Source: Minisyncoccia bacterium (GTDB lineage: Bacteria; Patescibacteriota; Minisyncoccia; Phycocordibacterales; Phycocordibacteraceae). Taken from it: DNA of 64,000 nucleotides. Positions 1 through 64,000 of this stretch are shown piece after piece (position 1 is the first letter of the stretch; every line of letters starts with the position of its first letter). The notes beneath the pieces were generated by a model. It ran no database searches. It had not been told where the DNA came from and saw only the letters and a list, made by a program, of their open reading frames with translations. Location of the stretch: positions 35,200-99,199 of the forward strand of contig JBBQUV010000001.1 of the NCBI GenBank assembly GCA_038212075.1, given 5' to 3'. Both the position numbers and the translations under genes were made by a program.

Positions 1-430
1 CGCCTCCGCGGCAGTGGGTGACGAAGGGAAGGTATACGCAATAGATGTACAGGAAGATGTGCTCATACACCTAAAAGACGCGGCACAGCGCGCGGGACGA
101 AAAAATATTGAAACCATTTGGGGAAATTTTGAAAAACTAGGCGGTACCAAGCTTAAGGACGGTGTACTTGACGCAGTCATTCTCTCCAATGTGCTCTTTC
201 AAATTGAACACCACCAAGGCGCGCTCGCCGAAGTTTCGCGTGTCTTGAAACCAGATGGCAAAATACTGGTGATTGATTGGGCGGGTTCCTATAATGGGCT
301 TGGTCCTGCAACTCACCATGTCGTGAGCGAGCACCAAGCCGAAGAGTTATTTATTACCGCAGGGTTCCATAAGGCAAAAAGCTTCCGCGCGGGTCCCCAT
401 CACTACGGTATACTTTTCACAAAGCCATGA
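1..430 (+). CDS. SAM-dependent methyltransferase, C-terminal part (5' end lies outside window)
   Basis: The open frame runs to the window edge; class I methyltransferase-like C-terminal segments (DAVILSNVL, DGKILVIDW). Confidence 0.5.
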   Translation, partial: ASAAVGDEGKVYAIDVQEDVLIHLKDAAQRAGRKNIETIWGNFEKLGGTKLKDGVLDAVILSNVLFQIEHHQGALAEVSRVLKPDGKILVIDWAGSYNGLGPATHHVVSEHQAEELFITAGFHKAKSFRAGPHHYGILFTKP

Positions 431-1728
431 TGCACATGCGCCCATTCCAAATAATCCTTCTTGCCGTGTTTGCGGTGTCGGCGCTTGTTGGTCTGTACGT
501 GTTTTCCACCTTTAATGGGTTTGGCACCAGTGCCGCGCAGGTGGGAACGGTGGTTATCTGGGGCCCCCTTCCGCAGTCTGCGGTAGACAGTACGCTTAAC
601 ATATTGAAACAAGGGCACAAAGAGTATGCAAATGTTACGTACATAGAAAAACGAGCAGATACCTTTGATACCGAACTCGCAAATGCACTTGCTTCCGGCG
701 TCGGCCCCGACCTCATCATCATCAACCAAGAACAACTACTGACTGAAATTCCAAAAATCCAAACCATTCCGTACGCATCAATTCCACAGCGTACCTTTCT
801 TGATACCTTTCTTTCCCTTGATCAAATCTACTTAAACGCAACAGGTACTTACGGTATCCCTATTACCGTTGACCCTTTGGTGCTCTATTACAATCGCGCT
901 CTGCTCGCGTCTGCGGGAGTTCCAACACCGCCTGCCACATGGGAAGCGGTGGGGGGGCTTGTACCGCTTATTACTAAACAAAACGGAAGCCAAGTTATTT
1001 CCCGTAGTACGATTGCGCTTGGTAGCTACGGCAACATAACAAACGCACGAGCGATTCTTTCGCTTCTATTTCTTCAAGCGGGTTCAGTGGTAACTAAATC
1101 TACGCCACAAGGTATGCGATCTACCCTTGGCGAAACGGCAACGAGTGGCGGTGTCGCAACGCCGGCACAAGCGGCGGTAAATTTCTACACGCAGTTTGCA
1201 AACCCGGGGAAGACGGTCTATTCGTGGAATCCGTCGCTTTCGCCGTCGCGACAAGCGTTTACCACGGGCGACCTCGCACTCTATATTGGCTATGCATCGG
1301 AACTGTCGTCGCTGAAAGCGGCAAACCCAAACCTTTCGTTTGATATGGCGCCCATTCCAGAACCCGGCACAAGTGGCACGCGTAAAAACTATGGTCTTGG
1401 GTACGCATTCGCTATTCCAAAAGTTTCGAAAAACACGAGCGGAGCGTACCTTCTTGCAACGGCATTTGTTGACGATATTGCGCTAAAGTCACTTTCCGCT
1501 TCGCTTGGTATGGCGCCGGCAAAGCGAGCGCTCCTTACATTGGATCCCTCAAACCCCTACACCGCGGTGTACTACCCAGAGGCGCTGAATACCGCAGGCT
1601 GGCTTTCCCCAGCGCCATCTGCGGTAGACACCATCTTCTCTGCTATGATTAACAATATAACTTCTGGCCGCTATGATGCTTCACAAGCGCTCACTGCCGC
1701 GGATCAATCCCTCAATGCCGCATTTTAA
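427..1728 (+). CDS. extracellular solute-binding protein (ABC-transporter substrate-binding family 1-like), N-terminal TM anchor
   Basis: 433 aa with a signal/anchor helix; periplasmic binding-protein-like segments (VVIWGPLP, DLIIINQEQL, YYNRALL). ATGA overlap with the upstream gene. Confidence 0.45.
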   Translation: MMHMRPFQIILLAVFAVSALVGLYVFSTFNGFGTSAAQVGTVVIWGPLPQSAVDSTLNILKQGHKEYANVTYIEKRADTFDTELANALASGVGPDLIIINQEQLLTEIPKIQTIPYASIPQRTFLDTFLSLDQIYLNATGTYGIPITVDPLVLYYNRALLASAGVPTPPATWEAVGGLVPLITKQNGSQVISRSTIALGSYGNITNARAILSLLFLQAGSVVTKSTPQGMRSTLGETATSGGVATPAQAAVNFYTQFANPGKTVYSWNPSLSPSRQAFTTGDLALYIGYASELSSLKAANPNLSFDMAPIPEPGTSGTRKNYGLGYAFAIPKVSKNTSGAYLLATAFVDDIALKSLSASLGMAPAKRALLTLDPSNPYTAVYYPEALNTAGWLSPAPSAVDTIFSAMINNITSGRYDASQALTAADQSLNAAF

Positions 1729-1732
1729 TACC

Positions 1733-2125
1733 ATGCTGAAGCGAGCACGTCCCTATATATTTGTGGTACTGTTTTTCGCGTTTTTCGCACTCCCTGCAAT
1801 CAGTGTTTTTGCAGCTGATGGTAACGCGCTTCCCACAAGTCCGGATGGAACGAGCTGTGCAAATGGCACACTTTGTAATCCGCTCCAAAGTGCCACCATT
1901 CAAGATTTACTTGGAAAAGTGCTTGATGCAGTTATCGCTATTGGTACCGTGGTCGTTACTATCATGCTTGTTTACTGTGGGTTCCTCTTTGTTGTTGCGC
2001 AAGGTAATGAAGAAAAAGTGCGTGATGCTCGTTCCGCGCTTGTGTGGACGGTCATCGGCGCGCTCATACTTCTTGGCGCAAAGGTAATTTCAACCATCAT
2101 TAGCGCTACGGTGGCGACCCTATGA
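1733..2125 (+). CDS. TrbC/VirB2-like (T4SS pilin-like) small membrane protein, paralog 1
   Basis: Signal peptide MLKRARPYIFVVLFFAFFALPAISVFA, then two TM helices joined by a charged loop (AQGNEEKVRDARS). The internal ATG at 1733 is preferred over the ORF-track start at 1673, which overlaps the upstream gene. Confidence 0.6.
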   Translation: MLKRARPYIFVVLFFAFFALPAISVFAADGNALPTSPDGTSCANGTLCNPLQSATIQDLLGKVLDAVIAIGTVVVTIMLVYCGFLFVVAQGNEEKVRDARSALVWTVIGALILLGAKVISTIISATVATL

Positions 2126-2376
2126 TTCAAACCAGCGGACAGACCTTTTTGGGGCTTACCAACAACCTCGTTGCATTTGTAGACGGTTCGGTTATTCCGC
2201 TTCTCGGCGCGCTAGCGTTCGTGTTTTTTCTTATTGGTATGGTGCGCTTCTTTTTCTCACAGAGCGACGAAAATCGCGAGAAGGGAAGGCAGTTTGCACT
2301 TTGGGGCATGGTCGGACTTGTCGTTATTTTTACGGTATGGGGCGTCGTTACTCTATTTGTAGGTGCCCTTCAATAG
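2122..2376 (+). CDS. TrbC/VirB2-like small membrane protein, paralog 2 (no signal peptide)
   Basis: 84 aa, two TM helices with loop SQSDENREKGRQ; ATGA start/stop overlap with paralog 1. Confidence 0.55.
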   Translation: MIQTSGQTFLGLTNNLVAFVDGSVIPLLGALAFVFFLIGMVRFFFSQSDENREKGRQFALWGMVGLVVIFTVWGVVTLFVGALQ

Positions 2377-2427
2377 AACGGGGATAATGAATTGCGCTTT
2401 CACCGCTCCCTGCTACCCTTTGACTAT

Positions 2428-2844
2428 ATGAAAAAAATCGCACTAAAAAGTTCGCTCGCACTTGCGCTCGTCGCAGTGCCGTTTCTAGCGTTTGCTGATA
2501 CTACAAGTGGCACCGTGGGCGGGAAAATCACCACGTTCATAAACTTTTTGAATGCATCCCTTGTTCCTCTTATTTTTGCGGTAGCGTTTATTGTCTTTCT
2601 GTACTTTATATTTCAGTATTTTATTCTCGGTTCAGGCAACGAGGAAAAACTGAAAGAAGGGCGTATGTTTTTGCTCTACAGCATCATTGGTTTTGTCGTG
2701 ATGCTTTCGATATGGGGAATCGTGAATTTGTTTTACTACTCCCTTGATTTTGGTTCACAAAATCATCCAAATTTACCGACGTTTGGAACGGGAAGTGGCA
2801 ATTCCAGTAGTAGTTCAAATAGTCCCGTCAATAACAGCATCTAA
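2428..2844 (+). CDS. TrbC/VirB2-like small membrane protein, paralog 3
   Basis: Signal peptide MKKIALKSSLALALVAVPFLAFA, two TM helices and loop GSGNEEKLKEGR; Ser/Asn-rich C-terminal tail. Confidence 0.6.
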   Translation: MKKIALKSSLALALVAVPFLAFADTTSGTVGGKITTFINFLNASLVPLIFAVAFIVFLYFIFQYFILGSGNEEKLKEGRMFLLYSIIGFVVMLSIWGIVNLFYYSLDFGSQNHPNLPTFGTGSGNSSSSSNSPVNNSI

Positions 2845-2933
2845 TATAATCATCTTGTCCACAGAACCGTAATACCTGCATTGACTTCGTACCAAAGCCG
2901 ATTACCCTTATACCTATAGCCCTAAATACCATT

Positions 2934-3296
2934 ATGAAGAAACTTGCTTATCTCGGTGCTTCCTTTGCGCTTCCAATGCTCGCCTTTGCGCAGGCACAGA
3001 ACGTACAACAACTTGGTGATACTGTTATCCGAATTATCAACACGACGCTCGTACCGCTCGTGTTTGCTCTCGCCTTCATTGTTTTCCTTTGGGGCGTATT
3101 CCAGTTCTTCATCGCGGGTGCAAGCGACGAAGAGAAGCGCGAAGGCGGAAAGTCGTTGATGATCTACGGCTTCATCGGCTTTTTCGTGATGGTGTCCGTT
3201 TGGGGTATTGTGAACCTCCTTGTTGGAACCTTCAACCTTAACTCAAACGCTCCAGTGCAGTATCCGGGTGCTCCGTACACTCAGTCAGGGAATTAA
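2934..3296 (+). CDS. TrbC/VirB2-like small membrane protein, paralog 4
   Basis: Signal peptide MKKLAYLGASFALPMLAFAQA, two TM helices with loop AGASDEEKREGGKS. Confidence 0.65.
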   Translation: MKKLAYLGASFALPMLAFAQAQNVQQLGDTVIRIINTTLVPLVFALAFIVFLWGVFQFFIAGASDEEKREGGKSLMIYGFIGFFVMVSVWGIVNLLVGTFNLNSNAPVQYPGAPYTQSGN

Positions 3297-3313
3297 CGTT
3301 TTTTGAAAAGAAA

Positions 3314-3341
3314 ACCCCCGCCTTAGCGGGGATTTTCTTTT
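3314..3341 (+). terminator. rho-independent terminator
   Basis: ccccgc-ctta-gcgggg hairpin followed by attttctttt. Confidence 0.7.
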
Positions 3342-3389
3342 ACCCACGCACCTCTTTTATCCTGCGGGCTAGCGCCGTATACTAAGGAC

Positions 3390-3701
3390 ATGAAGAAACT
3401 TGCTTATCTCGGTGCGTCCTTTGCTCTTCCAATGCTCGCCTTTGCGCAGGCTAGTGGAGAAAACGCTTCGCAATTTTTTGACAACATAAAAACAAATATT
3501 GTTAACCCTATTATCACGCTTATCGCACTTGCCGCATTCGTAGTGTTTATATGGGGCGTTGTGGAATTTATTCGCAGTGCTGACGACGCGGAGAAGCGAG
3601 GAACCGGCCAACAGCATATGATATGGGGTATTGCCGGTCTCGTTATTATCTTTGGGGCAAACGCTATCATCGCTATTTTAAAAAATACATTTGGGTTGTA
3701 G
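3390..3701 (+). CDS. TrbC/VirB2-like small membrane protein, paralog 5
   Basis: The first 21 codons are nearly identical in nucleotide sequence to paralog 4; two TM helices, loop SADDAEKRGTGQQ. Confidence 0.65.
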   Translation: MKKLAYLGASFALPMLAFAQASGENASQFFDNIKTNIVNPIITLIALAAFVVFIWGVVEFIRSADDAEKRGTGQQHMIWGIAGLVIIFGANAIIAILKNTFGL

Positions 3702-3765
3702 AAAAAAAGAAGACCCGACGCTGTTGCGTAAGGTCTTCAAGGTGTTGACCCACTTGGGTCAAAGA

Positions 3766-4290
3766 TCAGTTGGGCGACGAGGTTTCATCCTCGCAGCTGA
3801 GCGTCTGCACTTGATTGGATGTGTTTTCGACAAATCCGACCAACCACAGCTGGATATTTTTGCCGCGTTCATTGACGCAGGTTCCACCCACCCTGTCGCA
3901 GATACGAAAGGTGTTGGGTGAAGGCGGCGGGGTGAAATTGAATGCACCCACCGGTCTGAACTTTGCAAAATGACCCGGCTGCAAGTACCGCATGACTTTG
4001 TCGGGGCCTTGGCATTTGCACGCCTTCTCCCCGTTTATGCCGCATACATGTGTCTGCCTATCGGCTTCCACAATCGCATTCACGGCGTCCTGCTGTGCCT
4101 GCTGTTGAGCCGCAACAATTGCTTGCCGCGACTCTTCCTGCAAGCCGAACCATTTGCTCCCAGCCGACACAATGACAACGAAGGCCACGAGGCCGATGAT
4201 TCCCCATTTGATGATCATATCGATGAATTGTTTTTGGGAAATTGCTGGTGTTGGTGGCGGTGTTGGCGCCGCCGGTGTGCTTGTTGACAT
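3766..4290 (-). CDS. hypothetical membrane-anchored protein with Cys-rich C-terminal domain
   Basis: 174 aa; Pro/Thr-rich N-terminus, one TM helix, six Cys in the C-terminal half. Its start overlaps the stop of the upstream SPFH gene, so they form an operon. Confidence 0.5.
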   Translation of the reverse strand: MSTSTPAAPTPPPTPAISQKQFIDMIIKWGIIGLVAFVVIVSAGSKWFGLQEESRQAIVAAQQQAQQDAVNAIVEADRQTHVCGINGEKACKCQGPDKVMRYLQPGHFAKFRPVGAFNFTPPPSPNTFRICDRVGGTCVNERGKNIQLWLVGFVENTSNQVQTLSCEDETSSPN

Positions 4291-4292
4291 GA

Positions 4293-5525
4293 CTATCTCC
4301 TCACGGGACGATTGTTGTTGACTGTTGGTTTTCTCGCTTCAAATGTTGGCTTGGGTGCCGGTGGCGGTTCGCCACCGATTTTCCGTGCCAAAGCATCTGC
4401 AACGGGCTTGAGTACTCCGTTAATGGCGGCGTTCGCGTCGAGGTCTTTGATACCGAAAACGGTTTCGTCGACTTTTCGAGTAGTTGCCAAGCCCATTTGC
4501 ATCTCGACGCTGGTAAGTGCGTCTTTGATGTTTATGCCGCTTGCAACCTGATCATCGACCATTTTTTTGATGGCCAGATTCTGCTCTATCTTCGCCGCCA
4601 TTTCGTCGGCTTGGTTTGCCTTAGCGAGAGCAGCCTCACGACGAGACTTCGGAATGTCAAAATATTCGACATCCGCGCCAGTGATTTGTACGCCTCTTGC
4701 GAGTGCGTACGAAAGAAACTGGCCGGCACGGTCGGCGATGATCTGAACACTGTGTTCTCCATCGACGAACTTGTCTTTGTCATCGTATAGACTGTTGTAG
4801 AGCTGGGCGTGCCTCTCAGCACTTTCCAGTGTTCCGTCATCAATTGGAAGATTAACCCAGTCTTTGACGTCGTCCTTGAGGTCGACAGAATCCTCCGCTC
4901 TTTTGAGTTGGTTCACAAAAAAGCGAATAACTGATTTGAACTCAAGGTCCAGAAGTGTGTCGATGGCCTTGACTTCTGTAAGCGACAGAACGGGATTTAC
5001 CGTCCTGCGGGTGAAGAACGCATTGGTCTCCACCTTCAAGTTATCGCCACCGGCGAGGTCGAAGAACGGTTCCGGATTGACCGGGTATTCCCGCATTTCA
5101 ACCGGAACACTTCCTTCAATTCCCGGTATACGCGGATGAATACCTGCGGTAAGCAGGGCGCCATCCGGTTTACCGAAGCGCGTTGAGACGCCTTCGCTAC
5201 CAAGCGGTACCTCGTTTGCCGCATTTGACGACTCACGCATGATCACGCGTATGACGTTGCCGCCCACGACGATCAAAACGATAAGTGCAATCGTGGCTGA
5301 GAAGTAGAAGGCAATCACGGCCGCAAAGGGAATCGCAACTGCGAACCCAGTAATGGCCGAGATGATACCGACACGCTTGAGACTTTCCCAAGGTGTAATG
5401 AGTGTGCCAGGCGCTGGTGCCGCCGCCCCTGGGGCGATACGGACAAACGCAAGCACCTCCGTGCGATATCGAAGTGCCAGAACTGCCATAAGCAGAACTG
5501 CCACGATGATTGCGATCGTTGCCAT
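4293..5525 (-). CDS. SPFH/band-7 (stomatin/flotillin-like) membrane protein
   Basis: 410 aa; N-terminal TM helices followed by an SPFH-like core and an Ala/Glu-rich coiled segment (REAALAKANQADEMAAKIEQ). Confidence 0.55.
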   Translation of the reverse strand: MATIAIIVAVLLMAVLALRYRTEVLAFVRIAPGAAAPAPGTLITPWESLKRVGIISAITGFAVAIPFAAVIAFYFSATIALIVLIVVGGNVIRVIMRESSNAANEVPLGSEGVSTRFGKPDGALLTAGIHPRIPGIEGSVPVEMREYPVNPEPFFDLAGGDNLKVETNAFFTRRTVNPVLSLTEVKAIDTLLDLEFKSVIRFFVNQLKRAEDSVDLKDDVKDWVNLPIDDGTLESAERHAQLYNSLYDDKDKFVDGEHSVQIIADRAGQFLSYALARGVQITGADVEYFDIPKSRREAALAKANQADEMAAKIEQNLAIKKMVDDQVASGINIKDALTSVEMQMGLATTRKVDETVFGIKDLDANAAINGVLKPVADALARKIGGEPPPAPKPTFEARKPTVNNNRPVRR

Positions 5526-5588
5526 GATTTTGCCCCTCCTTAGGGCGGTGCTATGAGATTTTCAAGGGCACAACGCCCACCATGGACT

Positions 5589-5617
5589 ATTATACTACTA
5601 CACAGTATATATGTCAA
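5589..5617 (-). promoter_or_regulatory. consensus sigma70-type promoter driving the SPFH operon
   Basis: On the minus strand: TTGACA, a 17-nt spacer, then TATAAT, about 60 nt upstream of the 5525 start codon. Confidence 0.6.
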
Positions 5618-5667
5618 GTGCTCACATAGCCCGTAGCTACAGGGTTTTTAGCCTGTTCTAAACAAAG

Positions 5668-5749
5668 TGCTGGGGAGAGGACTTGAACCTCCATCCCTTG
5701 CGGGGCCAGCTCCTAAGGCTGGTGCGTCTACCAATTTCGCCACCCCAGC
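5668..5749 (-). tRNA. tRNA-Leu (anticodon TAG)
   Basis: Cloverleaf read by eye: acceptor GCTGGGG/CCCCAGC, anticodon loop CTTAGGA, long variable arm, T-loop TTCAAGT. No encoded CCA. Confidence 0.8.
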
Positions 5750-5837
5750 ACTTTGGTCGGAACAGATCTTCCCATTGACGATACCATTCCTTAGATGTAA
5801 TTGAAAAAGCTCAGTTGTTTGCTACGATGCATGGTAC

Positions 5838-5910
5838 GCGCCTATAGCTCAGTTGGTAGAGCAGATCCCTCTTAAGGATAAGGTCCCTGGTTCGAGCCCA
5901 GGTAGGCGCA
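5838..5910 (+). tRNA. tRNA-Lys (anticodon CTT)
   Basis: Acceptor GCGCCTA/TAGGCGC, anticodon loop CTCTTAA, T-arm CCTGG-TTCGAGC-CCAGG. Confidence 0.75.
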
Positions 5911-5936
5911 CAAAGTATTTCTAGCCACCAAAACAA

Positions 5937-5963
5937 AAACAGCACGTACGTGCTGTTTTTGTT
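5937..5963 (+). terminator. rho-independent terminator after tRNA-Lys
   Basis: cagcacg/cgtgctg palindrome followed by tttttgttt. Confidence 0.6.
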
Positions 5964-6039
5964 TACTATGTGACGAGGTGGCTCGGTCACGAGTTGCGGA
6001 CGGATTGCTCCAAGTATTCGCAATCCGTCTCGCACTCTC

Positions 6040-6124
6040 GACCCGGGCTCGCCGTTGCTTCGCAACAAGGCTGTGCCTTTCGAGTCTCACACGCACGACG
6101 CGCAGGCGTCGTGCTCCTCGGCAC
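6040..6124 (+). repeat. structured element with an inverted copy of the tRNA-Leu(TAA) T-arm and acceptor 3' end, plus a hairpin insertion
   Basis: CTCGCCGT, a hairpin, GCTGTGCC, TTCGAGTCTCAC (matches the T-loop/stem of the adjacent minus-strand tRNA), hairpin gcacgacgcgcaggcgtcgtgc, then TCCTCGGCA (acceptor 3' side). Same layout as the elements at 13427-13505 and 29165-29277. Confidence 0.5.
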
Positions 6125-6147
6125 ATAACTGCGCTTCGCTTGCTCTG

Positions 6148-6236
6148 TGCCGAGGGTGAGACTCGAACTCACATGAGGTGTTTAAAGACCTCTAGGGATT
6201 TTAAGTCCCCTACGTCTACCATTCCGTCACCTCGGC
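6148..6236 (-). tRNA. tRNA-Leu (anticodon TAA)
   Basis: Acceptor GCCGAGG/CCTCGGC, anticodon stem GGGGA/TCCCT with loop CTTAAAA, long variable arm, T-loop TTCGAGT. Confidence 0.8.
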
Positions 6237-6248
6237 AAAACGCACAGG

Positions 6249-6320
6249 AGGCCTGGGGGGGAATCGAACCCCCGCATGTAGGATTTGCAGTCCCAAGTGT
6301 TACCACTTCACCACCAGGCC
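6249..6320 (-). tRNA. tRNA-Cys (anticodon GCA)
   Basis: Acceptor GGCCTGG/CCAGGCC, discriminator U, anticodon loop CTGCAAA, T-arm GGGGG-TTCGATT-CCCCC. Confidence 0.8.
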
Positions 6321-6330
6321 TTGGGTTTGA

Positions 6331-6690
6331 TTATAACTGTTTGCCTAATTCATCCAAGTGCTGGCGATTGCGCTCGCCAGCATCAAGAACAAACTGCACG
6401 CGAGGAAGTTCACGCGTGCGGGCGTGCTCACGCATATATTCACGAAATGCATCAGCGTTGCGATTCAAAAATTCAAGTGCGGTGGTGATTGCTTCATCGG
6501 GGAAAACGGTAACAAACACCGTCGCCCGTTCACCCTTGGAACCAAGTTCTGCGCGCGTGGCAGTGATAAGTGACGTGCCGTTTGATTCGCGCACAATAAA
6601 GTCTGCCGCAAGGTGCGTAAGCAGTTCTTCTACGCGGTCGTGGTGGCGTTTACTGCGTGAATCGGGTCGTGGTGGCGGGGTGAAGTCCAT
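6331..6690 (-). CDS. rbfA: ribosome-binding factor A
   Basis: 119 aa lying immediately downstream of infB, the classic infB-rbfA order; RbfA-like length and charge pattern. Confidence 0.7.
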   Translation of the reverse strand: MDFTPPPRPDSRSKRHHDRVEELLTHLAADFIVRESNGTSLITATRAELGSKGERATVFVTVFPDEAITTALEFLNRNADAFREYMREHARTRELPRVQFVLDAGERNRQHLDELGKQL

Positions 6691-6691
6691 A

Positions 6692-8173
6692 TTACGATTT
6701 TACGACATGGAAGGCGATCACTACGTCACCACCGGCGAGTTCAGCTTTGGTTTCTATTTGCATACCAAAGTCGCCCTCTACGCGGATTTCTTGCACATCA
6801 ACACGTGCCTGCTGAAGATTCACTATTTTTCCGCGACCAATCTCTTCTTCGCGACGGGTCATTTTTACCAGTGCACCAACAGCAAGAGTACCGCTTATCA
6901 GTTTTGCACCAAGCACACGCTTGGTTGATGTTTCGCTAAACACTTTTAGGATTTTGGCTTCGCCAAGCATCACCTCCTTTGCAACCTGCGGTGCGCGTTC
7001 GGCAAGAAGCTCTGCAACGCGTTTGCCGAGGTCGTAAATAATGCTAAACGATTCAATGGAGACGCCAGAACGGTCGGCAAGCTCGCGTGCGGCACTGTCA
7101 GTGGCAACAGAGAAGGCGATAACAACACCGTTTGCGGCTTGTGCATTTTTTACGTCACCTTCGCCGACTGCACCAATACCTGCGGACATGATGCGAATAA
7201 CGGCGTTTTCATGAGTAATTTTTGCAATCTCGTGCTTAATAGCTTCAAGACTTCCCGTCACGTCTGTTTTTAGGATAAGCGGAAGCACGGTCTTTCCGTC
7301 TTCAATCACCTCAGCAGTCACTCCGCGCGATGAATCTTTTTTATTTTTTGCAACAAATGCTTCGGCCTCTTTTCTATTTTTTACCGTTACAAACGGCGTA
7401 CCAGCTGGGGGAAGGGCACTGAATCCAGAAACGCGTGCGGGGGAAGACGCTCCTGCTTCTTTCACGCGGTTGCCTGCGAAGTTTTCAATAAAACGTACGG
7501 GAGCATAGGCATCTTCTGCAACAACGTAGTCTCCAGTATTGAGCGTGCCGTTTTTAACAATGAGTGTTGCGGCAAGCCCTTGGCGTGCGTCTTGTGTTGA
7601 TTCAAGAATAAAGCCAGACGCAGGAAGTTCCGGGTCGGCGGTAAATTCTGCAAGATCGGCAGTGAGAAGTACAAGGTCAAGAAGTTCGGGTACGCCAGCA
7701 CCTGATTTTGAGGAAACTGCCGCGAAGGGAATAGCGCCACCAAGACCTTCTAGATACACGCCGTTTTCAAGGAGTGAATGTTTTGCGCGTTCCGCGTCGG
7801 CACCGTTTTTGTCTATTTTAGTGAACGCGACAACGAAAGGGATATTTGCTTCGGTGATTGCAGAAAGTGCTTCGAGCGTTTGCGGCTTCACCCCTTCATC
7901 TGCGGCAACCACAAGGATGGCGACATCCGCCGCTTGTGCGCCGCGCGCGCGAAGCGCGCGAAAAGCTTCGTGTCCCGGTGTATCAAGAAAAGTGATGTTG
8001 CGAAGTTTGCCCTCGTGTTCGTGCTGAGCTTCGTATGCAGAAACGTGTTGAGTGATGCCACCCGCTTCGCCTGCAGTTACGTTTGCTTTACGGATGTAGT
8101 CCAGCAAGGAAGACTTGCCGTGGTCGATGTGACCCATTACCGCCACTATGGGCGGGCGAGGTGTAGACGCCAT
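6692..8173 (-). CDS. infB: translation initiation factor IF-2 (short form without the N-terminal extension)
   Basis: GTP-binding motifs AVMGHIDHGKSS and DTPGH; the C-terminal IF-2 domains are present. Confidence 0.9.
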   Translation of the reverse strand: MASTPRPPIVAVMGHIDHGKSSLLDYIRKANVTAGEAGGITQHVSAYEAQHEHEGKLRNITFLDTPGHEAFRALRARGAQAADVAILVVAADEGVKPQTLEALSAITEANIPFVVAFTKIDKNGADAERAKHSLLENGVYLEGLGGAIPFAAVSSKSGAGVPELLDLVLLTADLAEFTADPELPASGFILESTQDARQGLAATLIVKNGTLNTGDYVVAEDAYAPVRFIENFAGNRVKEAGASSPARVSGFSALPPAGTPFVTVKNRKEAEAFVAKNKKDSSRGVTAEVIEDGKTVLPLILKTDVTGSLEAIKHEIAKITHENAVIRIMSAGIGAVGEGDVKNAQAANGVVIAFSVATDSAARELADRSGVSIESFSIIYDLGKRVAELLAERAPQVAKEVMLGEAKILKVFSETSTKRVLGAKLISGTLAVGALVKMTRREEEIGRGKIVNLQQARVDVQEIRVEGDFGMQIETKAELAGGDVVIAFHVVKS

Positions 8174-8245
8174 AATATGCTGATTTCAGCACGAAAAATG
8201 GTTGTTTGCAATCGCATCTCTATAATTATTTGGTAGTCTATTGAG

Positions 8246-9403
8246 ATGGAATGGTTTTCAAAAAAACGCATCTATCTTGATTGGGCGGCAAGTGCGCCTG
8301 TCCGACCGCAGGTAGCGCGTGCGTACTCGCGCGCGCTAGTGTCAGGGAACCCATCGTCTGCACACACGGAAGGCCGTATCGCAAAAGATCTGCTTGAAAC
8401 GGCGCGTACCAGCATTGCTCGCGAACTACAGGTAAAACCGGATGACGTTATTTTCACGAGCGGCGCCACCGAAGCAAATAACCTCGCCATTCAAGGGGTT
8501 ATAAAAAAATGGAAAGTGAGTAACCCGAACACGCAACCGCATGTGCTGTACCTCGGAAGCGCGCACGCCTCCACCGTAAAAACGATTCAAGGACTTACTG
8601 CGTTTGGCGTAGTTGCAGAGGAAATGCCAATAAAGGATGGAGAAATTGATATCAAAAAACTATCTACGATGATTCGTCCGGAAACCGCACTGGTTTCTAT
8701 GGATTTTGTTTGTAGCGAAACCGGAACGATTTGGAATACTCGCGAAGTGCGGCAGGCGCTTCCTAAGCAGGTACTTCTTCATGTGGATGCAAGCCAGGCG
8801 CCACTAGAGGAGTCGGTGGAGCGATCACGGCTTGGCGGCGACCTTATCACGCTTGATTCGGGAAAAATTGGCGCCGTACGCGGTACGGGTGTGCTTGTTG
8901 CTCCGCGCACGCTTTCAGTCGCGCCACTCTTTTTTGGTGGTGGACAGGAACGCGCAATGCGCGCCGGTACTGAATCGGTGGCTGGTGTCGTCGCGTTCGC
9001 TGTGGCGCTCACGGCGTGTGTCAAAGAACGCGATGCGTTTAGTGCGCGCGCCCTTGTGGCGCGTGCCAACCTTATTTCCCGTGTTCAGCACCTGTCTGCT
9101 ATTTCCATACATCAGGGCAAAAAAGGTATCGCTCACATTTTGAATATTTCACTTGTTGATCGAGACACCGACTACCTTGCCGCACTTCTCGATGAAGCTG
9201 GCTTCGCTGTTTCAACAAAAAGCGCGTGTGAAAGTGATTCCACGCAAGGTTCGCGCGCCGTGTTCGCGCTTACGGGTGAAAAAAGTCATGCACTTTCCAC
9301 GCTTCGCATTTCGTGGGGGTACGATACGACCGAACGTGATTTGATACGCTTCAGTAAAGCGCTCGGTAAAGCCGTTGCATTCATTGACGCACACCACGTG
9401 TAG
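8246..9403 (+). CDS. cysteine desulfurase (class V aminotransferase, NifS/IscS-like)
   Basis: N-terminal YLDWAASAPV, TSGATEANN, and a PLP-lysine region DSGKIGAVRGTGVLV. Confidence 0.8.
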   Translation: MEWFSKKRIYLDWAASAPVRPQVARAYSRALVSGNPSSAHTEGRIAKDLLETARTSIARELQVKPDDVIFTSGATEANNLAIQGVIKKWKVSNPNTQPHVLYLGSAHASTVKTIQGLTAFGVVAEEMPIKDGEIDIKKLSTMIRPETALVSMDFVCSETGTIWNTREVRQALPKQVLLHVDASQAPLEESVERSRLGGDLITLDSGKIGAVRGTGVLVAPRTLSVAPLFFGGGQERAMRAGTESVAGVVAFAVALTACVKERDAFSARALVARANLISRVQHLSAISIHQGKKGIAHILNISLVDRDTDYLAALLDEAGFAVSTKSACESDSTQGSRAVFALTGEKSHALSTLRISWGYDTTERDLIRFSKALGKAVAFIDAHHV

Positions 9404-9428
9404 TGCTTTGTGTGCTTGAAACTTCCTG

Positions 9429-10181
9429 TTGTATACTCTTTCTATGAATATTGACGATCTCACAAAATCACAACTCCTTCTTCTCACCCTTCTGGTGAAC
9501 TTTGTGATGTCTATTGCGACCGGCATCGTAACCGTTTCTTTGCTCGACCAAGCGCCGGCAACCGTGACGCAAACGGTAAACCGTATTGTGGAGCATACGG
9601 TAGAAACAGTAACGCCAGATACAACAGGAAGCACGGCGACACAGCCATCCGAAGAAGATTTGCTTGTCTCTGCCATTTCCGGCGATAAGGCAAGAACAGT
9701 GTATGTATATGCAGAGGCGACTACGTCCCCTGCGCTCGCGCAAGGAATTTATCTTCCAAAGTCACGTGCGGTTATTGTGCTTGCTGATACCGTGCTTCCT
9801 AAAAATGCCATTGTGAGCTTTCCGAATGGTGCTATCGCACAAGTATCTATTTCGCGCGGTGACGATCAAATCATGATCTACGGGTTCAGCGACTCGGCGG
9901 CACTGCCGGCGGCGCCCGCTACAGTACTCCTTACGCCGCACGATTTGAAGCAGGGGCAAGCAACTATCGCCGTTATTCAAACTGGCGCCGCCGTTACTGG
10001 CATTGTTTCGCAAATCGATGGTAACAAAATAACGACGACACTTCCGCAAACACCACGCGGTGCGTCCGCAGTTTCACTTTCCGGTGGACTCGTTGGTATT
10101 AGTACCGGAGAGGCAAGTGTATACATTAGTGCACAACATATTAACGACCTGCTTTCGGGTCCTGCAACTTCCGGACTCTAA
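9429..10181 (+). CDS. hypothetical membrane-anchored protein (possible degenerate trypsin-like fold)
   Basis: N-terminal TM helix; C-terminal SLSGGLVGI resembles the GDSGG serine-protease motif, but no clear catalytic His/Asp were seen. Confidence 0.35.
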   Translation: MYTLSMNIDDLTKSQLLLLTLLVNFVMSIATGIVTVSLLDQAPATVTQTVNRIVEHTVETVTPDTTGSTATQPSEEDLLVSAISGDKARTVYVYAEATTSPALAQGIYLPKSRAVIVLADTVLPKNAIVSFPNGAIAQVSISRGDDQIMIYGFSDSAALPAAPATVLLTPHDLKQGQATIAVIQTGAAVTGIVSQIDGNKITTTLPQTPRGASAVSLSGGLVGISTGEASVYISAQHINDLLSGPATSGL

Positions 10182-10241
10182 AACACGTAAATGATATACT
10201 AGGGGCACGTGCGGGCAGGAGAGTAATCATTTCATTTTCAT

Positions 10242-12926
10242 ATGCCGCCATTTAAGAATTTCACCACTAAAGCAAAAGAAGCCATTCGTAAGGCACACGA
10301 GCTCGCCATTGAGCGTGGGCAAAACCATGTGTCGCCGCTTCATCTTTTGACGGCGCTTATTCACCAAGAAGAAAGCTTGGTATTTTCCGTGCTCGACCAT
10401 ATGGAGATAGACACCATTCTTCTTGCGGACACTCTGCTTGAAACGCTTGAAGCTCCAGAAACATCCTCGGTTCTTTCACCGTCGTATCAGCTCTACCTCA
10501 CCCCAGACTTGGCGCAAGCACTTGAAGCTTCAGGAAAAGTGGCCGCAAGAATGAACGATCCTTTTGTAGGAACGGAACATTTGTTTGTCGCTATTCTTGA
10601 ACACCCGGGTCCTGCCGCAGATGTTCTTGGGCGTTTTCGTATTGACGAAGATACGGTACAGGCGGTGCTTAAAGAAATTAAATCAATGAAAGAAGGGCAG
10701 ACCGCTGAGCCGAAGCGTTTCCGTGCGCTTGCGAAATACACGCGCAATCTAACCAAGCTCGCAAGTGAAAATGCTCTTGACCCCGTTATTGGTCGTGATC
10801 AGGAAATCAACCGTGTGATTCAAATTCTTTCACGTCGCACGAAAAATAATCCGGTGCTTATTGGTGAAGCGGGCGTGGGCAAAACAGCCATCGCTGAAGG
10901 ACTTGCGGCACGTATTGTAGCGAACGACGTACCAGAATCACTGAAGTCAAAAGAATTGCTTTCGCTCGACATCGGTCTTCTTATTGCCGGTACCAAATAC
11001 CGCGGCGAGTTTGAAGAGCGAATGAAAAATGTAATGAAAGAAGTAGAGAAATCAGATGGGAAAGTTATTTTGTTTGTAGACGAGCTTCACACGCTTGTGG
11101 GTGCTGGCGCCGCAGAAGGCGCAATGGATGCTTCCAACATGCTTAAGCCCGCACTCGCGCGTGGTGAAATTCGTGTTATTGGTGCCACAACATTGAAGGA
11201 GTACCAAAAATATATTGAAAAAGACACCGCACTCACGCGCCGTTTTCAGTCGGTGTTTGTGCAGGAGCCAACGGTAGAGGATGCTGTTGCGATTTTGCGC
11301 GGTTTGCGCGACAAGTATGAACTTTTCCACGGCGTACGTATCACTGATGGCGCCATTGTTTCTGCCGTAGAGCTTTCAAGTCGTTACATTAGCGACCGCT
11401 TCCTCCCAGACAAAGCAATCGACCTTATTGATGAAGCCGCTTCAGGACTCCGTATCGCGCTTGAAAACAAACCGCCACTTCTTGAAGAAACCGATCGTAA
11501 AATCCGCCGTCTTGAAATTGAACGTCAGGCGCTTAAAAAAGATGAAAGCAGTTCTTCAGCAACGGTTGAAACAAAAGAAATAAAAGAACGGCTCAAAACC
11601 ATTAATACTGAAATCGCCGACTTGCGCGAAAAGACTTCAGAGCTAGAGCTTAAATGGAAGAATGAAAAGGAGGTACTGGATGGTATCCGGAAAGCAAAAA
11701 CCGAACTTGAAAAGCTGAAGAATCAGGCCGATGCCGCCGAATCATCGGCAGACCTTGGTACGGTCGCGGAAATTCGTTACGGCAAAATTCCTACGCTCCG
11801 CAAAGATTTGGAAACCAAAATGAAGCGGTTGAAAACACTACAGAAATCACGCCGCATTTTGCATGAAGAAGTAACCGAGCATGAAATTGCCGGCGTAGTG
11901 TCGCGCTGGACGGGTGTACCAGTTTCAAAAATGCTTGAAGAAGAAGCGTCGAAGCTTGCACGTATGGACGAAGAACTGCGCAAGGCGGTTATTGGTCAGG
12001 ACAAGGCACTTGAGATTGTTAGTAATGCAGTGAAGCGATCACGTGTTGGTATTGCCGATCCGAATCGCCCTATTGGCTCATTCCTCTTTATGGGGCCAAC
12101 GGGCGTGGGTAAAACCGAGCTTTCGCGTAAACTCGCGGAGTTTATGTTCAACGATATCGATGCACTGGTACGTGTGGACATGTCCGAGTTTATGGAAAAA
12201 CATTCGGTAGCCAAACTTATTGGTGCACCACCCGGATATGTAGGCTACGAAGAATCGGGCTCACTCACCGAGCGCATTCGTCACCGCCCGTATGCCGTTA
12301 TTCTTTTCGATGAAATTGAAAAGGCGCATCCCGAAGTCTTTAATATCTTGCTTCAAGTGCTTGATTCGGGACACCTCACTGATGGCAAGGGACGAAAGGT
12401 GAACTTCAAGAACACTATCATTGTGCTTACGAGCAACATTGGCGCAGAGTTTATTGACCGTATGGCGTCCATTGGGTTTGGTCACGGTGCTGCCGACGAA
12501 GCGGTGCAGTATGAACAGGTGAAAGAAAAAGTAATGCGCGCCTTGAAAGACCACTTCCGTCCGGAGTTTTTGAATCGCCTCGACGACATTGTTATTTTTG
12601 ACGTGCTTGCAAAAGAAGCGCTCGCAAAAATTGTGGAGGCACAGGTTGGGGAAGTTATTACCCGTCTTGAAACCAAACGTATTACGCTCGCTATTAGTCC
12701 CGAAGCTCGCGCATGGCTGGCTGAAAAGGGTTATAACCCGCAGTATGGCGCTCGCCCCTTGAAGCGACTCATCCAAGACAAAATCCTTACCCCTATTGCC
12801 ACGCTTATGGTGGGGCAGGGGATTATGGAGGGTGGTTCAGTGAGCGTGACGCTGAAGAATGGCGAGCTTCATTTTGACGTAAAGAAGAAGATGGCTACTC
12901 GCAGTCGTGTACTACAGACCGCGTAA
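10242..12926 (+). CDS. clpB: ATP-dependent chaperone ClpB
   Basis: 894 aa; Clp N-domain repeats, two AAA+ modules ([18 protein letters not shown]), and a long middle coiled coil. Confidence 0.9.
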
Positions 12927-12943
12927 AGCTCCACTCACGCTAC

Positions 12944-13072
12944 CGATTTTGGAGCACGCGTCGTCCGGCCCAGCCGCCGGACGCGCTCGCTCTCGGCTTC
13001 GCAAATTCCGGCGCAGCCTCCCTCCGGCGCCGGAATTACCACGCTGCTTGCCTCCGAGAGTCTCCAAAATCG
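12944..13072 (+). repeat. nested imperfect palindrome / long hairpin between clpB and rpmG
   Basis: Outer inverted repeat cgattttggag...ctccaaaatcg; inner perfect 11-bp inverted repeat aattccggcgc / gcgccggaatt; ctctcgg / ccgagag pairs in between. Confidence 0.5.
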
Positions 13073-13122
13073 CCATCATTCCCTCCGTTGCGCAAATACC
13101 CGTTGTTTGTTAAAGTCCACGT

Positions 13123-13278
13123 ATGTCTCAGGATCAACTCATAAAACTCAAGTCCACGAAATCGGACTACATCTACTTTAGCCGTAAGAATCGCAAGAAA
13201 GTAGAGCGCAAGATTGAAGTCAAAAAGTATGACCCAACGCTCCGCAAACGAGTCACCTTTAAGGAAGTGAAGAAGTAG
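13123..13278 (+). CDS. rpmG: 50S ribosomal protein L33 (Cys-less form)
   Basis: A 51-aa ORF absent from the ORF track: MSQDQLIKLKSTKSDYIYFSRKNRKKVERKIEVKKYDPTLRKRVTFKEVKK, which matches the L33 pattern. It is followed by a terminator and tRNA-Trp, a conserved neighbourhood. Confidence 0.7.
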   Translation: MSQDQLIKLKSTKSDYIYFSRKNRKKVERKIEVKKYDPTLRKRVTFKEVKK

Positions 13279-13284
13279 CAAAAT

Positions 13285-13306
13285 CCGCCCGAAAGGGCGG
13301 TTTTGT
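13285..13306 (+). terminator. rho-independent terminator after rpmG
   Basis: ccgccc-gaaa-gggcgg followed by ttttgtg. Confidence 0.7.
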
Positions 13307-13322
13307 GTTAAAATCCCCGCAC

Positions 13323-13396
13323 GGGTCCATCGTATAATGGTAGTACAGCGGCCTCCAAATCCGCTAGCGTAGGTTCGATTCCTACTGGGCCCGCCA
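13323..13396 (+). tRNA. tRNA-Trp (anticodon CCA), with encoded 3' CCA
   Basis: Acceptor GGGTCCA/TGGGCCC, anticodon loop CTCCAAA, T-arm GTAGG-TTCGATT-CCTAC. The anticodon stem has a C-T mismatch at its base. Confidence 0.7.
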
Positions 13397-13402
13397 ATGA
13401 GA

Positions 13403-13427
13403 AACGCCGGAAGGCGTTTTCTCTTTT
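13403..13427 (+). terminator. rho-independent terminator after tRNA-Trp
   Basis: aacgcc-ggaa-ggcgtt followed by ttctctttt. Confidence 0.6.
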
Positions 13428-13505
13428 GGTGGGCCCAAGCAGGCGTGGGGCGCCTGCGTGTAGGAATCGAATGCCGGAGCGCGACGGCGCGAGGCGGGGT
13501 CGCGG
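13427..13505 (+). repeat. structured element with an inverted copy of the tRNA-Trp acceptor 3' end and T-arm, plus a hairpin
   Basis: TGGTGGGCCCA (reverse complement of the tRNA 3' end), hairpin caggcg-tgggg-cgcctg, GTAGGAATCGAA (reverse complement of the T-loop/stem), then GCCGGAGC and ACGGCGAGGCGGGG, motifs shared with the elements at 6040 and 29165. Confidence 0.5.
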
Positions 13506-13647
13506 AATTTTCTAGCAAGAAAATATCCGTGACCGCAAAGCGGAACCGTAGAATCTACAGGATTTGATAAGCGTACTCGCGGTCCTGCTGGGCTCGCCCT
13601 TGTGGGCAACCTACATCTCTTCAGATTTTGTGAGCTACAATATACAT

Positions 13648-14784
13648 ATGCGTGACTACAGGGCTCATATTTTCACACTCGCGTTTGCTGTCGTGCTCAT
13701 TATTCCATTCTTCGCCTTTGGCGCAGTGACCGATCCCGGTAGCTCCGGCTGGTCTATTGTCCCCAAGGAATGTAATTGCCCTCCGGCAAGTGATTCTGCG
13801 CAAGCGGCTGGATGGGGTTGTGTGCTCAAGGTTGTGGCAAATCTGATTCAGTTCGCAATCTATCTTAGTATTACTATTTCTGTACTAATGTTCGCCTATG
13901 CCGGCTTCCTTTGGGTGTTGAATCCCATAAATCCGGAAAATCGCGCGGCGGGAAGGAAGATATTAATGAATGCCGCCATCGGACTTCTCATTACACTTTC
14001 TGCGTGGCTTATCGTGAACACCCTTCTTATTGCACTTGGCGCTAATATTGACGGACAGGGCGGTATTGCTGGCACAACAAAACTACTTAGCGGCGGCTCT
14101 GACTGCACAAAGGGTGATCCGCTTGTAAATAATGGTGGAACGCTTGGAGGCGGTGGTGGAGACACAACAACGCCACCTGGCGGATGTCCATCTGGTCAAC
14201 AGTGTTCTGCAACCACCAAGACTTGTGAATACAAGACAACGACCACCATAACGTGTGGTGATAAAACGTGTGGAAAAAATGAAACCTGTGACGCAACAGC
14301 GAAAACGTGTACGCCTCCACAAGCCTGCACGCCACCCGCGGAAACTGGTAGTGGTGCCAATTGTCCTGCGGCGGCTCCTTCAGCAATGGTCGCGCTCCCA
14401 TCAGGAGATGTCGTTGGAGGAACTGGACTTGCTACGCCGGCAACTGTTCAAAACTACATTGCTATGCGCGCAGCAGCGCTACAAGCAGGATTTGACTTGA
14501 AAGTTTCTAGCGCTTATCGCTCAGATGCAACACAGGTTCAATTATGGAATCAATACTGTTCGTCTGGTACCTGCGGTGCCACAAAAGTGGCGAAGCCCTG
14601 CTCGCTCGGAGGAAATGGATCAAACCATAATTCTGGAGAAGCTCTTGATTTGACTGACGGATGTCATAATGGACAGAGCTGCAGTAGTCCAGCCTATAAC
14701 TGGTTGAAGACAAATGGAGGACGATGGAATTTTAGAAACGCTGTGCCCACTGACCCTGTGCACTGGTCACCGGACGGCCACTAG
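13648..14784 (+). CDS. fusion protein: TrbC/VirB2-like pilin domain, Cys/Thr/Gly-rich linker, and a peptidase M15 (VanY/D-Ala-D-Ala carboxypeptidase-like) domain
   Basis: Signal peptide; a two-TM pilin-like core with loop NPINPENRAAGRK; C-terminal M15 motifs SAYRSDATQVQLW, SNHNSGEALDL and DPVHWSPDG. The start was chosen at the signal-peptide Met (13648) rather than the ORF-track 13564. Confidence 0.65.
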   Translation: MRDYRAHIFTLAFAVVLIIPFFAFGAVTDPGSSGWSIVPKECNCPPASDSAQAAGWGCVLKVVANLIQFAIYLSITISVLMFAYAGFLWVLNPINPENRAAGRKILMNAAIGLLITLSAWLIVNTLLIALGANIDGQGGIAGTTKLLSGGSDCTKGDPLVNNGGTLGGGGGDTTTPPGGCPSGQQCSATTKTCEYKTTTTITCGDKTCGKNETCDATAKTCTPPQACTPPAETGSGANCPAAAPSAMVALPSGDVVGGTGLATPATVQNYIAMRAAALQAGFDLKVSSAYRSDATQVQLWNQYCSSGTCGATKVAKPCSLGGNGSNHNSGEALDLTDGCHNGQSCSSPAYNWLKTNGGRWNFRNAVPTDPVHWSPDGH

Positions 14785-15644
14785 CGCGCCGAATGAAGTT
14801 TGCGTACCCATGCTTTTTGGCGCCGAGCGTAGTGCCACAAGCGTGAAGACAGTGTAGGAAGAAGGGAGGCTTCCATACGTTCACCTCGCAGGTATTCACC
14901 AATTACTTTGTACTCAAGTCCCAGCTCGTTCAGGCGTGTGTCGCCCACGTATTCGCGAACTCGCCGCACTTCGTCAACAAGGCCTTGTGACAGTGCCTTT
15001 TCAAGACGTATCCCAATGCGCTTACGCAATTCTTCTGACGGTGGATTTATTACTATCCATTCAATTGCGTAATCTTCGCGCGCCTTTGGCGCGCGTTCCG
15101 GTACCACCCCGTGCACTGCCGCTATTTCAAGCGCGCGAATAAGTCGCCGCCGATTCCTGGGGTCAAGAACCTTTGCACGGTTAGGATCAACAGCAGAAAG
15201 TCGCGCAAAGAGATCCGCACCAGACACCTGTTCAAGCTCCGCGCGAAGTGCATCATTTTTGTCGGTGCCTTCAGGTAGTCCGTAGAGAAGTGCGTCAAAG
15301 TAAAAATGGCTTCCACCGACAAGAATGGGAAGGTTGCCACGTGCGGTGATTTCCGTAATTAATCGTTCTGCATCTTTCACAAAATCACCTGCACTGTATG
15401 GATTTTTTGGGTCACGAATATCAATAAGGTGGTGGGGCACACCTTGCATTTCATTTGGGGTGATTTTTTCAGTGCCAATATCAAGGGTTGTATAGATTTG
15501 CCGACTATCAACAGAAATAATCTCACCATTGCGGGCGAGTGCTTCAGAGACTGCTCGTGATGACTTTCCTGAGGCGGTTGGCCCCGCGATGCAGAGAATC
15601 TTCAATTGGTCGGCCACTGGCCAGAATGGTATCATAGGCACCAC
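14781..15644 (-). CDS. miaA: tRNA dimethylallyltransferase
   Basis: P-loop GPTASGKS, and DSRQIY..IGT, typical of MiaA. Confidence 0.85.
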   Translation of the reverse strand: MVPMIPFWPVADQLKILCIAGPTASGKSSRAVSEALARNGEIISVDSRQIYTTLDIGTEKITPNEMQGVPHHLIDIRDPKNPYSAGDFVKDAERLITEITARGNLPILVGGSHFYFDALLYGLPEGTDKNDALRAELEQVSGADLFARLSAVDPNRAKVLDPRNRRRLIRALEIAAVHGVVPERAPKAREDYAIEWIVINPPSEELRKRIGIRLEKALSQGLVDEVRRVREYVGDTRLNELGLEYKVIGEYLRGERMEASLLPTLSSRLWHYARRQKAWVRKLHSAR

Positions 15645-15658
15645 TAACCGACATTCCT

Positions 15659-16324
15659 ATGAATAAAGAAACGAAAAGCAACTATTGTGAGCATTGCGGT
15701 GATTTTCACGACGAAATGCCGAGCGAGCACCACTGTTTTGTCCGCATTGGCGGTACGGTGCCTGACTACGAATTTGAAGCATTTGTGGGTGGGGAAGCAA
15801 AGCGAATGAAGTTTTCGGACTTTCGTGGCAAGTGGCTTGCGGTAGTGTTTTATCCCGCCGACTTCACCTTTGTGTGTCCCACAGAGCTTGAAGACCTTGC
15901 AAAACTCTATCCTGAATTTAAAAAGATAAACGCAGAAATTCTTTCATTTTCAACGGACACGGTGTTCACCCACAAGGCATGGCACGATACCTCGCCAGCT
16001 ATTAAGCAAATTGAATATCCGATGGGTTCTGACCCAGCAGGAAAAATTTCCTACGCTTTTGGCACCTTGGTTGAAGGCGGTGACATGGCACTCACGGTAG
16101 ACGAAGGGTTGTCACTGCGTGGTTCGTTCATCGTTGATCCAACAGGTGTGCTTCGTACGATTGAAATTCATGATAATTCCATTGGACGTTCCGCAAAAGA
16201 AACACTGCGCAAACTGCACGCGGCGCAATTTGTAGATGCGCATCCGGGCAATGTATGTCCAGCATCATGGGAACCGGGTGGTGACACTCTTGAACCCGGC
16301 ATGGATTTGGTTGGGAAAATCTAA
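15659..16324 (+). CDS. 2-Cys peroxiredoxin (AhpC/TSA family) with an N-terminal Cys/His-rich extension
   Basis: Peroxidatic motif FTFVCPTE, resolving VCPASW; the N-terminal 30 aa carry C-x2-C, H, HHC. Confidence 0.8.
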   Translation: MNKETKSNYCEHCGDFHDEMPSEHHCFVRIGGTVPDYEFEAFVGGEAKRMKFSDFRGKWLAVVFYPADFTFVCPTELEDLAKLYPEFKKINAEILSFSTDTVFTHKAWHDTSPAIKQIEYPMGSDPAGKISYAFGTLVEGGDMALTVDEGLSLRGSFIVDPTGVLRTIEIHDNSIGRSAKETLRKLHAAQFVDAHPGNVCPASWEPGGDTLEPGMDLVGKI

Positions 16325-16395
16325 ACATATCGCGGCGGCCACTGGCCGCCGCGACTGTTTAAAAAAACACATAAATAGAGTACGATGCCAAATAC

Positions 16396-16476
16396 GCCGG
16401 GGTGGCGAAATGGTATACGCAAGGGATTCAAAACCCCTCGCCGCAAGGCATGAGAGTTCAAGTCTCTCCCCCGGCA
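16396..16476 (+). tRNA. tRNA-Leu (anticodon CAA)
   Basis: Acceptor GCCGGGG/CCCCGGC, anticodon loop TTCAAAA, long variable arm, T-arm GAGAG-TTCAAGT-CTCTC. Confidence 0.75.
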
Positions 16477-16519
16477 CTAGAAAACTTTGCATGTAGTGCG
16501 TGATACAATCTCTGTAATT

Positions 16520-17503
16520 ATGGATGCGGTGAAATATCAGGAACCAACGCGCTACGACTCTGTCTACTGGGTAGACACCGAGCGTATTAAGCCAAACCCG
16601 TACCAGCCGCGTAAAGAATTTGATGAAGAGCATTTGAAGTCGCTCGCTGAATCTATTCGTCAGTACGGGATTCTTCAGCCACTTACGGTCACGCGAATGG
16701 AAGTGTCTAAAGAAGATGGAGGCCTGCAAAGCGAATACGAACTTATTGCCGGTGAGCGTCGTCTTCGCGCGGCAAAATTGATTGGACTACGCCAAGTGCC
16801 CGTGGTTATTCGCCAAGGCGAACAGTCAAGCAAAATGAAGCTAGAGCTTGCGATTATTGAGAACCTTCAGCGCGAAGATTTAAATGCGATTGATCGCTCC
16901 AAAGCGCTTGCTCAGCTCGCAACTGAATTTGGACTTACGCACGCAGAAATCGGCGCAAAAGTAGGGAAGAGCCGTGAATTTGTGAGTAACTCTATTCGTC
17001 TTCTTGGGCTTCCCGAAGAAATTCAGCAAGCGGTGGTTGGAAAAGAAATTTCAGAAGGGCACGCCCGTGCACTCCTGATGTTGAACAATCGACCGGAAGA
17101 AATGAAGACACTTTTCCGCGATATGGTGCTCAGAAAAACCTCGGTTCGTATGGCAGAACAGCTTGCACGTCGTATCGCACAGGACAAAATTAGGAAGCAC
17201 AACAAAACACCGGAAATGATGGAGATTGAAAAATCTCTTACGGAAACACTTGGTACGCGTGTGGTTATTGAAAACCGCCCACAAGGCGGCCGTCTCCTTA
17301 TTGAATTTTTCTCTCCCGAAGACCTTTCCAATATCATTGCCGCGTTTGCCGCAAAAGAAGAAGAAGCCGTTGCGCAGATTGTGGGCCCGGAAGCACAAGC
17401 CGCAAGCGACGCTGAAACAAGTGCGCAAGAAACAGCAACTGCACCAGTGGTTTCAGACAAACCAGAAGAAGATTTGTATTCGGTGAGTAATTTTAGCGTC
17501 TAG
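16520..17503 (+). CDS. parB: chromosome partitioning protein ParB/Spo0J
   Basis: ParB box IAGERRLRAAK, HTH region, acidic C-terminal tail; an internal Met was chosen as the start. Confidence 0.8.
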   Translation: MDAVKYQEPTRYDSVYWVDTERIKPNPYQPRKEFDEEHLKSLAESIRQYGILQPLTVTRMEVSKEDGGLQSEYELIAGERRLRAAKLIGLRQVPVVIRQGEQSSKMKLELAIIENLQREDLNAIDRSKALAQLATEFGLTHAEIGAKVGKSREFVSNSIRLLGLPEEIQQAVVGKEISEGHARALLMLNNRPEEMKTLFRDMVLRKTSVRMAEQLARRIAQDKIRKHNKTPEMMEIEKSLTETLGTRVVIENRPQGGRLLIEFFSPEDLSNIIAAFAAKEEEAVAQIVGPEAQAASDAETSAQETATAPVVSDKPEEDLYSVSNFSV

Positions 17504-19122
17504 CCTTTTGATTCCTTTTGTTTTCTTGGTGCACGTTTCTTTTCTTTCGGACTTTTAACGATAGCGTTTCCGGTAATGACGCCAATGTCTGCAGGATCAA
17601 GACGCATGCGTATATGCCGTCGCGCGAGCGATGTTTTTGCGTAATCAAGCCATTTTTTTGTTGGGTGTGCAGAATCGCGCGTCATAATATCTACCTGGTC
17701 ACCATTCCTAAGTTTGGTATCAAGCGAAACCAATTTCCCATTCACTTTTGCACCGTTCATGTGGTCGCCAAGATCGCTGTGAATGGCATAGGCAAAATCT
17801 ACGGGTGTGGATTCATAAGGAAGGTCAATGGCGTCTCCTCGGGGAGTAAATACAAACACGCGATGGGAAAAGAAATCTTCTTTGAGTCCATCCACAAATT
17901 CTTTTGAACCTGCCTGTTGGGCGTGTGCGTCGGCAAGCTCCGTAATCCACTGGGGAATGTCGTGCGCTTCTTTTGGTACCGGCGCGGCAGTAGCTACTGC
18001 CGGTTTTTTGGAAAAGTTAAGCAGTGACGGAACAAGGTCGCGCATCCATGAAAGTGACAAGCGTCCATAGGCGCTTTTTGGCGCTTCCTTTCCAAGGGTT
18101 TTGTATGACATGTGGGAGGCAATACCAAATTGCGCCCGGCGATGCATTTCTTCAGTGCGCACCTGCATTTCTACAATACCCGCTTCTGGTGTAAGCAGGG
18201 TGGTGTGGAGTGAGCGATACCCGTTTGGTTTAGGAAACGCAACGTAGTCTTTAAATTCACCCGGCATTGGCTTCCAGAGTGAATGAATGACGCCAAGAGT
18301 GCTGTAGCAGTCTTCTATTGTTGGAACAATAACGCGCAGTGCCGCAATGTCGTGGATTTTCGTAATGTCATCGTGTTTGCGTTTCAGTTTTTGGTGCAAA
18401 CTCCAAAGACCTTTTGTGCGAATCTCGGTACGAAATGCGGTAATGCCACGCTTTGCGAGTTCTTTTTGGAGTGTCTTCTGAATTTTAACAAGGCCTTCTT
18501 CCGTTTCTTTCTTTGCAAGTTTTTGCACTTCAATGGTGTGCGCATAGGCATCAGGGTCAACATGGGGGAAGGCGAGGTCTTCAAGGGTTTTCTTAATGCG
18601 CCCCATACCTAAACGATCGGCAATGGGTGCGTAAATTTCCAAGGTTTCAATAGCAATACGTTTTCGTTTTAGTTCTGGAACGTGCTCAAGCGTTTCCATA
18701 TTATGAAAGCGGTCAATGAGTTTAATGATGAGCACACGGATGTCGGCAGACGTAGCAACGAGTAGTCGGCGGAGTGATTCTGCGTGGCGCTCCGCGCCAC
18801 GATATTTGTGTTTACCAAGCTTAGTAACACCCTCAACGAGAAACAGTACGTCCTTACCAAAATCTTTTTCTACCTGTTCAGGTGTTGCCATACCGTCTTC
18901 AATGGCGTCGTGGAGAAGCCCTGCCGCAACGGTATGTGAATCCATGCCAAGAATTGCAAGGTGTTTTGCAACGGCGGATGGATGAATAAAATACGGTTCG
19001 CCGGAAAATCGTTTGTGGTCTTTGTGCGCCGTTTCAGCAAAGATATATGCCTTTTCTACGAGCGCAATATCTTCAGGAGTTGCGCCGTGCAGTTCCGTCA
19101 CGATTTCCTTGACGGTGGTCAT
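17500..19122 (-). CDS. bifunctional (p)ppGpp synthetase/hydrolase RelA/SpoT family
   Basis: HD hydrolase region (HDAIEDG), synthetase region, TGS/ACT-like C-terminus. The ORF-track N-terminal 61 aa looks like a spurious extension; the start is taken at MTTVKEIV. Confidence 0.8.
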   Translation of the reverse strand: MTTVKEIVTELHGATPEDIALVEKAYIFAETAHKDHKRFSGEPYFIHPSAVAKHLAILGMDSHTVAAGLLHDAIEDGMATPEQVEKDFGKDVLFLVEGVTKLGKHKYRGAERHAESLRRLLVATSADIRVLIIKLIDRFHNMETLEHVPELKRKRIAIETLEIYAPIADRLGMGRIKKTLEDLAFPHVDPDAYAHTIEVQKLAKKETEEGLVKIQKTLQKELAKRGITAFRTEIRTKGLWSLHQKLKRKHDDITKIHDIAALRVIVPTIEDCYSTLGVIHSLWKPMPGEFKDYVAFPKPNGYRSLHTTLLTPEAGIVEMQVRTEEMHRRAQFGIASHMSYKTLGKEAPKSAYGRLSLSWMRDLVPSLLNFSKKPAVATAAPVPKEAHDIPQWITELADAHAQQAGSKEFVDGLKEDFFSHRVFVFTPRGDAIDLPYESTPVDFAYAIHSDLGDHMNGAKVNGKLVSLDTKLRNGDQVDIMTRDSAHPTKKWLDYAKTSLARRHIRMRLDPADIGVITGNAIVKSPKEKKRAPRKQKESKG

Positions 19123-19355
19123 GGTATATAGGATACTCGTATTCCGTAGGAGCTGCAAACAAAGAGGACACAATGCGCGTATGCACGTACTGCGGGTACA
19201 CGGTGGACAGACCTTGTTCCGCCGCGGAAGACCCGCAAACTGCCAAAGAAAGCTGTGTCGAAAGACGCAGAGTGAAAAAAGTTCCCGAACCTGAAAGGGT
19301 TCCAAAAAAACGCCGCAAAGCGGCGAGAGCGACGACCCGAAAACGGCGTCGCTTT

Positions 19356-21737
19356 TTATTTTAGATATTCACTTGCTTCATCCGGCGTCAGCGTATCTGG
19401 CTTTACTGACTCAGGAAGATAGATACGGCGAAGGCCTTTTTTCAAAAAGTACCCTTGTTTGGACTTAAGAAGCACGAGCGATTTGCCAGTCTTTGGGTGT
19501 TTACCGATTTCGCGAACGATTTCCACACCACGGGGTGGTTTCTTCGGTTCTTTAAAAATCGCGATGGCGCGTTCAAGCGTAACGGTGTACGGATCGTCAG
19601 GAACTTTAAGTGAACGAAATTCACCATCATGCACGACAAACGGACCAAAACGTCCGATGCCTGCTGAAATTGGCTTCTCCGTTTCTGGATGGGTTCCAAG
19701 CACGCGGGGAAGGGAAAGATATTTAACCGCGTCAGCAAGGGTGACCGACCCCAAGTCTGTTTTTGGAGGAATACCAGCACGTTTCGCCGCAATTTTTACT
19801 TTTTTCTTTCGTCCCTTACTTTTTTTCTTCGGTACTTCTTCAGCTACCTCTTCTTTTTTCGGAAGTTCAAGGGGCATTTCAACGTACGGACCAAATCGTC
19901 CGGTACGAATGTAAATGGGCATATGTGTTTCTGGATGGATACCAATTGGCTCGTCTGGCTTTAGTTCCTCACCTTTTTCCGTACGTGCACCCATACAGTC
20001 TGGGTATCGCTTACAGCTCATAAATACGCCACCACGGCCGAGCTTCATCTCCATTGGGCTGGTGCATAGCGGACAGTCAAATTCTTTCGGCGCATCGCCC
20101 AGTGAGGTTGCTTTCGGTAGTTTTTCTTTTGACGCCACTACCTTTGCGAATGGTGTATAAAAATCCGCGAGTGTTTTTTCATATTCACGTTCTCCACGCG
20201 CAATTTCGTCGAGTTCATCCTCCATTTCTGCCGTGAACGTGTCGCTGATGTAATCGGCAAAATGCTCTTCAAGCCAGCCAGACACGACCATGCCCGTTGC
20301 TGTCGGCATAAGTGTGCGGCCTTCTTTAATCGCGTACTCGCGATCCTGAATGGTTTTCATAATGCTTGCATAGGTAGACGGGCGACCGATACCTCGCTTT
20401 TCTAGTTCCTTCACCAGTCCTGCTTCTGTGTAGCGATTTGGCGGCTCGGTTTGTTTTTCCGTACCTTCCAAAGATATAAGAGAAAGAGATTCATCTTTAG
20501 TGAGTTTGGGTAGCTCGGTGTCTTCGCCGCGCGCGCGGGTATCACAGGCAAGCCAGCCGGGAAAAGTGATACGAGAACCAGATGCGGTGAAAAGGGGAAT
20601 CGTGTCGCCACCGGTTACCTTTACGCTCGTGCGCAGTGCTTGGGCACTTTTCATTTGTGAAGCGAGTGCACGTACACGAATAAGTTCATACAGATTTTGT
20701 TCGTCCACCGTTGCGCCCGCACGTTGCTTCCCTGGGTTTGTGGGACGCACTGCCTCGTGCGCTTCCTGTGCATTTTTGCTTTTTGTTTTGTATTCGCGTG
20801 TTTCCAAATAGTCTTTTCCAAACTCTGTTTCAACCACTCCTGCAATAACCGCAATCGCTTCTTTGGCGAGGTTCACGGAGTCGGTGCGCATGTAGGTAAT
20901 GTGCCCAGCTTCATAGAGTTTTTGTGCGGCACGCATAGTGCGGCTTGGAGAAAAGGCTAGACGGGTTGACGCAACTTGTTGCAGAGTAGACGTAGTGAAC
21001 GGTGGACGCGGAGCACGTGCTTCGTCGCGTTCTGTCACGTCGGCAACTTTCCACGTTGCTTTTTTCCCGGCTTCGACAATGCGTTCAGCCTCTTCTTTTG
21101 TTTTTGGTTCTTCCACGCACGTGGTGGCGAATTCGCCGCCCTTTGCTTTAAATAGCGCACCAATGACAAAAAAGGTTTCCGGAATGAATGCTTTAATTTC
21201 GCGTTCGCGTTCGGCAAGAATACGAAGTGCTGGTGACTGCACTCGGCCAGCAGAAAGGCCGTAGCGCACTTTTTTCCAAATAAGTCCCGATAGGTCATAG
21301 CCCACAATGCGGTCAAGTACGCGCCGCGCTTCTTGCGCGCGGCGCAAATGCTCGTCAATCGTGCGTGGGTGAGCAAGCGCCTCTTCAATCGCCGTCTTGG
21401 TGATTTCATGGAAAACCACACGGTGGGGCTTCTTCAAACCGACCGCCTCCTTTATATGCCACGCAATAGCTTCACCTTCGCGGTCGGGGTCAGTGGCAAG
21501 GAAGACTTCTTTTGCTTTGTCGGCCGCTTTCTTGATACGTTCAATAACCTCACGTTTTTCCGCGGGTACGATGTATTTCGGCTTAAAACCGTTTTCAATA
21601 TCAATAGCGTTTTTGTCGCTTTTTGGTAGGTCGCGTACGTGCCCCACAGAAGCAAGAACCTCGTATTCTTTTCCGAGATATCCACCGATGGTGCGCGCCT
21701 TTGCGGGCGACTCCACTATTAATAGTTTGTTGGCCAC
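19356..21737 (-). CDS. topA: DNA topoisomerase I
   Basis: Toprim domain start MANKLLIVESPAKA, a catalytic Tyr region, C-terminal zinc ribbons and a Lys-rich tail. Confidence 0.9.
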   Translation of the reverse strand: MANKLLIVESPAKARTIGGYLGKEYEVLASVGHVRDLPKSDKNAIDIENGFKPKYIVPAEKREVIERIKKAADKAKEVFLATDPDREGEAIAWHIKEAVGLKKPHRVVFHEITKTAIEEALAHPRTIDEHLRRAQEARRVLDRIVGYDLSGLIWKKVRYGLSAGRVQSPALRILAEREREIKAFIPETFFVIGALFKAKGGEFATTCVEEPKTKEEAERIVEAGKKATWKVADVTERDEARAPRPPFTTSTLQQVASTRLAFSPSRTMRAAQKLYEAGHITYMRTDSVNLAKEAIAVIAGVVETEFGKDYLETREYKTKSKNAQEAHEAVRPTNPGKQRAGATVDEQNLYELIRVRALASQMKSAQALRTSVKVTGGDTIPLFTASGSRITFPGWLACDTRARGEDTELPKLTKDESLSLISLEGTEKQTEPPNRYTEAGLVKELEKRGIGRPSTYASIMKTIQDREYAIKEGRTLMPTATGMVVSGWLEEHFADYISDTFTAEMEDELDEIARGEREYEKTLADFYTPFAKVVASKEKLPKATSLGDAPKEFDCPLCTSPMEMKLGRGGVFMSCKRYPDCMGARTEKGEELKPDEPIGIHPETHMPIYIRTGRFGPYVEMPLELPKKEEVAEEVPKKKSKGRKKKVKIAAKRAGIPPKTDLGSVTLADAVKYLSLPRVLGTHPETEKPISAGIGRFGPFVVHDGEFRSLKVPDDPYTVTLERAIAIFKEPKKPPRGVEIVREIGKHPKTGKSLVLLKSKQGYFLKKGLRRIYLPESVKPDTLTPDEASEYLK

Positions 21738-21827
21738 AGACTATGCATACCGCGCGACACTATATATCGTCAAGCGATTCGCTCTGTATGAAATAAGAAA
21801 CGAGCGCCGGAATATTCTTCCAAGCGC

Positions 21828-22169
21828 TCAGTTTTGATGCGATTTTTGCATCTTTTTGTTTACGATTTCAATAACGGCAATCCGTGAATCTATTTTGGCA
21901 ACTTCCGCTTTAGAAAACCGTTTTTCGAGTTGCGTTCGAAACAGTTTTTCTACGGCTTCTGTTGCCTCCACAAATTGCGCGTTTGAAAGCTTTGGTGCGG
22001 TGAGTCGTTGCGCTCGAAAATCAAGCCACCTACGTACCCACCAAGAAAGTCGTGGCCGCAAGACCTCCTTGTAGTGCTCCGTCTTCGTTTTCGCTTGGAT
22101 GAACTTTTCTGCACCCTCAACCCCGAAAAAACCTTCGAGGCGGGTGCGTGCCGGATGCTTATCCTGCAT
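21828..22169 (-). CDS. hypothetical protein
   Basis: 113-aa ORF with good coding potential between topA and the EEP gene; no motif recognised. Confidence 0.4.
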   Translation of the reverse strand: MQDKHPARTRLEGFFGVEGAEKFIQAKTKTEHYKEVLRPRLSWWVRRWLDFRAQRLTAPKLSNAQFVEATEAVEKLFRTQLEKRFSKAEVAKIDSRIAVIEIVNKKMQKSHQN

Positions 22170-22240
22170 ACACTTCTCCTCTCGTCGGTTCGGGGTTTCG
22201 TAGAGTTAACGCGAATGAGAGCGTTTCGTCAAACGCGCTA

Positions 22241-23032
22241 TTACTGTACTTCAACAAAAATGGGGCGGTGATCGGATCCTACAGGATCTGAAAGCACTTC
22301 AGCGCGCACTGTTTTTAAATGTTTTGAAACAAGAATGTGGTCAAGCTGAGAACGCGATATGCGATGGGTGATACGTCCACGATGGGCATTGGTAAGTTCT
22401 CTGTTTGCAAAATGTTTTTCAATATTTTTACGCTCACGCTTCACCATAAACATATCGCTTATCCGCCCACCAAGGATCCAGTTGGTCATGCTGGTAACCA
22501 TAGATTCAATAATATTAAAGTCCCCGCACACAATAGTAGGAAGTGTTGGATCAAGGTGTTCCATTGCCATAACAAATTCTTGTTCACGCTGTTTTGGCGA
22601 CATAAGTACTAAGTGCAAATTGAACACACGGGTAATTCCGGACGGTGTTTCAACGTCTGCATAAATGCCGTGCCGGTTGCCTTTCCCCCACGACCAGAAC
22701 GCAAGCGCAACCAGTATGCTCACGGTCATCCTCGTTCTAAGGGGAACGTTTGGTTCCCAGTAGGGAAGCGGAATCATTCCTGTGTGGCGAATAGGAAATT
22801 TTGAAATGATAACCACGTAGTGGCTCACGCGTTTACCTTTTACGATACGATCTACTTCCGGCATATAAAAAAGCTGATAGGGAAGTGTTTTAAGTCGAGC
22901 AAGAAACACCTCAGGTACTTCTTGCAGACACCACACATCAAAATCGCTTTCTGAAATAAAATCAAAGGCACGGTCAAGGTGCTGGCTTCTATACCAGATA
23001 TTCCACGAATAAATTTTCATACTCTTCGCCAC
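22241..23032 (-). CDS. endonuclease/exonuclease/phosphatase (EEP) family protein
   Basis: YSWNIW..CLQEV N-terminal motif, GDFN and SDHRP near the C-terminus. Confidence 0.75.
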   Translation of the reverse strand: MAKSMKIYSWNIWYRSQHLDRAFDFISESDFDVWCLQEVPEVFLARLKTLPYQLFYMPEVDRIVKGKRVSHYVVIISKFPIRHTGMIPLPYWEPNVPLRTRMTVSILVALAFWSWGKGNRHGIYADVETPSGITRVFNLHLVLMSPKQREQEFVMAMEHLDPTLPTIVCGDFNIIESMVTSMTNWILGGRISDMFMVKRERKNIEKHFANRELTNAHRGRITHRISRSQLDHILVSKHLKTVRAEVLSDPVGSDHRPIFVEVQ

Positions 23033-23877
23033 GCGCTAAATTCTTCCTTGGCGAGTCCTTTTAGTTCAAGCGCAACAAGTGCCGTGAGCGCATCGCCGGC
23101 AGAAAGCTTGGATGCGCGTATAAGTTCATCTTTTGGCATAGGTTCCGTGAGTAGATCATAGAGTGTTTTCTCTGCGCCGTCCAAATGTATGGAAACTTCT
23201 TTCGCGTCTTTCTGTCTTGGCTCAAGGTGAAGGGCTTCCAAAATATGTTCAGATTCTGTTACGAGCGCCCCACCAAGACGAATGAACAAATGTGGACCAA
23301 ACCCGTGAGCGTCGCTAATACGGTGGGGAATACAAAGCAAATCGCGATTATATTCCGATGCTAGGCGAGCGGTGATAAGGGTGCCAGAGCGGTCGCTCGC
23401 TTCAATAATAAGCACGGCATCTGACATACCAACCATGATCCTATTACGAGAGGGGAAGTCATACGGGTGCGCCAGATAGTCTTCTGGATGTTCCGAAAGA
23501 AGCATTCCGCCAGCGGAAAGAATGTCGTGGGCGAGCCCAAGGTTCGTGCGCGGTGCAATCACCCCATCACTAAGCCCTGAACCCGGAACGGCGATGGTGT
23601 GGAGTCCTGCGGAAAGTGCCGCGCGGTGCGCACACGCGTCTGCACCAAGCGCGAGCCCTGACACAATAGAAACGGGATATCCAGCAAGTCCGGCAATAAG
23701 TTTTTCGCATGCTTCCTTCCCATAACGAGAAAGCGCGCGCGAACCAACCACGACAAGGTGTTTTGTACCATCTGGTGCGGGTGTTCCGCGTGCCCACAAG
23801 TGTGGCGGCGGCTCCGGAATTTCAGACAATCCCCTCGGATGTTCCTTCCTCGCAAGTTGTCGTGTCGCGTTTTCCAT
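23017..23877 (-). CDS. dprA: DNA processing protein DprA (SMF family)
   Basis: Rossmann-like DprA core (VVVGSRALSRYG, GLALGADA, SGTLITA) and a C-terminal winged-helix-like region. Confidence 0.8.
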   Translation of the reverse strand: MENATRQLARKEHPRGLSEIPEPPPHLWARGTPAPDGTKHLVVVGSRALSRYGKEACEKLIAGLAGYPVSIVSGLALGADACAHRAALSAGLHTIAVPGSGLSDGVIAPRTNLGLAHDILSAGGMLLSEHPEDYLAHPYDFPSRNRIMVGMSDAVLIIEASDRSGTLITARLASEYNRDLLCIPHRISDAHGFGPHLFIRLGGALVTESEHILEALHLEPRQKDAKEVSIHLDGAEKTLYDLLTEPMPKDELIRASKLSAGDALTALVALELKGLAKEEFSAWRRV

Positions 23878-23896
23878 ACTATCCTGTCAATTATAT

Positions 23897-25165
23897 ATGT
23901 TAGATATCCATTTCATTCGCGAAAACACCGATTTGGTGAAAGCGGGGGCGGCAAAGAAGCGCATCACCGTAGACATTGACCGCCTTATCGCGGTAGACGA
24001 CGAACGCAAAACACTGCGCCAAGAGCTTGATGAAAAGCGCGCGGAACAAAACCGTGCCTCAGGTGCCATCTCGCTCGCAAAAGACGACGAGCGCGCCAAG
24101 CTTATTGAATCAATGCAACACCTAAAGGCTGGGATGGGAGAAATTGAAGAAAAGTATAAAAAGGTGATGGAAGAATGGCAGAAGCTGATGCTTGAAGTGC
24201 CGAATCTTCCTGACATTTCTGTTCCGGATGGTGAAAGTGATAAAAACAATGTGGAAGTAAAAAAATGGGGGGAGCTTCCCGTGTTTGATTTTGAACCGAA
24301 AGATCACGTGACGCTTATGGAGAAGGCAGGCATGGCCGACTTTGAACGTGGCGCAAAGGTTGCGGGCTTTCGCGGTTATTTCTTGCGCGGTGACGGAGTG
24401 CTTCTTGCAAACGCTGTATGGCAGTTGGCACTGAAACATTTTTCTGCAAAAGGATTGGAACCGCTTATGGTGCCGTCTCTGGTGCGTCGCGAAACTTTTA
24501 TGGGCACCGGCTATTTGCCGCAGGGTGAAGAAGATTTGTACAAAACCCAAGACGGAGAATATCTTGCTGGCACCGCTGAGGTGGCGACTATGGGCTACCA
24601 CATGGACGAAGTGTTGGATATTGAAAAACTGCCAGTACAATTTCTCTCCTTCTCGCCCTGTTTTCGTCGGGAGGCGGGTGCGCACGGCAAAGACGTGCGC
24701 GGACTCATCCGCGTACACGAATTTTTCAAATGGGAGCAGGTGGTTTTGTGTAAAGCCGAGCACGGTGAGTCAGTGAAAATGCACGAATGGCTAAACCGTA
24801 ATACGGAAGAACTTATTGAAATGCTCAACATCCCGTATCACACTGTTGCAAATTGTGGTGGCGATCTTGGACTTGGACAAGTGAAAAAGTATGACATTGA
24901 ACTGTGGGTGCCGATGGAACATACCTATCGCGAAATCAGTTCCGCATCCTATTTCCACGATTTTCAAACCCGTCGTTTGAATATTCGTTATCGCGACACG
25001 GAAGGGAAAATGCAATTTGCGCACTCCCTAAATTCAACCGCAATTCCAACCCCGCGCATTCTGGTGTCTATCGTAGAAAACTATCAACAAAAAGACGGAA
25101 CGATAAAAGTGCCCGAAGCACTCATCCCCTATGTCGGCAAAGAAGTCTTGGGACATTCGTCGTAA
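23897..25165 (+). CDS. serS: seryl-tRNA synthetase
   Basis: N-terminal coiled-coil arm and class II aaRS motifs (FRRE, GxGxGxxR-like). Confidence 0.9.
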   Translation: MLDIHFIRENTDLVKAGAAKKRITVDIDRLIAVDDERKTLRQELDEKRAEQNRASGAISLAKDDERAKLIESMQHLKAGMGEIEEKYKKVMEEWQKLMLEVPNLPDISVPDGESDKNNVEVKKWGELPVFDFEPKDHVTLMEKAGMADFERGAKVAGFRGYFLRGDGVLLANAVWQLALKHFSAKGLEPLMVPSLVRRETFMGTGYLPQGEEDLYKTQDGEYLAGTAEVATMGYHMDEVLDIEKLPVQFLSFSPCFRREAGAHGKDVRGLIRVHEFFKWEQVVLCKAEHGESVKMHEWLNRNTEELIEMLNIPYHTVANCGGDLGLGQVKKYDIELWVPMEHTYREISSASYFHDFQTRRLNIRYRDTEGKMQFAHSLNSTAIPTPRILVSIVENYQQKDGTIKVPEALIPYVGKEVLGHSS

Positions 25166-26054
25166 CCCGGGGCGGGTAGTGCGACTTAACCCCGGTCCTA
25201 TCATTGCGGAACGCGCGCGCGTTGCCGACCGTGGTCCGGGGCTTAAGGTTCGTCGTAAAAAAGCGAAGCGTCGCCTCCTTATATTGTTTTCAGTGCTCTT
25301 GGTTGTGTTGCTTGGTGTAAGTGTGTACGTGCTGTGGCGTCCCGCACTGCGGGTACAGAATATTTCTATTGCAGGGTTTGATGCCTCAACACTTGAACCC
25401 ATTGTGAAGGATACGTTGTCTGGTACCTACGCGTGGATACTCCCGCACGACTCCATTTTCTTTTTCTCCGCTCTTCGTATTCGTGGCGCTGTTATGAATG
25501 CCTACCCTGACATCGCCACGGTCTCCGTGTCGCGCACAGGCTTTGATTCCATAAAAATAGAAACCACCGAACGGGTGAGTGCATTTGATTGGTGTGGGTC
25601 TTCCGCAGATACAGCCATTACCACGTGCTATTCGACCGACGAAGAAGGATTTATTTTTGCGCAATCGCTCGCGGGTATTCCTGACGATGGCGCAAGCACT
25701 ACACCGCACACGCTTCGTGTATATGCGCCGCTCGACTCCGCCGCCGTACTTGATTCTTCCGGCACACCAATTCATTCCTTTGTGCAAAATCCGTCGGTCA
25801 TTCCTGCCGCGCTACGCCTTGAGCGCGCCATAGTGTCGCTTGGCGCGAATGTTTCTTCGCTCCAAATACGAAACGACGAAGCAGATTTCTTTTTGGTAAG
25901 CGGAACACGCATTACCTACGTGCTCGGGCACGAAGAACAGGCGGCACAACTCGCGGCTACGGCATTTCCCCAGATTAATTTGAATGATGGTTCGGTTAAC
26001 TACGTGGATTTACGTTTCGATGGAAAGGTTTATTTTAAGAAAAAAGGAGGGTAA
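25131..26054 (+). CDS. cell division protein FtsQ/DivIB-like (POTRA domain)
   Basis: Basic N-terminus, a single TM helix, and a POTRA-like segment LRVQNISIAG. The 5' end overlaps the serS 3' end, so the true start may be internal. Confidence 0.5.
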   Translation: MSAKKSWDIRRNPGRVVRLNPGPIIAERARVADRGPGLKVRRKKAKRRLLILFSVLLVVLLGVSVYVLWRPALRVQNISIAGFDASTLEPIVKDTLSGTYAWILPHDSIFFFSALRIRGAVMNAYPDIATVSVSRTGFDSIKIETTERVSAFDWCGSSADTAITTCYSTDEEGFIFAQSLAGIPDDGASTTPHTLRVYAPLDSAAVLDSSGTPIHSFVQNPSVIPAALRLERAIVSLGANVSSLQIRNDEADFFLVSGTRITYVLGHEEQAAQLAATAFPQINLNDGSVNYVDLRFDGKVYFKKKGG

Positions 26055-26063
26055 TGTGAATAT

Positions 26064-27053
26064 ATGACCTCGTTTTGGAGCGGCCTCAAGCGGCCATTTT
26101 TTGTCCTCGCGCCTATGGCGGACGTCACCGACCCTGCGTATCGTCGGATTATTGCGCGTATCGCTCCGCCGGACGTCATGTGGACGGAGTTTGTCTCTGC
26201 TGACGGGCTCTACCATACCCGCGAGATGAAAAAGATGAAGGATGAAGAAAATCCACTTGTGCGCGATTTTCAATTTTCAGAAAACGAGCATCCGATTGTG
26301 GCGCAGATTTTTGGTAGCACGCCCGAAACCATTGCGTATGCTTCTGAACTTGCCGCGAAGCTTGGCTTTGATGGTGTAGACATTAATATGGGTTGTCCTG
26401 ATCGTTCTATTGAAAAACAAGGCGCGGGTGCAGGAATGATAAAGACGCCCGCAAAAGCAAAAGAAATAATCCGCGCCGCCCGTGACGGCGCGGCGCGCGG
26501 CAAAGAGGGAGGATTGCCCATTTCTGTAAAAACGCGTATCGGGTACAACACCAACATAATGGAAGAGTGGTTGCCCGCGCTTCTTGAAGAAGAGCTTGCC
26601 GCGCTCACGGTGCACTTGCGCACTCGAAAAGAAATGTCACTGGTGCCTGCGCATTGGGAGCTTATGCCACGCATAGTAGAAATTCGTAACGCCGTTGCGC
26701 CCGATACATTGATTATTGGAAACGGCGATGTGAAAGATTTAGACGAAGCAAAAATAAAAATAGAAGAATCTGGTGCCGATGGCGTGATGCTTGGTCGTGC
26801 AATTTTTGGCAACCCATGGCTTTTCACAGGAAAGAAGCCAGAAGACACGCCGGTGGCAGAACGTCTTACTGCGCTTGTTTCACTTGCAGAAGCATTTGAA
26901 AAACTGCGCCCGCAGAAGTCATTTCATATCTTGAAAAAGCACATAAAGGCATTTGTTACGGGTTTTGACGGTGCCGCAGAATTGCGTGCCAAGCTTATGG
27001 AAACAGAATCGGCTGAAGCCCTTGCGCGCGTGATTGAGGACCATCGGCTATAA
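26064..27053 (+). CDS. tRNA-dihydrouridine synthase
   Basis: FVLAPMADVTD and DINMGCP motifs of the Dus family. Confidence 0.85.
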   Translation: MTSFWSGLKRPFFVLAPMADVTDPAYRRIIARIAPPDVMWTEFVSADGLYHTREMKKMKDEENPLVRDFQFSENEHPIVAQIFGSTPETIAYASELAAKLGFDGVDINMGCPDRSIEKQGAGAGMIKTPAKAKEIIRAARDGAARGKEGGLPISVKTRIGYNTNIMEEWLPALLEEELAALTVHLRTRKEMSLVPAHWELMPRIVEIRNAVAPDTLIIGNGDVKDLDEAKIKIEESGADGVMLGRAIFGNPWLFTGKKPEDTPVAERLTALVSLAEAFEKLRPQKSFHILKKHIKAFVTGFDGAAELRAKLMETESAEALARVIEDHRL

Positions 27054-27060
27054 TCTCTCT

Positions 27061-28095
27061 ATGGCACATCAGTCTCTCTACCGCACGCATCGCCCGCATA
27101 CCTTTAAAGATGTGGCGGGGCAGGAGCACATCACGTCAGCGCTTGCGGAGCAGATTAAGTCCGAAAAGGTGGGGCATGCCTATTTGTTTGCTGGTTCGCG
27201 TGGACTGGGGAAGACCTCGGTGGCGCGTATTTTTGCGAACGAGCTTGGATGCAAAAATAACGATTTATATGAAATAGACGCGGCAAGCAACAACAGCGTA
27301 GATGACATTCGCGCACTCACGGAAAACGTATATACACTCCCGTTTGAGTCGCCATATAAGGTATACATTTTGGACGAAGCACACATGCTTTCAAAGGGCG
27401 CATGGAATGCTTTTTTGAAAACCCTTGAAGAACCGCCAGCGCATGCCATTTTCATTCTTGCCACCACCGAGCTTTCTCGTGTGCCGGAAACTGTGCAGTC
27501 GCGGTGCCAAGTGTTCACTTTTAAAAAACCAACACGCAGTGAACTGGCGAAGGTTGTTTCAAGTGTCGCGAAAAAAGAAGGATATGTGATTGAACCATCT
27601 GCCGCAGACCTTATCGCGCTTCTTGCGGAAGGTTCGTATCGCGATGCGCTTTCGGTTTTGGAGCGGGCGCTTTCTGCTGGAAGCGATAAAAAACTCACAC
27701 GAGCAGAGGCAGAGAAGGCAACAGGAGCGCCAAAGCACGAGCTGGTGCACTCACTCGTGTCCGCGCTCGCCAAAGGCGAGCGCGCCACAGCACTCACTTC
27801 CATCCGCAAGGCCGCAGATGGAAGTGTTGATATGCAACTCTATTTGTCACTGGTGCTCGACAGTATTCGCGCGGTGCTTTTGGTGCGTTACGCGCCAGAG
27901 CTTCGTAAAGAGTTTCAGGAAGAACTTGGAGCAGATGAGTATGGGGAAATAGAAAAGCTCGCAAGCGACAAGGAGTCAAAACTCACCCACGAAACACTCA
28001 AGGCATTTTTGGATGCGGCGACCCGTATCCGCTATGCACCTGTTGCGTCTCTTCCGCTTGAGCTTGCGGTGTTTGAGCTTTTTAAGACTGAATAA
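27061..28095 (+). CDS. dnaX: DNA polymerase III subunit gamma/tau (short form)
   Basis: HRPxxFxDVxGQ, Walker A GSRGLGKTS, and a sensor region; start chosen at MAHQSLYR. Confidence 0.85.
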   Translation: MAHQSLYRTHRPHTFKDVAGQEHITSALAEQIKSEKVGHAYLFAGSRGLGKTSVARIFANELGCKNNDLYEIDAASNNSVDDIRALTENVYTLPFESPYKVYILDEAHMLSKGAWNAFLKTLEEPPAHAIFILATTELSRVPETVQSRCQVFTFKKPTRSELAKVVSSVAKKEGYVIEPSAADLIALLAEGSYRDALSVLERALSAGSDKKLTRAEAEKATGAPKHELVHSLVSALAKGERATALTSIRKAADGSVDMQLYLSLVLDSIRAVLLVRYAPELRKEFQEELGADEYGEIEKLASDKESKLTHETLKAFLDAATRIRYAPVASLPLELAVFELFKTE

Positions 28096-28898
28096 TGAAA
28101 GATTTTTTCTACTGGATTATTCTTGTAGTTATTGGCGTCAGTGCCGGCGGATTTTTGTACTATAAGCATCTTGATACTCTTCCGTGTACGCACCCAGTTG
28201 AATACTCCATTGGTGCTGTTGATCCGCGGTTTGGAACAAATGCTAGTGAACTCACGAGCGACCTTGCTTTTGGTGCGGCTATTTGGAATAAAGCGGCAGG
28301 GAAGACTCTTTTCACGCTTGTGCCCTCGGGTGGTGTAAAAGTAAATCTTATTTACGACGAACGTGAAGAATCGGCAAAGCTGGGACTTGAAATTGCGAAA
28401 GAGCAAGTGACGACAGATGCTATGCGCGCCACCGTAGATGCAGAGCACGCACAGGTGAAATCGGAACAAGATGCACTGAATGCGGAAATTTCTGCGATAA
28501 ACGCGCGCGGCGGCGCAACCCCTGCCGACCGCACGCGCATTACTGCAGAACAGCAATCACTAGAGCTTCGTATTGAAACATTAAATAATGATGTTGCTTC
28601 CTTTAACGCCCGCATTCGCGCGCTGAATGCACAAGTTGCAGAATTTAATAAAACCGCGGGACATTTGTTTAAAGAAGGTGAGTATGTTCAAGATGCAAGC
28701 GGAAAACGCATAAATATTTTTGAATTTGTCGGAAAAAATCAGCTGGAGCGCGTACTCGCGCACGAGCTTGGGCACGCGGTGGGGCTCGATCACAACGACG
28801 ACCCCGACTCCATAATGTACGCCAACAACGAAAGCGGAAACTTAATCCCCACAGCCACCGACGTTTCTGCCCTTAAGTCCCTCTGCGGGATTTCGTAG
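28095..28898 (+). CDS. membrane-anchored matrixin-like zinc metalloprotease (metzincin) with a coiled-coil insert
   Basis: N-terminal TM helix; HELGHAVGLDHNDDPDSIMY, which is HExxHxxGxxH plus a Met-turn; a central Ala/Gln-rich heptad-like region. Confidence 0.7.
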   Translation: MKDFFYWIILVVIGVSAGGFLYYKHLDTLPCTHPVEYSIGAVDPRFGTNASELTSDLAFGAAIWNKAAGKTLFTLVPSGGVKVNLIYDEREESAKLGLEIAKEQVTTDAMRATVDAEHAQVKSEQDALNAEISAINARGGATPADRTRITAEQQSLELRIETLNNDVASFNARIRALNAQVAEFNKTAGHLFKEGEYVQDASGKRINIFEFVGKNQLERVLAHELGHAVGLDHNDDPDSIMYANNESGNLIPTATDVSALKSLCGIS

Positions 28899-28949
28899 AC
28901 CCTCACGGTCACCGCATTTTTTTGGTATGGTAGTGGAAGTGCGCTATTT

Positions 28950-29090
28950 GGGGGATCGTCTAACGGTAAGCAGAGCTTTCTGCCTGCGCTCGCTCGGAAC
29001 GGATAAGCAAAGCCTCATCCTTTCCTCGCTCGCTTGGCGGTAGGACAGCGGCCTTTGAAGCCAGTGATACGATAGAAATGTTCGATAATT
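28950..29090 (+). pseudogene. pseudo-tRNA: partial duplicate of tRNA-Gln (5' half and anticodon arm) split by a ~64-nt insertion, lacking T-arm and acceptor 3' strand
   Basis: GGGGGATCGTCTAACGGTA and GGACAGCGGCCTTTGAAGCC are identical to the downstream tRNA-Gln but are separated by an insert. The 3' portion diverges (AGTGATACGATAGAAATGTTCGATAATTT). Confidence 0.6.
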
Positions 29091-29092
29091 TT

Positions 29093-29161
29093 GGGGGATC
29101 GTCTAACGGTAGGACAGCGGCCTTTGAAGCCGTTAATTTTGGTTCGATTCCAAGTCCCCCA
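29093..29161 (+). tRNA. tRNA-Gln (anticodon TTG)
   Basis: Acceptor GGGGGAT/GTCCCCC, anticodon stem GCGGC/GCCGT with loop CTTTGAA, T-arm TTGG-TTCGATT-CCAA, discriminator A. Confidence 0.75.
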
Positions 29162-29164
29162 GCA

Positions 29165-29277
29165 AAAATGTGCGGAGCAGATTTTAGTGCGGGGAAGCGA
29201 GACGTCTGCACGTCTCGTGTCTTGGAATCGAACGCCGGAGCATGTTCCATTCAGCAGAATGGAACGGCGAGGCGGTG
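29165..29277 (+). repeat. structured element with an inverted copy of the tRNA-Gln T-arm, plus hairpins
   Basis: Hairpin cgagacgtctgcacgtctcg, CTTGGAATCGAA (reverse complement of the tRNA-Gln T-loop/stem), CGCCGGAGC, hairpin ttccattcagcagaatggaa, and ACGGCGAGGCGGTG. Shares motifs with the elements at 6040 and 13427. Confidence 0.5.
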
Positions 29278-29391
29278 CTCGACCAAAGTTTCTTATGAGC
29301 GAAGCGAATTAGAAACTTGAAGTGCTCTTGTGGTATAGACCATTACCGAGCGACGGCGAGGTAGTGAGTTGAAGGAGATAAGTGTAATCAC

Positions 29392-29409
29392 GGTCCAAGT
29401 TCCCCAGCA
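29392..29409 (+). repeat. direct repeat of the tRNA-Gln 3' terminus (att-like)
   Basis: GGTCCAAGTTCCCCAGCA compared with the tRNA 3' end ATTCCAAGTCCCCCAGCA (16/18 identical), about 230 bp downstream of the tRNA. Confidence 0.5.
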
Positions 29410-29508
29410 AATTAGGACTAAGCACGTATGAGGGTTCCATTTGCGTTGCAGCGAAGTCCTTTTTGTTCAGGTCGTTGTAATTAACGCTTTGTCAAGTTAT
29501 AGTAAGTC

Positions 29509-29691
29509 ATGTATATGGAGGAAAATCCGGACATTCTGACACTAGAGCAAGCCAGTAAGCTCCTGAATTGCCACCCAAACACGTTGAGGAATTGGGACAA
29601 TAAAGGAATCCTGAAGGCCATTCGCTTTGGTACGCGGAAGGATCGTCGGTACAGAAAAAGCGACATACTTAAGCTGCTAAAACAAAAATAA
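29509..29691 (+). CDS. excisionase/MerR-family helix-turn-helix DNA-binding protein (Xis-like)
   Basis: 60 aa; LTLEQASKLLNCHPNTLRNWDNKGILKAIRFGTRKDRRY matches the HTH_17/excisionase pattern. Confidence 0.6.
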   Translation: MYMEENPDILTLEQASKLLNCHPNTLRNWDNKGILKAIRFGTRKDRRYRKSDILKLLKQK

Positions 29692-29693
29692 TT

Positions 29694-30620
29694 ATGAAAA
29701 ACTACTATCGCATAATGCTTGGACGAAAAAGTAGCCACGCTGATGAGGCACATAAGGGCAATTTCGTTGCGGCGGGCTTCATTAAAGACAAGGACCTCAC
29801 GCGTCACCTACCTGACAATTGGCGTGATTTTAATAAAGAATTCATCCCATTATTTCTTGATCAGAATCCTGAAAAGACAAAGATATCAGCGGGTCTCGCG
29901 TGCGGAATGCTCTGGACTGTCGCTAAGGGGGTTTTGGTGGGAGACATAGTGCTCTGCCCGGATGGTAAGGGTAGTTACTACGCAGGCGAGGTTACTGGCG
30001 AGTATGAATATCATAAGGGCGAAACGTTGCCGCATCGTCGGTCGGTTCGTTGGTTCACTCGTGCCATCTCACGTGACGAAATGAGCGAACCACTCAAGAA
30101 TTCAGCAGGTTCGATTGGTACGGTCAGCAATATAACGAAATATGCGGAGGAAATTGAGGCGCTAATTTCCGGCAGTCTTCCTGCCTCAATCATTTCGACT
30201 GATGCGACCATTGAAGACCCAAGCGAATTCGCGCTTGAAAAACATTTGGAGGACTTTCTTGTTCAAAACTGGCATGGCACAGAGTTAGGTAAGCGATTCG
30301 ATATTTATGAAGAGGATGGTGAAAAGGTTGGGCAACAATACCCAAGCGATACCGGTCCCATTGATATTCTCGCTATCAGTAAAGACAAAAAAGAGATAGC
30401 TGTCATCGAGCTCAAAAAAGGTCGTGCAAGTGATGTGGTCGTGGGACAAGTTCAACGATACATGGGGTATGTGAAAGAAGAATTAGCTGAAGACAATCAG
30501 TCCGTGCGAGGCATCATCATTGCGTTCGAGAATGATGTCAAAATAAATCGTGCCCTCTCTGTTGCTCCGAACATTGAGTTCTACACCTACAAAATCCACT
30601 TTAAGCTAGAGAAAAAATAA
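29694..30620 (+). CDS. two-domain protein: N-terminal unknown domain plus a C-terminal PD-(D/E)xK nuclease-fold domain (restriction-endonuclease-like)
   Basis: C-terminal GPIDILAISKDKKEIAVIELKKG.....GQVQRYMGYV, a D...E-L-K nuclease signature with a downstream Q..Y segment. It starts 2 nt after the xis-like gene. Confidence 0.55.
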   Translation: MKNYYRIMLGRKSSHADEAHKGNFVAAGFIKDKDLTRHLPDNWRDFNKEFIPLFLDQNPEKTKISAGLACGMLWTVAKGVLVGDIVLCPDGKGSYYAGEVTGEYEYHKGETLPHRRSVRWFTRAISRDEMSEPLKNSAGSIGTVSNITKYAEEIEALISGSLPASIISTDATIEDPSEFALEKHLEDFLVQNWHGTELGKRFDIYEEDGEKVGQQYPSDTGPIDILAISKDKKEIAVIELKKGRASDVVVGQVQRYMGYVKEELAEDNQSVRGIIIAFENDVKINRALSVAPNIEFYTYKIHFKLEKK

Positions 30621-30758
30621 TTTCATGAGCAAAAGAGAAACAAATTCAAGTATGTCCAAAGAGCAGGAGCGAGCAGAGGATTGATGTGGTTGAATTAAAC
30701 AAGTTTGCAAAGCTATATAAAAAAGAATTAAAACATTTTATAAATTAACTTTAATATT

Positions 30759-31376
30759 ATGGATTCAAAAGAAACAAAAAATATATGGATAGTGGTCGTT
30801 GTTATTGCATTGATAGCGGGTGCATATTATTTTGGCACAGCATCAAAAAATCAAACTGGAGTTACAGATAATACACAAGATACTAATACGCTTACACCCA
30901 CCCAAGAAACTGCCACGCAACAAAATCAGGTTGCTCCAGTTGTTACCATTAAACCAAAAGTTACTGTCCCACAGAATACATACACTAACTTCGAGTTGTC
31001 AGAAAATCCAAAATATTTATTTAGCAAAGATTTTAACCCAAATAAAGCAAAGGTCTTTGGAGTTGGTATAGGTGACTTAAGAAGTAATATTACTTCTATA
31101 GTACCTCAACAAGAATACGGAAGCTGGGTAAGAACAACAAATTCAACTGCATATCGTATAGTAAATGGCATAGTGGTGGAAATAGCGCTTAATAATGATG
31201 GCATAGCTAATCTTTTTAGGACAGATGAAATTATTATAAAATTCGGTCAATCAGACCAAACTAAAACAACCGGTAACCCTCCATACACTACGACCACCTA
31301 TTACTACGTAAACAGAGGCTTGGTTGTTTATGATTATGGATCATCGGGTATAAAAGTAAATATTATTGGCAACTAA
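30759..31376 (+). CDS. hypothetical membrane-anchored/secreted protein (AT-rich gene)
   Basis: 205 aa, N-terminal TM helix, Thr/Gln-rich linker. Noticeably lower GC than the flanking DNA. Confidence 0.45.
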   Translation: MDSKETKNIWIVVVVIALIAGAYYFGTASKNQTGVTDNTQDTNTLTPTQETATQQNQVAPVVTIKPKVTVPQNTYTNFELSENPKYLFSKDFNPNKAKVFGVGIGDLRSNITSIVPQQEYGSWVRTTNSTAYRIVNGIVVEIALNNDGIANLFRTDEIIIKFGQSDQTKTTGNPPYTTTTYYYVNRGLVVYDYGSSGIKVNIIGN

Positions 31377-31381
31377 AATGT

Positions 31382-32287
31382 TTGAACAGAGCTGAGTTTT
31401 TTATGTCTATACCAGAAAACTTTTTTAAAGATTCGAACGGAATAATCAAGTGGCACCAAGAACACCACCCGAAATCTTACGAAAGCTATTTTCTGATAAA
31501 AGAGAAAGTTAAAAATTCCAAATTTTCTGGCTCGGCTGGACTTCTGCGAAATTTAGAAGGAAATAAAACTGTCACAGGATTTCTGTCTTTTTTGACTGAA
31601 ATAAATCTTGCCAATTTGTTTTTGGATAAGAAGGTTAAAGATTTGTCTTATGAACCGAAACATATGTCTGGTGTTGATTTCTCTTTTAATGACATCGCGA
31701 TATCTGTTAAGAATCTCCACCCAAAAAATTACGAAAAGAGCGAACAACAAGTAATAGATGCATTTCGTACGGCAGGAGGCGGTAAAACGAGTTTGACTCA
31801 TAAAAACTTCTCCAGTATTGCTATTGAAGTTAAAAAAACTGAAATGGGTACTTATGGCTGGGAGAGGTTAGAAACTGGACACAGCGGATTTCTCGATAGT
31901 GATTTATACGAAATGTCTGCTCCATTAAATTACATTGGAAAATTTGAACAGTCAGATATAAAAAATAACAAAAGGGTCTTATTTTTCTTTATTCAATCAA
32001 GTGATTTTGCACAGTATTATATTCAAGATATCGTAATTTGGTATTTTGGATATCCTGTTGAAAAGTATCAACCAATTTTTCAGAACGATATGAATTGGTA
32101 TAACAAGCTTCTAAAAACACCTCCTAAGAAAAATAATATTGATGCAATCGTATTTATGTATGCACCCAATACCTTATTGAGCTGGCCACTTGGCTGTTTG
32201 GGTGATGTATCAGATAAGGCGGCACGATTACAGATTTATGCGAAGGAAAAATCTTTTTCCGAACAGATAAAATTAATTTTATCTTAA
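31382..32287 (+). CDS. hypothetical protein (AT-rich gene)
   Basis: 301 aa, Lys/Asn-rich, no recognised motif; lies 6 nt after the previous gene, so likely an operon. Confidence 0.45.
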   Translation: MNRAEFFMSIPENFFKDSNGIIKWHQEHHPKSYESYFLIKEKVKNSKFSGSAGLLRNLEGNKTVTGFLSFLTEINLANLFLDKKVKDLSYEPKHMSGVDFSFNDIAISVKNLHPKNYEKSEQQVIDAFRTAGGGKTSLTHKNFSSIAIEVKKTEMGTYGWERLETGHSGFLDSDLYEMSAPLNYIGKFEQSDIKNNKRVLFFFIQSSDFAQYYIQDIVIWYFGYPVEKYQPIFQNDMNWYNKLLKTPPKKNNIDAIVFMYAPNTLLSWPLGCLGDVSDKAARLQIYAKEKSFSEQIKLILS

Positions 32288-32483
32288 GGGAGCAATCCTC
32301 GCTGTTTTATAATATTTCCTAAAAACGGCGGGGATTTGTGCGCGAACGGGAGGGTGGCTCAAGCGCATTTGCATTTGAGCCTCGGACATTTTCGCTAGGG
32401 CGTCCTGACTCACGGATGAGCGCCGCCGTTATCTTGCAATACAGAAATTCGAAGCGGAAGCGACACCACATACAGTCGATATG

Positions 32484-32915
32484 AAAACGAGAAAGGGGGT
32501 TGGCTGAGCCGGTTGGTCGAGCCCTGCCGAGACGAGGCGAAGCTGGGGGAAGGATTCCTTCCCCCAAACAGTCTCCTGCCCTCGCACCGCTCCGCAGAGC
32601 GATAATACGCTGGGGTATGCGAAACGTCTTTTCAAAGAGGGGCGCCTGTCGGAGCAAGGCATTCACTTTTATAAGTTAGGCAGTGCAAAACCCACTCACG
32701 ATTACGGCATCCCTAAGAATCCTTCGATGCCAGTTGAGCTGAGTGAAATGCTCAAAAAGGACTCGAAGGCGAAAAAATTCTTTGAAGCATTTTCGCCCTC
32801 AAACAAAAAATCTATCTATCGCTGGATACTCAAAGGGAAACTTGAAGCAACAAGACAAAAGCGTGTTATGCACGTAGTTACTAAGGCGCGAGAAGGCAGT
32901 CGGGACGTAATTTAA
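32484..32915 (+). pseudogene. YdeI/OmpD-associated (DUF1801-like) family fragment; N-terminally truncated, with only the last 62 codons ATG-initiated (32727..32915)
   Basis: The C-terminal segment KAKKFFEAFSPSNKKSIYRWILKGKLEATRQKRV matches the YdeI C-terminal pattern. The frame stays open upstream to 32484 without a start codon. Confidence 0.4.
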
Positions 32916-32964
32916 AACTCCTAGCCTCATACCAGATGGTCAGGTCTAAGTTATACTTAAAAAT

Positions 32965-33321
32965 ATGCGAAACATTGCGCCAGAAATAGTTCGCAAAAGA
33001 TTGTTGGTTGAGGCGAAGTTTTCAATTGCTGTTGATGCCGAAGTGGTGAAGAATTTTCTGCTTTCACTTGCCGCTCACCTAGAACTGCGAACATATGGTG
33101 ACCCTATTATTCACTCTCCAGGCGGGGAAGGGAAAGAGGAGAATCAAGGCTTTGACGCTTTCATTCCGCTCATTGATTCCGGTATTTCTTTGTACGTATG
33201 GACAAATGTGCAATTTCTTTCTTGCGTTCTTTATACTTGCAAGGACTTCTCTACGGAGAACGCTGTTACATTCACAACCGATTTCTACAAAACAACCGAT
33301 TTGGTATTTCAGGAATTCTAG
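32965..33321 (+). CDS. S-adenosylmethionine decarboxylase-like protein (SpeH/AdoMet_dc family)
   Basis: 118 aa; the pattern RLLVEA......LAAHLELRTYGDPIIHSPG....DSGISLYVWTNVQFLSCVLYTCKDF resembles small pyruvoyl-dependent AdoMetDC. Confidence 0.45.
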   Translation: MRNIAPEIVRKRLLVEAKFSIAVDAEVVKNFLLSLAAHLELRTYGDPIIHSPGGEGKEENQGFDAFIPLIDSGISLYVWTNVQFLSCVLYTCKDFSTENAVTFTTDFYKTTDLVFQEF

Positions 33322-33380
33322 TTCAAAGAAATAACGGTGACGCCCAATGTGGAATCGAGAATCCGTACTATACTCAACAC

Positions 33381-34211
33381 ATGTCTAATAAAACAGCTCG
33401 CAACATTGGGCAGGGAATTCTTGCAATCGTTGTGCTCGCCGCTATTGGTGCCGGACTTTACTACGCAACCATGCATCGAAGTGTTTCTTCCTGTACTAAT
33501 CTCGTACTCACTCATTCACTGACCATTGGTAGCACTGATACTGCCAATGATGAAGAAGTGTCGAAACTGCAAACATATCTGCGTGCTTGGGGTGAAAAGA
33601 TTATGGAACCAAAAGTAAAAGATCTCCCCGTTACCGGTTACTTTGGTTCGCAGACACGCACTGCCGTCGCCTTGTATCAGAAAATTCATAACATACCGAC
33701 CGATCCAGAGAGCGATGTCGCTACCACTACTGAGTGGGATAACCCAAATTACGGCATCGTTGGTCCACGTACTCGGAACTTGCTTAACAAAAGTTGTCTT
33801 GAAGGGGGATTCAGTGCTGGTATTGCATCACCTGCAACTGACCCCCTCATCACGAGTGTTGTGCTCGGTGCCTATCAGCAGTCGCTCTCTCAACCACTTA
33901 CGGTGGCTGTGACGGTACTGCCCATCACCTTCAAAGGATTCATAGAACTATATATTGTTCCTGCAAATCATAGTGGGCAGTGGCAGACGCTTGGGAGAGA
34001 GGTCGCCCAGACGGGTGACATTAGAGATGGATTCTCGGGCACACTAAAATTTAACATCACTGATTTTTCAGGTGGTGGTCTCCCTCAGCATGCTGGGGTA
34101 GTGGATGTTACTCCTGGTACGTACACTATCGTCGCACATGCCTATGACGGCACTTCAAATGGCACTCGTGTCATGGACACGATGAGTCTACCCGTTACCT
34201 TCACGCGGTAG
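33381..34211 (+). CDS. membrane-anchored protein with a peptidoglycan-binding-like domain and a C-terminal beta-rich domain
   Basis: TM helix, then LQTYLRAWG...LPVTGYFGSQTRTAVALYQ, which has PG_binding_1-like spacing. The internal Met after the upstream overlap was chosen as the start. Confidence 0.5.
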   Translation: MSNKTARNIGQGILAIVVLAAIGAGLYYATMHRSVSSCTNLVLTHSLTIGSTDTANDEEVSKLQTYLRAWGEKIMEPKVKDLPVTGYFGSQTRTAVALYQKIHNIPTDPESDVATTTEWDNPNYGIVGPRTRNLLNKSCLEGGFSAGIASPATDPLITSVVLGAYQQSLSQPLTVAVTVLPITFKGFIELYIVPANHSGQWQTLGREVAQTGDIRDGFSGTLKFNITDFSGGGLPQHAGVVDVTPGTYTIVAHAYDGTSNGTRVMDTMSLPVTFTR

Positions 34212-34257
34212 TACGAAGACTTGCGGTTTCAGTAGGGTGTGATATAATGAGTTTACT

Positions 34258-34584
34258 GTGACTTACACCAAGAAACCAAGCGGTTATGCTCGCAAGAGCT
34301 TCGGCACTCGCCCAAGCTCAGGGTTTAAACAAGACTCTCGTGGTGAATCGGCAGAGCGCTTCCAAGCGACCTGTAACGAATGCCATGCGAAGTGTGAAGT
34401 ACCGTTTCGCCCTAATGGCAAGAAGCCGGTTTATTGCCGCAATTGTTTTAAGGGCAAGGAAGAGACTCCGTCATATGGTGCTCGTGGATCCTTTAAGGAC
34501 CACAGCCGCCAAGATCCGGATTTCGCTCAGCGTCTCGACGCTATCGAAGCGAAACTAGACCGCATTCTCAAGTCACTCAGTTAA
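34258..34584 (+). CDS. zinc-ribbon domain protein (CxxC...CxxC), basic N-terminus
   Basis: CNECHAKCEVPFRPNGKKPVYCRNCF; followed by a strong terminator. Confidence 0.5.
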   Translation: MTYTKKPSGYARKSFGTRPSSGFKQDSRGESAERFQATCNECHAKCEVPFRPNGKKPVYCRNCFKGKEETPSYGARGSFKDHSRQDPDFAQRLDAIEAKLDRILKSLS

Positions 34585-34600
34585 TTGAATTAAGCGAGAA

Positions 34601-34631
34601 AAACCCGAAACCTTTGGTTTCGGGTTTTTCT
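34601..34631 (+). terminator. rho-independent terminator
   Basis: cccgaaacc-tttg-gtttcggg followed by tttttc. Confidence 0.75.
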
Positions 34632-34707
34632 ATACTCTTCGTTACTAAACGTACTGTTAGACTTTCTGATTAAATCGCTATAGTATCACCCGACTGGGCA
34701 TTAAGGA

Positions 34708-35031
34708 GTGGTTGAAATGAGTGAACTTTGGGAAATCTTGGTTCCTCGCGCGTTGAATGGCGGGGAAGAAATACCCGTTTCGTACCATCAAGCGTGGGAC
34801 AAGCGGGTGCGTGAAATTGCAGGTGGCCTCACGATTTTGAAGTCAGCCCGAGGCATCTGGGAAAGTCCGACAGGAGAGATCTTTCAAGAAGCGATGATCC
34901 CCGTTCGGATAGCCTGTTCCGAAGTGCAGATACGTCAGATCGCCAATTTGACCATGGATTACTATGACCAAGAAGCGGTCATGGCGTATCGGGTAAGCGA
35001 TCTTGTCATTATCCAGCACAAGGGATCATGA
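34708..35031 (+). CDS. hypothetical protein
   Basis: 107-aa ORF with an upstream RBS-like GGAG; no motif recognised. Confidence 0.4.
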   Translation: MVEMSELWEILVPRALNGGEEIPVSYHQAWDKRVREIAGGLTILKSARGIWESPTGEIFQEAMIPVRIACSEVQIRQIANLTMDYYDQEAVMAYRVSDLVIIQHKGS

Positions 35032-35129
35032 ATACGATTACGAAAACCGTGGCGGCCATTATTCTTTGGCCGCCACGCCCCTTTATATAAGCGTCCGCTC
35101 ATTGTTCCAGATTGAGGTAGAATAAAAAT

Positions 35130-35630
35130 ATGCAGAATATAGACTGGAACACTAAAGTTAAGGAAGCATTGGATCGTACTGAATTCATGGCAATCTCCAC
35201 TCTTGGAAGCGATGGAAGTTGGATATGTCCAGTGCAATTTGGGCACAACGAAAATTTTGAGCTCTATTTTAAATCAATGCCGCACTCAAAGCATATGCAG
35301 AATTTAAAAAATGACGAACGTGTCTCAGTTGCCATTTTCAAGACGGAACGTTTTCCAGGCACCCGAGAAGTGATGGGTTTACAGTTACGTGGAAAGGCTA
35401 CCGTTTTAACCGAAAGGAGCGATATTGAAGAAGCCGCCCGCCACATGTATGGCCGTGACCCAAGAAAGATAGATTATCGGACAAAGGTGGACGAACATCT
35501 TGGTCCTGACGCAGTTTGGAATTTCGTGAAAATAACACCGGAAGAAGCGTGGTGCTTCGACTCACGAGTTTTTGAAGAAGAGAGGGTGCAGATTGATTTG
35601 GCAACGTTAAAGCTTAAGCTCAACTACTAG
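35130..35630 (+). CDS. pyridoxamine 5'-phosphate oxidase-like FMN-binding family protein (general stress protein 26-like)
   Basis: 166 aa; matches the PNPOx-like split-barrel pattern (FMAISTLGSDGSWICPVQF...ELYFKS). Confidence 0.55.
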   Translation: MQNIDWNTKVKEALDRTEFMAISTLGSDGSWICPVQFGHNENFELYFKSMPHSKHMQNLKNDERVSVAIFKTERFPGTREVMGLQLRGKATVLTERSDIEEAARHMYGRDPRKIDYRTKVDEHLGPDAVWNFVKITPEEAWCFDSRVFEEERVQIDLATLKLKLNY

Positions 35631-35701
35631 GAGGGTTCCACTATCGTTCCAAACAGTAAAAGTATCACCATCGTTCCAAATAATTTTAAAAACTTCTTAC
35701 G

Positions 35702-36178
35702 CTAGGGTTTTAAAATTAGAGGAAGTTCTAGTTCTTTTTCCATTAAAATTAATTGCTTGAGTTGTTCGTCCATTCCTTCAATTATTTCTAACTGTTTAGG
35801 AACGAGACTGTCGTTCCTCGTATCATTTGTTGTCTCACCGCTTTTCCCTGGCACGACATATACGTTACCTGTTTCAGGGGTAGCTCCGGGAACAATTTTA
35901 ATTCCTTCCGTTCTAAATCTTTCTAGTACCGTATCTATGGGGGTTACGTACCCGATAAGGTCTTCTTCGTCGGCTTTCATTTTTGCATACGCTGTCGCAT
36001 CTATTCCTGGAAAAGGAAAAACCTTTCCGCCCTCGGCAAGTTCAATTGCCAAGGTCGCCATCTCTCTTTTCTGCCGGATGCGTTTTCCTTCAGGGCTTTC
36101 AAATATTTTGGCAGGTCCTTCTTCTCGCATATGCGCAAGCGTACCACGTGGCCTATGTAGCACATCACTAACGTTCAA
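35702..36178 (-). CDS. hypothetical protein
   Basis: 158-aa ORF; a bidirectional hairpin lies between it and the upstream gene. Confidence 0.4.
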   Translation of the reverse strand: MNVSDVLHRPRGTLAHMREEGPAKIFESPEGKRIRQKREMATLAIELAEGGKVFPFPGIDATAYAKMKADEEDLIGYVTPIDTVLERFRTEGIKIVPGATPETGNVYVVPGKSGETTNDTRNDSLVPKQLEIIEGMDEQLKQLILMEKELELPLILKP

Positions 36179-36247
36179 TTTTATAAAAGAAAACCGCCCC
36201 TTCGTCGAAACGAAGGTTTGGTTTTCGTTTCGCCGAGGGGCGGTTGG

Positions 36248-36526
36248 TCAGCACATCAGCATGGTCAGGCCATAGACCGAGCCCGACAGGATACTGCAGC
36301 GATCCTTGTCGATGGTCACTGTCGGCATTTCATCGCTGTGGCAGATATGACCGTTGGTGAAGGTCAGCTTTCCGTGATCCACAGTGATGTCCATTATCGC
36401 TCCCTCCGTTTGGCAGAGATGGACGATGCTGGTGTTTGCGTGGTGGCGCGGCTTCGGCGTTTTTGCCTCAGCACCGGCAGTAGTTGCCATACAAATGGCC
36501 GTTGCGATAAGAAGAGCTTTCTTCAT
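36248..36526 (-). CDS. small secreted Cys/His-rich protein
   Basis: Signal peptide MKKALLIATAICMATTAGAEA; 92 aa with 5 Cys and 6 His. Confidence 0.5.
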   Translation of the reverse strand: MKKALLIATAICMATTAGAEAKTPKPRHHANTSIVHLCQTEGAIMDITVDHGKLTFTNGHICHSDEMPTVTIDKDRCSILSGSVYGLTMLMC

Positions 36527-36663
36527 GGATGCCTCCCTGTGCATCAAAAGGTTACATGTTTATTATAATATACTATATATGTAAAGTCAATATTTCAGTA
36601 AAAAAGTCTATGGCGGCTCGGTGCTATACTTTTTACATCACTCTTATTCACTAGCGCACCACT

Positions 36664-37086
36664 ATGCCGGACTTCATTAATCTTTGGGTAATAGGGATTT
36701 CAATGATTCTTTCCGTAGTCCTTGGTTTTATTTGGTACGGTCCATTGTTTGGAAAGAAATGGATGGAACTGTCCGGCATTCCTATGCCGAGCGAAAAACC
36801 ATCTATGAAAATGATGGCAAAACCTATTCTCTTGTCCTTGATTGGTGCCCTCTTTATGAGCTTCGCACTTGTGTCGGTAACCGCGTTTCATAACGCGTAC
36901 TGGGACGTGACCGGCTACGCCGCAGGCCTTTCGTTCGCATTCTTTCTTTGGCTTGGATTTATTGTGCCTCCGTACTTGAATTTTTCTGGATGGGAACAGA
37001 AATCGTGGACGCTCTTCTGCATTAATACCGGCTATTGGCTTGTTCTGCTTTTTGTTATTGCTTCGCTCGCTGTTGTCCTTGGATAG
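36664..37086 (+). CDS. DUF1761-like integral membrane protein
   Basis: 140 aa with four predicted TM helices. Confidence 0.45.
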   Translation: MPDFINLWVIGISMILSVVLGFIWYGPLFGKKWMELSGIPMPSEKPSMKMMAKPILLSLIGALFMSFALVSVTAFHNAYWDVTGYAAGLSFAFFLWLGFIVPPYLNFSGWEQKSWTLFCINTGYWLVLLFVIASLAVVLG

Positions 37087-37101
37087 GGTAGAATTTTAAG
37101 A

Positions 37102-37572
37102 ATGGAGCGGAATAAGGCGATACCTGCGGCGTATCTTTTGCTTGAAAAAGAAGGCAAGTTTCTTATCGCACGACGTTGTAATACTGGATATTCGGACGGG
37201 CAGTATCAGGTGCCTGCAGGGCATGTAGACGCGGGAGAGCTTCCAAGCGAAGCGCTTATTCGTGAAGCAAAAGAGGAGATTGGCATTGCTATAGCTCCTG
37301 AGGACGTGAAGCTGGTGCATGTTTCGTATCGCCCAAAGCACGACAATACGGATAATCGTGTGGATTTTTTCTTTACGGTGCAAAAGTGGGGTGGTGAAGT
37401 GGAAAATAAAGAACCACATAAGTGTGATGATTTGCAGTGGGTGTTGCCTACGGAACTTCCGGAGAACATGACCGCGCATGTGCGTGATGCCTTCGAGTGT
37501 ATTCAAAAAGGAATTATGTATAAAGAGCTGGATCTAGAATTTTTAAAACTGCACGGGCTGTATCGCCCATAA
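37102..37572 (+). CDS. NUDIX hydrolase
   Basis: Nudix box GHVDAGELPSEALIREAKEEIGI. Confidence 0.8.
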   Translation: MERNKAIPAAYLLLEKEGKFLIARRCNTGYSDGQYQVPAGHVDAGELPSEALIREAKEEIGIAIAPEDVKLVHVSYRPKHDNTDNRVDFFFTVQKWGGEVENKEPHKCDDLQWVLPTELPENMTAHVRDAFECIQKGIMYKELDLEFLKLHGLYRP

Positions 37573-37721
37573 CCTGCCTATGCAACAAAAGTACTGGATG
37601 ATTGCGACAATCGTGGGTGCGGTCATTATCGTTGTTGGCGTTATCGCACTTGTCGCTATTCCCGTGTAAGGGTTTGCAACTTTGTACGTCTATAGAGCGT
37701 AATAAGAGTATCGCCAAGGCC

Positions 37722-38195
37722 ATGAAAAAATTCTTCCTCTCATTCGTATTCCTGTTTGCCTTCGGTGCCTATGCGCTTTGGGCATCACAAAACCCTACGA
37801 GCGCTGATACTGTTACAGCGCAAACGACTCCAGTAACTGACCCGGTCACCATACCTATCAATACTCCAGCCACGCCAGTTATAACTCCCATCACTCCGGT
37901 GGCAACAGGAAAATATAAGGATGGTGCCTACACGGGAAGCGTCGCGGATGCGTATTACGGATATATTCAAGTGGAAGCAACGGTGAAAAACGGTGCACTT
38001 GCGGACGTTACTTTTCTTCAATATCCAAACGACCAACGCCAATCGCAATTTATAAACGAGCAAGCGATGCCCTTCTTAAAGAAAGAAGCACTTCAAGCAC
38101 AAAGTGCAAACGTGAGTGGTGTATCGGGCGCAAGCGATACCAGCATAGCGTTTCGCGAGTCGCTTGCCTCAGCACTCGCAAAAGCACACGTATAA
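37722..38195 (+). CDS. FMN-binding domain lipoprotein/secreted protein (ApbE flavinylation substrate)
   Basis: Signal peptide MKKFFLSFVFLFAFGAYA; Thr/Pro linker; FMN_bind-like YKDGAYTGS and flavinylation motif VSGVSGASDTS. Confidence 0.75.
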   Translation: MKKFFLSFVFLFAFGAYALWASQNPTSADTVTAQTTPVTDPVTIPINTPATPVITPITPVATGKYKDGAYTGSVADAYYGYIQVEATVKNGALADVTFLQYPNDQRQSQFINEQAMPFLKKEALQAQSANVSGVSGASDTSIAFRESLASALAKAHV

Positions 38196-38198
38196 GGT

Positions 38199-38945
38199 AT
38201 GCGAGAAATACGCGACATCATGGGAACGCCTGTGTCGGTTGAAATTGTTGACGTGCGCGCAACAAAGGAGCACTACGAACGGGTGTTTGCATATTTTCGT
38301 TCCATCGATGAACAGTTCAGTACCTATAAACAGGGAAGCGAAATTTCTAAAATCAATCGCGGAGACATTCAGTCGGCTGAGTACAGCCGACTGATGAAAG
38401 AAGTGTTTGAAAAAGCAGAAAACACCAAACAAGAAACAGCTGGTTATTTTGATATCGCCACGCCATCGGGCGCTATTGACCCTTCTGGGCTCGTGAAGGG
38501 TTGGGCGGTACAGAATGCGGCAGAACTCATTCGCGCCATGGGCTTTGATAATTTTTACGTAGAAGCGGGTGGTGATATTCAAACATCGGGTGTTTCGCAA
38601 GACGGTACACCGTGGTCACTTGGTATTAGAAACCCATTTACTCAAACCGAAATTGTAAAGGTGGTGTATCCAAAGGGGCGTGGTGTTGCAACGTCTGGCA
38701 CCTATATTCGCGGCGAACATATGTATGATCCTCATACTGGTATAGAACCCATGCACGACATAGTGAGCTTTACGGTGATTGGTCCAAACGTGTACGAAGC
38801 TGATCGGTTTGCAACCGCCGCGTTTGTAATGGGTACACGTGGCATTGAATTTGTTGAAAATCGCATCGGTTTTGAAGGGTATGCTATTCATCTTGATAAA
38901 ACAGCAACCGTAACCAGTGGATTTGAGACGTATACAACGCCATGA
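38199..38945 (+). CDS. apbE: FAD:protein FMN transferase (ApbE family)
   Basis: 248 aa with ApbE family patterns (MGTPVSVEI, GAIDPSGLVKGWAV, YVEAGGDI, VATSGTY). Confidence 0.8.
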   Translation: MREIRDIMGTPVSVEIVDVRATKEHYERVFAYFRSIDEQFSTYKQGSEISKINRGDIQSAEYSRLMKEVFEKAENTKQETAGYFDIATPSGAIDPSGLVKGWAVQNAAELIRAMGFDNFYVEAGGDIQTSGVSQDGTPWSLGIRNPFTQTEIVKVVYPKGRGVATSGTYIRGEHMYDPHTGIEPMHDIVSFTVIGPNVYEADRFATAAFVMGTRGIEFVENRIGFEGYAIHLDKTATVTSGFETYTTP

Positions 38946-39928
38946 TTACGGTTATTGATTCCATTCTAAATCGCATAACGATGTATCGGCTCGTGCTGTA
39001 CGAACTTTTATTTCTCGTTGCGAGCGCATGCGCGCTTGGTTTCTTTGGGGTTATAGCGTATAGCCCAGCGGCACTTCTATATTCGGGCGGTGTTATTTTC
39101 TTTACGGCATGGATAGCAAATGAAATCTTTGCGTATTTTTTTGACGCGCCAAGTAATCCTGAATCAACGTATCTGACCGCGCTGATTTTAGTGCTTATTA
39201 TTACGCCTCCACACACGCTGTATGACATAGCGTTCCTGAGTATCGCAATTCCTGCCGCGCTACTTGCTGTTGCCTCAAAGTACGTAGTTGCTATTCACAA
39301 AAAACATATTTTCAACCCAGCGGCATTCGGCGTTGCAGGAACAGCACTTCTGCTTGGCAGTGCGGCAAGTTGGTGGATTGGAACACCATGGATGATTCCT
39401 TCCGTGCTTGTTGGTGGGCTTCTTGTTGTGCGTAAATTGCGCCGCTTTGATTTATTTTTTGCATACCTCGCCGCATTTCTCGTGGGACTTTTTGCGTTCA
39501 ACTATCAGAAAAGTCTTTATCTTATTGCCACCATCACCATTCCGCACGCGCTCTTCTATGCTCCAGTGTTCTTCTTTGCAACCGTAATGCTCACCGAACC
39601 ACTTACGATGCCGCATACGAAGTGGTTGCGTGTTGCGTATGGGGCACTTATTGGACTTCTGTTTGTGCCACAAGTACATATTGGCTCGTGGTACTTAACG
39701 CCGGAACTAGCACTTCTCTTTGGAAACGTCTTTGCCTACATAGTAAGTCCGAAGGAAAAACTGATATTGACGCTTTTAAAGAAAATTCGTATTTCGCATT
39801 CGGTATATGAGTTTGTGTTTGCAAACCCGTACCCACTTCTTTTTTCAGCAGGGCAATATTTAGAGTGGACACTGCCGCACACAAGCCCCGATGCTCAAGG
39901 ACATCCGGCTTGGCGTGAAATTTTATGA
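38942..39928 (+). CDS. RnfD/NqrB-like polytopic membrane protein (putative flavinylated subunit) with the start of an FAD-binding segment at its C-terminus
   Basis: Motifs KKHIFNPAAFG (compare RnfD GQNPFNPAM) and FFFATVMLTEPLT (compare the RnfD SGAT...LTDPVT flavinylation region); C-terminal GQYLEWTLPHTSPDAQGHP resembles an FAD_binding_8 start. Confidence 0.6.
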   Translation: MITVIDSILNRITMYRLVLYELLFLVASACALGFFGVIAYSPAALLYSGGVIFFTAWIANEIFAYFFDAPSNPESTYLTALILVLIITPPHTLYDIAFLSIAIPAALLAVASKYVVAIHKKHIFNPAAFGVAGTALLLGSAASWWIGTPWMIPSVLVGGLLVVRKLRRFDLFFAYLAAFLVGLFAFNYQKSLYLIATITIPHALFYAPVFFFATVMLTEPLTMPHTKWLRVAYGALIGLLFVPQVHIGSWYLTPELALLFGNVFAYIVSPKEKLILTLLKKIRISHSVYEFVFANPYPLLFSAGQYLEWTLPHTSPDAQGHPAWREIL

Positions 39929-40406
39929 ACCATCGAGCACGTTTAAAAAACAACTGTTTGGAATGAAAACAGGAGCCCGCGTGGTGGCCTCACAGCTTTC
40001 CGGCGATTTTACTTTACCTAAAGACACAAACGAAAAACTGGTATTCATCGCAGGCGGTATTGGCGTAACACCGTTTAGAAGTATGGTGCGGCATTTGCTC
40101 GATACTGGTGAAAAGCGAGACATTGTTATGCTGTATGCCAATAGAATCAGTAGCGATGTTGCGTATCGGGAAGTGTTTCAAGAAGCGGAGCGCGTTTTTG
40201 GAACAAAAACAGTGTATGTTTCGGGCGATGGTAACCCATCACGCATTGACGCGGCACTCATTATGCATGAAGTCCCAGATTTTAGTGAACGTATGTTCTA
40301 TATTTCAGGCCCTCAAGCAATGGTAACCAGCATGGCACACACGCTGATCGATATGGGTATCCATCGTTCTCGTATCAAAAAAGATTACTTCCCTGGATTT
40401 GCGTAA
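39891..40406 (+). CDS. ferredoxin-reductase-like NAD(P)-binding domain protein (possibly the C-terminal part of the preceding gene via a frameshift)
   Basis: LVFIAGGIGVTPFRSM NAD-binding Rossmann motif; overlaps the preceding ORF by 38 nt in a different frame. Confidence 0.6.
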   Translation: MLKDIRLGVKFYEPSSTFKKQLFGMKTGARVVASQLSGDFTLPKDTNEKLVFIAGGIGVTPFRSMVRHLLDTGEKRDIVMLYANRISSDVAYREVFQEAERVFGTKTVYVSGDGNPSRIDAALIMHEVPDFSERMFYISGPQAMVTSMAHTLIDMGIHRSRIKKDYFPGFA

Positions 40407-40418
40407 AAGACGGAGATA

Positions 40419-40718
40419 GTGCATCCGCCCACGCCAAGTTATACTCCGCGTATGGACGACTTCTTGAAGATGGATATTTTCTTTTTTGTGGCGACCGTTG
40501 CTGTCGTTGTGGTAAGCGCCTGTGCCGCTCTTGTGCTTTGGCGGCTTCAAAGAATTCTCAGACACATTGAGCATATTTCAGGACAAATTTCTGCGGAGAG
40601 TGAAGCTATTCGACTTGATATTGCCGATATGCGTACTGACGTGCGTTCCAAGGGATTGATACGCTCTCTTTCTCATTTTTTGATAAAAGCAAAAAAGCGA
40701 TCAGATGAAGCATCTTAA
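40419..40718 (+). CDS. small membrane protein, hypothetical
   Basis: 99 aa, one TM helix; the start is uncertain (possible internal Met). Confidence 0.35.
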   Translation: MHPPTPSYTPRMDDFLKMDIFFFVATVAVVVVSACAALVLWRLQRILRHIEHISGQISAESEAIRLDIADMRTDVRSKGLIRSLSHFLIKAKKRSDEAS

Positions 40719-40754
40719 TGTAATGTTCATGATGGGGCGTGTAGGATAGAGCAT

Positions 40755-41141
40755 ATGACAAAAAATAAAAAGAATCAGGATGTCGTTAGGGCGGCGGAAA
40801 TAGGGGCTGGTATTGTTGCTATTGGGGCGGCCGCGGCGGCGGGATACTATTTTTATGCAACTAAGGATGCAAAAACGCATAGAAAAGAGCTATCGTCATG
40901 GGCGTCGGGTTTAAAGAAAGAAGTTATACGAGAAGTAAAAAAACTTAAAACAATGGATGCAGAATCTGTTGCGCACGCCATTGATTCCGCTGTTGCAACT
41001 TATGAAGGTGTGCGTTCTATTAAGCGAGCAGATGTGAACCGTGCCGCCCGTGAACTTAAAACAAACTGGCAGAAAGTTAAACAGGAAGCGGTGAAGGACG
41101 CGCCAAAACGTCGAACACCCGCAAAAGCAAAAAAGAAGTAA
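40755..41141 (+). CDS. hypothetical membrane-anchored protein with a Lys-rich tail
   Basis: 128 aa with an Ala/Gly-rich TM helix. Confidence 0.4.
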   Translation: MTKNKKNQDVVRAAEIGAGIVAIGAAAAAGYYFYATKDAKTHRKELSSWASGLKKEVIREVKKLKTMDAESVAHAIDSAVATYEGVRSIKRADVNRAARELKTNWQKVKQEAVKDAPKRRTPAKAKKK

Positions 41142-41188
41142 TACACGGACCTTTTCGAGTTCTGCGACGCTTTGGTATACTAAAAGAC

Positions 41189-42241
41189 GTGAATCGCATT
41201 TTTGCCGTACTCCTCCTCCTTACGCCCCTTGCGGTTGTTGCTGAATACCTGGGGTGGTCGCCTCTTGCTATCTTCCTTATATCTGCCGTGGCAATTATTC
41301 CGATTGCCAAATATATTGGGGACGCGACCGAAGAGCTTGCCGCCCGCGCAGGACCCGCAGTGGGAGGACTTCTGAATGCAACCTTTGGAAACGCCACCGA
41401 GCTCATCATTGGCTTGTTCGCCCTTCAAGCAGGACTTGTGGAAGTGGTGAAGGCGTCTATTACCGGTTCCATCATTGGCAACTTGTTGTTTGTGCTTGGA
41501 ACAGCAATGCTCGTGGGTGGGTGGGGAAGAGAACGTCAGCACTTTAATGCAACCGGCGCAAAGGCGCAGGGCTCAATGCTTCTTCTGGCGACAACGGCGC
41601 TGGTTATTCCGGCAATTTTTGTGTTTACTGCCGACGGTGGAAGCGACGTTACGGTTGAATACCTTTCTATCTTTGTTGCCGCGCTGATGATCTTGGGATA
41701 TTTCGCCAGCTTGTTGTTTACGCTCCACACCCACAAGCATTTGTTTTTGTATCAAGAAGAAGAACGCGTGACCGCTCCACACTGGAGTCTAACTAAAAGT
41801 CTTGTGGTGCTTTTTTTCGCCACTATTGGTGCCGCTGTGGTGAGCGAAATACTGGTCGGTGCCATTCGCCCCTTGATTGAGATTTTTGGGTGGACGGAGT
41901 TGTTCATCGGTGTAATCGTCGTTGCTATTGTTGGCAATGCCGCCGAGCACCTTTCTGCGATTACTGCGGCGAAAAAAGGACGCATGGACCTTGCACTTCA
42001 AATTTCTATTGGTTCGGCGTCGCAAATCGTGATGTTTGTCGCGCCGGTATTGGTACTGGTAAGCCTCTTTTTCGTACAGCCGATGAATCTTATTTTCAAT
42101 CTGTTTGAAATCATTGCTATTATTTTTGCGGTGTTTGTTACCAACTCCGTTATTGAAGACGGTGAGAGTACGTGGTTTGAAGGTTCGCAACTTTTAATCG
42201 CCTACGTGATTATGGCTGTAGCATTCTTTTTCCACCCATAA
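41189..42241 (+). CDS. Ca2+/H+ antiporter (CaCA family)
   Basis: Two alpha repeats, GNATELIIG and GNAAEHLSAI. Confidence 0.8.
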   Translation: MNRIFAVLLLLTPLAVVAEYLGWSPLAIFLISAVAIIPIAKYIGDATEELAARAGPAVGGLLNATFGNATELIIGLFALQAGLVEVVKASITGSIIGNLLFVLGTAMLVGGWGRERQHFNATGAKAQGSMLLLATTALVIPAIFVFTADGGSDVTVEYLSIFVAALMILGYFASLLFTLHTHKHLFLYQEEERVTAPHWSLTKSLVVLFFATIGAAVVSEILVGAIRPLIEIFGWTELFIGVIVVAIVGNAAEHLSAITAAKKGRMDLALQISIGSASQIVMFVAPVLVLVSLFFVQPMNLIFNLFEIIAIIFAVFVTNSVIEDGESTWFEGSQLLIAYVIMAVAFFFHP

Positions 42242-42244
42242 CCT

Positions 42245-44164
42245 ATGAGGGCTCTTGTTCACCATTCAAGTAAAAGTGTCCGACGCATACACGCGTTGAA
42301 AATGGTTGAATCATTTTTTGATGACTCGCTCGGTTCCGAATCGCGCCGTGCATGGGTTGTTCTCATTGCTATCGCGATTACGCTTATCGCGTATCTTTTT
42401 GTACCGACACTAAAACCCCTTTTGTATGTGGTCGCGATTATTGGCGTCCTTCCAACCGCAATTGAGGCGGTGCGCTCTACTGGTGAGGCGCGTATTTCCA
42501 TAGATACATTTAATGCGTTTGCGGTGGCGGCGTCACTGCTTGCTGGCCAACCTTCTTCTGCGGCGTTTATTGACTTGATGCTCTTATCGGCGTCACTTCT
42601 TGATATTTTCACCACTCAGCGTTCAAATCGCGCAACAGAAAAACTGCTTCGTATGAAGCCAACGCGCGCCACGCGAGAAACGTCTGCGGGTGCACTTGAA
42701 GACGTTCGTGTCGCTGAGCTTCGTACTGGTGACGTCGTAGTAGTGAAGGGTGGCGATCAAGTTCCTGTAGACGGTGTCATTACGTTTGGGGAAGGTTCAT
42801 TTAACGAAGCTTCACTCACGGGAGAATCTGCGCTTGTACACAAGCGCATTGGCGATCATGTGGTGAGCGGTACGTTAAATGAATCAGGAACCGTAAAAGT
42901 TCGCGCAACCGCCGTGGGCAAAGACTCCACGATTGAACGAATGGCAGAACTTATTCATTCCGCCGGTACGAATAAATCAAGCCCGGAACGTCTTGCCGAC
43001 AAATTCGCTGGTATCTTTTTGCCCGCAGTAGGTCTTGGTGGACTTATTGCATATCTGGTGACCGGAAATTTGACGATGACCATCGCTCTCTTTTTGGTGG
43101 CGTGCGCCGACGACATTGCGGTAGCGATTCCGCTTGCGATTACGGCGGCAATTGGGCAGTCGTCTCGTATGGGTGTGCTTGCAAAGGGCGGGGAACGATT
43201 GGACGAAATGGGGAGTATCACCACGCTCGTGCTTGATAAAACAGGAACGCTTACCTACGGTTCACGAAAAGTGAGTGCGGTAGAAATTGCTGATGGTATT
43301 GAAGAAAAAGAATTTTGGGCAACCGTTGGTGTCGCTGAAAAGTTTTCAGAACAACCAATAGGGCGTGCTCTTTTTGCTGAAGCGTGTGCTCGCGCGGGCG
43401 GCACGTGTCCTGATCCCGATTCATTTGATGCGGTTACCGGAAGCGGCATAAAGGCAAGGGCACATGGTCATGCTGTTATCATTGGCTCTCGAGTATTTCT
43501 CACTAGTTTGAAAATAAAACTTCCTGCTGAAACAGAAGACGCTGGTGGCAGTGCGATTTTCGTTGCGTTTGATAAAAAATACGCCGGCACCATTACGCTT
43601 GCTGATGTTCCGCGCACAGAAGCAAAAGAAGCACTCGCGCGTCTTCGCGCGCTCGGAGTGAAAACAGTAATGTTCACTGGAGATTCAGAACCGGTTGCGC
43701 GCGCAATTGGCGCGGCTCTTGGTATTGATGAAGTGCGTGCGCATATGGCACCTGAAGACAAATTGAAGGGTATTGAAGAACTTATGGCGAAAGGAGAAAA
43801 AGTGGGTGTTGTGGGTGATGGGGTGAATGATGCTCCCGCGCTTGCGCGTGCAGACGTTGGCATCGCTATGGGCGGCACCGGTATGGCGGTAACGGTAGAA
43901 GCGGCAGATATCGTTATTCTTACGGATAATTTGGATCGCATTGCAGACGTGATCACGCTTGCGCGCCGCACTCGCTCCGTGGTGTACGGCGACATGGTTA
44001 TTTGGGTCATTACGAACCTTGTTGGCTTCGCCTTGGTGTTTGCCGGAATTCTTGGACCCGTGCTTGCGGCGGTGTACAACTTCGCCACGGACTTTTTACC
44101 GCTTATGAATTCCGCCCGACTGTTCTCTCGCGGAAGGGTTCCGCACAATACGCGTAAAGCGTAA
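42245..44164 (+). CDS. cation-transporting P-type ATPase (P1B-like, no N-terminal metal-binding domain)
   Basis: DKTGTLT phosphorylation site, GDGVNDAPAL hinge, TGES-like actuator (LTGES). No CPC motif was seen (ACADD in the TM). Confidence 0.8.
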   Translation: MRALVHHSSKSVRRIHALKMVESFFDDSLGSESRRAWVVLIAIAITLIAYLFVPTLKPLLYVVAIIGVLPTAIEAVRSTGEARISIDTFNAFAVAASLLAGQPSSAAFIDLMLLSASLLDIFTTQRSNRATEKLLRMKPTRATRETSAGALEDVRVAELRTGDVVVVKGGDQVPVDGVITFGEGSFNEASLTGESALVHKRIGDHVVSGTLNESGTVKVRATAVGKDSTIERMAELIHSAGTNKSSPERLADKFAGIFLPAVGLGGLIAYLVTGNLTMTIALFLVACADDIAVAIPLAITAAIGQSSRMGVLAKGGERLDEMGSITTLVLDKTGTLTYGSRKVSAVEIADGIEEKEFWATVGVAEKFSEQPIGRALFAEACARAGGTCPDPDSFDAVTGSGIKARAHGHAVIIGSRVFLTSLKIKLPAETEDAGGSAIFVAFDKKYAGTITLADVPRTEAKEALARLRALGVKTVMFTGDSEPVARAIGAALGIDEVRAHMAPEDKLKGIEELMAKGEKVGVVGDGVNDAPALARADVGIAMGGTGMAVTVEAADIVILTDNLDRIADVITLARRTRSVVYGDMVIWVITNLVGFALVFAGILGPVLAAVYNFATDFLPLMNSARLFSRGRVPHNTRKA

Positions 44165-44206
44165 CCGCTGGTCTGCGGGGTTGGTTTATGTTACATTGCG
44201 CCCGCA

Positions 44207-45202
44207 ATGGCTGATTCATACGAATCCCAGCTTATCGACCTGCGTGCGGGCAGGGACGTCTCCTTTTTCGACCTTTTGTCTATAGATCAGCTCACCAAGG
44301 CCGATATACGGCTTATTTTTGAACTTGCCCATGGCTTTAAGGAAGCGGGCACTGCAAAAATGACTCTCTGCAAAGGCCGTTCCCAAGTGAACGCCTTTTT
44401 TGAATCCTCAACACGTACGATGGCAAGTTTTGACCTCGCGGCGAAGAATTTGGGTATGGATACCACCAGCATTTCTTCCACCGGTTCCTCTACAAAAAAA
44501 GGCGAAAGCTTTATTGATACGGTTGAAACGGTTTCGGCATATGGACTTGCAACACTCGTGGTGCGCACCGCGCAGTCAGGCGCACCAGAATTTGCGGCGC
44601 GTCATATTGCCGCGGCGGTGATAAATGCTGGAGACGGATGGCACGAACACCCCACTCAAGGACTTTTGGATGCGATGACGATGCTTGAAGCATTCGGCAC
44701 TAAAGATTTGTCCGGAAAAATTATTACGATAGTAGGTGACATCACGCATTCGCGCGTGTTTGGTTCTCTGGTGCGTATTGTGAAAAAACTCGACGGGAAA
44801 GTGCGTATTGCCGCACCGGAAACATTTCTTCCAGATTTTGTAGAAAAGTTTGGTGTCGCGGTATACACCAACGTTGAAGACGCGCTGAAAGATGCCGATG
44901 TCGTATACGCGCTTCGTGTACAGGAAGAGCGAGGTGCAAAAGGGTACATTCCTACCATGCGTGAGTATTCAAAAACATTTGGTATTTCTGCCGCCCGCCT
45001 TGCACTTGCAAAGCCTACGGCAATTTTGATGCATCCTGGGCCCGTGATGCGCGACATTGATGTGCACTCCGCACTTGTGGCACGGCACCCCCAATCGCGT
45101 ATTTTGGAGCAAGTAAAAAATGGCTTTGCGGTGCGCAAAGCGATTTTGTGGTTGCTTGCTGAACGCTACGACCAAAAAAAGAAAACTTACACCACGATAT
45201 GA
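44207..45202 (+). CDS. pyrB: aspartate carbamoyltransferase catalytic subunit
   Basis: STRT, HPTQGLLD and HPGP motifs; adjacent to pyrC. Confidence 0.8.
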   Translation: MADSYESQLIDLRAGRDVSFFDLLSIDQLTKADIRLIFELAHGFKEAGTAKMTLCKGRSQVNAFFESSTRTMASFDLAAKNLGMDTTSISSTGSSTKKGESFIDTVETVSAYGLATLVVRTAQSGAPEFAARHIAAAVINAGDGWHEHPTQGLLDAMTMLEAFGTKDLSGKIITIVGDITHSRVFGSLVRIVKKLDGKVRIAAPETFLPDFVEKFGVAVYTNVEDALKDADVVYALRVQEERGAKGYIPTMREYSKTFGISAARLALAKPTAILMHPGPVMRDIDVHSALVARHPQSRILEQVKNGFAVRKAILWLLAERYDQKKKTYTTI

Positions 45203-46491
45203 GCTCACTACTTATTAAAGGAGGGCGCATTGTAGATCCGGCTTCACGCAAGGATACTATTGGTGACATCTTTGTGGTTGACGGTGTTATTCGCAAAATC
45301 GGAAAACTAAAAGAAAAAGCCGACGAAGTAATTAATGCGAAGGGGCTTATTGTTACACCCGGGCTTGTTGATATGCACGTGCATTTTCGTGAACCGGGGC
45401 GTGAAGACCAAGAAACCATTTTAACTGGCTCGCGTGCGGCACTTGCTGGTGGAGTGACTTCGGTTGCTACTATGCCGAACACAAATCCTATTGCTGACAA
45501 CCAAGCGGTCATTGAATTTATGGTGAATCGCGCCAAAGAGCTTCGACTCGTGAATGTGTTTCCGGTTGGTGCGACCACGAAAAAAACAGAAGGTGATTTA
45601 CTTTCGGAAATGTGGGAAATGAAGCGTTCGGGCGCCGTCGCCGTTACGGACGACGGTGTGGACGTGGAGAACGGAGGACTTCTTTTGAAAGCACTTGAAT
45701 ATGCAAAAACGCACGATTTGTTGGTGATGAGTCACTGCGAGACAGAAGAACTTGCTGATGGTGGAGTAATGCATGAAGGATGGGTTTCAACCGACATGGG
45801 ACTTCCTGGATTGCCCGAAGTTGCGGAAGATTTGGCGGCGCATAAAAGCATTTTGCTCGCGCGCCGAAGCGGCGCGCGCGTGCATCTTACGCACCTTTCA
45901 ACAAAAGGTGCCGTGATGGCAGTACGTGATGCAAAAAAATCAGGAATGAAAAACGTGACTGCAGATGTTTCTATACAGCACGCCGTGCTTACAGACGAGG
46001 AATGTCGCGGATACAATACGAATGCGAAGATGTATCCGCCGCTCCGCTCCGACGATCACGTGAAAGCGATTGTCGCAGGTATCAAAAATGGCACGGTAGA
46101 TGCGATTACCACTGACCACGCGCCGCACATTGAACCAGATAAAATTAAACCGTTTGTAGATGCGGCGCGTGGTACGGTGGGGCTTGAAACGAGCTTTGCG
46201 GCACTCTACACGTATTTGGTAAAACCAAAACACATTACGTTGTCCGAAGGTATTGCACTTATGACCTACAAACCTGCCCGTATTCTTGGGCAGAAAAAAG
46301 GAACACTTGCGGTGGGCGCAGACGCGGATATCGCACTATTTGATATTAAGAAAGAATGGAAGGTAGACCCCACGAAGTTTTATTCCAAAGGCAAAAACTC
46401 TGTGTTTGCAGGGAAGAAGCTTATCGGAAAAGCAGTGCACACCATCGTCGCTGGAGAAATAAAAATGAAAGACGGCAAGGTGCTATCCTAA
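45199..46491 (+). CDS. pyrC: dihydroorotase
   Basis: GLVDMHVHFREPG metal-binding motif and an amidohydrolase fold. Confidence 0.85.
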   Translation: MSSLLIKGGRIVDPASRKDTIGDIFVVDGVIRKIGKLKEKADEVINAKGLIVTPGLVDMHVHFREPGREDQETILTGSRAALAGGVTSVATMPNTNPIADNQAVIEFMVNRAKELRLVNVFPVGATTKKTEGDLLSEMWEMKRSGAVAVTDDGVDVENGGLLLKALEYAKTHDLLVMSHCETEELADGGVMHEGWVSTDMGLPGLPEVAEDLAAHKSILLARRSGARVHLTHLSTKGAVMAVRDAKKSGMKNVTADVSIQHAVLTDEECRGYNTNAKMYPPLRSDDHVKAIVAGIKNGTVDAITTDHAPHIEPDKIKPFVDAARGTVGLETSFAALYTYLVKPKHITLSEGIALMTYKPARILGQKKGTLAVGADADIALFDIKKEWKVDPTKFYSKGKNSVFAGKKLIGKAVHTIVAGEIKMKDGKVLS

Positions 46492-46495
46492 CCAT

Positions 46496-47572
46496 ATGCT
46501 TGGAGCGCCTTTCTTTGACCCGCTCAAAACCTATTACGAGAATTGGGAGAAAGGACCATTTAATGGATTTGCCGATGGCGTAGTGCTTGATGAAGGTCCT
46601 GCGCTTTTTGATTTTCTTGGTGGACGCATTTCGTATCCGCTTGGTATTCCTGCGGGACCGCTTTTGAACGGAAAGTTTGTAAAAGCGGCGATGGATAAGG
46701 GTTGGACGGTGCCGGTGCATAAAACGGTGCGTACGCGTACGCGAAAATGCAATGAATGGCCGAACGTTCTTGGGGTGAAAGATTTGCCCGGCGACCTTAC
46801 TCTTGAACGTGCGAAAGAACCTCTTGTGGTTACGAATGAATACAGCGAACCACTTTCCATAACGAATTCTTTTGGAAATCCTTCATACGAACCGGAAGTG
46901 TGGATGAAAGATTTAGAAGAGTGTATTTCGTATGCTCGCCCGGGAGAGCTCGTGATGTGCTCGCTTGAAGGAACAAAATGGGACGAAAACTGGACGACGG
47001 AAGAATATGTAAACGATTGGGCAAGTGGAATGCAGATGTTGAAGTCCGCGGGAGTGAAAGTGGTAGAAGCAAACTTGAGCTGTCCGAACGAAGGCGCGGC
47101 AAGTTTGCTTTGCTTTGACGTACCAAAGGTAAAAATGATTGCAATGGCAATCAAAGAGAAAATAGGTGATACACCACTTGTTATAAAAATCGCGTACTTC
47201 GGCGAAGACGAACTTCGAGAGCTTGTGAAAGAAGTGGGGAACATTGTGGACGGTTTTTCTGCAATCAATACCATTCCTGCTCCCGTAGTGAACCCAGATG
47301 GCACGCAAGCGCTTATTGGCGAGCACCGCGTTAAAAGTGGCATTTGTGGACACGCGGTGAAGTGGGCGGGCGTAGACATGGTTCGTCGTCTTGCAGTACT
47401 CCGCAAGGAATTTCATATGGGCTACGGCATTATCGGTTCTGGCGGCGTCACCGTGCCTGAAGATTTTCGTGAGTACCGCGATGCGGGTGCGGATGTAGTG
47501 ATGAGTGCAACGGGTGCCATGTGGAATCCGTATCTCGCTAAAGAAATTAAAGCGATGTATCCAAATGGCTAA
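46496..47572 (+). CDS. pyrD: dihydroorotate dehydrogenase
   Basis: NLSCPN and IIGSGGV motifs. Confidence 0.8.
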   Translation: MLGAPFFDPLKTYYENWEKGPFNGFADGVVLDEGPALFDFLGGRISYPLGIPAGPLLNGKFVKAAMDKGWTVPVHKTVRTRTRKCNEWPNVLGVKDLPGDLTLERAKEPLVVTNEYSEPLSITNSFGNPSYEPEVWMKDLEECISYARPGELVMCSLEGTKWDENWTTEEYVNDWASGMQMLKSAGVKVVEANLSCPNEGAASLLCFDVPKVKMIAMAIKEKIGDTPLVIKIAYFGEDELRELVKEVGNIVDGFSAINTIPAPVVNPDGTQALIGEHRVKSGICGHAVKWAGVDMVRRLAVLRKEFHMGYGIIGSGGVTVPEDFREYRDAGADVVMSATGAMWNPYLAKEIKAMYPNG

Positions 47573-48206
47573 TATGGAAACGGCACGCGAAGTCGCACGA
47601 GCACTCATTGCTATCGGCGCTATTGGATTTAGTGTTGATAAGCCAGTTACATTTGCTTCTGGCATCGTTGCTCCTGTATATGTTGATAATCGTAAATTTC
47701 CTTTTCATCCTGCAGAATGGACAAGGATAATAAATGGATTTGCGGATTTACTAAAAAAAGAAAATCTTTCTGTAGAGGTGATTGCGGGGGTAGAAGCGGC
47801 GGGTATTCCGCATAGTGCGGCGCTTGGATTCCATACCAATACGCCTTCCGTATTTATACGAAAAAAACCAAAAGGCTACGGGATGAATAAATTAGTCGAG
47901 GGTGGAAACGTTTCGGGAAAAAAAGTTGTTCTCGTTGAAGACCTTGTTACTACCGGCGGAAGTAGCTTGAATGCAGTCAGGGCACTTCAAGATGAGGGAG
48001 CAAAAGTAACGGACGTAATCGTCATCGTGACTTACGGCTTTCCTGAATCAGTAGAGGCATTCAAAAATGCAAATGTAACGCTACACTCTCTGACAAGTTT
48101 TCCTATCATTCTTGAAGAAGCACAAAAGCTTGGAAAGCTTTCTTCCGAAGACGCACAGATCATTGAAGCGTGGGCCCAGAACCCCCATCATTGGCGAGAA
48201 GCATGA
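47565..48206 (+). CDS. pyrE: orotate phosphoribosyltransferase
   Basis: PRPP-binding loop VVLVEDLVTTGGS. The start at MANMET overlaps the pyrD stop, and the ORF-track upstream extension is rejected. Confidence 0.8.
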   Translation: MANMETAREVARALIAIGAIGFSVDKPVTFASGIVAPVYVDNRKFPFHPAEWTRIINGFADLLKKENLSVEVIAGVEAAGIPHSAALGFHTNTPSVFIRKKPKGYGMNKLVEGGNVSGKKVVLVEDLVTTGGSSLNAVRALQDEGAKVTDVIVIVTYGFPESVEAFKNANVTLHSLTSFPIILEEAQKLGKLSSEDAQIIEAWAQNPHHWREA

Positions 48207-48787
48207 CCACCTATATTCTTCACGGAGGATATGTGAGGCACAGTAATGAATCTAACGATGCTTACTATCGTAGAGTAATTGAGCTTGTGCCCGAGGGAGG
48301 AACTATACTTTTTGTATACTTTGCCGCTCGTAACGACGAAGGAAATTATGAGGAACTCTATACTGCACAGAAGATGCAGATGGAGCAATTCGTAAATGGT
48401 AAACGCCTGACGTACGTATGTGCCACTCCAGAACACTTTCTTGAAGAAATTAAAAATGCAGACGCAGTACTTATGCGTGGAGGAAGTACCAATACATTAT
48501 TGGAAACGTTACGAACATATCCAGATTTAAAAAACGCGTTTGAAGATAAGGTGGTAACCGGTTCATCTGCTGGCGCATACGCTATCGCCGCATATAACTA
48601 TGACAAGTCACAGCGCACTATGCGCACTGGTCTAGGGCTACTTCAAGTTCGCGCGGTATGTCACTACCAGAGTGAAAACGAAGAAAATTGCGTGGATGAC
48701 GATGGTGTGACAATTATGAACGCTGTCCATGGGGAGCTACCGCTTATTGTTCTAAAGGATCACGAGTGGAAAGAATTCACCGTATGA
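48203..48787 (+). CDS. peptidase S51 family / class I glutamine amidotransferase-like protein
   Basis: GGSTNTLL.....GSSAGA catalytic Ser region; the ATGA junctions on both sides suggest it is co-translated with the pyr genes. Confidence 0.55.
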   Translation: MTTYILHGGYVRHSNESNDAYYRRVIELVPEGGTILFVYFAARNDEGNYEELYTAQKMQMEQFVNGKRLTYVCATPEHFLEEIKNADAVLMRGGSTNTLLETLRTYPDLKNAFEDKVVTGSSAGAYAIAAYNYDKSQRTMRTGLGLLQVRAVCHYQSENEENCVDDDGVTIMNAVHGELPLIVLKDHEWKEFTV

Positions 48788-49581
48788 ATCCAATTGAAAA
48801 ATACGATGCGCGGGTGGAGAAGGTAAATTCGCTTTTGTGCGTAGGACTGGACGCTGATTTTGAAAAAATTCCGGAACGATTCAAAACGTTATCAAACCCT
48901 CAGTTTGCTTTCAATAAATACATTATTGATGAGACGCACGAATACGCCGCGGCATATAAACCAAACGCCGCATTTTATGAAGCTCGCGGGGACAGAGGGC
49001 TTCGCGAACTTAAAATGACCATGGATTATCTTACGGAAAACCATCCAGATGTCTTCACTATATACGATGCAAAACGTGCAGACATTGGAAATACCAATAC
49101 GGGATATGTTTCTGCCATTTTTGATTGGCTTGGGTTTGATGCCATCACCCTTCATCCGTATCTTGGTGGAGAAGCACTCTCGCCGTTTCTAGAGCGAAAA
49201 GATAAGGTAAGTATTGTGCTGTGCCGCACGTCTAATCCTGATTCCAATGAATTTCAAAATCTTGTGGCGGATGGAAAACCATTGTGGCACCATGTGGCAG
49301 AACGCGTCGCAAAGCAATGGAACAAAAACGCCAACTGCATGCTTGTTGTTGGCGCTACGTATCCGGAAGAAATGAAAGCCATCCGTGCCATCGTTGGCGA
49401 CATGACGTTTCTTGTGCCTGGTATTGGTGCACAAGGTGGGGACGTGAAGGCAGTGGTTGAAGCAGGGAAAAATGCTGCGGGAAAGGGACTCATTATAAAT
49501 TCCTCTCGAGGTATTATATTTAGTGATGATCCACATGAAGAAGCAAAGAAATTGAGAGACGAAATTAATCTGTACCGCTAA
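48784..49581 (+). CDS. pyrF: orotidine 5'-phosphate decarboxylase (long type)
   Basis: LCVGLDAD and DAKRADIGNT motifs. Confidence 0.8.
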   Translation: MNPIEKYDARVEKVNSLLCVGLDADFEKIPERFKTLSNPQFAFNKYIIDETHEYAAAYKPNAAFYEARGDRGLRELKMTMDYLTENHPDVFTIYDAKRADIGNTNTGYVSAIFDWLGFDAITLHPYLGGEALSPFLERKDKVSIVLCRTSNPDSNEFQNLVADGKPLWHHVAERVAKQWNKNANCMLVVGATYPEEMKAIRAIVGDMTFLVPGIGAQGGDVKAVVEAGKNAAGKGLIINSSRGIIFSDDPHEEAKKLRDEINLYR

Positions 49582-49589
49582 TCGTTCAG

Positions 49590-49940
49590 GTGTATACTTT
49601 ATATATGAATATACTTCTTCACTGGCTTATATCCGCACTCGCTATTCTTGTGGCGGCATTTCTCATTCCGGGCGTACAGATCTCCATTATTAGTGCCTTT
49701 GTGCTTGCCGTTGTGCTTGGACTCATCAACATAACCCTCAAGCCCATTCTGTTTGTCCTTACTCTTCCGGTCACCATTCTTACGCTCGGGTTATTCTCGC
49801 TCGTACTAAACGCACTTCTTATTATGCTCGCGGCGTTTATTGTGCCGGGCTTCATTGTTGCTGGATTTTGGTCAGCGCTTTTGTTCGCACTTGTCCTCTC
49901 CCTTATTAATCTTCTCTTTGGACAAGGCTGGAAGCTCTAA
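49590..49940 (+). CDS. 4-TM membrane protein, YvlD/phage-holin-4-like family
   Basis: 116 aa, four hydrophobic helices, ends GQGWKL. Confidence 0.5.
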   Translation: MYTLYMNILLHWLISALAILVAAFLIPGVQISIISAFVLAVVLGLINITLKPILFVLTLPVTILTLGLFSLVLNALLIMLAAFIVPGFIVAGFWSALLFALVLSLINLLFGQGWKL

Positions 49941-49945
49941 CCGAT

Positions 49946-50428
49946 ATGAAAAGGCGCCAACGCTTTGGCGGCTATGTCGCGCTTATGGCGACCATTGTTA
50001 TTTCGCTCATGCTTCTTGTGATGGTTGCTGAAGAAGAATTTTCTGGATGGCACATTCGTTTCAATGTGCTTGGCACTGAACAAAAAGAAGAAGCGGACGC
50101 GCTTGCCGACGGCTGTGCGAACCAAGCACTTGCGCGTCTTATTACTGACCCACTGTTTAGTGGAGGCGCTCTAAACCAACTGCCGTCTGGGACTTGCTAC
50201 GTGTACCCTATTACGGTTTCAGACACTGGCGATGTGCTTATTCGCGTGCAGGCGCGAGTGGGTGATGCACTTCTGGAACGCGCTACTGTTTCCAATCTCG
50301 CGTTTTCCACAAACATCAGCACCATTCATATCGGCACCGCAACAGACGCGAGCTACGGTCTTGTTGGTGTCGAGCCACCGTCACTAGACATAACCCCCGG
50401 TTCTTGGCAGGAAGTTCCGACAAATTAA
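49946..50428 (+). CDS. pseudopilin/minor pilin-like protein
   Basis: N-terminal hydrophobic segment GGYVALMATIVISLMLLVMV resembling a degenerate prepilin N-terminus; lies immediately upstream of a type IV pilin gene. Confidence 0.4.
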   Translation: MKRRQRFGGYVALMATIVISLMLLVMVAEEEFSGWHIRFNVLGTEQKEEADALADGCANQALARLITDPLFSGGALNQLPSGTCYVYPITVSDTGDVLIRVQARVGDALLERATVSNLAFSTNISTIHIGTATDASYGLVGVEPPSLDITPGSWQEVPTN

Positions 50429-50481
50429 CTATCCACATCCTGCACTCTCTCCAGGTAATGGAGGGGTACAATGCTAACAAT

Positions 50482-50976
50482 ATGAAAAAACAAAACTTCG
50501 TTCGCGGTTTTACGCTTATTGAAATTCTTGTTGTTATCGGTATCATCGCGGTGCTCGCTGGCATTGTGATTGTCGCTATTAACCCCGCAAAGCAATTTGC
50601 TCAAGCGCGTAACACCGAACGTCAGTCAAATGTAACCGCAATTCTTAATGCCATCGGTCAGCGTATTGCAGACAATAAAGGAATTTTTGCGGGTAACTAT
50701 GTGGTATCGGGAACAACGTATACCTGTGACGCACTTCCACTGACTCCTTCAGATATAAAAAGCGGTGGAGTTGATCTCGGAAAATGCCTTATCCCAACGT
50801 ATATCTCTACACAAATTCCTGTTGATCCAAACGGAGGTTTTTGGACTGACGTCACCGACTACGATACGCAATACACCGCAGGCGTTGACGCCCTTGGTCG
50901 AGTAACCGTGTGTGCGCCAAAGGCAGCACTTGAAACTTCCATTCCGGACGTTAAGGAGATCTGCATAACTCGCTAG
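50482..50976 (+). CDS. type IV pilin (prepilin-type N-terminal cleavage/methylation domain)
   Basis: RGFTLIEILVVIGIIAVLAGIVI class III signal; start chosen at MKKQNF. Confidence 0.8.
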   Translation: MKKQNFVRGFTLIEILVVIGIIAVLAGIVIVAINPAKQFAQARNTERQSNVTAILNAIGQRIADNKGIFAGNYVVSGTTYTCDALPLTPSDIKSGGVDLGKCLIPTYISTQIPVDPNGGFWTDVTDYDTQYTAGVDALGRVTVCAPKAALETSIPDVKEICITR

Positions 50977-51035
50977 CTCTGAACTTCTGGGGCGTATAGC
51001 AAGGGGTTTTCATCCTGTTATACTGGTATGAAGCT

Positions 51036-52214
51036 ATGAAAATCGTTTTGACGGGCGGCGGCACGGGCGGGCATTTCTATCCGCTTATTGCGATTACTGA
51101 AGCCATACACGAAATAGTGGGGGAGCGCCGTTTGGTGCCGCCGCAAATCTATTACTTCGCACCAGCACCCTATGACGACGAAGCGTTGTTTGAAAACGGT
51201 ATTGTATTTGTCAAAATTCCTGCAGGAAAAATGCGCCGATACAAAGCGCTCTCGAATACACTGCACAATATTCTTGACCTTGGCCTTACGGCGCTTGGTT
51301 TTTTTGAAGCGCTTCTTGAACTGTTTCGCATGTATCCGGATATTATTATCTCAAAAGGTGGCTATGGCAGTGTACCGGTAGTGCTTGCCGCAAAAGTAAT
51401 CGGCATCCCTATCATCATTCATGAATCAGACAGTAAACCGGGGCGCGCAAACCTTCTTGCCTCGCGTTTTGCAACACGTATAGGAATAGCCTTTGAAGCG
51501 GCGGCGCTCGCATTTCCCCCTAAAGTACGCGGCAACATCGCTCTTGTTGGTATTCCTATTCGTCGTGAGGTGGCACGTCCGGAAGTGGAAGGAGCAAAGC
51601 AAGAGCTCGGTCTTGATCAAAACGCACCCACCGTACTTATTTTGGGCGGATCCACCGGATCTGCACGTATTAATGAAACCGTGCTTACGGCACTTCCTGA
51701 CTTGGTGGCGTTTGCAAACGTGATTCACCAAACAGGTAAAAAAGAAATTGAAAGTGTGAAAAGCACGAGCAGTGTTATCTTGGGCAAGAATCCACATGCC
51801 GAACGCTACCATCCGTTTGCGTACTTATCTGCGCAATCCATTCGCCGCGCCGCAGGCGCGGCAGACATTATCATTTCGCGCGCGGGATCAACCGCTATCG
51901 CAGAACTTTCGCTTTGGAAAAAGCCGGCAATTCTTATTCCTATTCCAGAATCGCTTAGTCACGATCAGCGCACAAACGCCTACGCCTACGCGCATACTGG
52001 CGCCGCAGAAGTCTTGGAAGAAGCAAATATGACTCCACACGTACTTGTCTCCGAAGCAAAGCGGATAACAAGCAACCACGCACTTGCGCAATCTATGGGT
52101 CAAAAAGGCGGGTCCTTTATGCCGGGAGATGCCGCACGCCTTATTGCGGAAGAAGCATTGCGTATCGCACTTACCCACGAGGAAGATCCCCTTCCTCCAC
52201 AGCAGTCGGTATGA
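51036..52214 (+). CDS. murG: undecaprenyldiphospho-muramoylpentapeptide beta-N-acetylglucosaminyltransferase
   Basis: N-terminal GGGTGGH and C-terminal GT-B motifs. Confidence 0.85.
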   Translation: MKIVLTGGGTGGHFYPLIAITEAIHEIVGERRLVPPQIYYFAPAPYDDEALFENGIVFVKIPAGKMRRYKALSNTLHNILDLGLTALGFFEALLELFRMYPDIIISKGGYGSVPVVLAAKVIGIPIIIHESDSKPGRANLLASRFATRIGIAFEAAALAFPPKVRGNIALVGIPIRREVARPEVEGAKQELGLDQNAPTVLILGGSTGSARINETVLTALPDLVAFANVIHQTGKKEIESVKSTSSVILGKNPHAERYHPFAYLSAQSIRRAAGAADIIISRAGSTAIAELSLWKKPAILIPIPESLSHDQRTNAYAYAHTGAAEVLEEANMTPHVLVSEAKRITSNHALAQSMGQKGGSFMPGDAARLIAEEALRIALTHEEDPLPPQQSV

Positions 52215-53641
52215 ACGTACGCACACGTTTTGCACCAAGTCCCACTGGGTTCATGCACGTCGGCGGCGTGCGCACCGCACTCTATGCGTGGCTCTATGCT
52301 CGCCAGCATAACGGGCAATTTATTTTACGTATTGAAGACACGGATAAGGGCAGGGAAGTGGAAGGATCTATTGGGCACATTATTGAATCTTTGAAATGGC
52401 TTGGTATTGAATGGGATGAAGGAATAGACAAGGGTGGACCCTACGAACCGTATTTGCAGTCTGCACGGCTCGCGTCGTATAAAAAATATGCAGAGCAGTT
52501 AGTGGCAAAGGGGTTTGCCTATCCTGATCCGTATTCGAGCGTCGAATTGGAAGCGTTTCGCAAAAAAGCAGAAGATGAAAAACGTCCCTTTTTATTTCGT
52601 GACCACCGTCCGGAAACATTTGGTACATGGGACGGTGTTCAAGCGCTTCGCTTTAAGGTGCCAGAGGTAAAACGCTATACCTGGAATGACATTGTTCGTG
52701 GCGAACTTTCTGCAGGTGTAGAAGCGTTGGATGACTTCATTTTGATAAAGGCTGACGGATACCCAACCTACAACTTTGCGCACGTGATTGATGACCTTGA
52801 AATGGACATCACGCACATTATGCGTGGCGAAGAGTTTATTTCATCCACTCCAAAATTTTTGTCGCTCTATGATGCGCTTGATATTGATCGACCGGAAATT
52901 GCTACTCTGCCAGTTATTTTGGGCGAAGAAGGAACAAAGAAGCTTGGCAAGCGCGATGGCGCAAAAGATATTTTGGAATATCGCGATGAAGGCTACATGC
53001 CCGAAGCAATGATGAATTTTCTTGCGCTTCTTGGATGGCATCCGGAAGGTGACAACGAACTATTGTCGGCACAAGAAATTATGGGTGCGTTTGATATACA
53101 AAAAGTCCAAAAAGGTGGCGCACGGTTTGATGACCAAAAACTGCTTCACATTAACCAAGCGTGGATGCGAAAGCTTTCGGACGAAGAATATATTGCGCGC
53201 GGAGCATTTGAAGCAGATCCTAAATTGGCACAGATTGTGCCCATGCTGAAAGAGCGCGCCCGCACCTTTGGTGAGGCGCGTCACATGCTTACGGGAGAAC
53301 TCGCGCATCTTTTTTCCACACCATCTCTTGAGCCAGAAAAACTCGTGCATAAGGAACCGGAGGGGAGGAAAGGGCTTACACTTTCTGCGCTCAAAACCGC
53401 CGAAGAAATCATACAAACGCTTCCAGAAGGCGTATCTATCGAATCGGTAAAAGAGGCACTGATGCCACTTGCCGACGCTGAAGAAGTAAAAGGGAAGGGA
53501 GGTAGAGGGGGCGTGCTGTGGCCGCTTCGCTATGCCCTTTCTGGAGCCGACCGTTCACCTGACCCTTTTACTATTATTTCCATACTAGGACCTAAAGAAT
53601 CCTCCGAGCGTATCTTGAAAGCACTTGCTATACTGGAATAG
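52211..53641 (+). CDS. gltX: glutamyl-tRNA synthetase
   Basis: RFAPSPTGFMHVGG (HIGH region) and KLSKR-like KLGKR. Confidence 0.9.
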   Translation: MNVRTRFAPSPTGFMHVGGVRTALYAWLYARQHNGQFILRIEDTDKGREVEGSIGHIIESLKWLGIEWDEGIDKGGPYEPYLQSARLASYKKYAEQLVAKGFAYPDPYSSVELEAFRKKAEDEKRPFLFRDHRPETFGTWDGVQALRFKVPEVKRYTWNDIVRGELSAGVEALDDFILIKADGYPTYNFAHVIDDLEMDITHIMRGEEFISSTPKFLSLYDALDIDRPEIATLPVILGEEGTKKLGKRDGAKDILEYRDEGYMPEAMMNFLALLGWHPEGDNELLSAQEIMGAFDIQKVQKGGARFDDQKLLHINQAWMRKLSDEEYIARGAFEADPKLAQIVPMLKERARTFGEARHMLTGELAHLFSTPSLEPEKLVHKEPEGRKGLTLSALKTAEEIIQTLPEGVSIESVKEALMPLADAEEVKGKGGRGGVLWPLRYALSGADRSPDPFTIISILGPKESSERILKALAILE

Positions 53642-54838
53642 ATGAATTGTGCCCGTCGCTCATGTGCCATCTTTCTCATGTTGCTCATGTTTCCGCTTGC
53701 TTTGTATGCGCAGGACGCTACGGAAAGCACCGGTCAAGCATCTGCGCTTGAACAGCAAATCGCTGCGTATAAAACACAACTAAAAACGCTCGGCGCGCAA
53801 AAGCAAACACTACAGTCAACCATTCAGTCTTTGGATATTTCTCGTTCGGAAATAACGGCACAAATTAAACTCACGCAAAGTAAAATTGGGGACGCGAACG
53901 TTGCGTTGAAAGGGTTGTCATCAGATATTTTGAATAAAGAAGATGCTATCTCACTTGAAAAGGCCGGTGTATCCGGTTCGTTGCGTGACGTTGCCATTTT
54001 AGACGATCACCCACTTGCCGCCGTAGTATTTTCTTCAGATTCATTTGGGAAAGCGTGGGCGGCGATAGACGCTGATACGGTACTTGCCGCATCGCTTCAA
54101 GATCACACAAAAAACCTTGCCTCGGCAAAAACGATACTGGTGGGAAGACAAACAAAAGTGACGGCGGCAAAAAAAGACCTTTCGAATTTAAGCATTGATT
54201 TGTTAAATCAACAGCGGTCACTTGATGCAAATAAAAAACAAAAGCAGGCGCTCTTAGCTCAAACGAAAAACAGTGAAGGAAATTATCAAAAATTACTTGC
54301 TTCAGCACAAGCAGAACTCATCAGTCTTACCGCCTTTACCGCGGGTGGTAGCGCACTCGGCACACAAACCATTTGTGATGATTGGGGTTGCTACTACAAC
54401 CAACGCGACTCTGCGTGGGGAAGTATTCCACTGAACGGTACTCGCTACACACTTCTTTCTGCTGGATGCTTGGTTACGTCTATGGCGATGGTGATGACGC
54501 ATTATGGATATAAAAATGTAACACCTGTCACTATTAATTCGAATCCAGCAAACTTCACTGCATACGCGCCGCTTCTCCTTAAAACCGTGTATGCCGCAGG
54601 AGTATCCGCAACGCGTGTTGATGCCACTATGGACGCCGTGCTTGCTACGGGCAATCCAGTGGTTGTGGGGCTTCACCCGACTAAGGGCGCCACGCACTTT
54701 GTGGTAATCACGAGCGGCAGTAACGGTTCCTATCTTATGCGCGATCCGTGGATTGCTGGTGCAAAAGACGTTAGTTTTACTGCACACTACAGCTTGGCAA
54801 GCATCTACCAAGTAAGTAAGGTCGTCGTTGGTGGTTAA
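53642..54838 (+). CDS. secreted coiled-coil protein with a C-terminal papain-like (peptidase C39-like) cysteine peptidase domain
   Basis: Signal peptide; a long Gln/Leu-rich heptad region; C-terminal GCLVTSMAMVMTHYG, which resembles the catalytic Cys region of the C39-like fold. Confidence 0.55.
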   Translation: MNCARRSCAIFLMLLMFPLALYAQDATESTGQASALEQQIAAYKTQLKTLGAQKQTLQSTIQSLDISRSEITAQIKLTQSKIGDANVALKGLSSDILNKEDAISLEKAGVSGSLRDVAILDDHPLAAVVFSSDSFGKAWAAIDADTVLAASLQDHTKNLASAKTILVGRQTKVTAAKKDLSNLSIDLLNQQRSLDANKKQKQALLAQTKNSEGNYQKLLASAQAELISLTAFTAGGSALGTQTICDDWGCYYNQRDSAWGSIPLNGTRYTLLSAGCLVTSMAMVMTHYGYKNVTPVTINSNPANFTAYAPLLLKTVYAAGVSATRVDATMDAVLATGNPVVVGLHPTKGATHFVVITSGSNGSYLMRDPWIAGAKDVSFTAHYSLASIYQVSKVVVGG

Positions 54839-55446
54839 AGTCCTGCGGTCGGTATTTTGTGCCACTTATTTGAATAGAGGTGCCAGTTTGAAACGTTGGA
54901 TTTTTGTATCGCGTCCCACATGGCTTTTGCTGATTTTGTATAGAGTTTTTTATCGCGCACCAGCTTTCGATTCATTTTTAGTTTTTTCGGGAGTAGGGAA
55001 CCGCGCTCCTCGAGCTCTTTGAGTTCAATATCTATATCCAGATTATCCGCATCTTTTACAATCTTTGCTTCAATAGATGTGCGCGCCTCATATTCGTGGA
55101 GCGTTGTAGTGTGCAAGTCGCCAAGTATAGTATTCGCAAATAAATCTGTTGCCGCCTGCTCTTCATTTGCAGTCGCGTATACCTTCTGTATGTAGCCAAG
55201 GTCTCCGGTGCGAGTTTCAGCAATATCGTGTACGAGTGCCATTTTTAAAATCTTCTCCTCATCCTTCACACCTTCTTTACGCGCCAGTATAAGTGCAATA
55301 AAAGCGACACGAAAACTGTGTTCAAGATTCGTCGCACATTTCATGCCAAAGTGTTGCACCCACTGGCGATCAAAATTACGCATCGTGCCGATTTCGTAGA
55401 GAAAATCGATGTCGCGCGAAACGGCTTTGGGTTGCTTCTTTTTCAT
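54835..55446 (-). CDS. HD-domain phosphohydrolase (YfbR-like)
   Basis: H..HD motif (LVHDIAETRTGD). Confidence 0.75.
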   Translation of the reverse strand: MKKKQPKAVSRDIDFLYEIGTMRNFDRQWVQHFGMKCATNLEHSFRVAFIALILARKEGVKDEEKILKMALVHDIAETRTGDLGYIQKVYATANEEQAATDLFANTILGDLHTTTLHEYEARTSIEAKIVKDADNLDIDIELKELEERGSLLPKKLKMNRKLVRDKKLYTKSAKAMWDAIQKSNVSNWHLYSNKWHKIPTAGL

Positions 55447-55568
55447 TACGCGAAGTATAGCGCGTGAAGAAACGACTAGACAACATAATGTTTATGTGTC
55501 GCAAAATCGTTCAGCCGAGATTCTGGGGCAGGGGATAGGGGAGTGGAATACGGCTTTTCTCCTTTTCT

Positions 55569-55787
55569 TTGTCGCGTTACCATATACCTATGCTTCGTAT
55601 CATCTTCTACCTTGTCGTGGGAATACTTATTTTGTCGTTCTTCGGTATTTCTATTCAAAGCATTATTCACTCGCCCACCGGTCAAGAAAATTTTGGCTTT
55701 GTTGGAAATCTGCTCGCCGCGGGATTTAATTTCATTGTTGACTTCTTTGTAAGTATTATTAATTGGTTCCGTCATCTTATCCCGTAA
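55569..55787 (+). CDS. possible small membrane protein
   Basis: 72-aa ORF with two hydrophobic segments; no other support. Confidence 0.25.
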   Translation: MSRYHIPMLRIIFYLVVGILILSFFGISIQSIIHSPTGQENFGFVGNLLAAGFNFIVDFFVSIINWFRHLIP

Positions 55788-55797
55788 CCCCTTTACT

Positions 55798-56052
55798 ATG
55801 GATCAAGACCCAAATAAGCCTATTTCCGTAACTATTCCGCCGGATGCTACGCCTTCGTTTACGAATGCCACTCAGGTGACCGTTTCAGACGACTCTGTAG
55901 TCATTCAATTCGCGTACCTGCGCCCCAACGCCACCGCTGGTCAGCTTATTGCAGAAGTAGTACTTTCACCCAAACACGCCATCGAATTCAGTAAGTCTTT
56001 GGACAACACGCTCAAGCAACATTTTACGAGGCATTTAAACTCAGAAGTATAG
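55798..56052 (+). CDS. hypothetical small protein
   Basis: 84-aa ORF with an RBS-like sequence upstream. Confidence 0.4.
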   Translation: MDQDPNKPISVTIPPDATPSFTNATQVTVSDDSVVIQFAYLRPNATAGQLIAEVVLSPKHAIEFSKSLDNTLKQHFTRHLNSEV

Positions 56053-56520
56053 GTTTCTGTCTGCGACTATCCGCCGTTGTCTGCGCATTGAATGACATGG
56101 TGCTCAAGAAGCTCATCCAAGGGTGGTTTTGGATGAATTCTTTAGGGAAGGGTTTCTCCCTAGTATAGTGTCGCAAAAGATATATTGTGCGACACTCCTA
56201 TATTAAACTCCCCCACGTACAGAGCTATAAAAATGGCTGGGATTTGAATCGCACGAATTATGTTCTTCCCCACTCTTTTGTTCGCCGCTGAATTATTTTT
56301 GTGGCATGGGTTCTATACGTCCCTTTTCAGTATGTTCTGTATCAAACGTTGAACCACTTCCCCGAACAAAATTTCCTAAAACCGGGGAAGTGATCGGTCA
56401 AAAATACCGACCGTATCAGGGAAGTGACTTCCCTGTTGATAAAAGAGAAAACCGCATCGTCAGGGTGAGTTTGCGGTCCTCTCTCCTTTCGATACGGTTC
56501 GTTGTTGATGATTGTTGTGG

Positions 56521-56991
56521 TCAGCTGGCATTCCAGAGCGTCAGCGCGATGCTCTGAAGGCCGTATTGTCCGGGTCCTGCGATGACGACGACTGCCAGCA
56601 TCACCGCGTAGATCGTTTCCGGCAGGTACAACACGTCGCACACATAGTCGGCTCTGTTGATGGGTGTGTACGAGTTCACCCGCTTCATGCCGTCGGTGAG
56701 AATGGCAATACCAAGGATGCAGAGCATCCCAAGTGCCGCGAGCGGTGCAAGAACACCGCTTACCACACCGAGGCCGCCGAAGAATTCAACGCTGGGCACA
56801 AACCACTGGTTGAATCCAAGAAACGGAACGCCGCATGCCTTGAGTGTTGCCACCAGCGTCGCGTGCCGTTCCTTGTTGAACAGCTTGTGGTAGCCGGAGA
56901 TAGCAAAGAATGCTCCAACAGCCAAGCGGTTCAACAGCAGTGCAGTATCGGGCTGGCCTAACCCGTTAAGCAGAAAATCCTGAATGTTCAT
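56521..56991 (-). CDS. DoxX family membrane protein
   Basis: 156 aa, four TM helices, DoxX-like N-terminal pattern. Confidence 0.6.
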   Translation of the reverse strand: MNIQDFLLNGLGQPDTALLLNRLAVGAFFAISGYHKLFNKERHATLVATLKACGVPFLGFNQWFVPSVEFFGGLGVVSGVLAPLAALGMLCILGIAILTDGMKRVNSYTPINRADYVCDVLYLPETIYAVMLAVVVIAGPGQYGLQSIALTLWNAS

Positions 56992-57151
56992 ATGCGTGCC
57001 CCTTTCTAAGAGCTAAGAGTTCCTAAGCATTAAAACATATATAAAATAAAAAGCAATTATACGGGCGCAAACGTAAACTTGTGTATGTTGTGTATATAGT
57101 TGTGGATAAGTGCATAGCGTAAAGAAACGAGTCGGTGGTATTGTTTGTGTA

Positions 57152-57835
57152 ATGGCTTATCGCGTTATTCTCACTCCCGCACAAGAAGAAACGCTTTCTT
57201 TTTTGAAGCGCTATATCAAAAAGCACAAACAAGGACCAACGATTCTTGAAATTCAAAGTGAATTCAAACTGAAATCTCTTCGCAGTGTTACGCAACGCAT
57301 TGAGGGACTGGAACGCAAGGGTTTTATTTCACGAGATAAATTCCAGCACCGAAGCATTCAGATACTAGAAACAGCAAACGCCGTGCCGCTTGGGATGATT
57401 CAGGTGCCCGTCATTGCCTCTGCCGGTTGTGACGCAGTAGATGTGTACGCGCAGGATGAATTTGGTGAATACATTCTTATAAATAAGAATTTGGTGCCAC
57501 TGCATACCAACATTGCCGCTATTCGCGCCGTTGGCGACAGTATGCAAGACGCTGGCATTCGAAATGGCGACTACGTGATTGTGGAAGTAACCGATGCTGT
57601 ACAAAACGGCGACAGAGTCGTGGCAGTACTCGGAAATATGGCAGTCATTAAGCAATACTGCAAAACCGATGGGATAGTTGTATTGAATCCGGAAAACGCG
57701 AACGGTGGATACTACCCTATCGTGGTTGCTCAGGAAGACTCAAAGATTTTTGGGAAAGTGCTCAGTATTATTCCCGGAACTGAGTGGGTGGAAGATGTAA
57801 AGATTGAATATTACCCTGAGTATTCAATGACCTAA
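57152..57835 (+). CDS. lexA: LexA repressor
   Basis: N-terminal winged HTH; autocleavage site region VIASAGCD (Ala-Gly); S24 peptidase Ser (GDSM) and Lys (AVIKQY). Confidence 0.8.
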   Translation: MAYRVILTPAQEETLSFLKRYIKKHKQGPTILEIQSEFKLKSLRSVTQRIEGLERKGFISRDKFQHRSIQILETANAVPLGMIQVPVIASAGCDAVDVYAQDEFGEYILINKNLVPLHTNIAAIRAVGDSMQDAGIRNGDYVIVEVTDAVQNGDRVVAVLGNMAVIKQYCKTDGIVVLNPENANGGYYPIVVAQEDSKIFGKVLSIIPGTEWVEDVKIEYYPEYSMT

Positions 57836-58587
57836 CACTTCACGTTTGCGGTGATATAGGTGAAGGCTTCGTCGACGCTATCTACGAGTACAAACAAATC
57901 CATATCTTCAGGGCTTATTGCGCTGTGTTCACCAAGAAGTTTATTCTTAAAAAACTCAAGAAGTGGAGTCCAGTACTCCTTTCCATAGAGAACGATAGGC
58001 ACGCGTTTAATCTTTTTGGTTTGAATAAGGGTGAGAATTTCAAAAAATTCATCGAGTGTGCCAAAACCGCCGGGGAAATAAATGTACACTTCGGAAGCAA
58101 ATGTGAGCATTACTTTGCGCACAAAGAAGTGATCAAAAGTAATAAATTCGGTCAAAAACTTGTTTTCAAACTGTTCCGAAGGAAGGCGAATGTTCAGACC
58201 AACTGACGTGCCACCGGCTTCATAGGCACCCTTGTTTGCTGACTGCATGATGCCGGCGGCGCCACCGGTAATGATGGCAAACCCTGCCTTTGCGAGTTTG
58301 CCCGCAAGCTCTTCTGCTTCTTGATAAAAATGACTTTCAAAGGTTCCGCGGGCAGTACCAAAAATGGAAGCCGCAAGACCATATTTACCCAGAAGATCAA
58401 AACCTTCTGTAAATTCCGACATTATTTTAAACAGACGCCACGACTCAAGCACTTTTGGCTTACACACAAGTGGTGTATGGGTAGTAGGAACTTCATCCTT
58501 CCCTTTTTCAATAGCACGAGTCAAAGCAAGCGCCGTTTCGTGCGTAGTAGGTTGCGTGATGGTTTGTGGTTTTATGTCGTCAGCCAT
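57832..58587 (-). CDS. LOG family protein (cytokinin riboside 5'-monophosphate phosphoribohydrolase-like)
   Basis: TGGAAGIMQSAN and PGGFGTLDEF motifs. Confidence 0.8.
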   Translation of the reverse strand: MADDIKPQTITQPTTHETALALTRAIEKGKDEVPTTHTPLVCKPKVLESWRLFKIMSEFTEGFDLLGKYGLAASIFGTARGTFESHFYQEAEELAGKLAKAGFAIITGGAAGIMQSANKGAYEAGGTSVGLNIRLPSEQFENKFLTEFITFDHFFVRKVMLTFASEVYIYFPGGFGTLDEFFEILTLIQTKKIKRVPIVLYGKEYWTPLLEFFKNKLLGEHSAISPEDMDLFVLVDSVDEAFTYITANVKC

Positions 58588-59168
58588 GGAATAGGAAAAG
58601 AACTAAATTCAGGAAGTAGTTTTTTATTATACGCGATGCGTGAAATAACTTTAGCATGGGATAGCGCTCCCGTGAGCGCGTTGTGGGGTTTTGGTTCTTC
58701 TTCTAGTCCGCAATACTTGAGCGCAAAATCTAAATTAATCGCCGAGTGGTGATGCAGAAGCGGCGGCTCCTTCCCTTTCTCAGTCATATGAAGCCAGCAG
58801 AGTGTATGGGTGTCGATGGTGCGATGGGCAAAAGGAAACTCTATGCCGGCACGTCCGCAGGCTGCCTGCACAAAGTCCCTATCATACGAAGGATTTTGCC
58901 CGGCAAATGTTTGATTTTTCGCTCTATCTGTTGCCCACGCTACAAACGCCTTTACGAGCTCCGCCTCTGATTTTTTTGAGGTATCCAGACATTCTTCGCG
59001 AGTAAAACCGTTTACGGCAAGCGCGTCATCAGCAATATGTGCACCATCCCACACGCGACACTCGTCGTAGAACTGATTTGTGGGCTCGTCTAAATCTAGT
59101 GCACCTATAGAAAGTATGGAATTTTTTTCAGCGCTTACTCCACTGCCTTCAACATCAAGAACAATCAT
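58572..59168 (-). CDS. 3'-5' exonuclease, DEDD (DnaQ-like) family
   Basis: Exo I LDVEGSG, and later a HNAL..A Exo III-like motif. Confidence 0.65.
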   Translation of the reverse strand: MIVLDVEGSGVSAEKNSILSIGALDLDEPTNQFYDECRVWDGAHIADDALAVNGFTREECLDTSKKSEAELVKAFVAWATDRAKNQTFAGQNPSYDRDFVQAACGRAGIEFPFAHRTIDTHTLCWLHMTEKGKEPPLLHHHSAINLDFALKYCGLEEEPKPHNALTGALSHAKVISRIAYNKKLLPEFSSFPIPWLTT

Positions 59169-59189
59169 TAGTCCCAGTGTAGCAGACGG

Positions 59190-59636
59190 CTACATTCCCT
59201 TGCAGTTTGTTGCCGCAGTGTAGCCTGCGGCTTCTGCCGCCGCGCGGGTCGGGAACCACACTTTGTTTTCCTCTTTAATCAGCTTCACTGTCCCGCACCA
59301 CGGAAAGTAGTACTTACTGCCTGTTTTAGCCGCTACCACCTGCCCGTCAGTGGCCACGGGCGCGGTGACCGGAATAGGAGTGATAACGGCAGCCGCGGCG
59401 GCCGCAGGCTGGGTGTAAGCACTTGTAGTGCCCCCAAGCGGGGTTGTAGTGGGTGTTTCGCCTATAGTGAGGTTGCTCCCCGCCTGTCCTTTCCCTTCAA
59501 GAATGCCAAGGCCAAAGCTGGCTGTAGAGCTCAAAATAACGATGCCGGCGATAAGCCAAGCCCCAGGAATACGGCCTAGGTGCGCCTTGCCCGCATCTGT
59601 TAGGTCTGCTATAGTCATGCAGTAAAAGCATACCAC
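59190..59636 (-). CDS. hypothetical membrane-anchored protein with a C-terminal Cys-containing motif
   Basis: TM helix, Thr/Ala linker, C-terminal YYFPWCGTV...[18 protein letters not shown], reminiscent of Ada-type metal-binding spacing. Confidence 0.4.
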
Positions 59637-59637
59637 T

Positions 59638-59910
59638 ATGGCATCAACAAAAGCTGGAGGATCCGCAAAGAACCTGAATGACTCAAACCCGAAATACCTC
59701 GGGGTTAAGCTTGGTGACGGTCAGACCGTAAAGTCCGGTCAGATTATTGTGCGCCAGCGCGGTACCAAAATTGAGGCGGGAAAGAATGTTCGTGTTGGCC
59801 GCGACCACACGCTCTACGCTTCATCTGCTGGCGTTGTCTCCTTTCGTGATCGTCGCAAGACGGGTTTTGATGGACGAGTTATGCGTAAGAAAGTTGTTGA
59901 TGTAGCGTAA
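59638..59910 (+). CDS. rpmA: 50S ribosomal protein L27
   Basis: GGS..N..DSN.K.LGVK...[10 protein letters not shown], and GRDHTLYA conserved L27 blocks. Confidence 0.9.
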
Positions 59911-59932
59911 GCACATCTTTCAGGACAAAAGG

Positions 59933-59962
59933 AAAACCCCGCTCGCGCGGGGTTTTCCTTTT
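59933..59962. terminator. bidirectional rho-independent terminator between rpmA and rplI
   Basis: aaaaccccgc-tcgc-gcggggtttt. Confidence 0.75.
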
Positions 59963-59976
59963 GTTGAACCGAGGAT

Positions 59977-60402
59977 TTATTCAGCCTCAATAGTGATGGA
60001 AAACGTTCCGAACTGGTCCCCGTTTGAAACAGGAATCTCAAAAGTACCAGCTTCTTTTATTGGCTTTTCAAGCGCTATCACTTCCACGGGAAGCTGTGCG
60101 GCGGTAGCAATTTCTGTTGCGTCTACTGCGTCGTACAAGTGCCCTTTTTCGTTTACTTTCTTGCGAATAACCACTGAACCTTCTGCAAGTGCCACAATGC
60201 GTTCTGCCACCAATGCCTTGCTTACATCACGCTTCGCATCTACCTGCTTTTTGCGCATTTCAGCGTCCTTTTTTGCTTGGGGAGTTGCAAGAACCGCCAT
60301 GCGCTTTGGAATAAGAAAATTAAGGGCGTGACCGTCCTTAACTTCAATCATTTCGTGGGCTCGTCCCGTGTCCTTTACGTCTCGCGTCAATATAACTTTC
60401 AT
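59977..60402 (-). CDS. rplI: 50S ribosomal protein L9
   Basis: MKVILTRDVKDTG...FLIPK N-domain, with a linker helix and C-domain. Confidence 0.85.
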   Translation of the reverse strand: MKVILTRDVKDTGRAHEMIEVKDGHALNFLIPKRMAVLATPQAKKDAEMRKKQVDAKRDVSKALVAERIVALAEGSVVIRKKVNEKGHLYDAVDATEIATAAQLPVEVIALEKPIKEAGTFEIPVSNGDQFGTFSITIEAE

Positions 60403-60441
60403 AGTTGTGCCATCCTATCCTGTTTAGTCCCCCTCTGCAAC

Positions 60442-61374
60442 TTATAAAGATGTCGCCGATGCTGTGTCTTGGGGCACTTCAACTACCGTGCTTTGTGTGG
60501 CGTCAAAGATAAGGAATCCTACAATAAGGAGTAACAGACAGAAGGCGCCACCAAATATCTCTACTAAGCCAGTACGCAAGTGGACCACAATGGCGATAGA
60601 CAAGAGAATGAGCACACAGCCAGCAAGCGCCGAAAGAATATAAATAATAGTGTGGGTTGGTGAAGTCATTACTTGGTCTATAAAACCAAGAACGGTTTGT
60701 GTTTCTGCCCCCAACACTTTTTTGGTGCCAGTGTTCGCGTTTACGCTATCAGCACTAGTCGGTATCTTGCCTGTTACCACTGGCGCAGGTTTTGCAAATA
60801 GTTGTACCACAAAGGTTACTTGCTCCCCCTTGTACATACCGTCTGCGGTCGCAATACCGATGCGTGTGTATTGGGGTTTTACGATGTTTGCTCGATGCGT
60901 TGGCGAGTTCATCCACGCTGACTCAACGTCCTTTGAGTCAGAAAAGTTTACCGCAAGATTTTCACCCGCATATTCATATGTATAACCAAGCACATCAAAC
61001 CAGTGCCATGGTTGGTACCCTTCTGGCGTCACGTGGGCAAAATATCCCTTTGCTGCCATGTCGTTTGCTTTCAGCTGTGCCGCTTGGTCGAGTAGTGGGT
61101 CTTCGATAAGTGCGTCAAGTTTTTGTGTTTGTCGGTCGGCGTTGGTAAGTGAAATGAGTGCGCCCGGAAGCACCGATGCAAGAAAATTTCCTTTCCCAAA
61201 TCCACTACTTGAAGTAAGAAAGTATGCGCCTTGAAGCACACCCACCATCACTACGACGGCAATAACTGAAGAGTAAGCAAAAATTTGCGGGCTGTATTGA
61301 TTTTCTTTATGCGGTACAAGAAAATTGTGAACGCGATGATGGAGCGCTTTGTGGTTTTTTTTCATACTAGCCAC
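60442..61374 (-). CDS. CAP/SCP (YkwD-like) domain protein with N- and C-terminal TM helices
   Basis: GENLAVNF....AWMNSPTHRANIV...YTRIGIA CAP-domain signature. Confidence 0.6.
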   Translation of the reverse strand: MASMKKNHKALHHRVHNFLVPHKENQYSPQIFAYSSVIAVVVMVGVLQGAYFLTSSSGFGKGNFLASVLPGALISLTNADRQTQKLDALIEDPLLDQAAQLKANDMAAKGYFAHVTPEGYQPWHWFDVLGYTYEYAGENLAVNFSDSKDVESAWMNSPTHRANIVKPQYTRIGIATADGMYKGEQVTFVVQLFAKPAPVVTGKIPTSADSVNANTGTKKVLGAETQTVLGFIDQVMTSPTHTIIYILSALAGCVLILLSIAIVVHLRTGLVEIFGGAFCLLLLIVGFLIFDATQSTVVEVPQDTASATSL

Positions 61375-61523
61375 CGCGACTTATTGTTTCTTGCCGCACG
61401 AGTGATACTTGCGTGGCGTGCCGTACCCATGTGTTCCTCAAGTATAGCAAGTCAGAACAAAGGAATACGACTATACACATCTACAGGGCGCGATTATGAT
61501 CGATGCAAGCTACGCTATAAGGG

Positions 61524-62297
61524 ATGCGATATTTTGCGGTTACCCTGCTTGCGCTTCTTATTTCGCTACCTGCCTATGCCGCAGATACATCGGTGGCGGC
61601 AGGGTTTCCGCCCGGATCACTCTGGCTTTCTAAAACAGCACTGAAGGATGGTGATACCACCACAGTGTTTACCGTGCTCTATAACAGTAGCGATGCATCG
61701 CTTACTGGTGATGCGATATTTTTGGTTGATACTACCGAACTTGCGCGTAAACACTTCGTGCTTGATGTCGGCACCACAGAAGTTGAATCGGTCTCTTGGA
61801 CTGCGGTTACGGGAATGCACACGCTTTCTGCTCGCATAGAAAACGTAACCAATAGCAGTACAAAAGCAAAGACAACCATACAAAGCACCGCGGCTGGAAC
61901 AGTTTCGGTAACGGTGTTGGCTCCTCCACCTCCACCCCCGCCAGTGGTGATTGCGAGCTCTACTCCTGTGGGCGGTGTAGTGCCAATTATTGAAAATGCA
62001 GGAAAAACAATCTATGCGGCCGCTGAGGATGCACGCAAAAGCGGCGCCGCGGCGCTCGCGATCGCGCTTGCTCCGGTGAAAGAAACAACACACGGTTCGG
62101 TGCTTAGTGCAGAAACAGAAAACAGAGTACCGTCTGCGCAAAACGAATCATTTTTTCAAAAATTTTGGAAAGGATTTCTTTCACTTCTCTTATTTATTTT
62201 TCAAACACAGACACTCTTTTACCTTGTTCTTGCTGTTGTTCTGTATTTGCTGTACAAGCTTGCGCGGGTCTTTTTTGCCGAGCGCAGGCGAGCGTAA
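61524..62297 (+). CDS. hypothetical secreted/membrane protein with a poly-Pro linker
   Basis: Signal peptide MRYFAVTLLALLISLPAYA, a PPPPPPP stretch, and a C-terminal TM helix. Confidence 0.45.
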   Translation: MRYFAVTLLALLISLPAYAADTSVAAGFPPGSLWLSKTALKDGDTTTVFTVLYNSSDASLTGDAIFLVDTTELARKHFVLDVGTTEVESVSWTAVTGMHTLSARIENVTNSSTKAKTTIQSTAAGTVSVTVLAPPPPPPPVVIASSTPVGGVVPIIENAGKTIYAAAEDARKSGAAALAIALAPVKETTHGSVLSAETENRVPSAQNESFFQKFWKGFLSLLLFIFQTQTLFYLVLAVVLYLLYKLARVFFAERRRA

Positions 62298-62344
62298 TCC
62301 ACAATTCGACAAAAGTGCCTGTTTGATTTATAATAAGAGTATCT

Positions 62345-63865
62345 ATGGAGCGCATTCGGGGTTTTTTCCACTACGTTTCTACTACAGCTCAGTCACTCTG
62401 GGTGAAGTTTCGCGCACTCAAACTCTGGCAACAGGGAGTGTCTGCCGCTGTGCTTCTGGTGGTGGTTGTCTATATGGTTTTGCATATTGGTTCCAGTTCC
62501 GCCGCAATCACCCAAGACACACTCCCAACCGTCCGTCTTGCTTCCCTCTCTTCGCTCACGGCGACTGGTGGTTTGGTAGACGTGGTGGGTACCGTTCGTT
62601 CTGAAAGCGAAGCAAACATACTCGCAAAAACAGGCGGCGTGGTGCAAGTGCTTCACACGAGCCTTGGCTCAGCCGTACCTGCGGGTTTTGTGATTGCTGA
62701 AGTTGAAAACGCGAGTGAGCGTGCGACGGTACTCCAAGCAGAAGGCGCCTATGATGCGGTAATAGCGGCCCGTTCCGCCACTTCTCTTCCAGAAACAGAA
62801 ACACTTGCACGCAGTAGATATCAAGAAGCATATACCACCGTGGACACAGTGCTTCGCGCTGATATTGATACTTTTTTTGGTAATCCAACATCATACGGTC
62901 CTGCACTCCTTATCAGTGCTGGCGGCATTGGTGACCCTACCGCTATTTCTCGACGTCGCGCTGATTTAGATACGCTTATGACCACGTGGCGCAGTCATGT
63001 TGCCACTGCAGATGCAACAAACCCAGCAACCCTTTTGGATGAGGCATACACCAATACACAAACAATCTCTCTCTTCCTTAGCGACTTAGCGGTGATTGCA
63101 AACGAGCGAGATTCTGGAGCAACTGCGACCCAGCTCACGGCGCTTGCTACAGCACGTGCAAGCATTGACGGGCTTCTTTCCACCATTTCCACTGCCCGTA
63201 CTACGTATCGCACGACAAGTACGGGAGCAACGGCGAGCGCAGATGCAAGCGTGAAGCAAGCGCTTGGCGCCTTGAACGGAGCGCAAGCAAATCTTGAAAA
63301 AACACTCGTACGCGCTCCCATTGCCGGCACGGTAAACTTTCTTTCGCTTCATGTTGGGGACTACGTCACATCGCTTTCACACGTAGCAACTGTTGCACAA
63401 AACGGTGCGCTTGAAATTGTCGCTTACGTTTCTATCGATGACCGTGGCGCGCTCACTATTGGCCAACACGTTGCGGTTGCTGGCGGCGGCACAGGCATCA
63501 TTACCTCTGTTTCTCCGGCACTGAACCCAGTGACCAAACAAATTGAAGTGCATATTGCCGTCGAAGGAAAAAGCACGCTTGAAAACGGGCAGGCAGTGCA
63601 CGTGCAACTTGCAAGTACGCCAACCGTACCTGTGACCGCTTCTGGTCCTTTGATGCTTCCCCTTACCACACTCAAACTTACTCCCGCCGCTCGCGTTGTC
63701 TTTTCTGTTGGCGAGGATGGTCGTCTTGTCGCACACCCAGTAGACATTGGTGAAGTGCGTGGTGACCGTATTGAAATTCGTACATCACTTCCGTCAGACT
63801 TGCGCATTGTCGTTGACGCACGCGGGCTTTCTGAAGGTCAAAAGGTAAACGTAGGTGTTGAGTAG
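62345..63865 (+). CDS. efflux transporter periplasmic adaptor (HlyD/membrane fusion protein family)
   Basis: N-terminal TM helix, an alpha-hairpin region, and a beta-barrel/lipoyl-like region VRAPIAGTV. Confidence 0.7.
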   Translation: MERIRGFFHYVSTTAQSLWVKFRALKLWQQGVSAAVLLVVVVYMVLHIGSSSAAITQDTLPTVRLASLSSLTATGGLVDVVGTVRSESEANILAKTGGVVQVLHTSLGSAVPAGFVIAEVENASERATVLQAEGAYDAVIAARSATSLPETETLARSRYQEAYTTVDTVLRADIDTFFGNPTSYGPALLISAGGIGDPTAISRRRADLDTLMTTWRSHVATADATNPATLLDEAYTNTQTISLFLSDLAVIANERDSGATATQLTALATARASIDGLLSTISTARTTYRTTSTGATASADASVKQALGALNGAQANLEKTLVRAPIAGTVNFLSLHVGDYVTSLSHVATVAQNGALEIVAYVSIDDRGALTIGQHVAVAGGGTGIITSVSPALNPVTKQIEVHIAVEGKSTLENGQAVHVQLASTPTVPVTASGPLMLPLTTLKLTPAARVVFSVGEDGRLVAHPVDIGEVRGDRIEIRTSLPSDLRIVVDARGLSEGQKVNVGVE

Positions 63866-63866
63866 T

Positions 63867-64000
63867 ATGCCTACGCCTCCCTCTTTTATGACGAGGCTTT
63901 GGAGTTTTTTCATCCACAAGCAAAATTTTACGGTTTTTTTGATGGCCGTGCTTCTTATTGGCGGTTTCTATGCCGTTCTCGCCATTCCAAAAGAAGCCAC
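63867..64000 (+). CDS. RND-type efflux pump inner-membrane subunit, N-terminal fragment (continues beyond window)
   Basis: It starts 2 nt after the adaptor gene; MPTPPSFMTRLWSFFIHKQNFTVFLMAVLLIGGFYAVLAIPKE is typical of the AcrB-family N-terminal TM1. Confidence 0.5.
   Translation, partial: MPTPPSFMTRLWSFFIHKQNFTVFLMAVLLIGGFYAVLAIPKEA

Follow-up and report, generated by a model that had tools for sequence, protein, structure and literature searches.

A patch of accessory genes beside tRNA-Gln in a Minisyncoccia genome, with a PDC-S02 family nuclease and two orphan genes

Introduction

Four small genes lie side by side next to a tRNA-Gln gene in the window, by which we mean the whole 64-kb stretch of DNA that was analysed, with position 1 at its first letter. 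A preliminary description, made from the letters alone, read them as a defence island, in which an excisionase-like HTH gene was paired with a two-domain nuclease gene and followed by an AT-rich gene pair, a possible undescribed phage-defence or toxin system. The question is whether these genes form one acquired system or only share a place. The locus is not a new defence system but a small accessory-gene patch, because the nuclease was already catalogued and the orphans were unpartnered elsewhere. With a probability of about 0.6, what lies beside tRNA-Gln is not one system but a small mosaic of three accessory units that are each mobile on their own, with a type IV-like PDC-S02 nuclease in unit 1 and unpartnered orphans as units 2 and 3.

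Gene content, base composition and tRNA-derived repeats

All four open reading frames were found on the plus strand exactly where the preliminary description had placed them. The features of the locus are as follows.

28947-29062, plus strand: partial duplicate of tRNA-Gln, its 5' two-thirds (28947-28968 plus 29038-29062, each 100% identical)
29092-29163, plus strand: intact tRNA-Gln with anticodon TTG (ARAGORN; Rfam tRNA, 60.9 bits)
29394-29411, plus strand: att-like 18-nt copy (17/18) of the tRNA-Gln 3' end (29149-29166)
29509-29691, plus strand: HTH gene, 60 aa (unit 1)
29694-30620, plus strand: nuclease gene of the PDC-S02 family, 308 aa, starting 2 nt past the HTH stop (unit 1)
30621-32287, plus strand: AT-rich imported block with the two orphan genes
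30759-31376, plus strand: membrane-anchored orphan gene, 205 aa (unit 2)
31382-32287, plus strand: 301-aa orphan open reading frame with a TTG start
31403-32287, plus strand: 294-aa version of the same orphan, with an ATG start indicated by the family alignment (unit 3)
32505-32915, plus strand: probably truncated ydeI/OmdA-like gene at the right edge (Pfam OmdA, E=2.4e-17)

The GC content of 30621-32287 was 33.6%, the minimum among the 1.5-kb windows across the 64 kb, while the other 1.5-kb windows had a mean of 48.6% (sd 2.2), giving z = -6.9. The GC3 of the two genes in this block was 0.25 and 0.31, against 0.42-0.51 in the flanking genes. The AT-rich pair is thus lower in GC than its flanks and foreign by composition, as the preliminary description had suggested. 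The HTH-nuclease block, with 45.1% GC (z = -1.6), was not anomalous. Units 2 and 3 probably came from low-GC donors, and they became adjacent by chance or through one joint transfer. No direct or inverted repeats of at least 9 nt flanked the AT-rich block.

The att-like copy of the tRNA-Gln 3' end was compared with shuffled sequences, which held a mean of 0.08 matches to that end at <=3 mismatches. It sits upstream of all four genes, and no further copy was present downstream of 32287, so the repeat does not bracket the genes. The partial duplicate was interrupted by a 69-nt insert bordered by CGGTA repeats. Rfam, searched at the gathering threshold and at a permissive E-value, gave tRNA as the only non-coding RNA. 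The surrounding genes were of the housekeeping kind (topoisomerase I, SerRS, FtsQ, Dus, DnaX, ApbE and others), and the locus is no defence island.

The orphan proteins

Searches of profile libraries, PADLOC and solved structures left both orphans without a meaningful match. The 308-aa protein turned out to be catalogued already as PDC-S02. Homologues of the 301-aa protein were few (21 were found), and its family made up 47 clusters among 1.84 billion representatives. Nothing meaningful was matched by this family in Pfam, NCBIfam, PHROGs or PADLOC, and neither sequence, profile nor core-only motif profile searches gave a match in PDB. The hhalign profile-profile comparison with the PDC-S02 family returned a probability of 0.7%, and the family was absent from viral contigs. 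The AF2 model of the 294-aa protein was confident (pLDDT 92.2, pTM 0.90) and had no fold match at E<=0.001 in PDB or BFVD. Its motif residues are located as follows.

31598-31600, plus strand: E66, followed in the motif by Y83-E84
31676-31678, plus strand: D92
31703-31711, plus strand: S101-x-K103

In this protein a PD-(D/E)xK-like motif is followed by an alpha/beta C-terminal half. The motif, E...YE...D...(S/E/D)xK, is carried in the model on elements in the order alpha-beta-beta-beta-alpha-beta (H57-75, E82-83, E93-95, E98-105, H109-124, E127-131), which suggests that the orphan is a divergent PD-(D/E)xK nuclease; nuclease activity would be expected on this reading. In most family members the canonical acidic residue of the motif was replaced by Ser, while canonical E-V-K and D-F-K occurred in three distant members, and in one member (P0188) a sub-threshold DpnII-MboI REase match fell exactly over the motif. 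The D...S-x-K arrangement, with the conserved acidic residues E66, E84 and E111 nearby, presumably resembles the variant S-x-K active sites of Cfr10I/NgoMIV-type enzymes, by analogy only. It differs from these enzymes in that the orphan had no detectable sequence or fold similarity to them and its family was without a methyltransferase partner in most contexts.

The loci of the 301-aa family showed 8 distinct contexts, not counting 8 short contigs, and a metagenome scan with a narrow alignment returned short contigs only. A large serine recombinase was encoded within ~6 kb in 4/8 of these contexts, and unit 3 is a rare orphan that is carried as single-gene cargo, often on large-serine-recombinase elements. 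In one locus (L112), beside ParB, the homologous gene shared a 4-nt overlap with the gene of a PIF1 helicase. In another (L011) a copy of the family was inserted in a ribosomal-protein operon.

It is possible, if somewhat unlikely, that the 294-aa protein has no nuclease function at all, and that its alpha/beta fold is RNase H-like or entirely new and serves some other purpose on mobile elements (e.g. replication, partition or exclusion). RNase HI, the C-terminal half of UvrC and PIWI were the only recurrent weak structural matches, and the elements E127-131, E137-145, E151-159, H165-182, E190-197 and H204-215 fit a beta-beta-beta-alpha-beta-alpha order. E157, D165 and D167 were conserved in the closer homologues, and the helicase overlap next to ParB at L112 would suit such a role. 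However, all of these structural matches had E>0.01, TM 0.1-0.35 and rmsd >12 Å, only E157 of the three residues stayed at >=90% in the broader alignment, and the strongest conservation of the family lay elsewhere, in the E66/E84/D92/K103 segment. A bolder version of the PD-(D/E)xK reading would have the orphan found a new nuclease family, in which the divergent core (E66, E84, D92, S/E101-x-K103) is joined to a new alpha/beta domain and is spread, as a single-gene cargo, by the serine-recombinase elements that small-genome (CPR-type) bacteria carry, serving as a stand-alone immunity gene or a selfish (addiction/homing) gene; taken as a whole, this proposal is doubtful. The 301-aa family is the sole unexplored item of the locus. 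Being rare, confidently folded and similar to nothing known, it offers a cheap structural or biochemical target.

Unit 2 encodes an orphan protein that appears to be membrane-anchored. A single hydrophobic span was found at aa 9-26 (30783-30836) of the 205-aa protein, in agreement with the anchor proposed for it before. After this span come a linker rich in Thr, Gln and Asn and a ~125-aa conserved domain (alignments A2 and A10), which is presumed to lie outside the cytoplasm. Searches of 5.8 billion proteins gave 18 homologues, and the loci of the 205-aa family represented 4 distinct contexts. The family was absent from viral contigs, and the protein had no meaningful match in Pfam, NCBIfam, PHROGs, PADLOC or PDB sequence and profile searches.

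The PDC-S02 nuclease

The 308-aa protein is a member of PDC-S02, a candidate family already catalogued in PADLOC. It matched the PDC-S02 profile PDLC04799 over positions 1-307/308 (E=5.2e-158) and a second profile of the family, PDLC04824, with E=5.7e-156. Its parts are as follows.

About aa 1-160: N-terminal domain, PUA-like (YTH/EVE/SRA-type) putative modified-base reader
About aa 178-308: C-terminal domain, NucS-like PD-(D/E)xK nuclease
30363-30365, plus strand: catalytic residue D224
30408-30410, plus strand: catalytic residue E239
30414-30416, plus strand: catalytic residue K241, with Q252 as a further one

The C-terminus matched Pfam NucS_C (E=1.8e-9; 38.1 bits against a cut-off of 24) and YhcG_C, and the PDB entry 2vld was its sequence match (E=4.8e-5). 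D224, E239, K241 and Q252 were invariant in 35-sequence alignments, and the D224/E239-x-K241 site is intact. In Foldseek searches the AF2 model matched NucS/EndoMS (1.4e-7) and MspJI (E=2.7e-4), the latter alignment spanning the whole protein. The N-terminal domain matched YTHDF1 (1.1e-3, probability 1.0) and YTHDC2 (5e-2, probability 0.89); the reader-type matches were moderate, with TM 0.2-0.5 (PUA-like 0.4-0.5) on a model with pLDDT 78.5. No match to the Pfam EVE, YTH and SRA models was found in the sequence. The modelled order of this domain, beta-alpha-beta-alpha(alpha)-beta-beta-beta, fits the EVE pattern (PMC7641849), and the N-terminus is likely a PUA-like (YTH/EVE/SRA-type) reader domain. 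The preliminary description had called it unrecognised, but the family is already in PADLOC and its precomputed Pfam matches include PF28530. The earlier reading of a two-domain sensor-nuclease of the defence-associated kind was supported by the PDC-S02 match, the NucS, MspJI and YTH folds and the homologues in type I restriction-modification (R-M) systems.

Thousands of PDC-S02 homologues with matching length and two-domain layout were present in public data, where they are labelled 'restriction system protein' or 'endonuclease NucS'. Relatives of the 308-aa protein with 61-81% identity were spread over bacterial and archaeal phyla in a patchy, HGT-like distribution, and the family was found in only 2 viral contigs. 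Of the homologues examined, about one in three lay inside a type I R-M operon. Among 80 loci, the upstream neighbour was HsdS in 9, HsdM in 3, HsdR in ~3 and YgjP-like in 2, and the downstream neighbour was HsdR in 11, HsdM in 5 and HsdS in 2; several of these genes had a 4-nt overlap with the neighbouring gene. The present copy shares with the family the full-length profile match, the length, the two domains and the intact D...ExK, but it stands alone with a small HTH gene upstream, outside a type I R-M operon. No adjacent methyltransferase was found in the 64-kb window, which is compatible with a type IV enzyme.

The most likely role of the PDC-S02 protein is that of a type IV-like restriction enzyme made of a single polypeptide. 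A modified base, or some other non-self feature of nucleic acid, would be recognised by the PUA-like N-terminal domain, and the NucS-like PD-(D/E)xK domain (D224, E239-x-K241) would then cut the DNA. In the hsdM-hsdS-[PDC-S02]-hsdR operons found elsewhere, it may cover modified phage DNA that escapes type I restriction. Comparable designs have been described: EVE/YTH/DCD readers are fused to PD-(D/E)xK nucleases and linked with type I R-M (Bell et al. 2020, PMC7641849), and phages with modified DNA are restricted by a fusion in which a different base sensor is joined to a NucS-like nuclease (PMC12191111). With the EVE/YTH/DCD fusions and with MspJI-type type IV enzymes the 308-aa protein would share a PUA-superfamily reader and a PD-(D/E)xK nuclease in one polypeptide, and both PDC-S02 and the EVE/DCD fusions are associated with type I R-M. 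In contrast, its nuclease domain is NucS-like and not MspJI-like, and conservation in MspJI and EVE-nuclease enzymes is usually far lower than in this family.

The defence role of PDC-S02 is unproven, since one representative failed to protect E. coli B from T4, T5 or T7 (bioRxiv 10.1101/2024.09.26.614923). It is unlikely that the 308-aa protein is instead a DNA repair or recombination endonuclease of the NucS/EndoMS type, or a selfish nuclease carried along with R-M operons, with the HTH as its regulator in either case. NucS/EndoMS gave its best sequence and fold matches, and the C-terminal PD-(D/E)xK domains are homologous; some public records use the NucS name, and the negative phage assay would fit as well. 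Bacterial and archaeal copies are 62-78% identical, a conservation that is unusually strong for genes from different domains of life and unlike that of typical fast-evolving defence genes, which counts against a defence reading. However, the NCBIfam NucS equivalog (NF003270) scored only 44.4 bits against a cut-off of 216, and the match was confined to residues 203-302 in the nuclease domain, while the N-terminal domain was without sequence similarity to NucS. The patchy, HGT-like spread also argues against a repair enzyme, as does the position of the genes inside type I R-M operons and not among repair genes, and the whole architecture is also MspJI-like. For the type IV-like reading, the likely reader domain suggests phages with modified DNA as relevant targets, beyond T4, T5 and T7. 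The R-M embedding of about a third of the homologues, together with the cross-domain identity, suggests that PDC-S02 accompanies type I restriction as a highly mobile accessory gene, of which the nuclease described here is one further copy.

The HTH protein

The 60-aa protein matched Pfam HTH_17 (E=2e-11) and MerR_1 (E=1.8e-8), PADLOC mad1 (E=1.6e-9) and, marginally under the 28.8-bit cut-off, the 'excisionase' model TIGR01764 (E=2.2e-6, 27.9 bits). An excisionase-type HTH_17 domain is thus present, as first described, but neither a partner integrase nor bracketing att sites were found; tBLASTn with four recombinase queries, all from related loci, gave no serine or tyrosine recombinase or integrase in the 64 kb. 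An HTH homologue stood upstream of the nuclease in 1/72 homologous loci (L027; 52% identical, same position), so that the HTH and nuclease do not form a conserved module. A toxin-antitoxin reading of the two genes was rejected because 71/72 homologous loci were without the HTH.

The HTH protein probably acts locally, regulating transcription of the nuclease gene that follows it. In unit 1 (29509-30620) an HTH_17/MerR-type regulator would be co-transcribed with the PDC-S02 gene, and in the present window it probably does no more than control PDC-S02 expression. The stretch upstream of the HTH gene has a promoter-like site (29475-29503) that was not above chance, and no inverted repeat (operator) was found there, just short blocks common with L027.

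Relationship among the three units

The preliminary description treated the 205-aa and 301-aa genes as a pair. No co-occurrence was found in the loci of the 301-aa family (L001-L011, L101-L112 and a contig of JGI 3300050821) or in those of the 205-aa family (L092-L100), an outcome that the preliminary description had itself listed as refuting its reading. Each AT-rich gene belongs to a tiny orphan family which travels alone in varied settings, including several mobile elements, and units 2 and 3 are not functional partners. The main practical result is negative, in that '205 + 301' is not worth pursuing as a two-gene system. Independence of the three units is supported by this lack of co-occurrence, by the scarcity of the HTH gene at other PDC-S02 loci and by the GC contents of 45% in unit 1 and 34% in units 2 and 3.

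It is very unlikely that the four genes are one phage-defence island acquired at tRNA-Gln, with the 205-aa and 301-aa genes as a new two-gene defence or toxin system beside the nuclease. In favour of such an island, the genes are tightly packed on a single strand, a tRNA and a repeat derived from it are close by, the composition of the AT-rich block is foreign, and individual homologues of both orphans lie near genes of defence or mobile elements (HEPN_AbiV, methyltransferases, HNH and serine recombinases). Against it, the two families co-occur in no other fetched locus, the repeat lies upstream without a copy closing the island, the window yielded no recombinase or integrase, the two halves are 11 GC points apart, the 205-aa protein appears to be anchored in the membrane with its conserved domain presumably outside the cell, and PADLOC matched neither orphan.

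Beyond the AT-rich block, a GC-rich 440-bp spacer (32288-32726) had no Rfam match. At the right edge, the OmdA score of the ydeI/OmdA-like gene was confined to the 62-aa C-terminal part (32727-32915), and the reading frame was still open 5' of the ATG.

Gene content and genomic setting

The four-gene region beside tRNA-Gln was real and mostly ordinary, and a new two-gene system was unsupported. All four open reading frames (ORFs) were present as first described:

29092-29163, tRNA-Gln(TTG)
29394-29411, 18-nt copy of the tRNA-Gln 3' end, 17/18 identical
29509-29691, + strand, helix-turn-helix (HTH) gene, 60 aa
29694-30620, + strand, nuclease gene, 308 aa, starting 2 nt past the HTH stop
30759-31376, + strand, orphan gene, 205 aa
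31382-32287, + strand, orphan gene, 301 aa; 294 aa from ATG 31403, the start indicated by the family alignment

The low GC reported for the orphan genes was confirmed by calculation. The segment 30621-32287 had 33.6% GC, against 48.6 ± 2.2% in other 1.5-kb windows (z = -6.9), and was the GC minimum of the 64-kb window, with GC3 of 0.25-0.31 in the two AT-rich genes and 0.42-0.51 in flanking genes. The composition anomaly was limited to the second half of the region, GC in the HTH-nuclease block being 45.1% (z = -1.6). One flank encoded topoisomerase I, SerRS, FtsQ, Dus, DnaX and a matrixin-like protease, and the other a PG-binding protein, PNPOx, ApbE and an RnfD-like protein. Both flanks are housekeeping genes, and the supposed defence island between them amounts to an accessory islet some 3 kb long.

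The stretch 32288-32915 began with a 440-bp spacer (51% GC) in which neither a convincing ORF nor an Rfam match was found. Beyond it lay a 62-aa C-terminal fragment of OmdA/YdeI, whose reading frame had no stop as far back as about 32505. A ydeI-like gene has probably been truncated here, where the islet ends on the right.

Nuclease gene

The PADLOC profile of the phage-defence candidate family PDC-S02 covered the 308-aa protein end to end (E=5.2e-158, 1-307/308). The C-terminal third was a NucS-type PD-(D/E)xK domain (Pfam NucS_C, E=1.8e-9; PDB 2vld, E=4.8e-5), in which D224, E239-x-K241 and Q252 were invariant in two 35-sequence alignments. The protein failed the NucS equivalog test, falling below equivalog level, and its sequence resemblance to NucS lay in the C-terminal nuclease domain.

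With the AlphaFold model (pLDDT 78.5) as query, Foldseek matched NucS/EndoMS (1.4e-7) and MspJI, a type IV enzyme that aligned along the entire protein (2.7e-4). The N-terminal part matched the YTH domains of YTHDF1 (1.1e-3, prob 1.0) and YTHDC2 (5e-2, prob 0.89). The element order of the N-domain was the EVE-type order of Bell et al. 2020 (PMC7641849), where PD-(D/E)xK nucleases fused to EVE/YTH/DCD readers and linked to type I restriction-modification (R-M) were described. On these grounds the protein would be a putative PUA-like reader joined to a NucS-like nuclease, the N-domain fold being assigned with moderate, not firm, confidence. The sensor-nuclease layout proposed before would then be type IV-like. 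The family was already catalogued: the nuclease belongs to a known, experimentally unvalidated kind, PDC-S02, a putative EVE/YTH-type reader with a PD-(D/E)xK nuclease.

More than 8000 homologues were found at E<=1e-10. A scan of species-representative genomes gave 234 relatives, the best 80 of which were 61-81% identical to the query and came from CPR groups, Gammaproteobacteria, Bacteroidota, Planctomycetes, Nitrosopumilus, Nanoarchaeota and Methanosarcinales. Across these 80 loci (L012-L091), copies from bacterial phyla shared 62-78% pairwise identity with those from three archaeal lineages, and such uniform conservation between Bacteria and Archaea is unusual for a defence gene. Directly upstream lay HsdS (9), HsdM (3), HsdR (about 3) or YgjP-like (2) genes, and directly downstream HsdR (11), HsdM (5) or HsdS (2); PDC-S02 genes often stood between hsdS/hsdM and hsdR, several with a 4-nt neighbour overlap. 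One PDC-S02 representative gave no protection from T4, T5 and T7 (10.1101/2024.09.26.614923). The logic of a sensor with a NucS-like nuclease has precedent, since phages with modified DNA are restricted by another fusion protein, in which a NucS-like nuclease is coupled to a different base sensor (PMC12191111).

HTH gene and tRNA-derived repeats

The 60-aa protein matched HTH_17/MerR/excisionase-type profiles. The domain type agreed with the proposed Xis role, but a tBLASTn search of the window with four recombinase queries taken from related loci found no recombinase, and the genes were not bracketed by att sites, so a functional excisionase was unsupported. The 18-nt copy, of the kind earlier called att-like, lay upstream of all four genes; none was found downstream of them, nor any repeat of at least 9 nt around the AT-rich block. 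The simplest reading of the HTH is a local transcription regulator. The nuclease gene was immediately preceded by an HTH homologue in only 1/72 loci with enough upstream sequence (L027, a Gracilibacteria genome; 52% identical). A toxin-antitoxin pair of HTH and nuclease is unlikely because the nuclease is normally found without the HTH.

Two short blocks upstream of the HTH, TGCGTTGC and TCAAGTTA (29442-29449 and 29492-29500), were common to the window and L027, the only two loci with the HTH-nuclease pair. A promoter or operator role is conceivable, though a comparison of just two sequences is too small to judge it.

A second copy of the 5' two-thirds of tRNA-Gln (28947-29062) closely preceded the intact gene. 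The duplicate, lacking the 3' part, was split by a 69-nt insert with CGGTA direct repeats on both sides into two pieces (28947-28968 and 29038-29062), each 100% identical to the intact gene; it looks like a scar of insertion or recombination at the tRNA. The T-arm (29142-29154) had a perfect 13-nt inverted copy, GTTCGATTCCAAG, 66 nt downstream (29221-29233), so that with the 18-nt copy several tRNA-derived fragments were crowded into 29164-29420.

Orphan genes

In the 205-aa protein, a low-complexity linker joined a single hydrophobic anchor (aa 9-26) to a conserved domain of roughly 125 aa. Only 18 homologues were found among 5.8 billion proteins; Pfam, PADLOC and PDB gave no match of note, and PHROGs and NCBIfam only weak anchor-region matches. 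The 301-aa protein had 21 homologues, and when 1.84 billion representatives were searched with the full profile, its family came to only 47 clusters. Full-length members had 253-312 aa with a common layout, the rest being fragments.

Contexts of homologues of the two orphan proteins
205 family, L095/96: recombinase/ParB/PDDEXK_1/integrase element
205 family, L093/94: HEPN_AbiV-HTH neighbourhood
205 family, L092: Y1 transposase as neighbour
205 family, L098-100: plain chromosomal site
301 family, L001, JGI 3300050821, L109-111, L112: serine-recombinase elements with methyltransferase, HNH, DnaA_C, ParB or PIF1
301 family, L011: between rplE and rpsH in the ribosomal-protein operon
301 family, L003-L006, L007-L009: ordinary CPR neighbourhoods

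The two orphans had been proposed as one two-gene system. By tBLASTn, neither family had a member in any locus of the other, and no neighbour besides serine recombinase was recurrent, so the pairing in the window was unique. A lack of conserved co-occurrence was among the outcomes that the proposal itself had named as refuting it. The two are independent accessory genes, and several loci place their homologues on mobile elements.

Some promise of novelty lies in the 294-aa family alone. The best-kept positions over 30 diverse members were E66 and N68 (helix), Y83-E84, D92-F93 and K103, and the segment order (helix, strand, strand with D92, strand with (S/E/D)101-x-K103, helix, strand) was the canonical PD-(D/E)xK order. 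Three distant members had the canonical E-V-K or D-F-K at 101-103, and a sub-threshold match to Pfam REase_DpnII-MboI fell exactly over the motif segment of one distant member (E=0.0025, 17.8 vs 27 bits). These motifs are suggestive of a nuclease, with a probability of roughly 0.35-0.4. Searches of the family by hhalign and PDB profiles gave no match; an RNase H-like or other fold is only slightly less probable than a nuclease. The protein is unlikely to serve in classical type II R-M, because a methyltransferase lay within 6 kb in 3/8 contexts (L001, JGI 3300050821, L109-111) yet was an adjacent conserved partner in none of the eight.

Besides its 205-family homologue, the mobile element of L095 encoded two further proteins (753-1631, 5193-5942): one of 292 aa that was NucS_C-like, and one of PDDEXK_1 type. 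To the eye, the PDDEXK_1 protein resembles the product of the gene next upstream of PDC-S02 in L017. In L011 (3411-6038), a three-gene insert (HisKA kinase, 301-family homologue, 97-aa ORF) lay between the genes for ribosomal proteins L5 and S8, a striking place for accessory insertion; the genome had 56% GC and the homologue 46%. In L112 (3720-5965), the homologue shared 4 nt with the end of a PIF1-type helicase gene, including its stop. A ParB_N gene lay upstream of the homologue and a large serine recombinase about 5.6 kb from it, and the locus may represent a plasmid- or prophage-like CPR element.

Follow-up and report, generated by a model that had tools for sequence, protein, structure and literature searches.

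The locus described here is quite likely a disrupted member, by descent, of the Nqr/Rnf-like system, in which the third gene has been split by a 44-nt deletion. This "NQR/RNF-like system" was defined by Meheust et al. 2021 in eLife (PMC8238504) and modelled by Huang et al. 2024 in mSystems (PMC11334425). Within the window (the whole stretch of DNA analysed, 64 kb), four ORFs, all on the + strand, lie where the preliminary description had placed them. They were read there as four genes; three is the better count, since ORF3 and ORF4 correspond to one gene, encoding a single fused protein of 490–551 aa in all relatives (86/86 related loci). Judged from sequence, the intact module is thus a set of three genes, for an FMN_bind protein, an ApbE and a ∼507-aa RnfD-like/FNR fusion. 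The features are as follows.

37722..38195, + strand: FMN_bind protein, 157 aa (Pfam PF04205, E 2.9e-5)
38199..38945, + strand: compact ApbE-family FAD:protein FMN transferase, 248 aa (Pfam PF02424, E 5.5e-45)
38942..39901, + strand: RnfD/NqrB-like membrane domain and first FAD-binding barrel strands, likely 5' part of a disrupted fusion gene (PF03116, identity to homologue P0002)
38942..39928, + strand: ORF3, 328 aa, out of register after 39901 until its stop
39899..39902, + strand: likely deletion junction (pairwise DNA alignment with the closest homologue, L001)
39891..40406, + strand: ORF4, 171 aa, opened by an incidental ATG at 39891
39900..40406, + strand: remaining FAD-binding barrel and NAD(P)H-binding domain, likely 3' part of the disrupted fusion gene (PF00175, identity to P0002)

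The FMN_bind and ApbE genes are separated by 3 nt, and the ApbE and membrane genes overlap by 4 nt (ATGA). The spacing of 0–4 nt first given for the whole cluster holds for these two junctions, but not for ORF3 and ORF4, which overlap by 38 nt in different frames. Pfam profile searches with the four proteins matched FMN_bind, ApbE, NQR2_RnfD_RnfE and NAD_binding_1, the families that had been anticipated. Between 37000 and 41200, promoter-like sites are fewer than in shuffled sequence, and terminator-like sites are located inside genes.

The nature of the lesion is apparent from comparison with intact homologues. ORF3 is 74% identical to the 503-aa protein P0002, to about residues 1–318, and residues 4–171 of ORF4 correspond to P0002 334–503 with 66% identity. 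At the DNA level, the alignment with L001 shows a single 44-column gap at this point, exactly over the stretch that encodes GMRRYFTIASAPEDG. The missing 44 nt encode (G)MRRYFTIASAPEDG and with it the RxY[ST] FAD-binding strand, RRYFTIAS; in a set of 103 homologues, conservation at R321, R322, F324, T325, A327 and S328 is ≥90% or complete. ORF4, which matches PF00175 (NAD_binding_1) with an E-value of 2.9e-14, keeps the GGxGxxP NAD(P)H motif as GGIGVTP, while the RxY[ST] FAD motif is absent from the window. The model of a full-length homologue matches FNR-type reductases, including the FAD domain of NqrF. The 44-nt deletion, with the frameshift that it causes, has thus left the RnfD/NqrB-like and NAD(P)H domains on two ORFs, of 328 aa and 171 aa. 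Provided that the sequence is right, the deletion of the RxY[ST] strand leaves this copy unable to bind FAD normally, and it would be a recent pseudogene, since all other family-invariant residues are still intact. The window copy is probably dead or mis-assembled, and we infer that it has lost its function. A programmed frameshift was also considered and ruled out: the 44 missing bases are not restorable in that way, and the gene is split in none of the relatives.

It could be that the 44-nt gap is an artefact that arose in the assembly or consensus of a MAG. A module that is intact in the organism and functional like its relatives, with the gap arising from an assembly or consensus error or from a minority variant taken by the assembler, is a lesser but real possibility. 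The preservation of all family-invariant residues on both sides of the gap would fit a very recent lesion or none at all, the source (a single 171-kb NCBI contig with singleton protein clusters) is consistent with a MAG, and a frameshifted tail in at least one other homologue (P0182) indicates that such defects occur in metagenome-derived sequences. However, a clean loss of 44 nt is atypical of homopolymer or indel sequencing error. The other long genes of the window, encoding ClpB (894 aa), TopA (793 aa), RelA/SpoT (601 aa) and a P-type ATPase (639 aa), are intact, so the contig is not generally full of frameshifts, and a split gene is found in none of the 86 related loci. It is very improbable that the split is natural and functional, with the membrane and NAD(P)H-binding parts made as two subunits that come together again. 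ORF4 does open with an ATG at 39891, and overlaps like that between the two ORFs are frequent in translationally coupled genes, but the break falls inside the FAD-binding β-barrel rather than at a domain boundary, with a loss of ∼15 residues that include the near-invariant RRYFTIAS strand. Furthermore, no obvious Shine-Dalgarno sequence precedes 39891, and the arrangement is seen in 0/86 relatives.

The disrupted gene belongs to a large family. Homologues number in the thousands; nearly every one is a fusion of ∼500 aa, and most come from Parcubacteria/Paceibacterota MAGs. The fusion family spans at least 563 species-level genomes and at least 456 protein clusters at 50% identity. The order FMN_bind-ApbE-fusion is found in 71 of the 86 related loci, in many lineages and among otherwise unrelated neighbours, and so the synteny that was to be looked for in related genomes is indeed conserved. 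As had been noted at the outset, the window contains no other Rnf/Nqr subunits: no further Rnf-type ORF was detected in the 64 kb by phmmer with E. coli RsxA, B, C, D, G and E, and none adjoins the module in the loci of relatives. The same 64 kb holds no second copy of the fusion; a 506-aa ORF at 62345-63865, considered as a candidate, was ruled out as an HlyD-type protein. We give hardly any credence to the idea that these genes are stray leftovers of a degraded rnf or nqr operon rather than a self-standing system. The membrane protein has an RnfD/NqrB fold, and FMN_bind is the RnfG/NqrC domain family. However, the recurrence of the three-gene unit with its FNR fusion, the lack of other Rnf-type ORFs in the window, and the family's own invariant motifs and collapsed flavinylation loop (see below) all argue against it.

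This trio matches the published Nqr/Rnf-like system (PMC8238504, PMC11334425) and, therefore, is not a new kind of system. That it is no textbook operon, as first stated, is fair, although the arrangement had already been described. In the Methods of PMC8238504, a cluster contains apbE and/or a gene for an FMN-binding domain, represented here by the adjacent PF02424 and PF04205 matches, as well as a signal peptide or lipidation site on at least one flavinylation gene; here, the FMN_bind protein has a hydrophobic helix after KK, and ApbE has no such signal. The published system and the present one share apbE, a gene for a membrane-anchored FMN_bind protein and a protein with N-terminal PF03116 and C-terminal PF00175, as well as the reported lineages, the lack of a flavinylated Thr in the membrane domain, and a proposed flow from NAD(P)H to the outside. 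The model organism is Ktedonobacter racemifer, 127 clusters were first reported, and the lineages named are the candidate phyla radiation, Actinobacteria and Chloroflexi-type (PMC8238504, PMC11334425). By contrast, the family is now far above 127 clusters, the window's fusion gene is split with its FAD motif gone, and none of the ApbE copies examined here has a leader.

The assignment of the membrane domain depends on profiles and predicted structure. The PF03116 (NQR2_RnfD_RnfE) match of ORF3 is barely over threshold (29.0 bits, cutoff 27.7, E 8.9e-7) and is limited to residues 146–267, the C-terminal half of the membrane domain; it nevertheless gives 38942..39928 the RnfD/NqrB profile match on which its identification was to stand. 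A single-sequence phmmer search of the fusion against the PDB returned FNR-type matches only, and RnfD (8ahx_D, E 2.4e-4) was reached by a profile of the membrane-domain family. Since Foldseek results for the full-length model are dominated by the FNR part, ORF3 of the window was modelled separately. The AF2 models are confident (pLDDT 92, and 89 for window ORF3 on its own). The best 15 PDB matches of the ORF3 model are all NqrB/RnfD chains (E 1e-5 to 1e-3, TM 0.48–0.58, prob 1.00), and the next matches are non-significant. The structure prediction proposed in the preliminary description thus agrees with its assignments, with a membrane part that matches only NqrB/RnfD in the PDB and a C-terminal part of the FNR/NqrF type.

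The family motifs can be placed on this fold. TVMLTEPLT, first taken to lie at the position of the flavinylated Thr of RnfD, is instead opposite RsxD 286–295 (ILTD289PVT), ∼100 residues downstream of T187. In the alignments to RnfD 8ahx_D and to E. coli RsxD, it aligns to the TDP motif of RnfD/NqrB and is ruled out as a flavinylated Thr. The TEPLT block corresponds to RsxD D289 and NqrB D346, and HIFNP to NqrB N200/N203. Accordingly, H122, N125 and E219 of the window protein, which are invariant in 103 homologues, are mapped through RsxD to N200, N203 and D346, with a low-scoring N-terminal RsxD alignment for the H/N part and with conservative substitutions at two of the three positions. These NqrB residues belong to an experimentally defined riboflavin site (PMC9293633). 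The HIFNP and TEP blocks are predicted to form together the equivalent of this pocket and to bind a flavin. In place of the 89-residue periplasmic segment of RsxD that carries T187 (132–220), the family has a loop of 14 residues with [SG]A[ST]WW at its end, where Ser/Thr is present in 91% of members and the upstream Asp is absent. The flavinylated-Thr loop is thus collapsed, with no equivalent of RsxD T187 or NqrB T236, and no flavinylation of the membrane subunit is predicted. The AlphaFold-multimer model of the same architecture by Huang 2024 also has a membrane subunit without a flavinylation site (PMC11334425).

The FMN_bind protein (PF04205, 25.1 bits, cutoff 22) consists of an N-terminal hydrophobic helix (MKKFFLSFVFLFAFGAYALWA), a Pro/Thr-rich linker of ∼40 aa and the FMN_bind domain. 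The helix is preceded by KK and has a median Kyte-Doolittle hydrophobicity (19-residue window) of 1.72 across orthologues. The flavinylation motif VSGASDTS, reported earlier, is present in the FMN_bind domain, and SGA[ST] is kept in 81 of 82 orthologous proteins (SGAT in 55, SGAS in 26). The orthologue profile matches the solved FMN-binding domain 8p2a_A (E 5e-18), with SGAS opposite SGAT. From its domain and [ST]GA[ST] motif, the protein is a putative ApbE substrate of the NqrC/RnfG/PplA type, with a predicted covalent flavin. It had been described as secreted or lipid-anchored: the N-terminal hydrophobic helix is seen, but a lipid anchor is not, as a lipobox Cys is lacking in the window protein and in all 81 orthologues. 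Lipoprotein anchoring is ruled out on this basis (0/81), and so is Tat export of a pre-flavinylated protein, since neither the window protein nor any of the 81 orthologues has a twin-Arg motif. The protein would be Sec-exported and membrane-tethered, with FMN coupled covalently by ApbE to the Ser/Thr of SGA[ST].

The ApbE of the module has all three motifs used to recognize the family (DPSG..KG, ATSG and a catalytic His, which we take to be V. cholerae H257 on an assumed numbering offset). IDPSGLVKGWA, GVATSGTY and GEHMYDP are invariant among its orthologues and align to solved ApbEs. The orthologue profile matches the solved ApbEs 6nxi, 2o18, 3pnd and 7esa with E-values of 1e-32 to 1e-23, and the match begins downstream of their signal/lipobox region. 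Typically, if not universally, an ApbE is directed out of the cytoplasm by a signal peptide or lipobox at its N-terminus. No signal peptide was found in the window protein or in any relative examined (∼70 orthologues), and the maximum Kyte-Doolittle hydrophobicity (19-residue window) is ≤1.6 in all 70 orthologues. The protein begins directly with the first strand of the fold, and an upstream in-frame extension is impossible. Stop-codon read-through joining FMN_bind to ApbE, as a means of ApbE export, was ruled out, as the two genes share a frame in the window, whereas in L001 and L004 their frames differ. The flavinylation step is topologically unexplained, because ApbE is leaderless and the domain it acts on has a predicted location outside the cell. 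Text searches of PMC8238504 and PMC11334425 found no mention of a leaderless ApbE. The ApbE of Klebsiella pneumoniae, a cytoplasmic enzyme acting on a soluble fumarate reductase (reviewed in PMC12052999), also has no signal peptide; there, the substrate is cytoplasmic too, whereas that of the module carries an export or anchor signal. An always-leaderless cognate ApbE is relevant to reconstitution attempts on the Nqr/Rnf-like system.

In the proposed path, NAD(P)H would reduce FAD in the cytoplasmic FNR-type module of the fusion protein, and electrons would then pass to a non-covalent flavin in the membrane pocket of HIFNP and TEP, from this flavin to the FMN bound covalently to FMN_bind, the outer-face subunit, and finally to some extracytoplasmic acceptor. 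The cofactors, the direction of electron flow and the acceptor are inferred. In the window copy, this path would be broken at its first step, from NAD(P)H to FAD. The route from NAD(P)H through an RnfD/NqrB-like protein to a flavinylated FMN_bind protein, as outlined in the preliminary description, fits the evidence and has been published for this class of gene clusters; flavinylation of the membrane subunit at TEPLT is the part that has to be dropped.

It is decidedly unlikely that the family module, instead of being a simple assimilatory or repair reductase, works as a redox-driven ion pump of minimal size or as a respiratory-like/EET outlet, with NAD(P)H oxidation coupled to Na+/H+ movement. 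NqrB and RnfD are parts of ion-translocating complexes, and the membrane-embedded acidic/polar residues E73, K112, E218, E254 and N261 (P0002 numbering) are invariant in the family. However, the NQR equivalents of H/N/E bind riboflavin and leave the Na+ Km unaffected (PMC9293633), the subunits implicated in coupling (NqrD/E or RnfA/E) are absent, the published view is one of simple unidirectional electron transfer (Huang 2024, PMC11334425), and clustering of neighbouring ORFs revealed no conserved acceptor gene beside the module.

The membrane domain shares the NqrB fold of the Vibrio cholerae Na+-NQR (7xk3, 8a1t; Foldseek E about 1e-5), the equivalents of N200/N203/D346 are invariant as H/N/E, the FMN_bind protein is the equivalent of the NqrC domain with a predicted SGAT-type covalent FMN site, and the FNR part resembles the FAD/NADH domain of NqrF. 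Unlike Na+-NQR, the module has no NqrA, NqrD or NqrE and no 2Fe-2S domain in its FNR module, which is fused straight onto the NqrB-like domain; the loop that bears the covalent FMN in NqrB (T236) has collapsed, a quinone site is not evident, and electrons would cross the pocket the other way round. RnfD/RnfG (E. coli RsxD/RsxG; 8ahx, 9eri, 7zc6) have in common with it the fold (TM 0.54–0.58), the FNPA and (T/S)(D/E)P motifs and an RnfG-type FMN_bind partner, whereas RnfA/B/C/E are missing and the donor would be NAD(P)H via the fused FNR module, not RnfC. In Listeria monocytogenes, flavin-based extracellular electron transfer involves Ndh2, EetA/B, FmnB (a lipoprotein ApbE) and PplA, with a quinone pool (DmkA/B, Ndh2). 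Both systems pair an ApbE-type transferase with an extracytoplasmic FMN_bind protein in a monoderm and would direct cytoplasmic reducing power outward, but the module has no quinone step and a leaderless ApbE, and its RnfD-like/FNR fusion would act as the transmembrane wire.

To our knowledge, Patescibacteria (CPR) have no conventional respiratory chains and no quinones. Among their few candidate membrane redox systems is this widespread three-gene device, which could carry electrons from NAD(P)H across the membrane; its role may be in iron acquisition, envelope redox repair or redox balancing. We consider it rather doubtful that, across the family, flavinylation takes place on the cytoplasmic side, ahead of Sec export or in the course of it, or the complex has a topology not yet recognised, and the module is also the main, possibly energy-coupled, exit for NAD(P)H electrons in these quinone-less bacteria. 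The significance attaches to the family, known so far from bioinformatic description, rather than to the locus in the window, which adds what is likely a naturally disrupted allele, a residue-level placing of conserved motifs on the NqrB riboflavin pocket, and the always-leaderless cognate ApbE. Recurrent neighbours of the module, each in a minority of loci, are an ECF sigma/anti-sigma pair, MacB-type ABC genes and DUF5666/5667 proteins.

The module comprises four plus-strand ORFs spanning 37722–40406:

37722–38195, plus strand: FMN_bind protein (PF04205; Pfam E-value 2.9e-5, 25.1 bits against a cutoff of 22)
38199–38945, plus strand: ApbE (PF02424; E-value 5.5e-45)
38942–39928, plus strand: membrane ORF with an NQR2_RnfD_RnfE match (PF03116; E-value 8.9e-7, 29.0 bits against a cutoff of 27.7) over residues 146–267 only
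39891–40406, plus strand: ORF4, NAD_binding_1 (PF00175; E-value 2.9e-14)

These matches confirm the domain assignments that a preliminary description of the sequence had proposed for all four ORFs. The tight 0–4 nt spacing it reported holds for the first two junctions, a 3-nt gap between FMN_bind and ApbE and a 4-nt overlap between ApbE and the membrane gene, but not for the last, where the membrane ORF and ORF4 overlap by 38 nt in different frames. The count of four genes was mistaken, as the last two ORFs are the halves of one broken gene.

About 4000 relatives of the 328-aa membrane ORF turned up in a database search, the named ones mostly from Parcubacteria/Paceibacterota MAGs. Nearly all of the matches listed are fusion proteins of ~500–510 aa with a C-terminal PF00175 domain. 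The closest, P0002 (503 aa), is 74% identical to the membrane ORF and contains MRRYFTIASAPEDG between PDARG and DIRLGVKF. When the window is aligned with the DNA of the P0002 locus, L001, a single 44-nt gap appears in the window at 39899/39900, exactly over the MRRYFTIASAPEDG codons, and residues 4–171 of ORF4 correspond to residues 334–503 of P0002 (66% identity). The codons missing from the window specify the FAD-binding strand (RxY[ST]) of FNR-type reductases, which is E321–326 in the AF2 model of a full-length homologue. Across 103 homologues, R321, R322 and S328 of this strand never vary, and conservation is at least 90% for F324, T325 and A327.

None of the 86 related loci has a split fusion gene; each carries one ORF of 490–551 aa. 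The lesion is local, since other long genes of the window are uninterrupted (ClpB, 894 aa; TopA, 793 aa; RelA/SpoT, 601 aa; P-type ATPase, 639 aa). All remaining invariant residues on either side of the gap are kept in the window, and thus the 44-nt gap is either a very recent deletion or an assembly artefact. The tail of another database homologue, P0182, is frameshifted immediately beyond the FAD-domain motif PGQY, so the window is not alone in showing sporadic disruption of the fusion gene, or sequencing error in it.

The AF2 model of the 328-aa ORF (pLDDT 89, pTM 0.85) was compared with the PDB using Foldseek. The top 15 matches were V. cholerae NqrB and RnfD of A. woodii, A. vinelandii and C. 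tetanomorphum (E-values 1e-5 to 1.4e-3, TM-scores 0.48–0.58), and no other PDB chains matched significantly. In the model of the full-length homologue (pLDDT 92), the C-terminal half matches FNR-type reductases, including the FAD domain of NqrF. The membrane-domain profile aligns to the RnfD structure 8ahx_D (E-value 2.4e-4) and to RsxD, the E. coli RnfD. Alignments of RsxD to NqrB place D289 at NqrB D346 and N119/N122 at NqrB N200/N203, three residues that hold the riboflavin of NQR according to mutagenesis (PMC9293633). H121 and N124 of the family (KKHIFNP) fall on RsxD N119/N122 in a low-scoring N-terminal alignment. The H, N and E found at the NqrB N200, N203 and D346 positions (H121, N124 and E218 in P0002 numbering) are invariant in 103/103 family sequences.

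The preliminary description had placed a flavinylated threonine in TVMLTEPLT. This is incorrect: in the alignments to both 8ahx_D and RsxD, TVMLTEPLTTP lies opposite FFI(A/L)TDPVT(S/A), so that TEPLT pairs with TDPVT. The flavinylated threonine of RsxD, T187 (GISQAT), lies instead within residues 132–220, and these 89 residues are reduced to only 14 in the fusion family. The short loop that remains reads [SG]-A-[ST]-W-W (Ala 98%, Ser/Thr 91%, WW 100%) and, by the positive-inside rule applied to the model helices, would lie on the outer face. We do not take this loop for a family-wide flavinylation site: the Asp that precedes the ApbE motif is missing, and Ser/Thr is absent from the position in 9% of members.

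The FMN_bind protein begins with MKKFF, followed by a hydrophobic helix, a Thr/Pro-rich linker of ~40 aa and a domain ending in VSGASDTS, the flavinylation motif noted previously. The motif is conserved as SGAT or SGAS in 81/82 orthologues, and its counterpart in the profile alignment to a solved FMN-binding domain (8p2a_A, E-value 5e-18) is SGAT. Neither a lipobox nor a twin-arginine motif was found in any of the orthologues.

The window ApbE retains the conserved DPSG..KG, ATSG and His motifs and matches solved ApbE structures with E-values down to 1.6e-32. At only 248 aa, it lacks the whole N-terminal signal/lipobox region. Its lineage (38199–38945 and orthologues) also lacks ~48 residues between the first and second conserved blocks, at profile positions 87–89, equivalent to residues 98–147 of 6nxi. 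In the window, the ORF cannot be extended upstream. Among 72 orthologous ORFs, 63 have position 1 of the ApbE profile at their first or second residue, and the extensions of the few longer ones are not hydrophobic. None of 70 proteins has a hydrophobic segment above 1.6 (Kyte-Doolittle, 19-residue window). On these grounds the transferase is predicted to be cytoplasmic, whereas export is predicted for its FMN_bind target. ApbEs located in the cytoplasm have been described, but with cytoplasmic substrates (PMC12052999). Text searches of Meheust et al. 2021 and Huang et al. 2024 returned no mention of such a mismatch. One possibility is that FMN_bind is flavinylated before or during Sec export. 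ApbE has been reported to act on short peptide tags.

The synteny of the module is conserved in relatives. In all five relatives found by exact protein look-up, FMN_bind (~175–210 aa), ApbE (~247 aa) and the fusion (~507 aa) follow one another on one strand. An exhaustive HMMER search gave 456 clusters at 50% identity (E ≤ 1e-30), and at least 563 genomes proved to carry a relative when one genome per species was scanned. All three genes occur in this order in 71 of 86 loci; FMN_bind directly precedes the fusion, with no ApbE between them, in nine, and the fusion stands alone in five, some on short contigs. Full three-gene modules at ~52% identity are also present on high-GC contigs (L033, L042, L045, L053, L080 and L082; 57–68% GC, the longest 1.0 Mb) that carry the labels Alphaproteobacteria, Phyllobacterium or Mesorhizobium. 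The FMN_bind proteins encoded there are longer (236–341 aa), and the ApbEs are likewise leaderless. Such modules could represent real spread beyond Patescibacteria/Chloroflexota, or mislabelled or contaminated assemblies.

The module is real, but it is a known kind of system. Meheust et al. 2021 (PMC8238504) set out exactly this class under the name "NQR/RNF-like systems": flavinylation gene clusters in which one protein combines an N-terminal NqrB/RnfD-like domain with a C-terminal PF00175 domain. Huang et al. 2024 (PMC11334425) describe an AlphaFold-multimer model of the Ktedonobacter racemifer complex, in which the membrane domain lacks the NqrB/RnfD flavinylation site and the covalent flavin of the outer subunit lies near an apparent non-covalent flavin site of the membrane subunit. 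In view of these two descriptions, the function suggested earlier is essentially the published one. What remains new is the leaderless ApbE and how common the module is in Patescibacteria.

Alongside the parts list, fold, motif homology and synteny observed in this analysis, we infer the cofactors, direction of flow and acceptor of the family path. Most likely, NAD(P)H would reduce the FAD of the fused FNR module in the intact protein, and the electrons would move on to a non-covalent flavin held by the H/N/E pocket within the NqrB-fold domain, from there to the covalent FMN of the tethered FMN_bind protein, and finally to an acceptor outside the cell. In the window, this chain is broken at its first step, unless the 44-nt gap is an artefact.

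A phmmer search with the E. coli Rsx proteins identified no other Rnf-type ORF in the 64-kb window, in agreement with the initial view that other Rnf/Nqr subunits are absent from it. Upstream of the module are genes for a PNPOx-like protein, DUF1761 and a NUDIX hydrolase; of all its neighbours, only NUDIX and PNPOx also occur at the locus of the closest relative. A 29-codon ORF (37580–37669, plus strand) between the NUDIX and FMN_bind genes encodes a single hydrophobic helix (MQQKYWMIATIVGAVIIVVGVIALVAIPV) and may be a small membrane protein or a chance ORF. Downstream lie:

start of 40419–44164, plus strand, directly after the module: two small proteins, one a membrane protein of 99 aa, the other of 128 aa and weakly YtxH-like
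41189–42241, plus strand: CaCA-family Na/Ca-exchanger protein
42245–44164, plus strand: P-type ATPase, 639 aa

This 40419–44164 neighbourhood is not common to the relatives examined. No acceptor-type gene is conserved beside the module across related loci; VIT1 is found near it in one.

Of 78 related loci, 13 encode an ECF sigma factor and then a ~240-aa protein, a putative anti-sigma with no Pfam match, at most 1.5 kb upstream of the FMN_bind gene and in its orientation, as at the following and other loci:

L003:2348–3629: ECF sigma and putative anti-sigma
L004:998–2298: ECF sigma and putative anti-sigma
L006:2383–3656: ECF sigma and putative anti-sigma

An ECF sigma factor of this kind lies within ~4 kb in 21 loci, and the 64-kb window has none. 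The arrangement is a hint that envelope stress controls the module in some lineages.

Housekeeping genes in the window include IF-2, ClpB, TopA, RelA/SpoT, GltX, a pyrBCDEF-type cluster, LexA and seven tRNAs. The pyrimidine biosynthesis cluster (44207–49581, plus strand) encodes aspartate carbamoyltransferase, dihydroorotase, a DHO_dh-family protein, a phosphoribosyltransferase, a Peptidase_S51 protein and OMP decarboxylase. The DHO_dh-family protein, in a host expected to lack quinones, has 358 aa and matches Pfam only over residues 122–352. At 30001–32300, GC falls to 0.37, compared with ~0.48 for the window, and this stretch may be foreign DNA or a defence-related islet. Its ORFs are:

29694–30620: NucS/PDDEXK-type nuclease
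30759–31376 and 31382–32287: two ORFs with no Pfam match

Four of the tRNA genes, on both strands, are located within 650 bp at 5668–6320, and the other three at 13323, 16396 and 29092.
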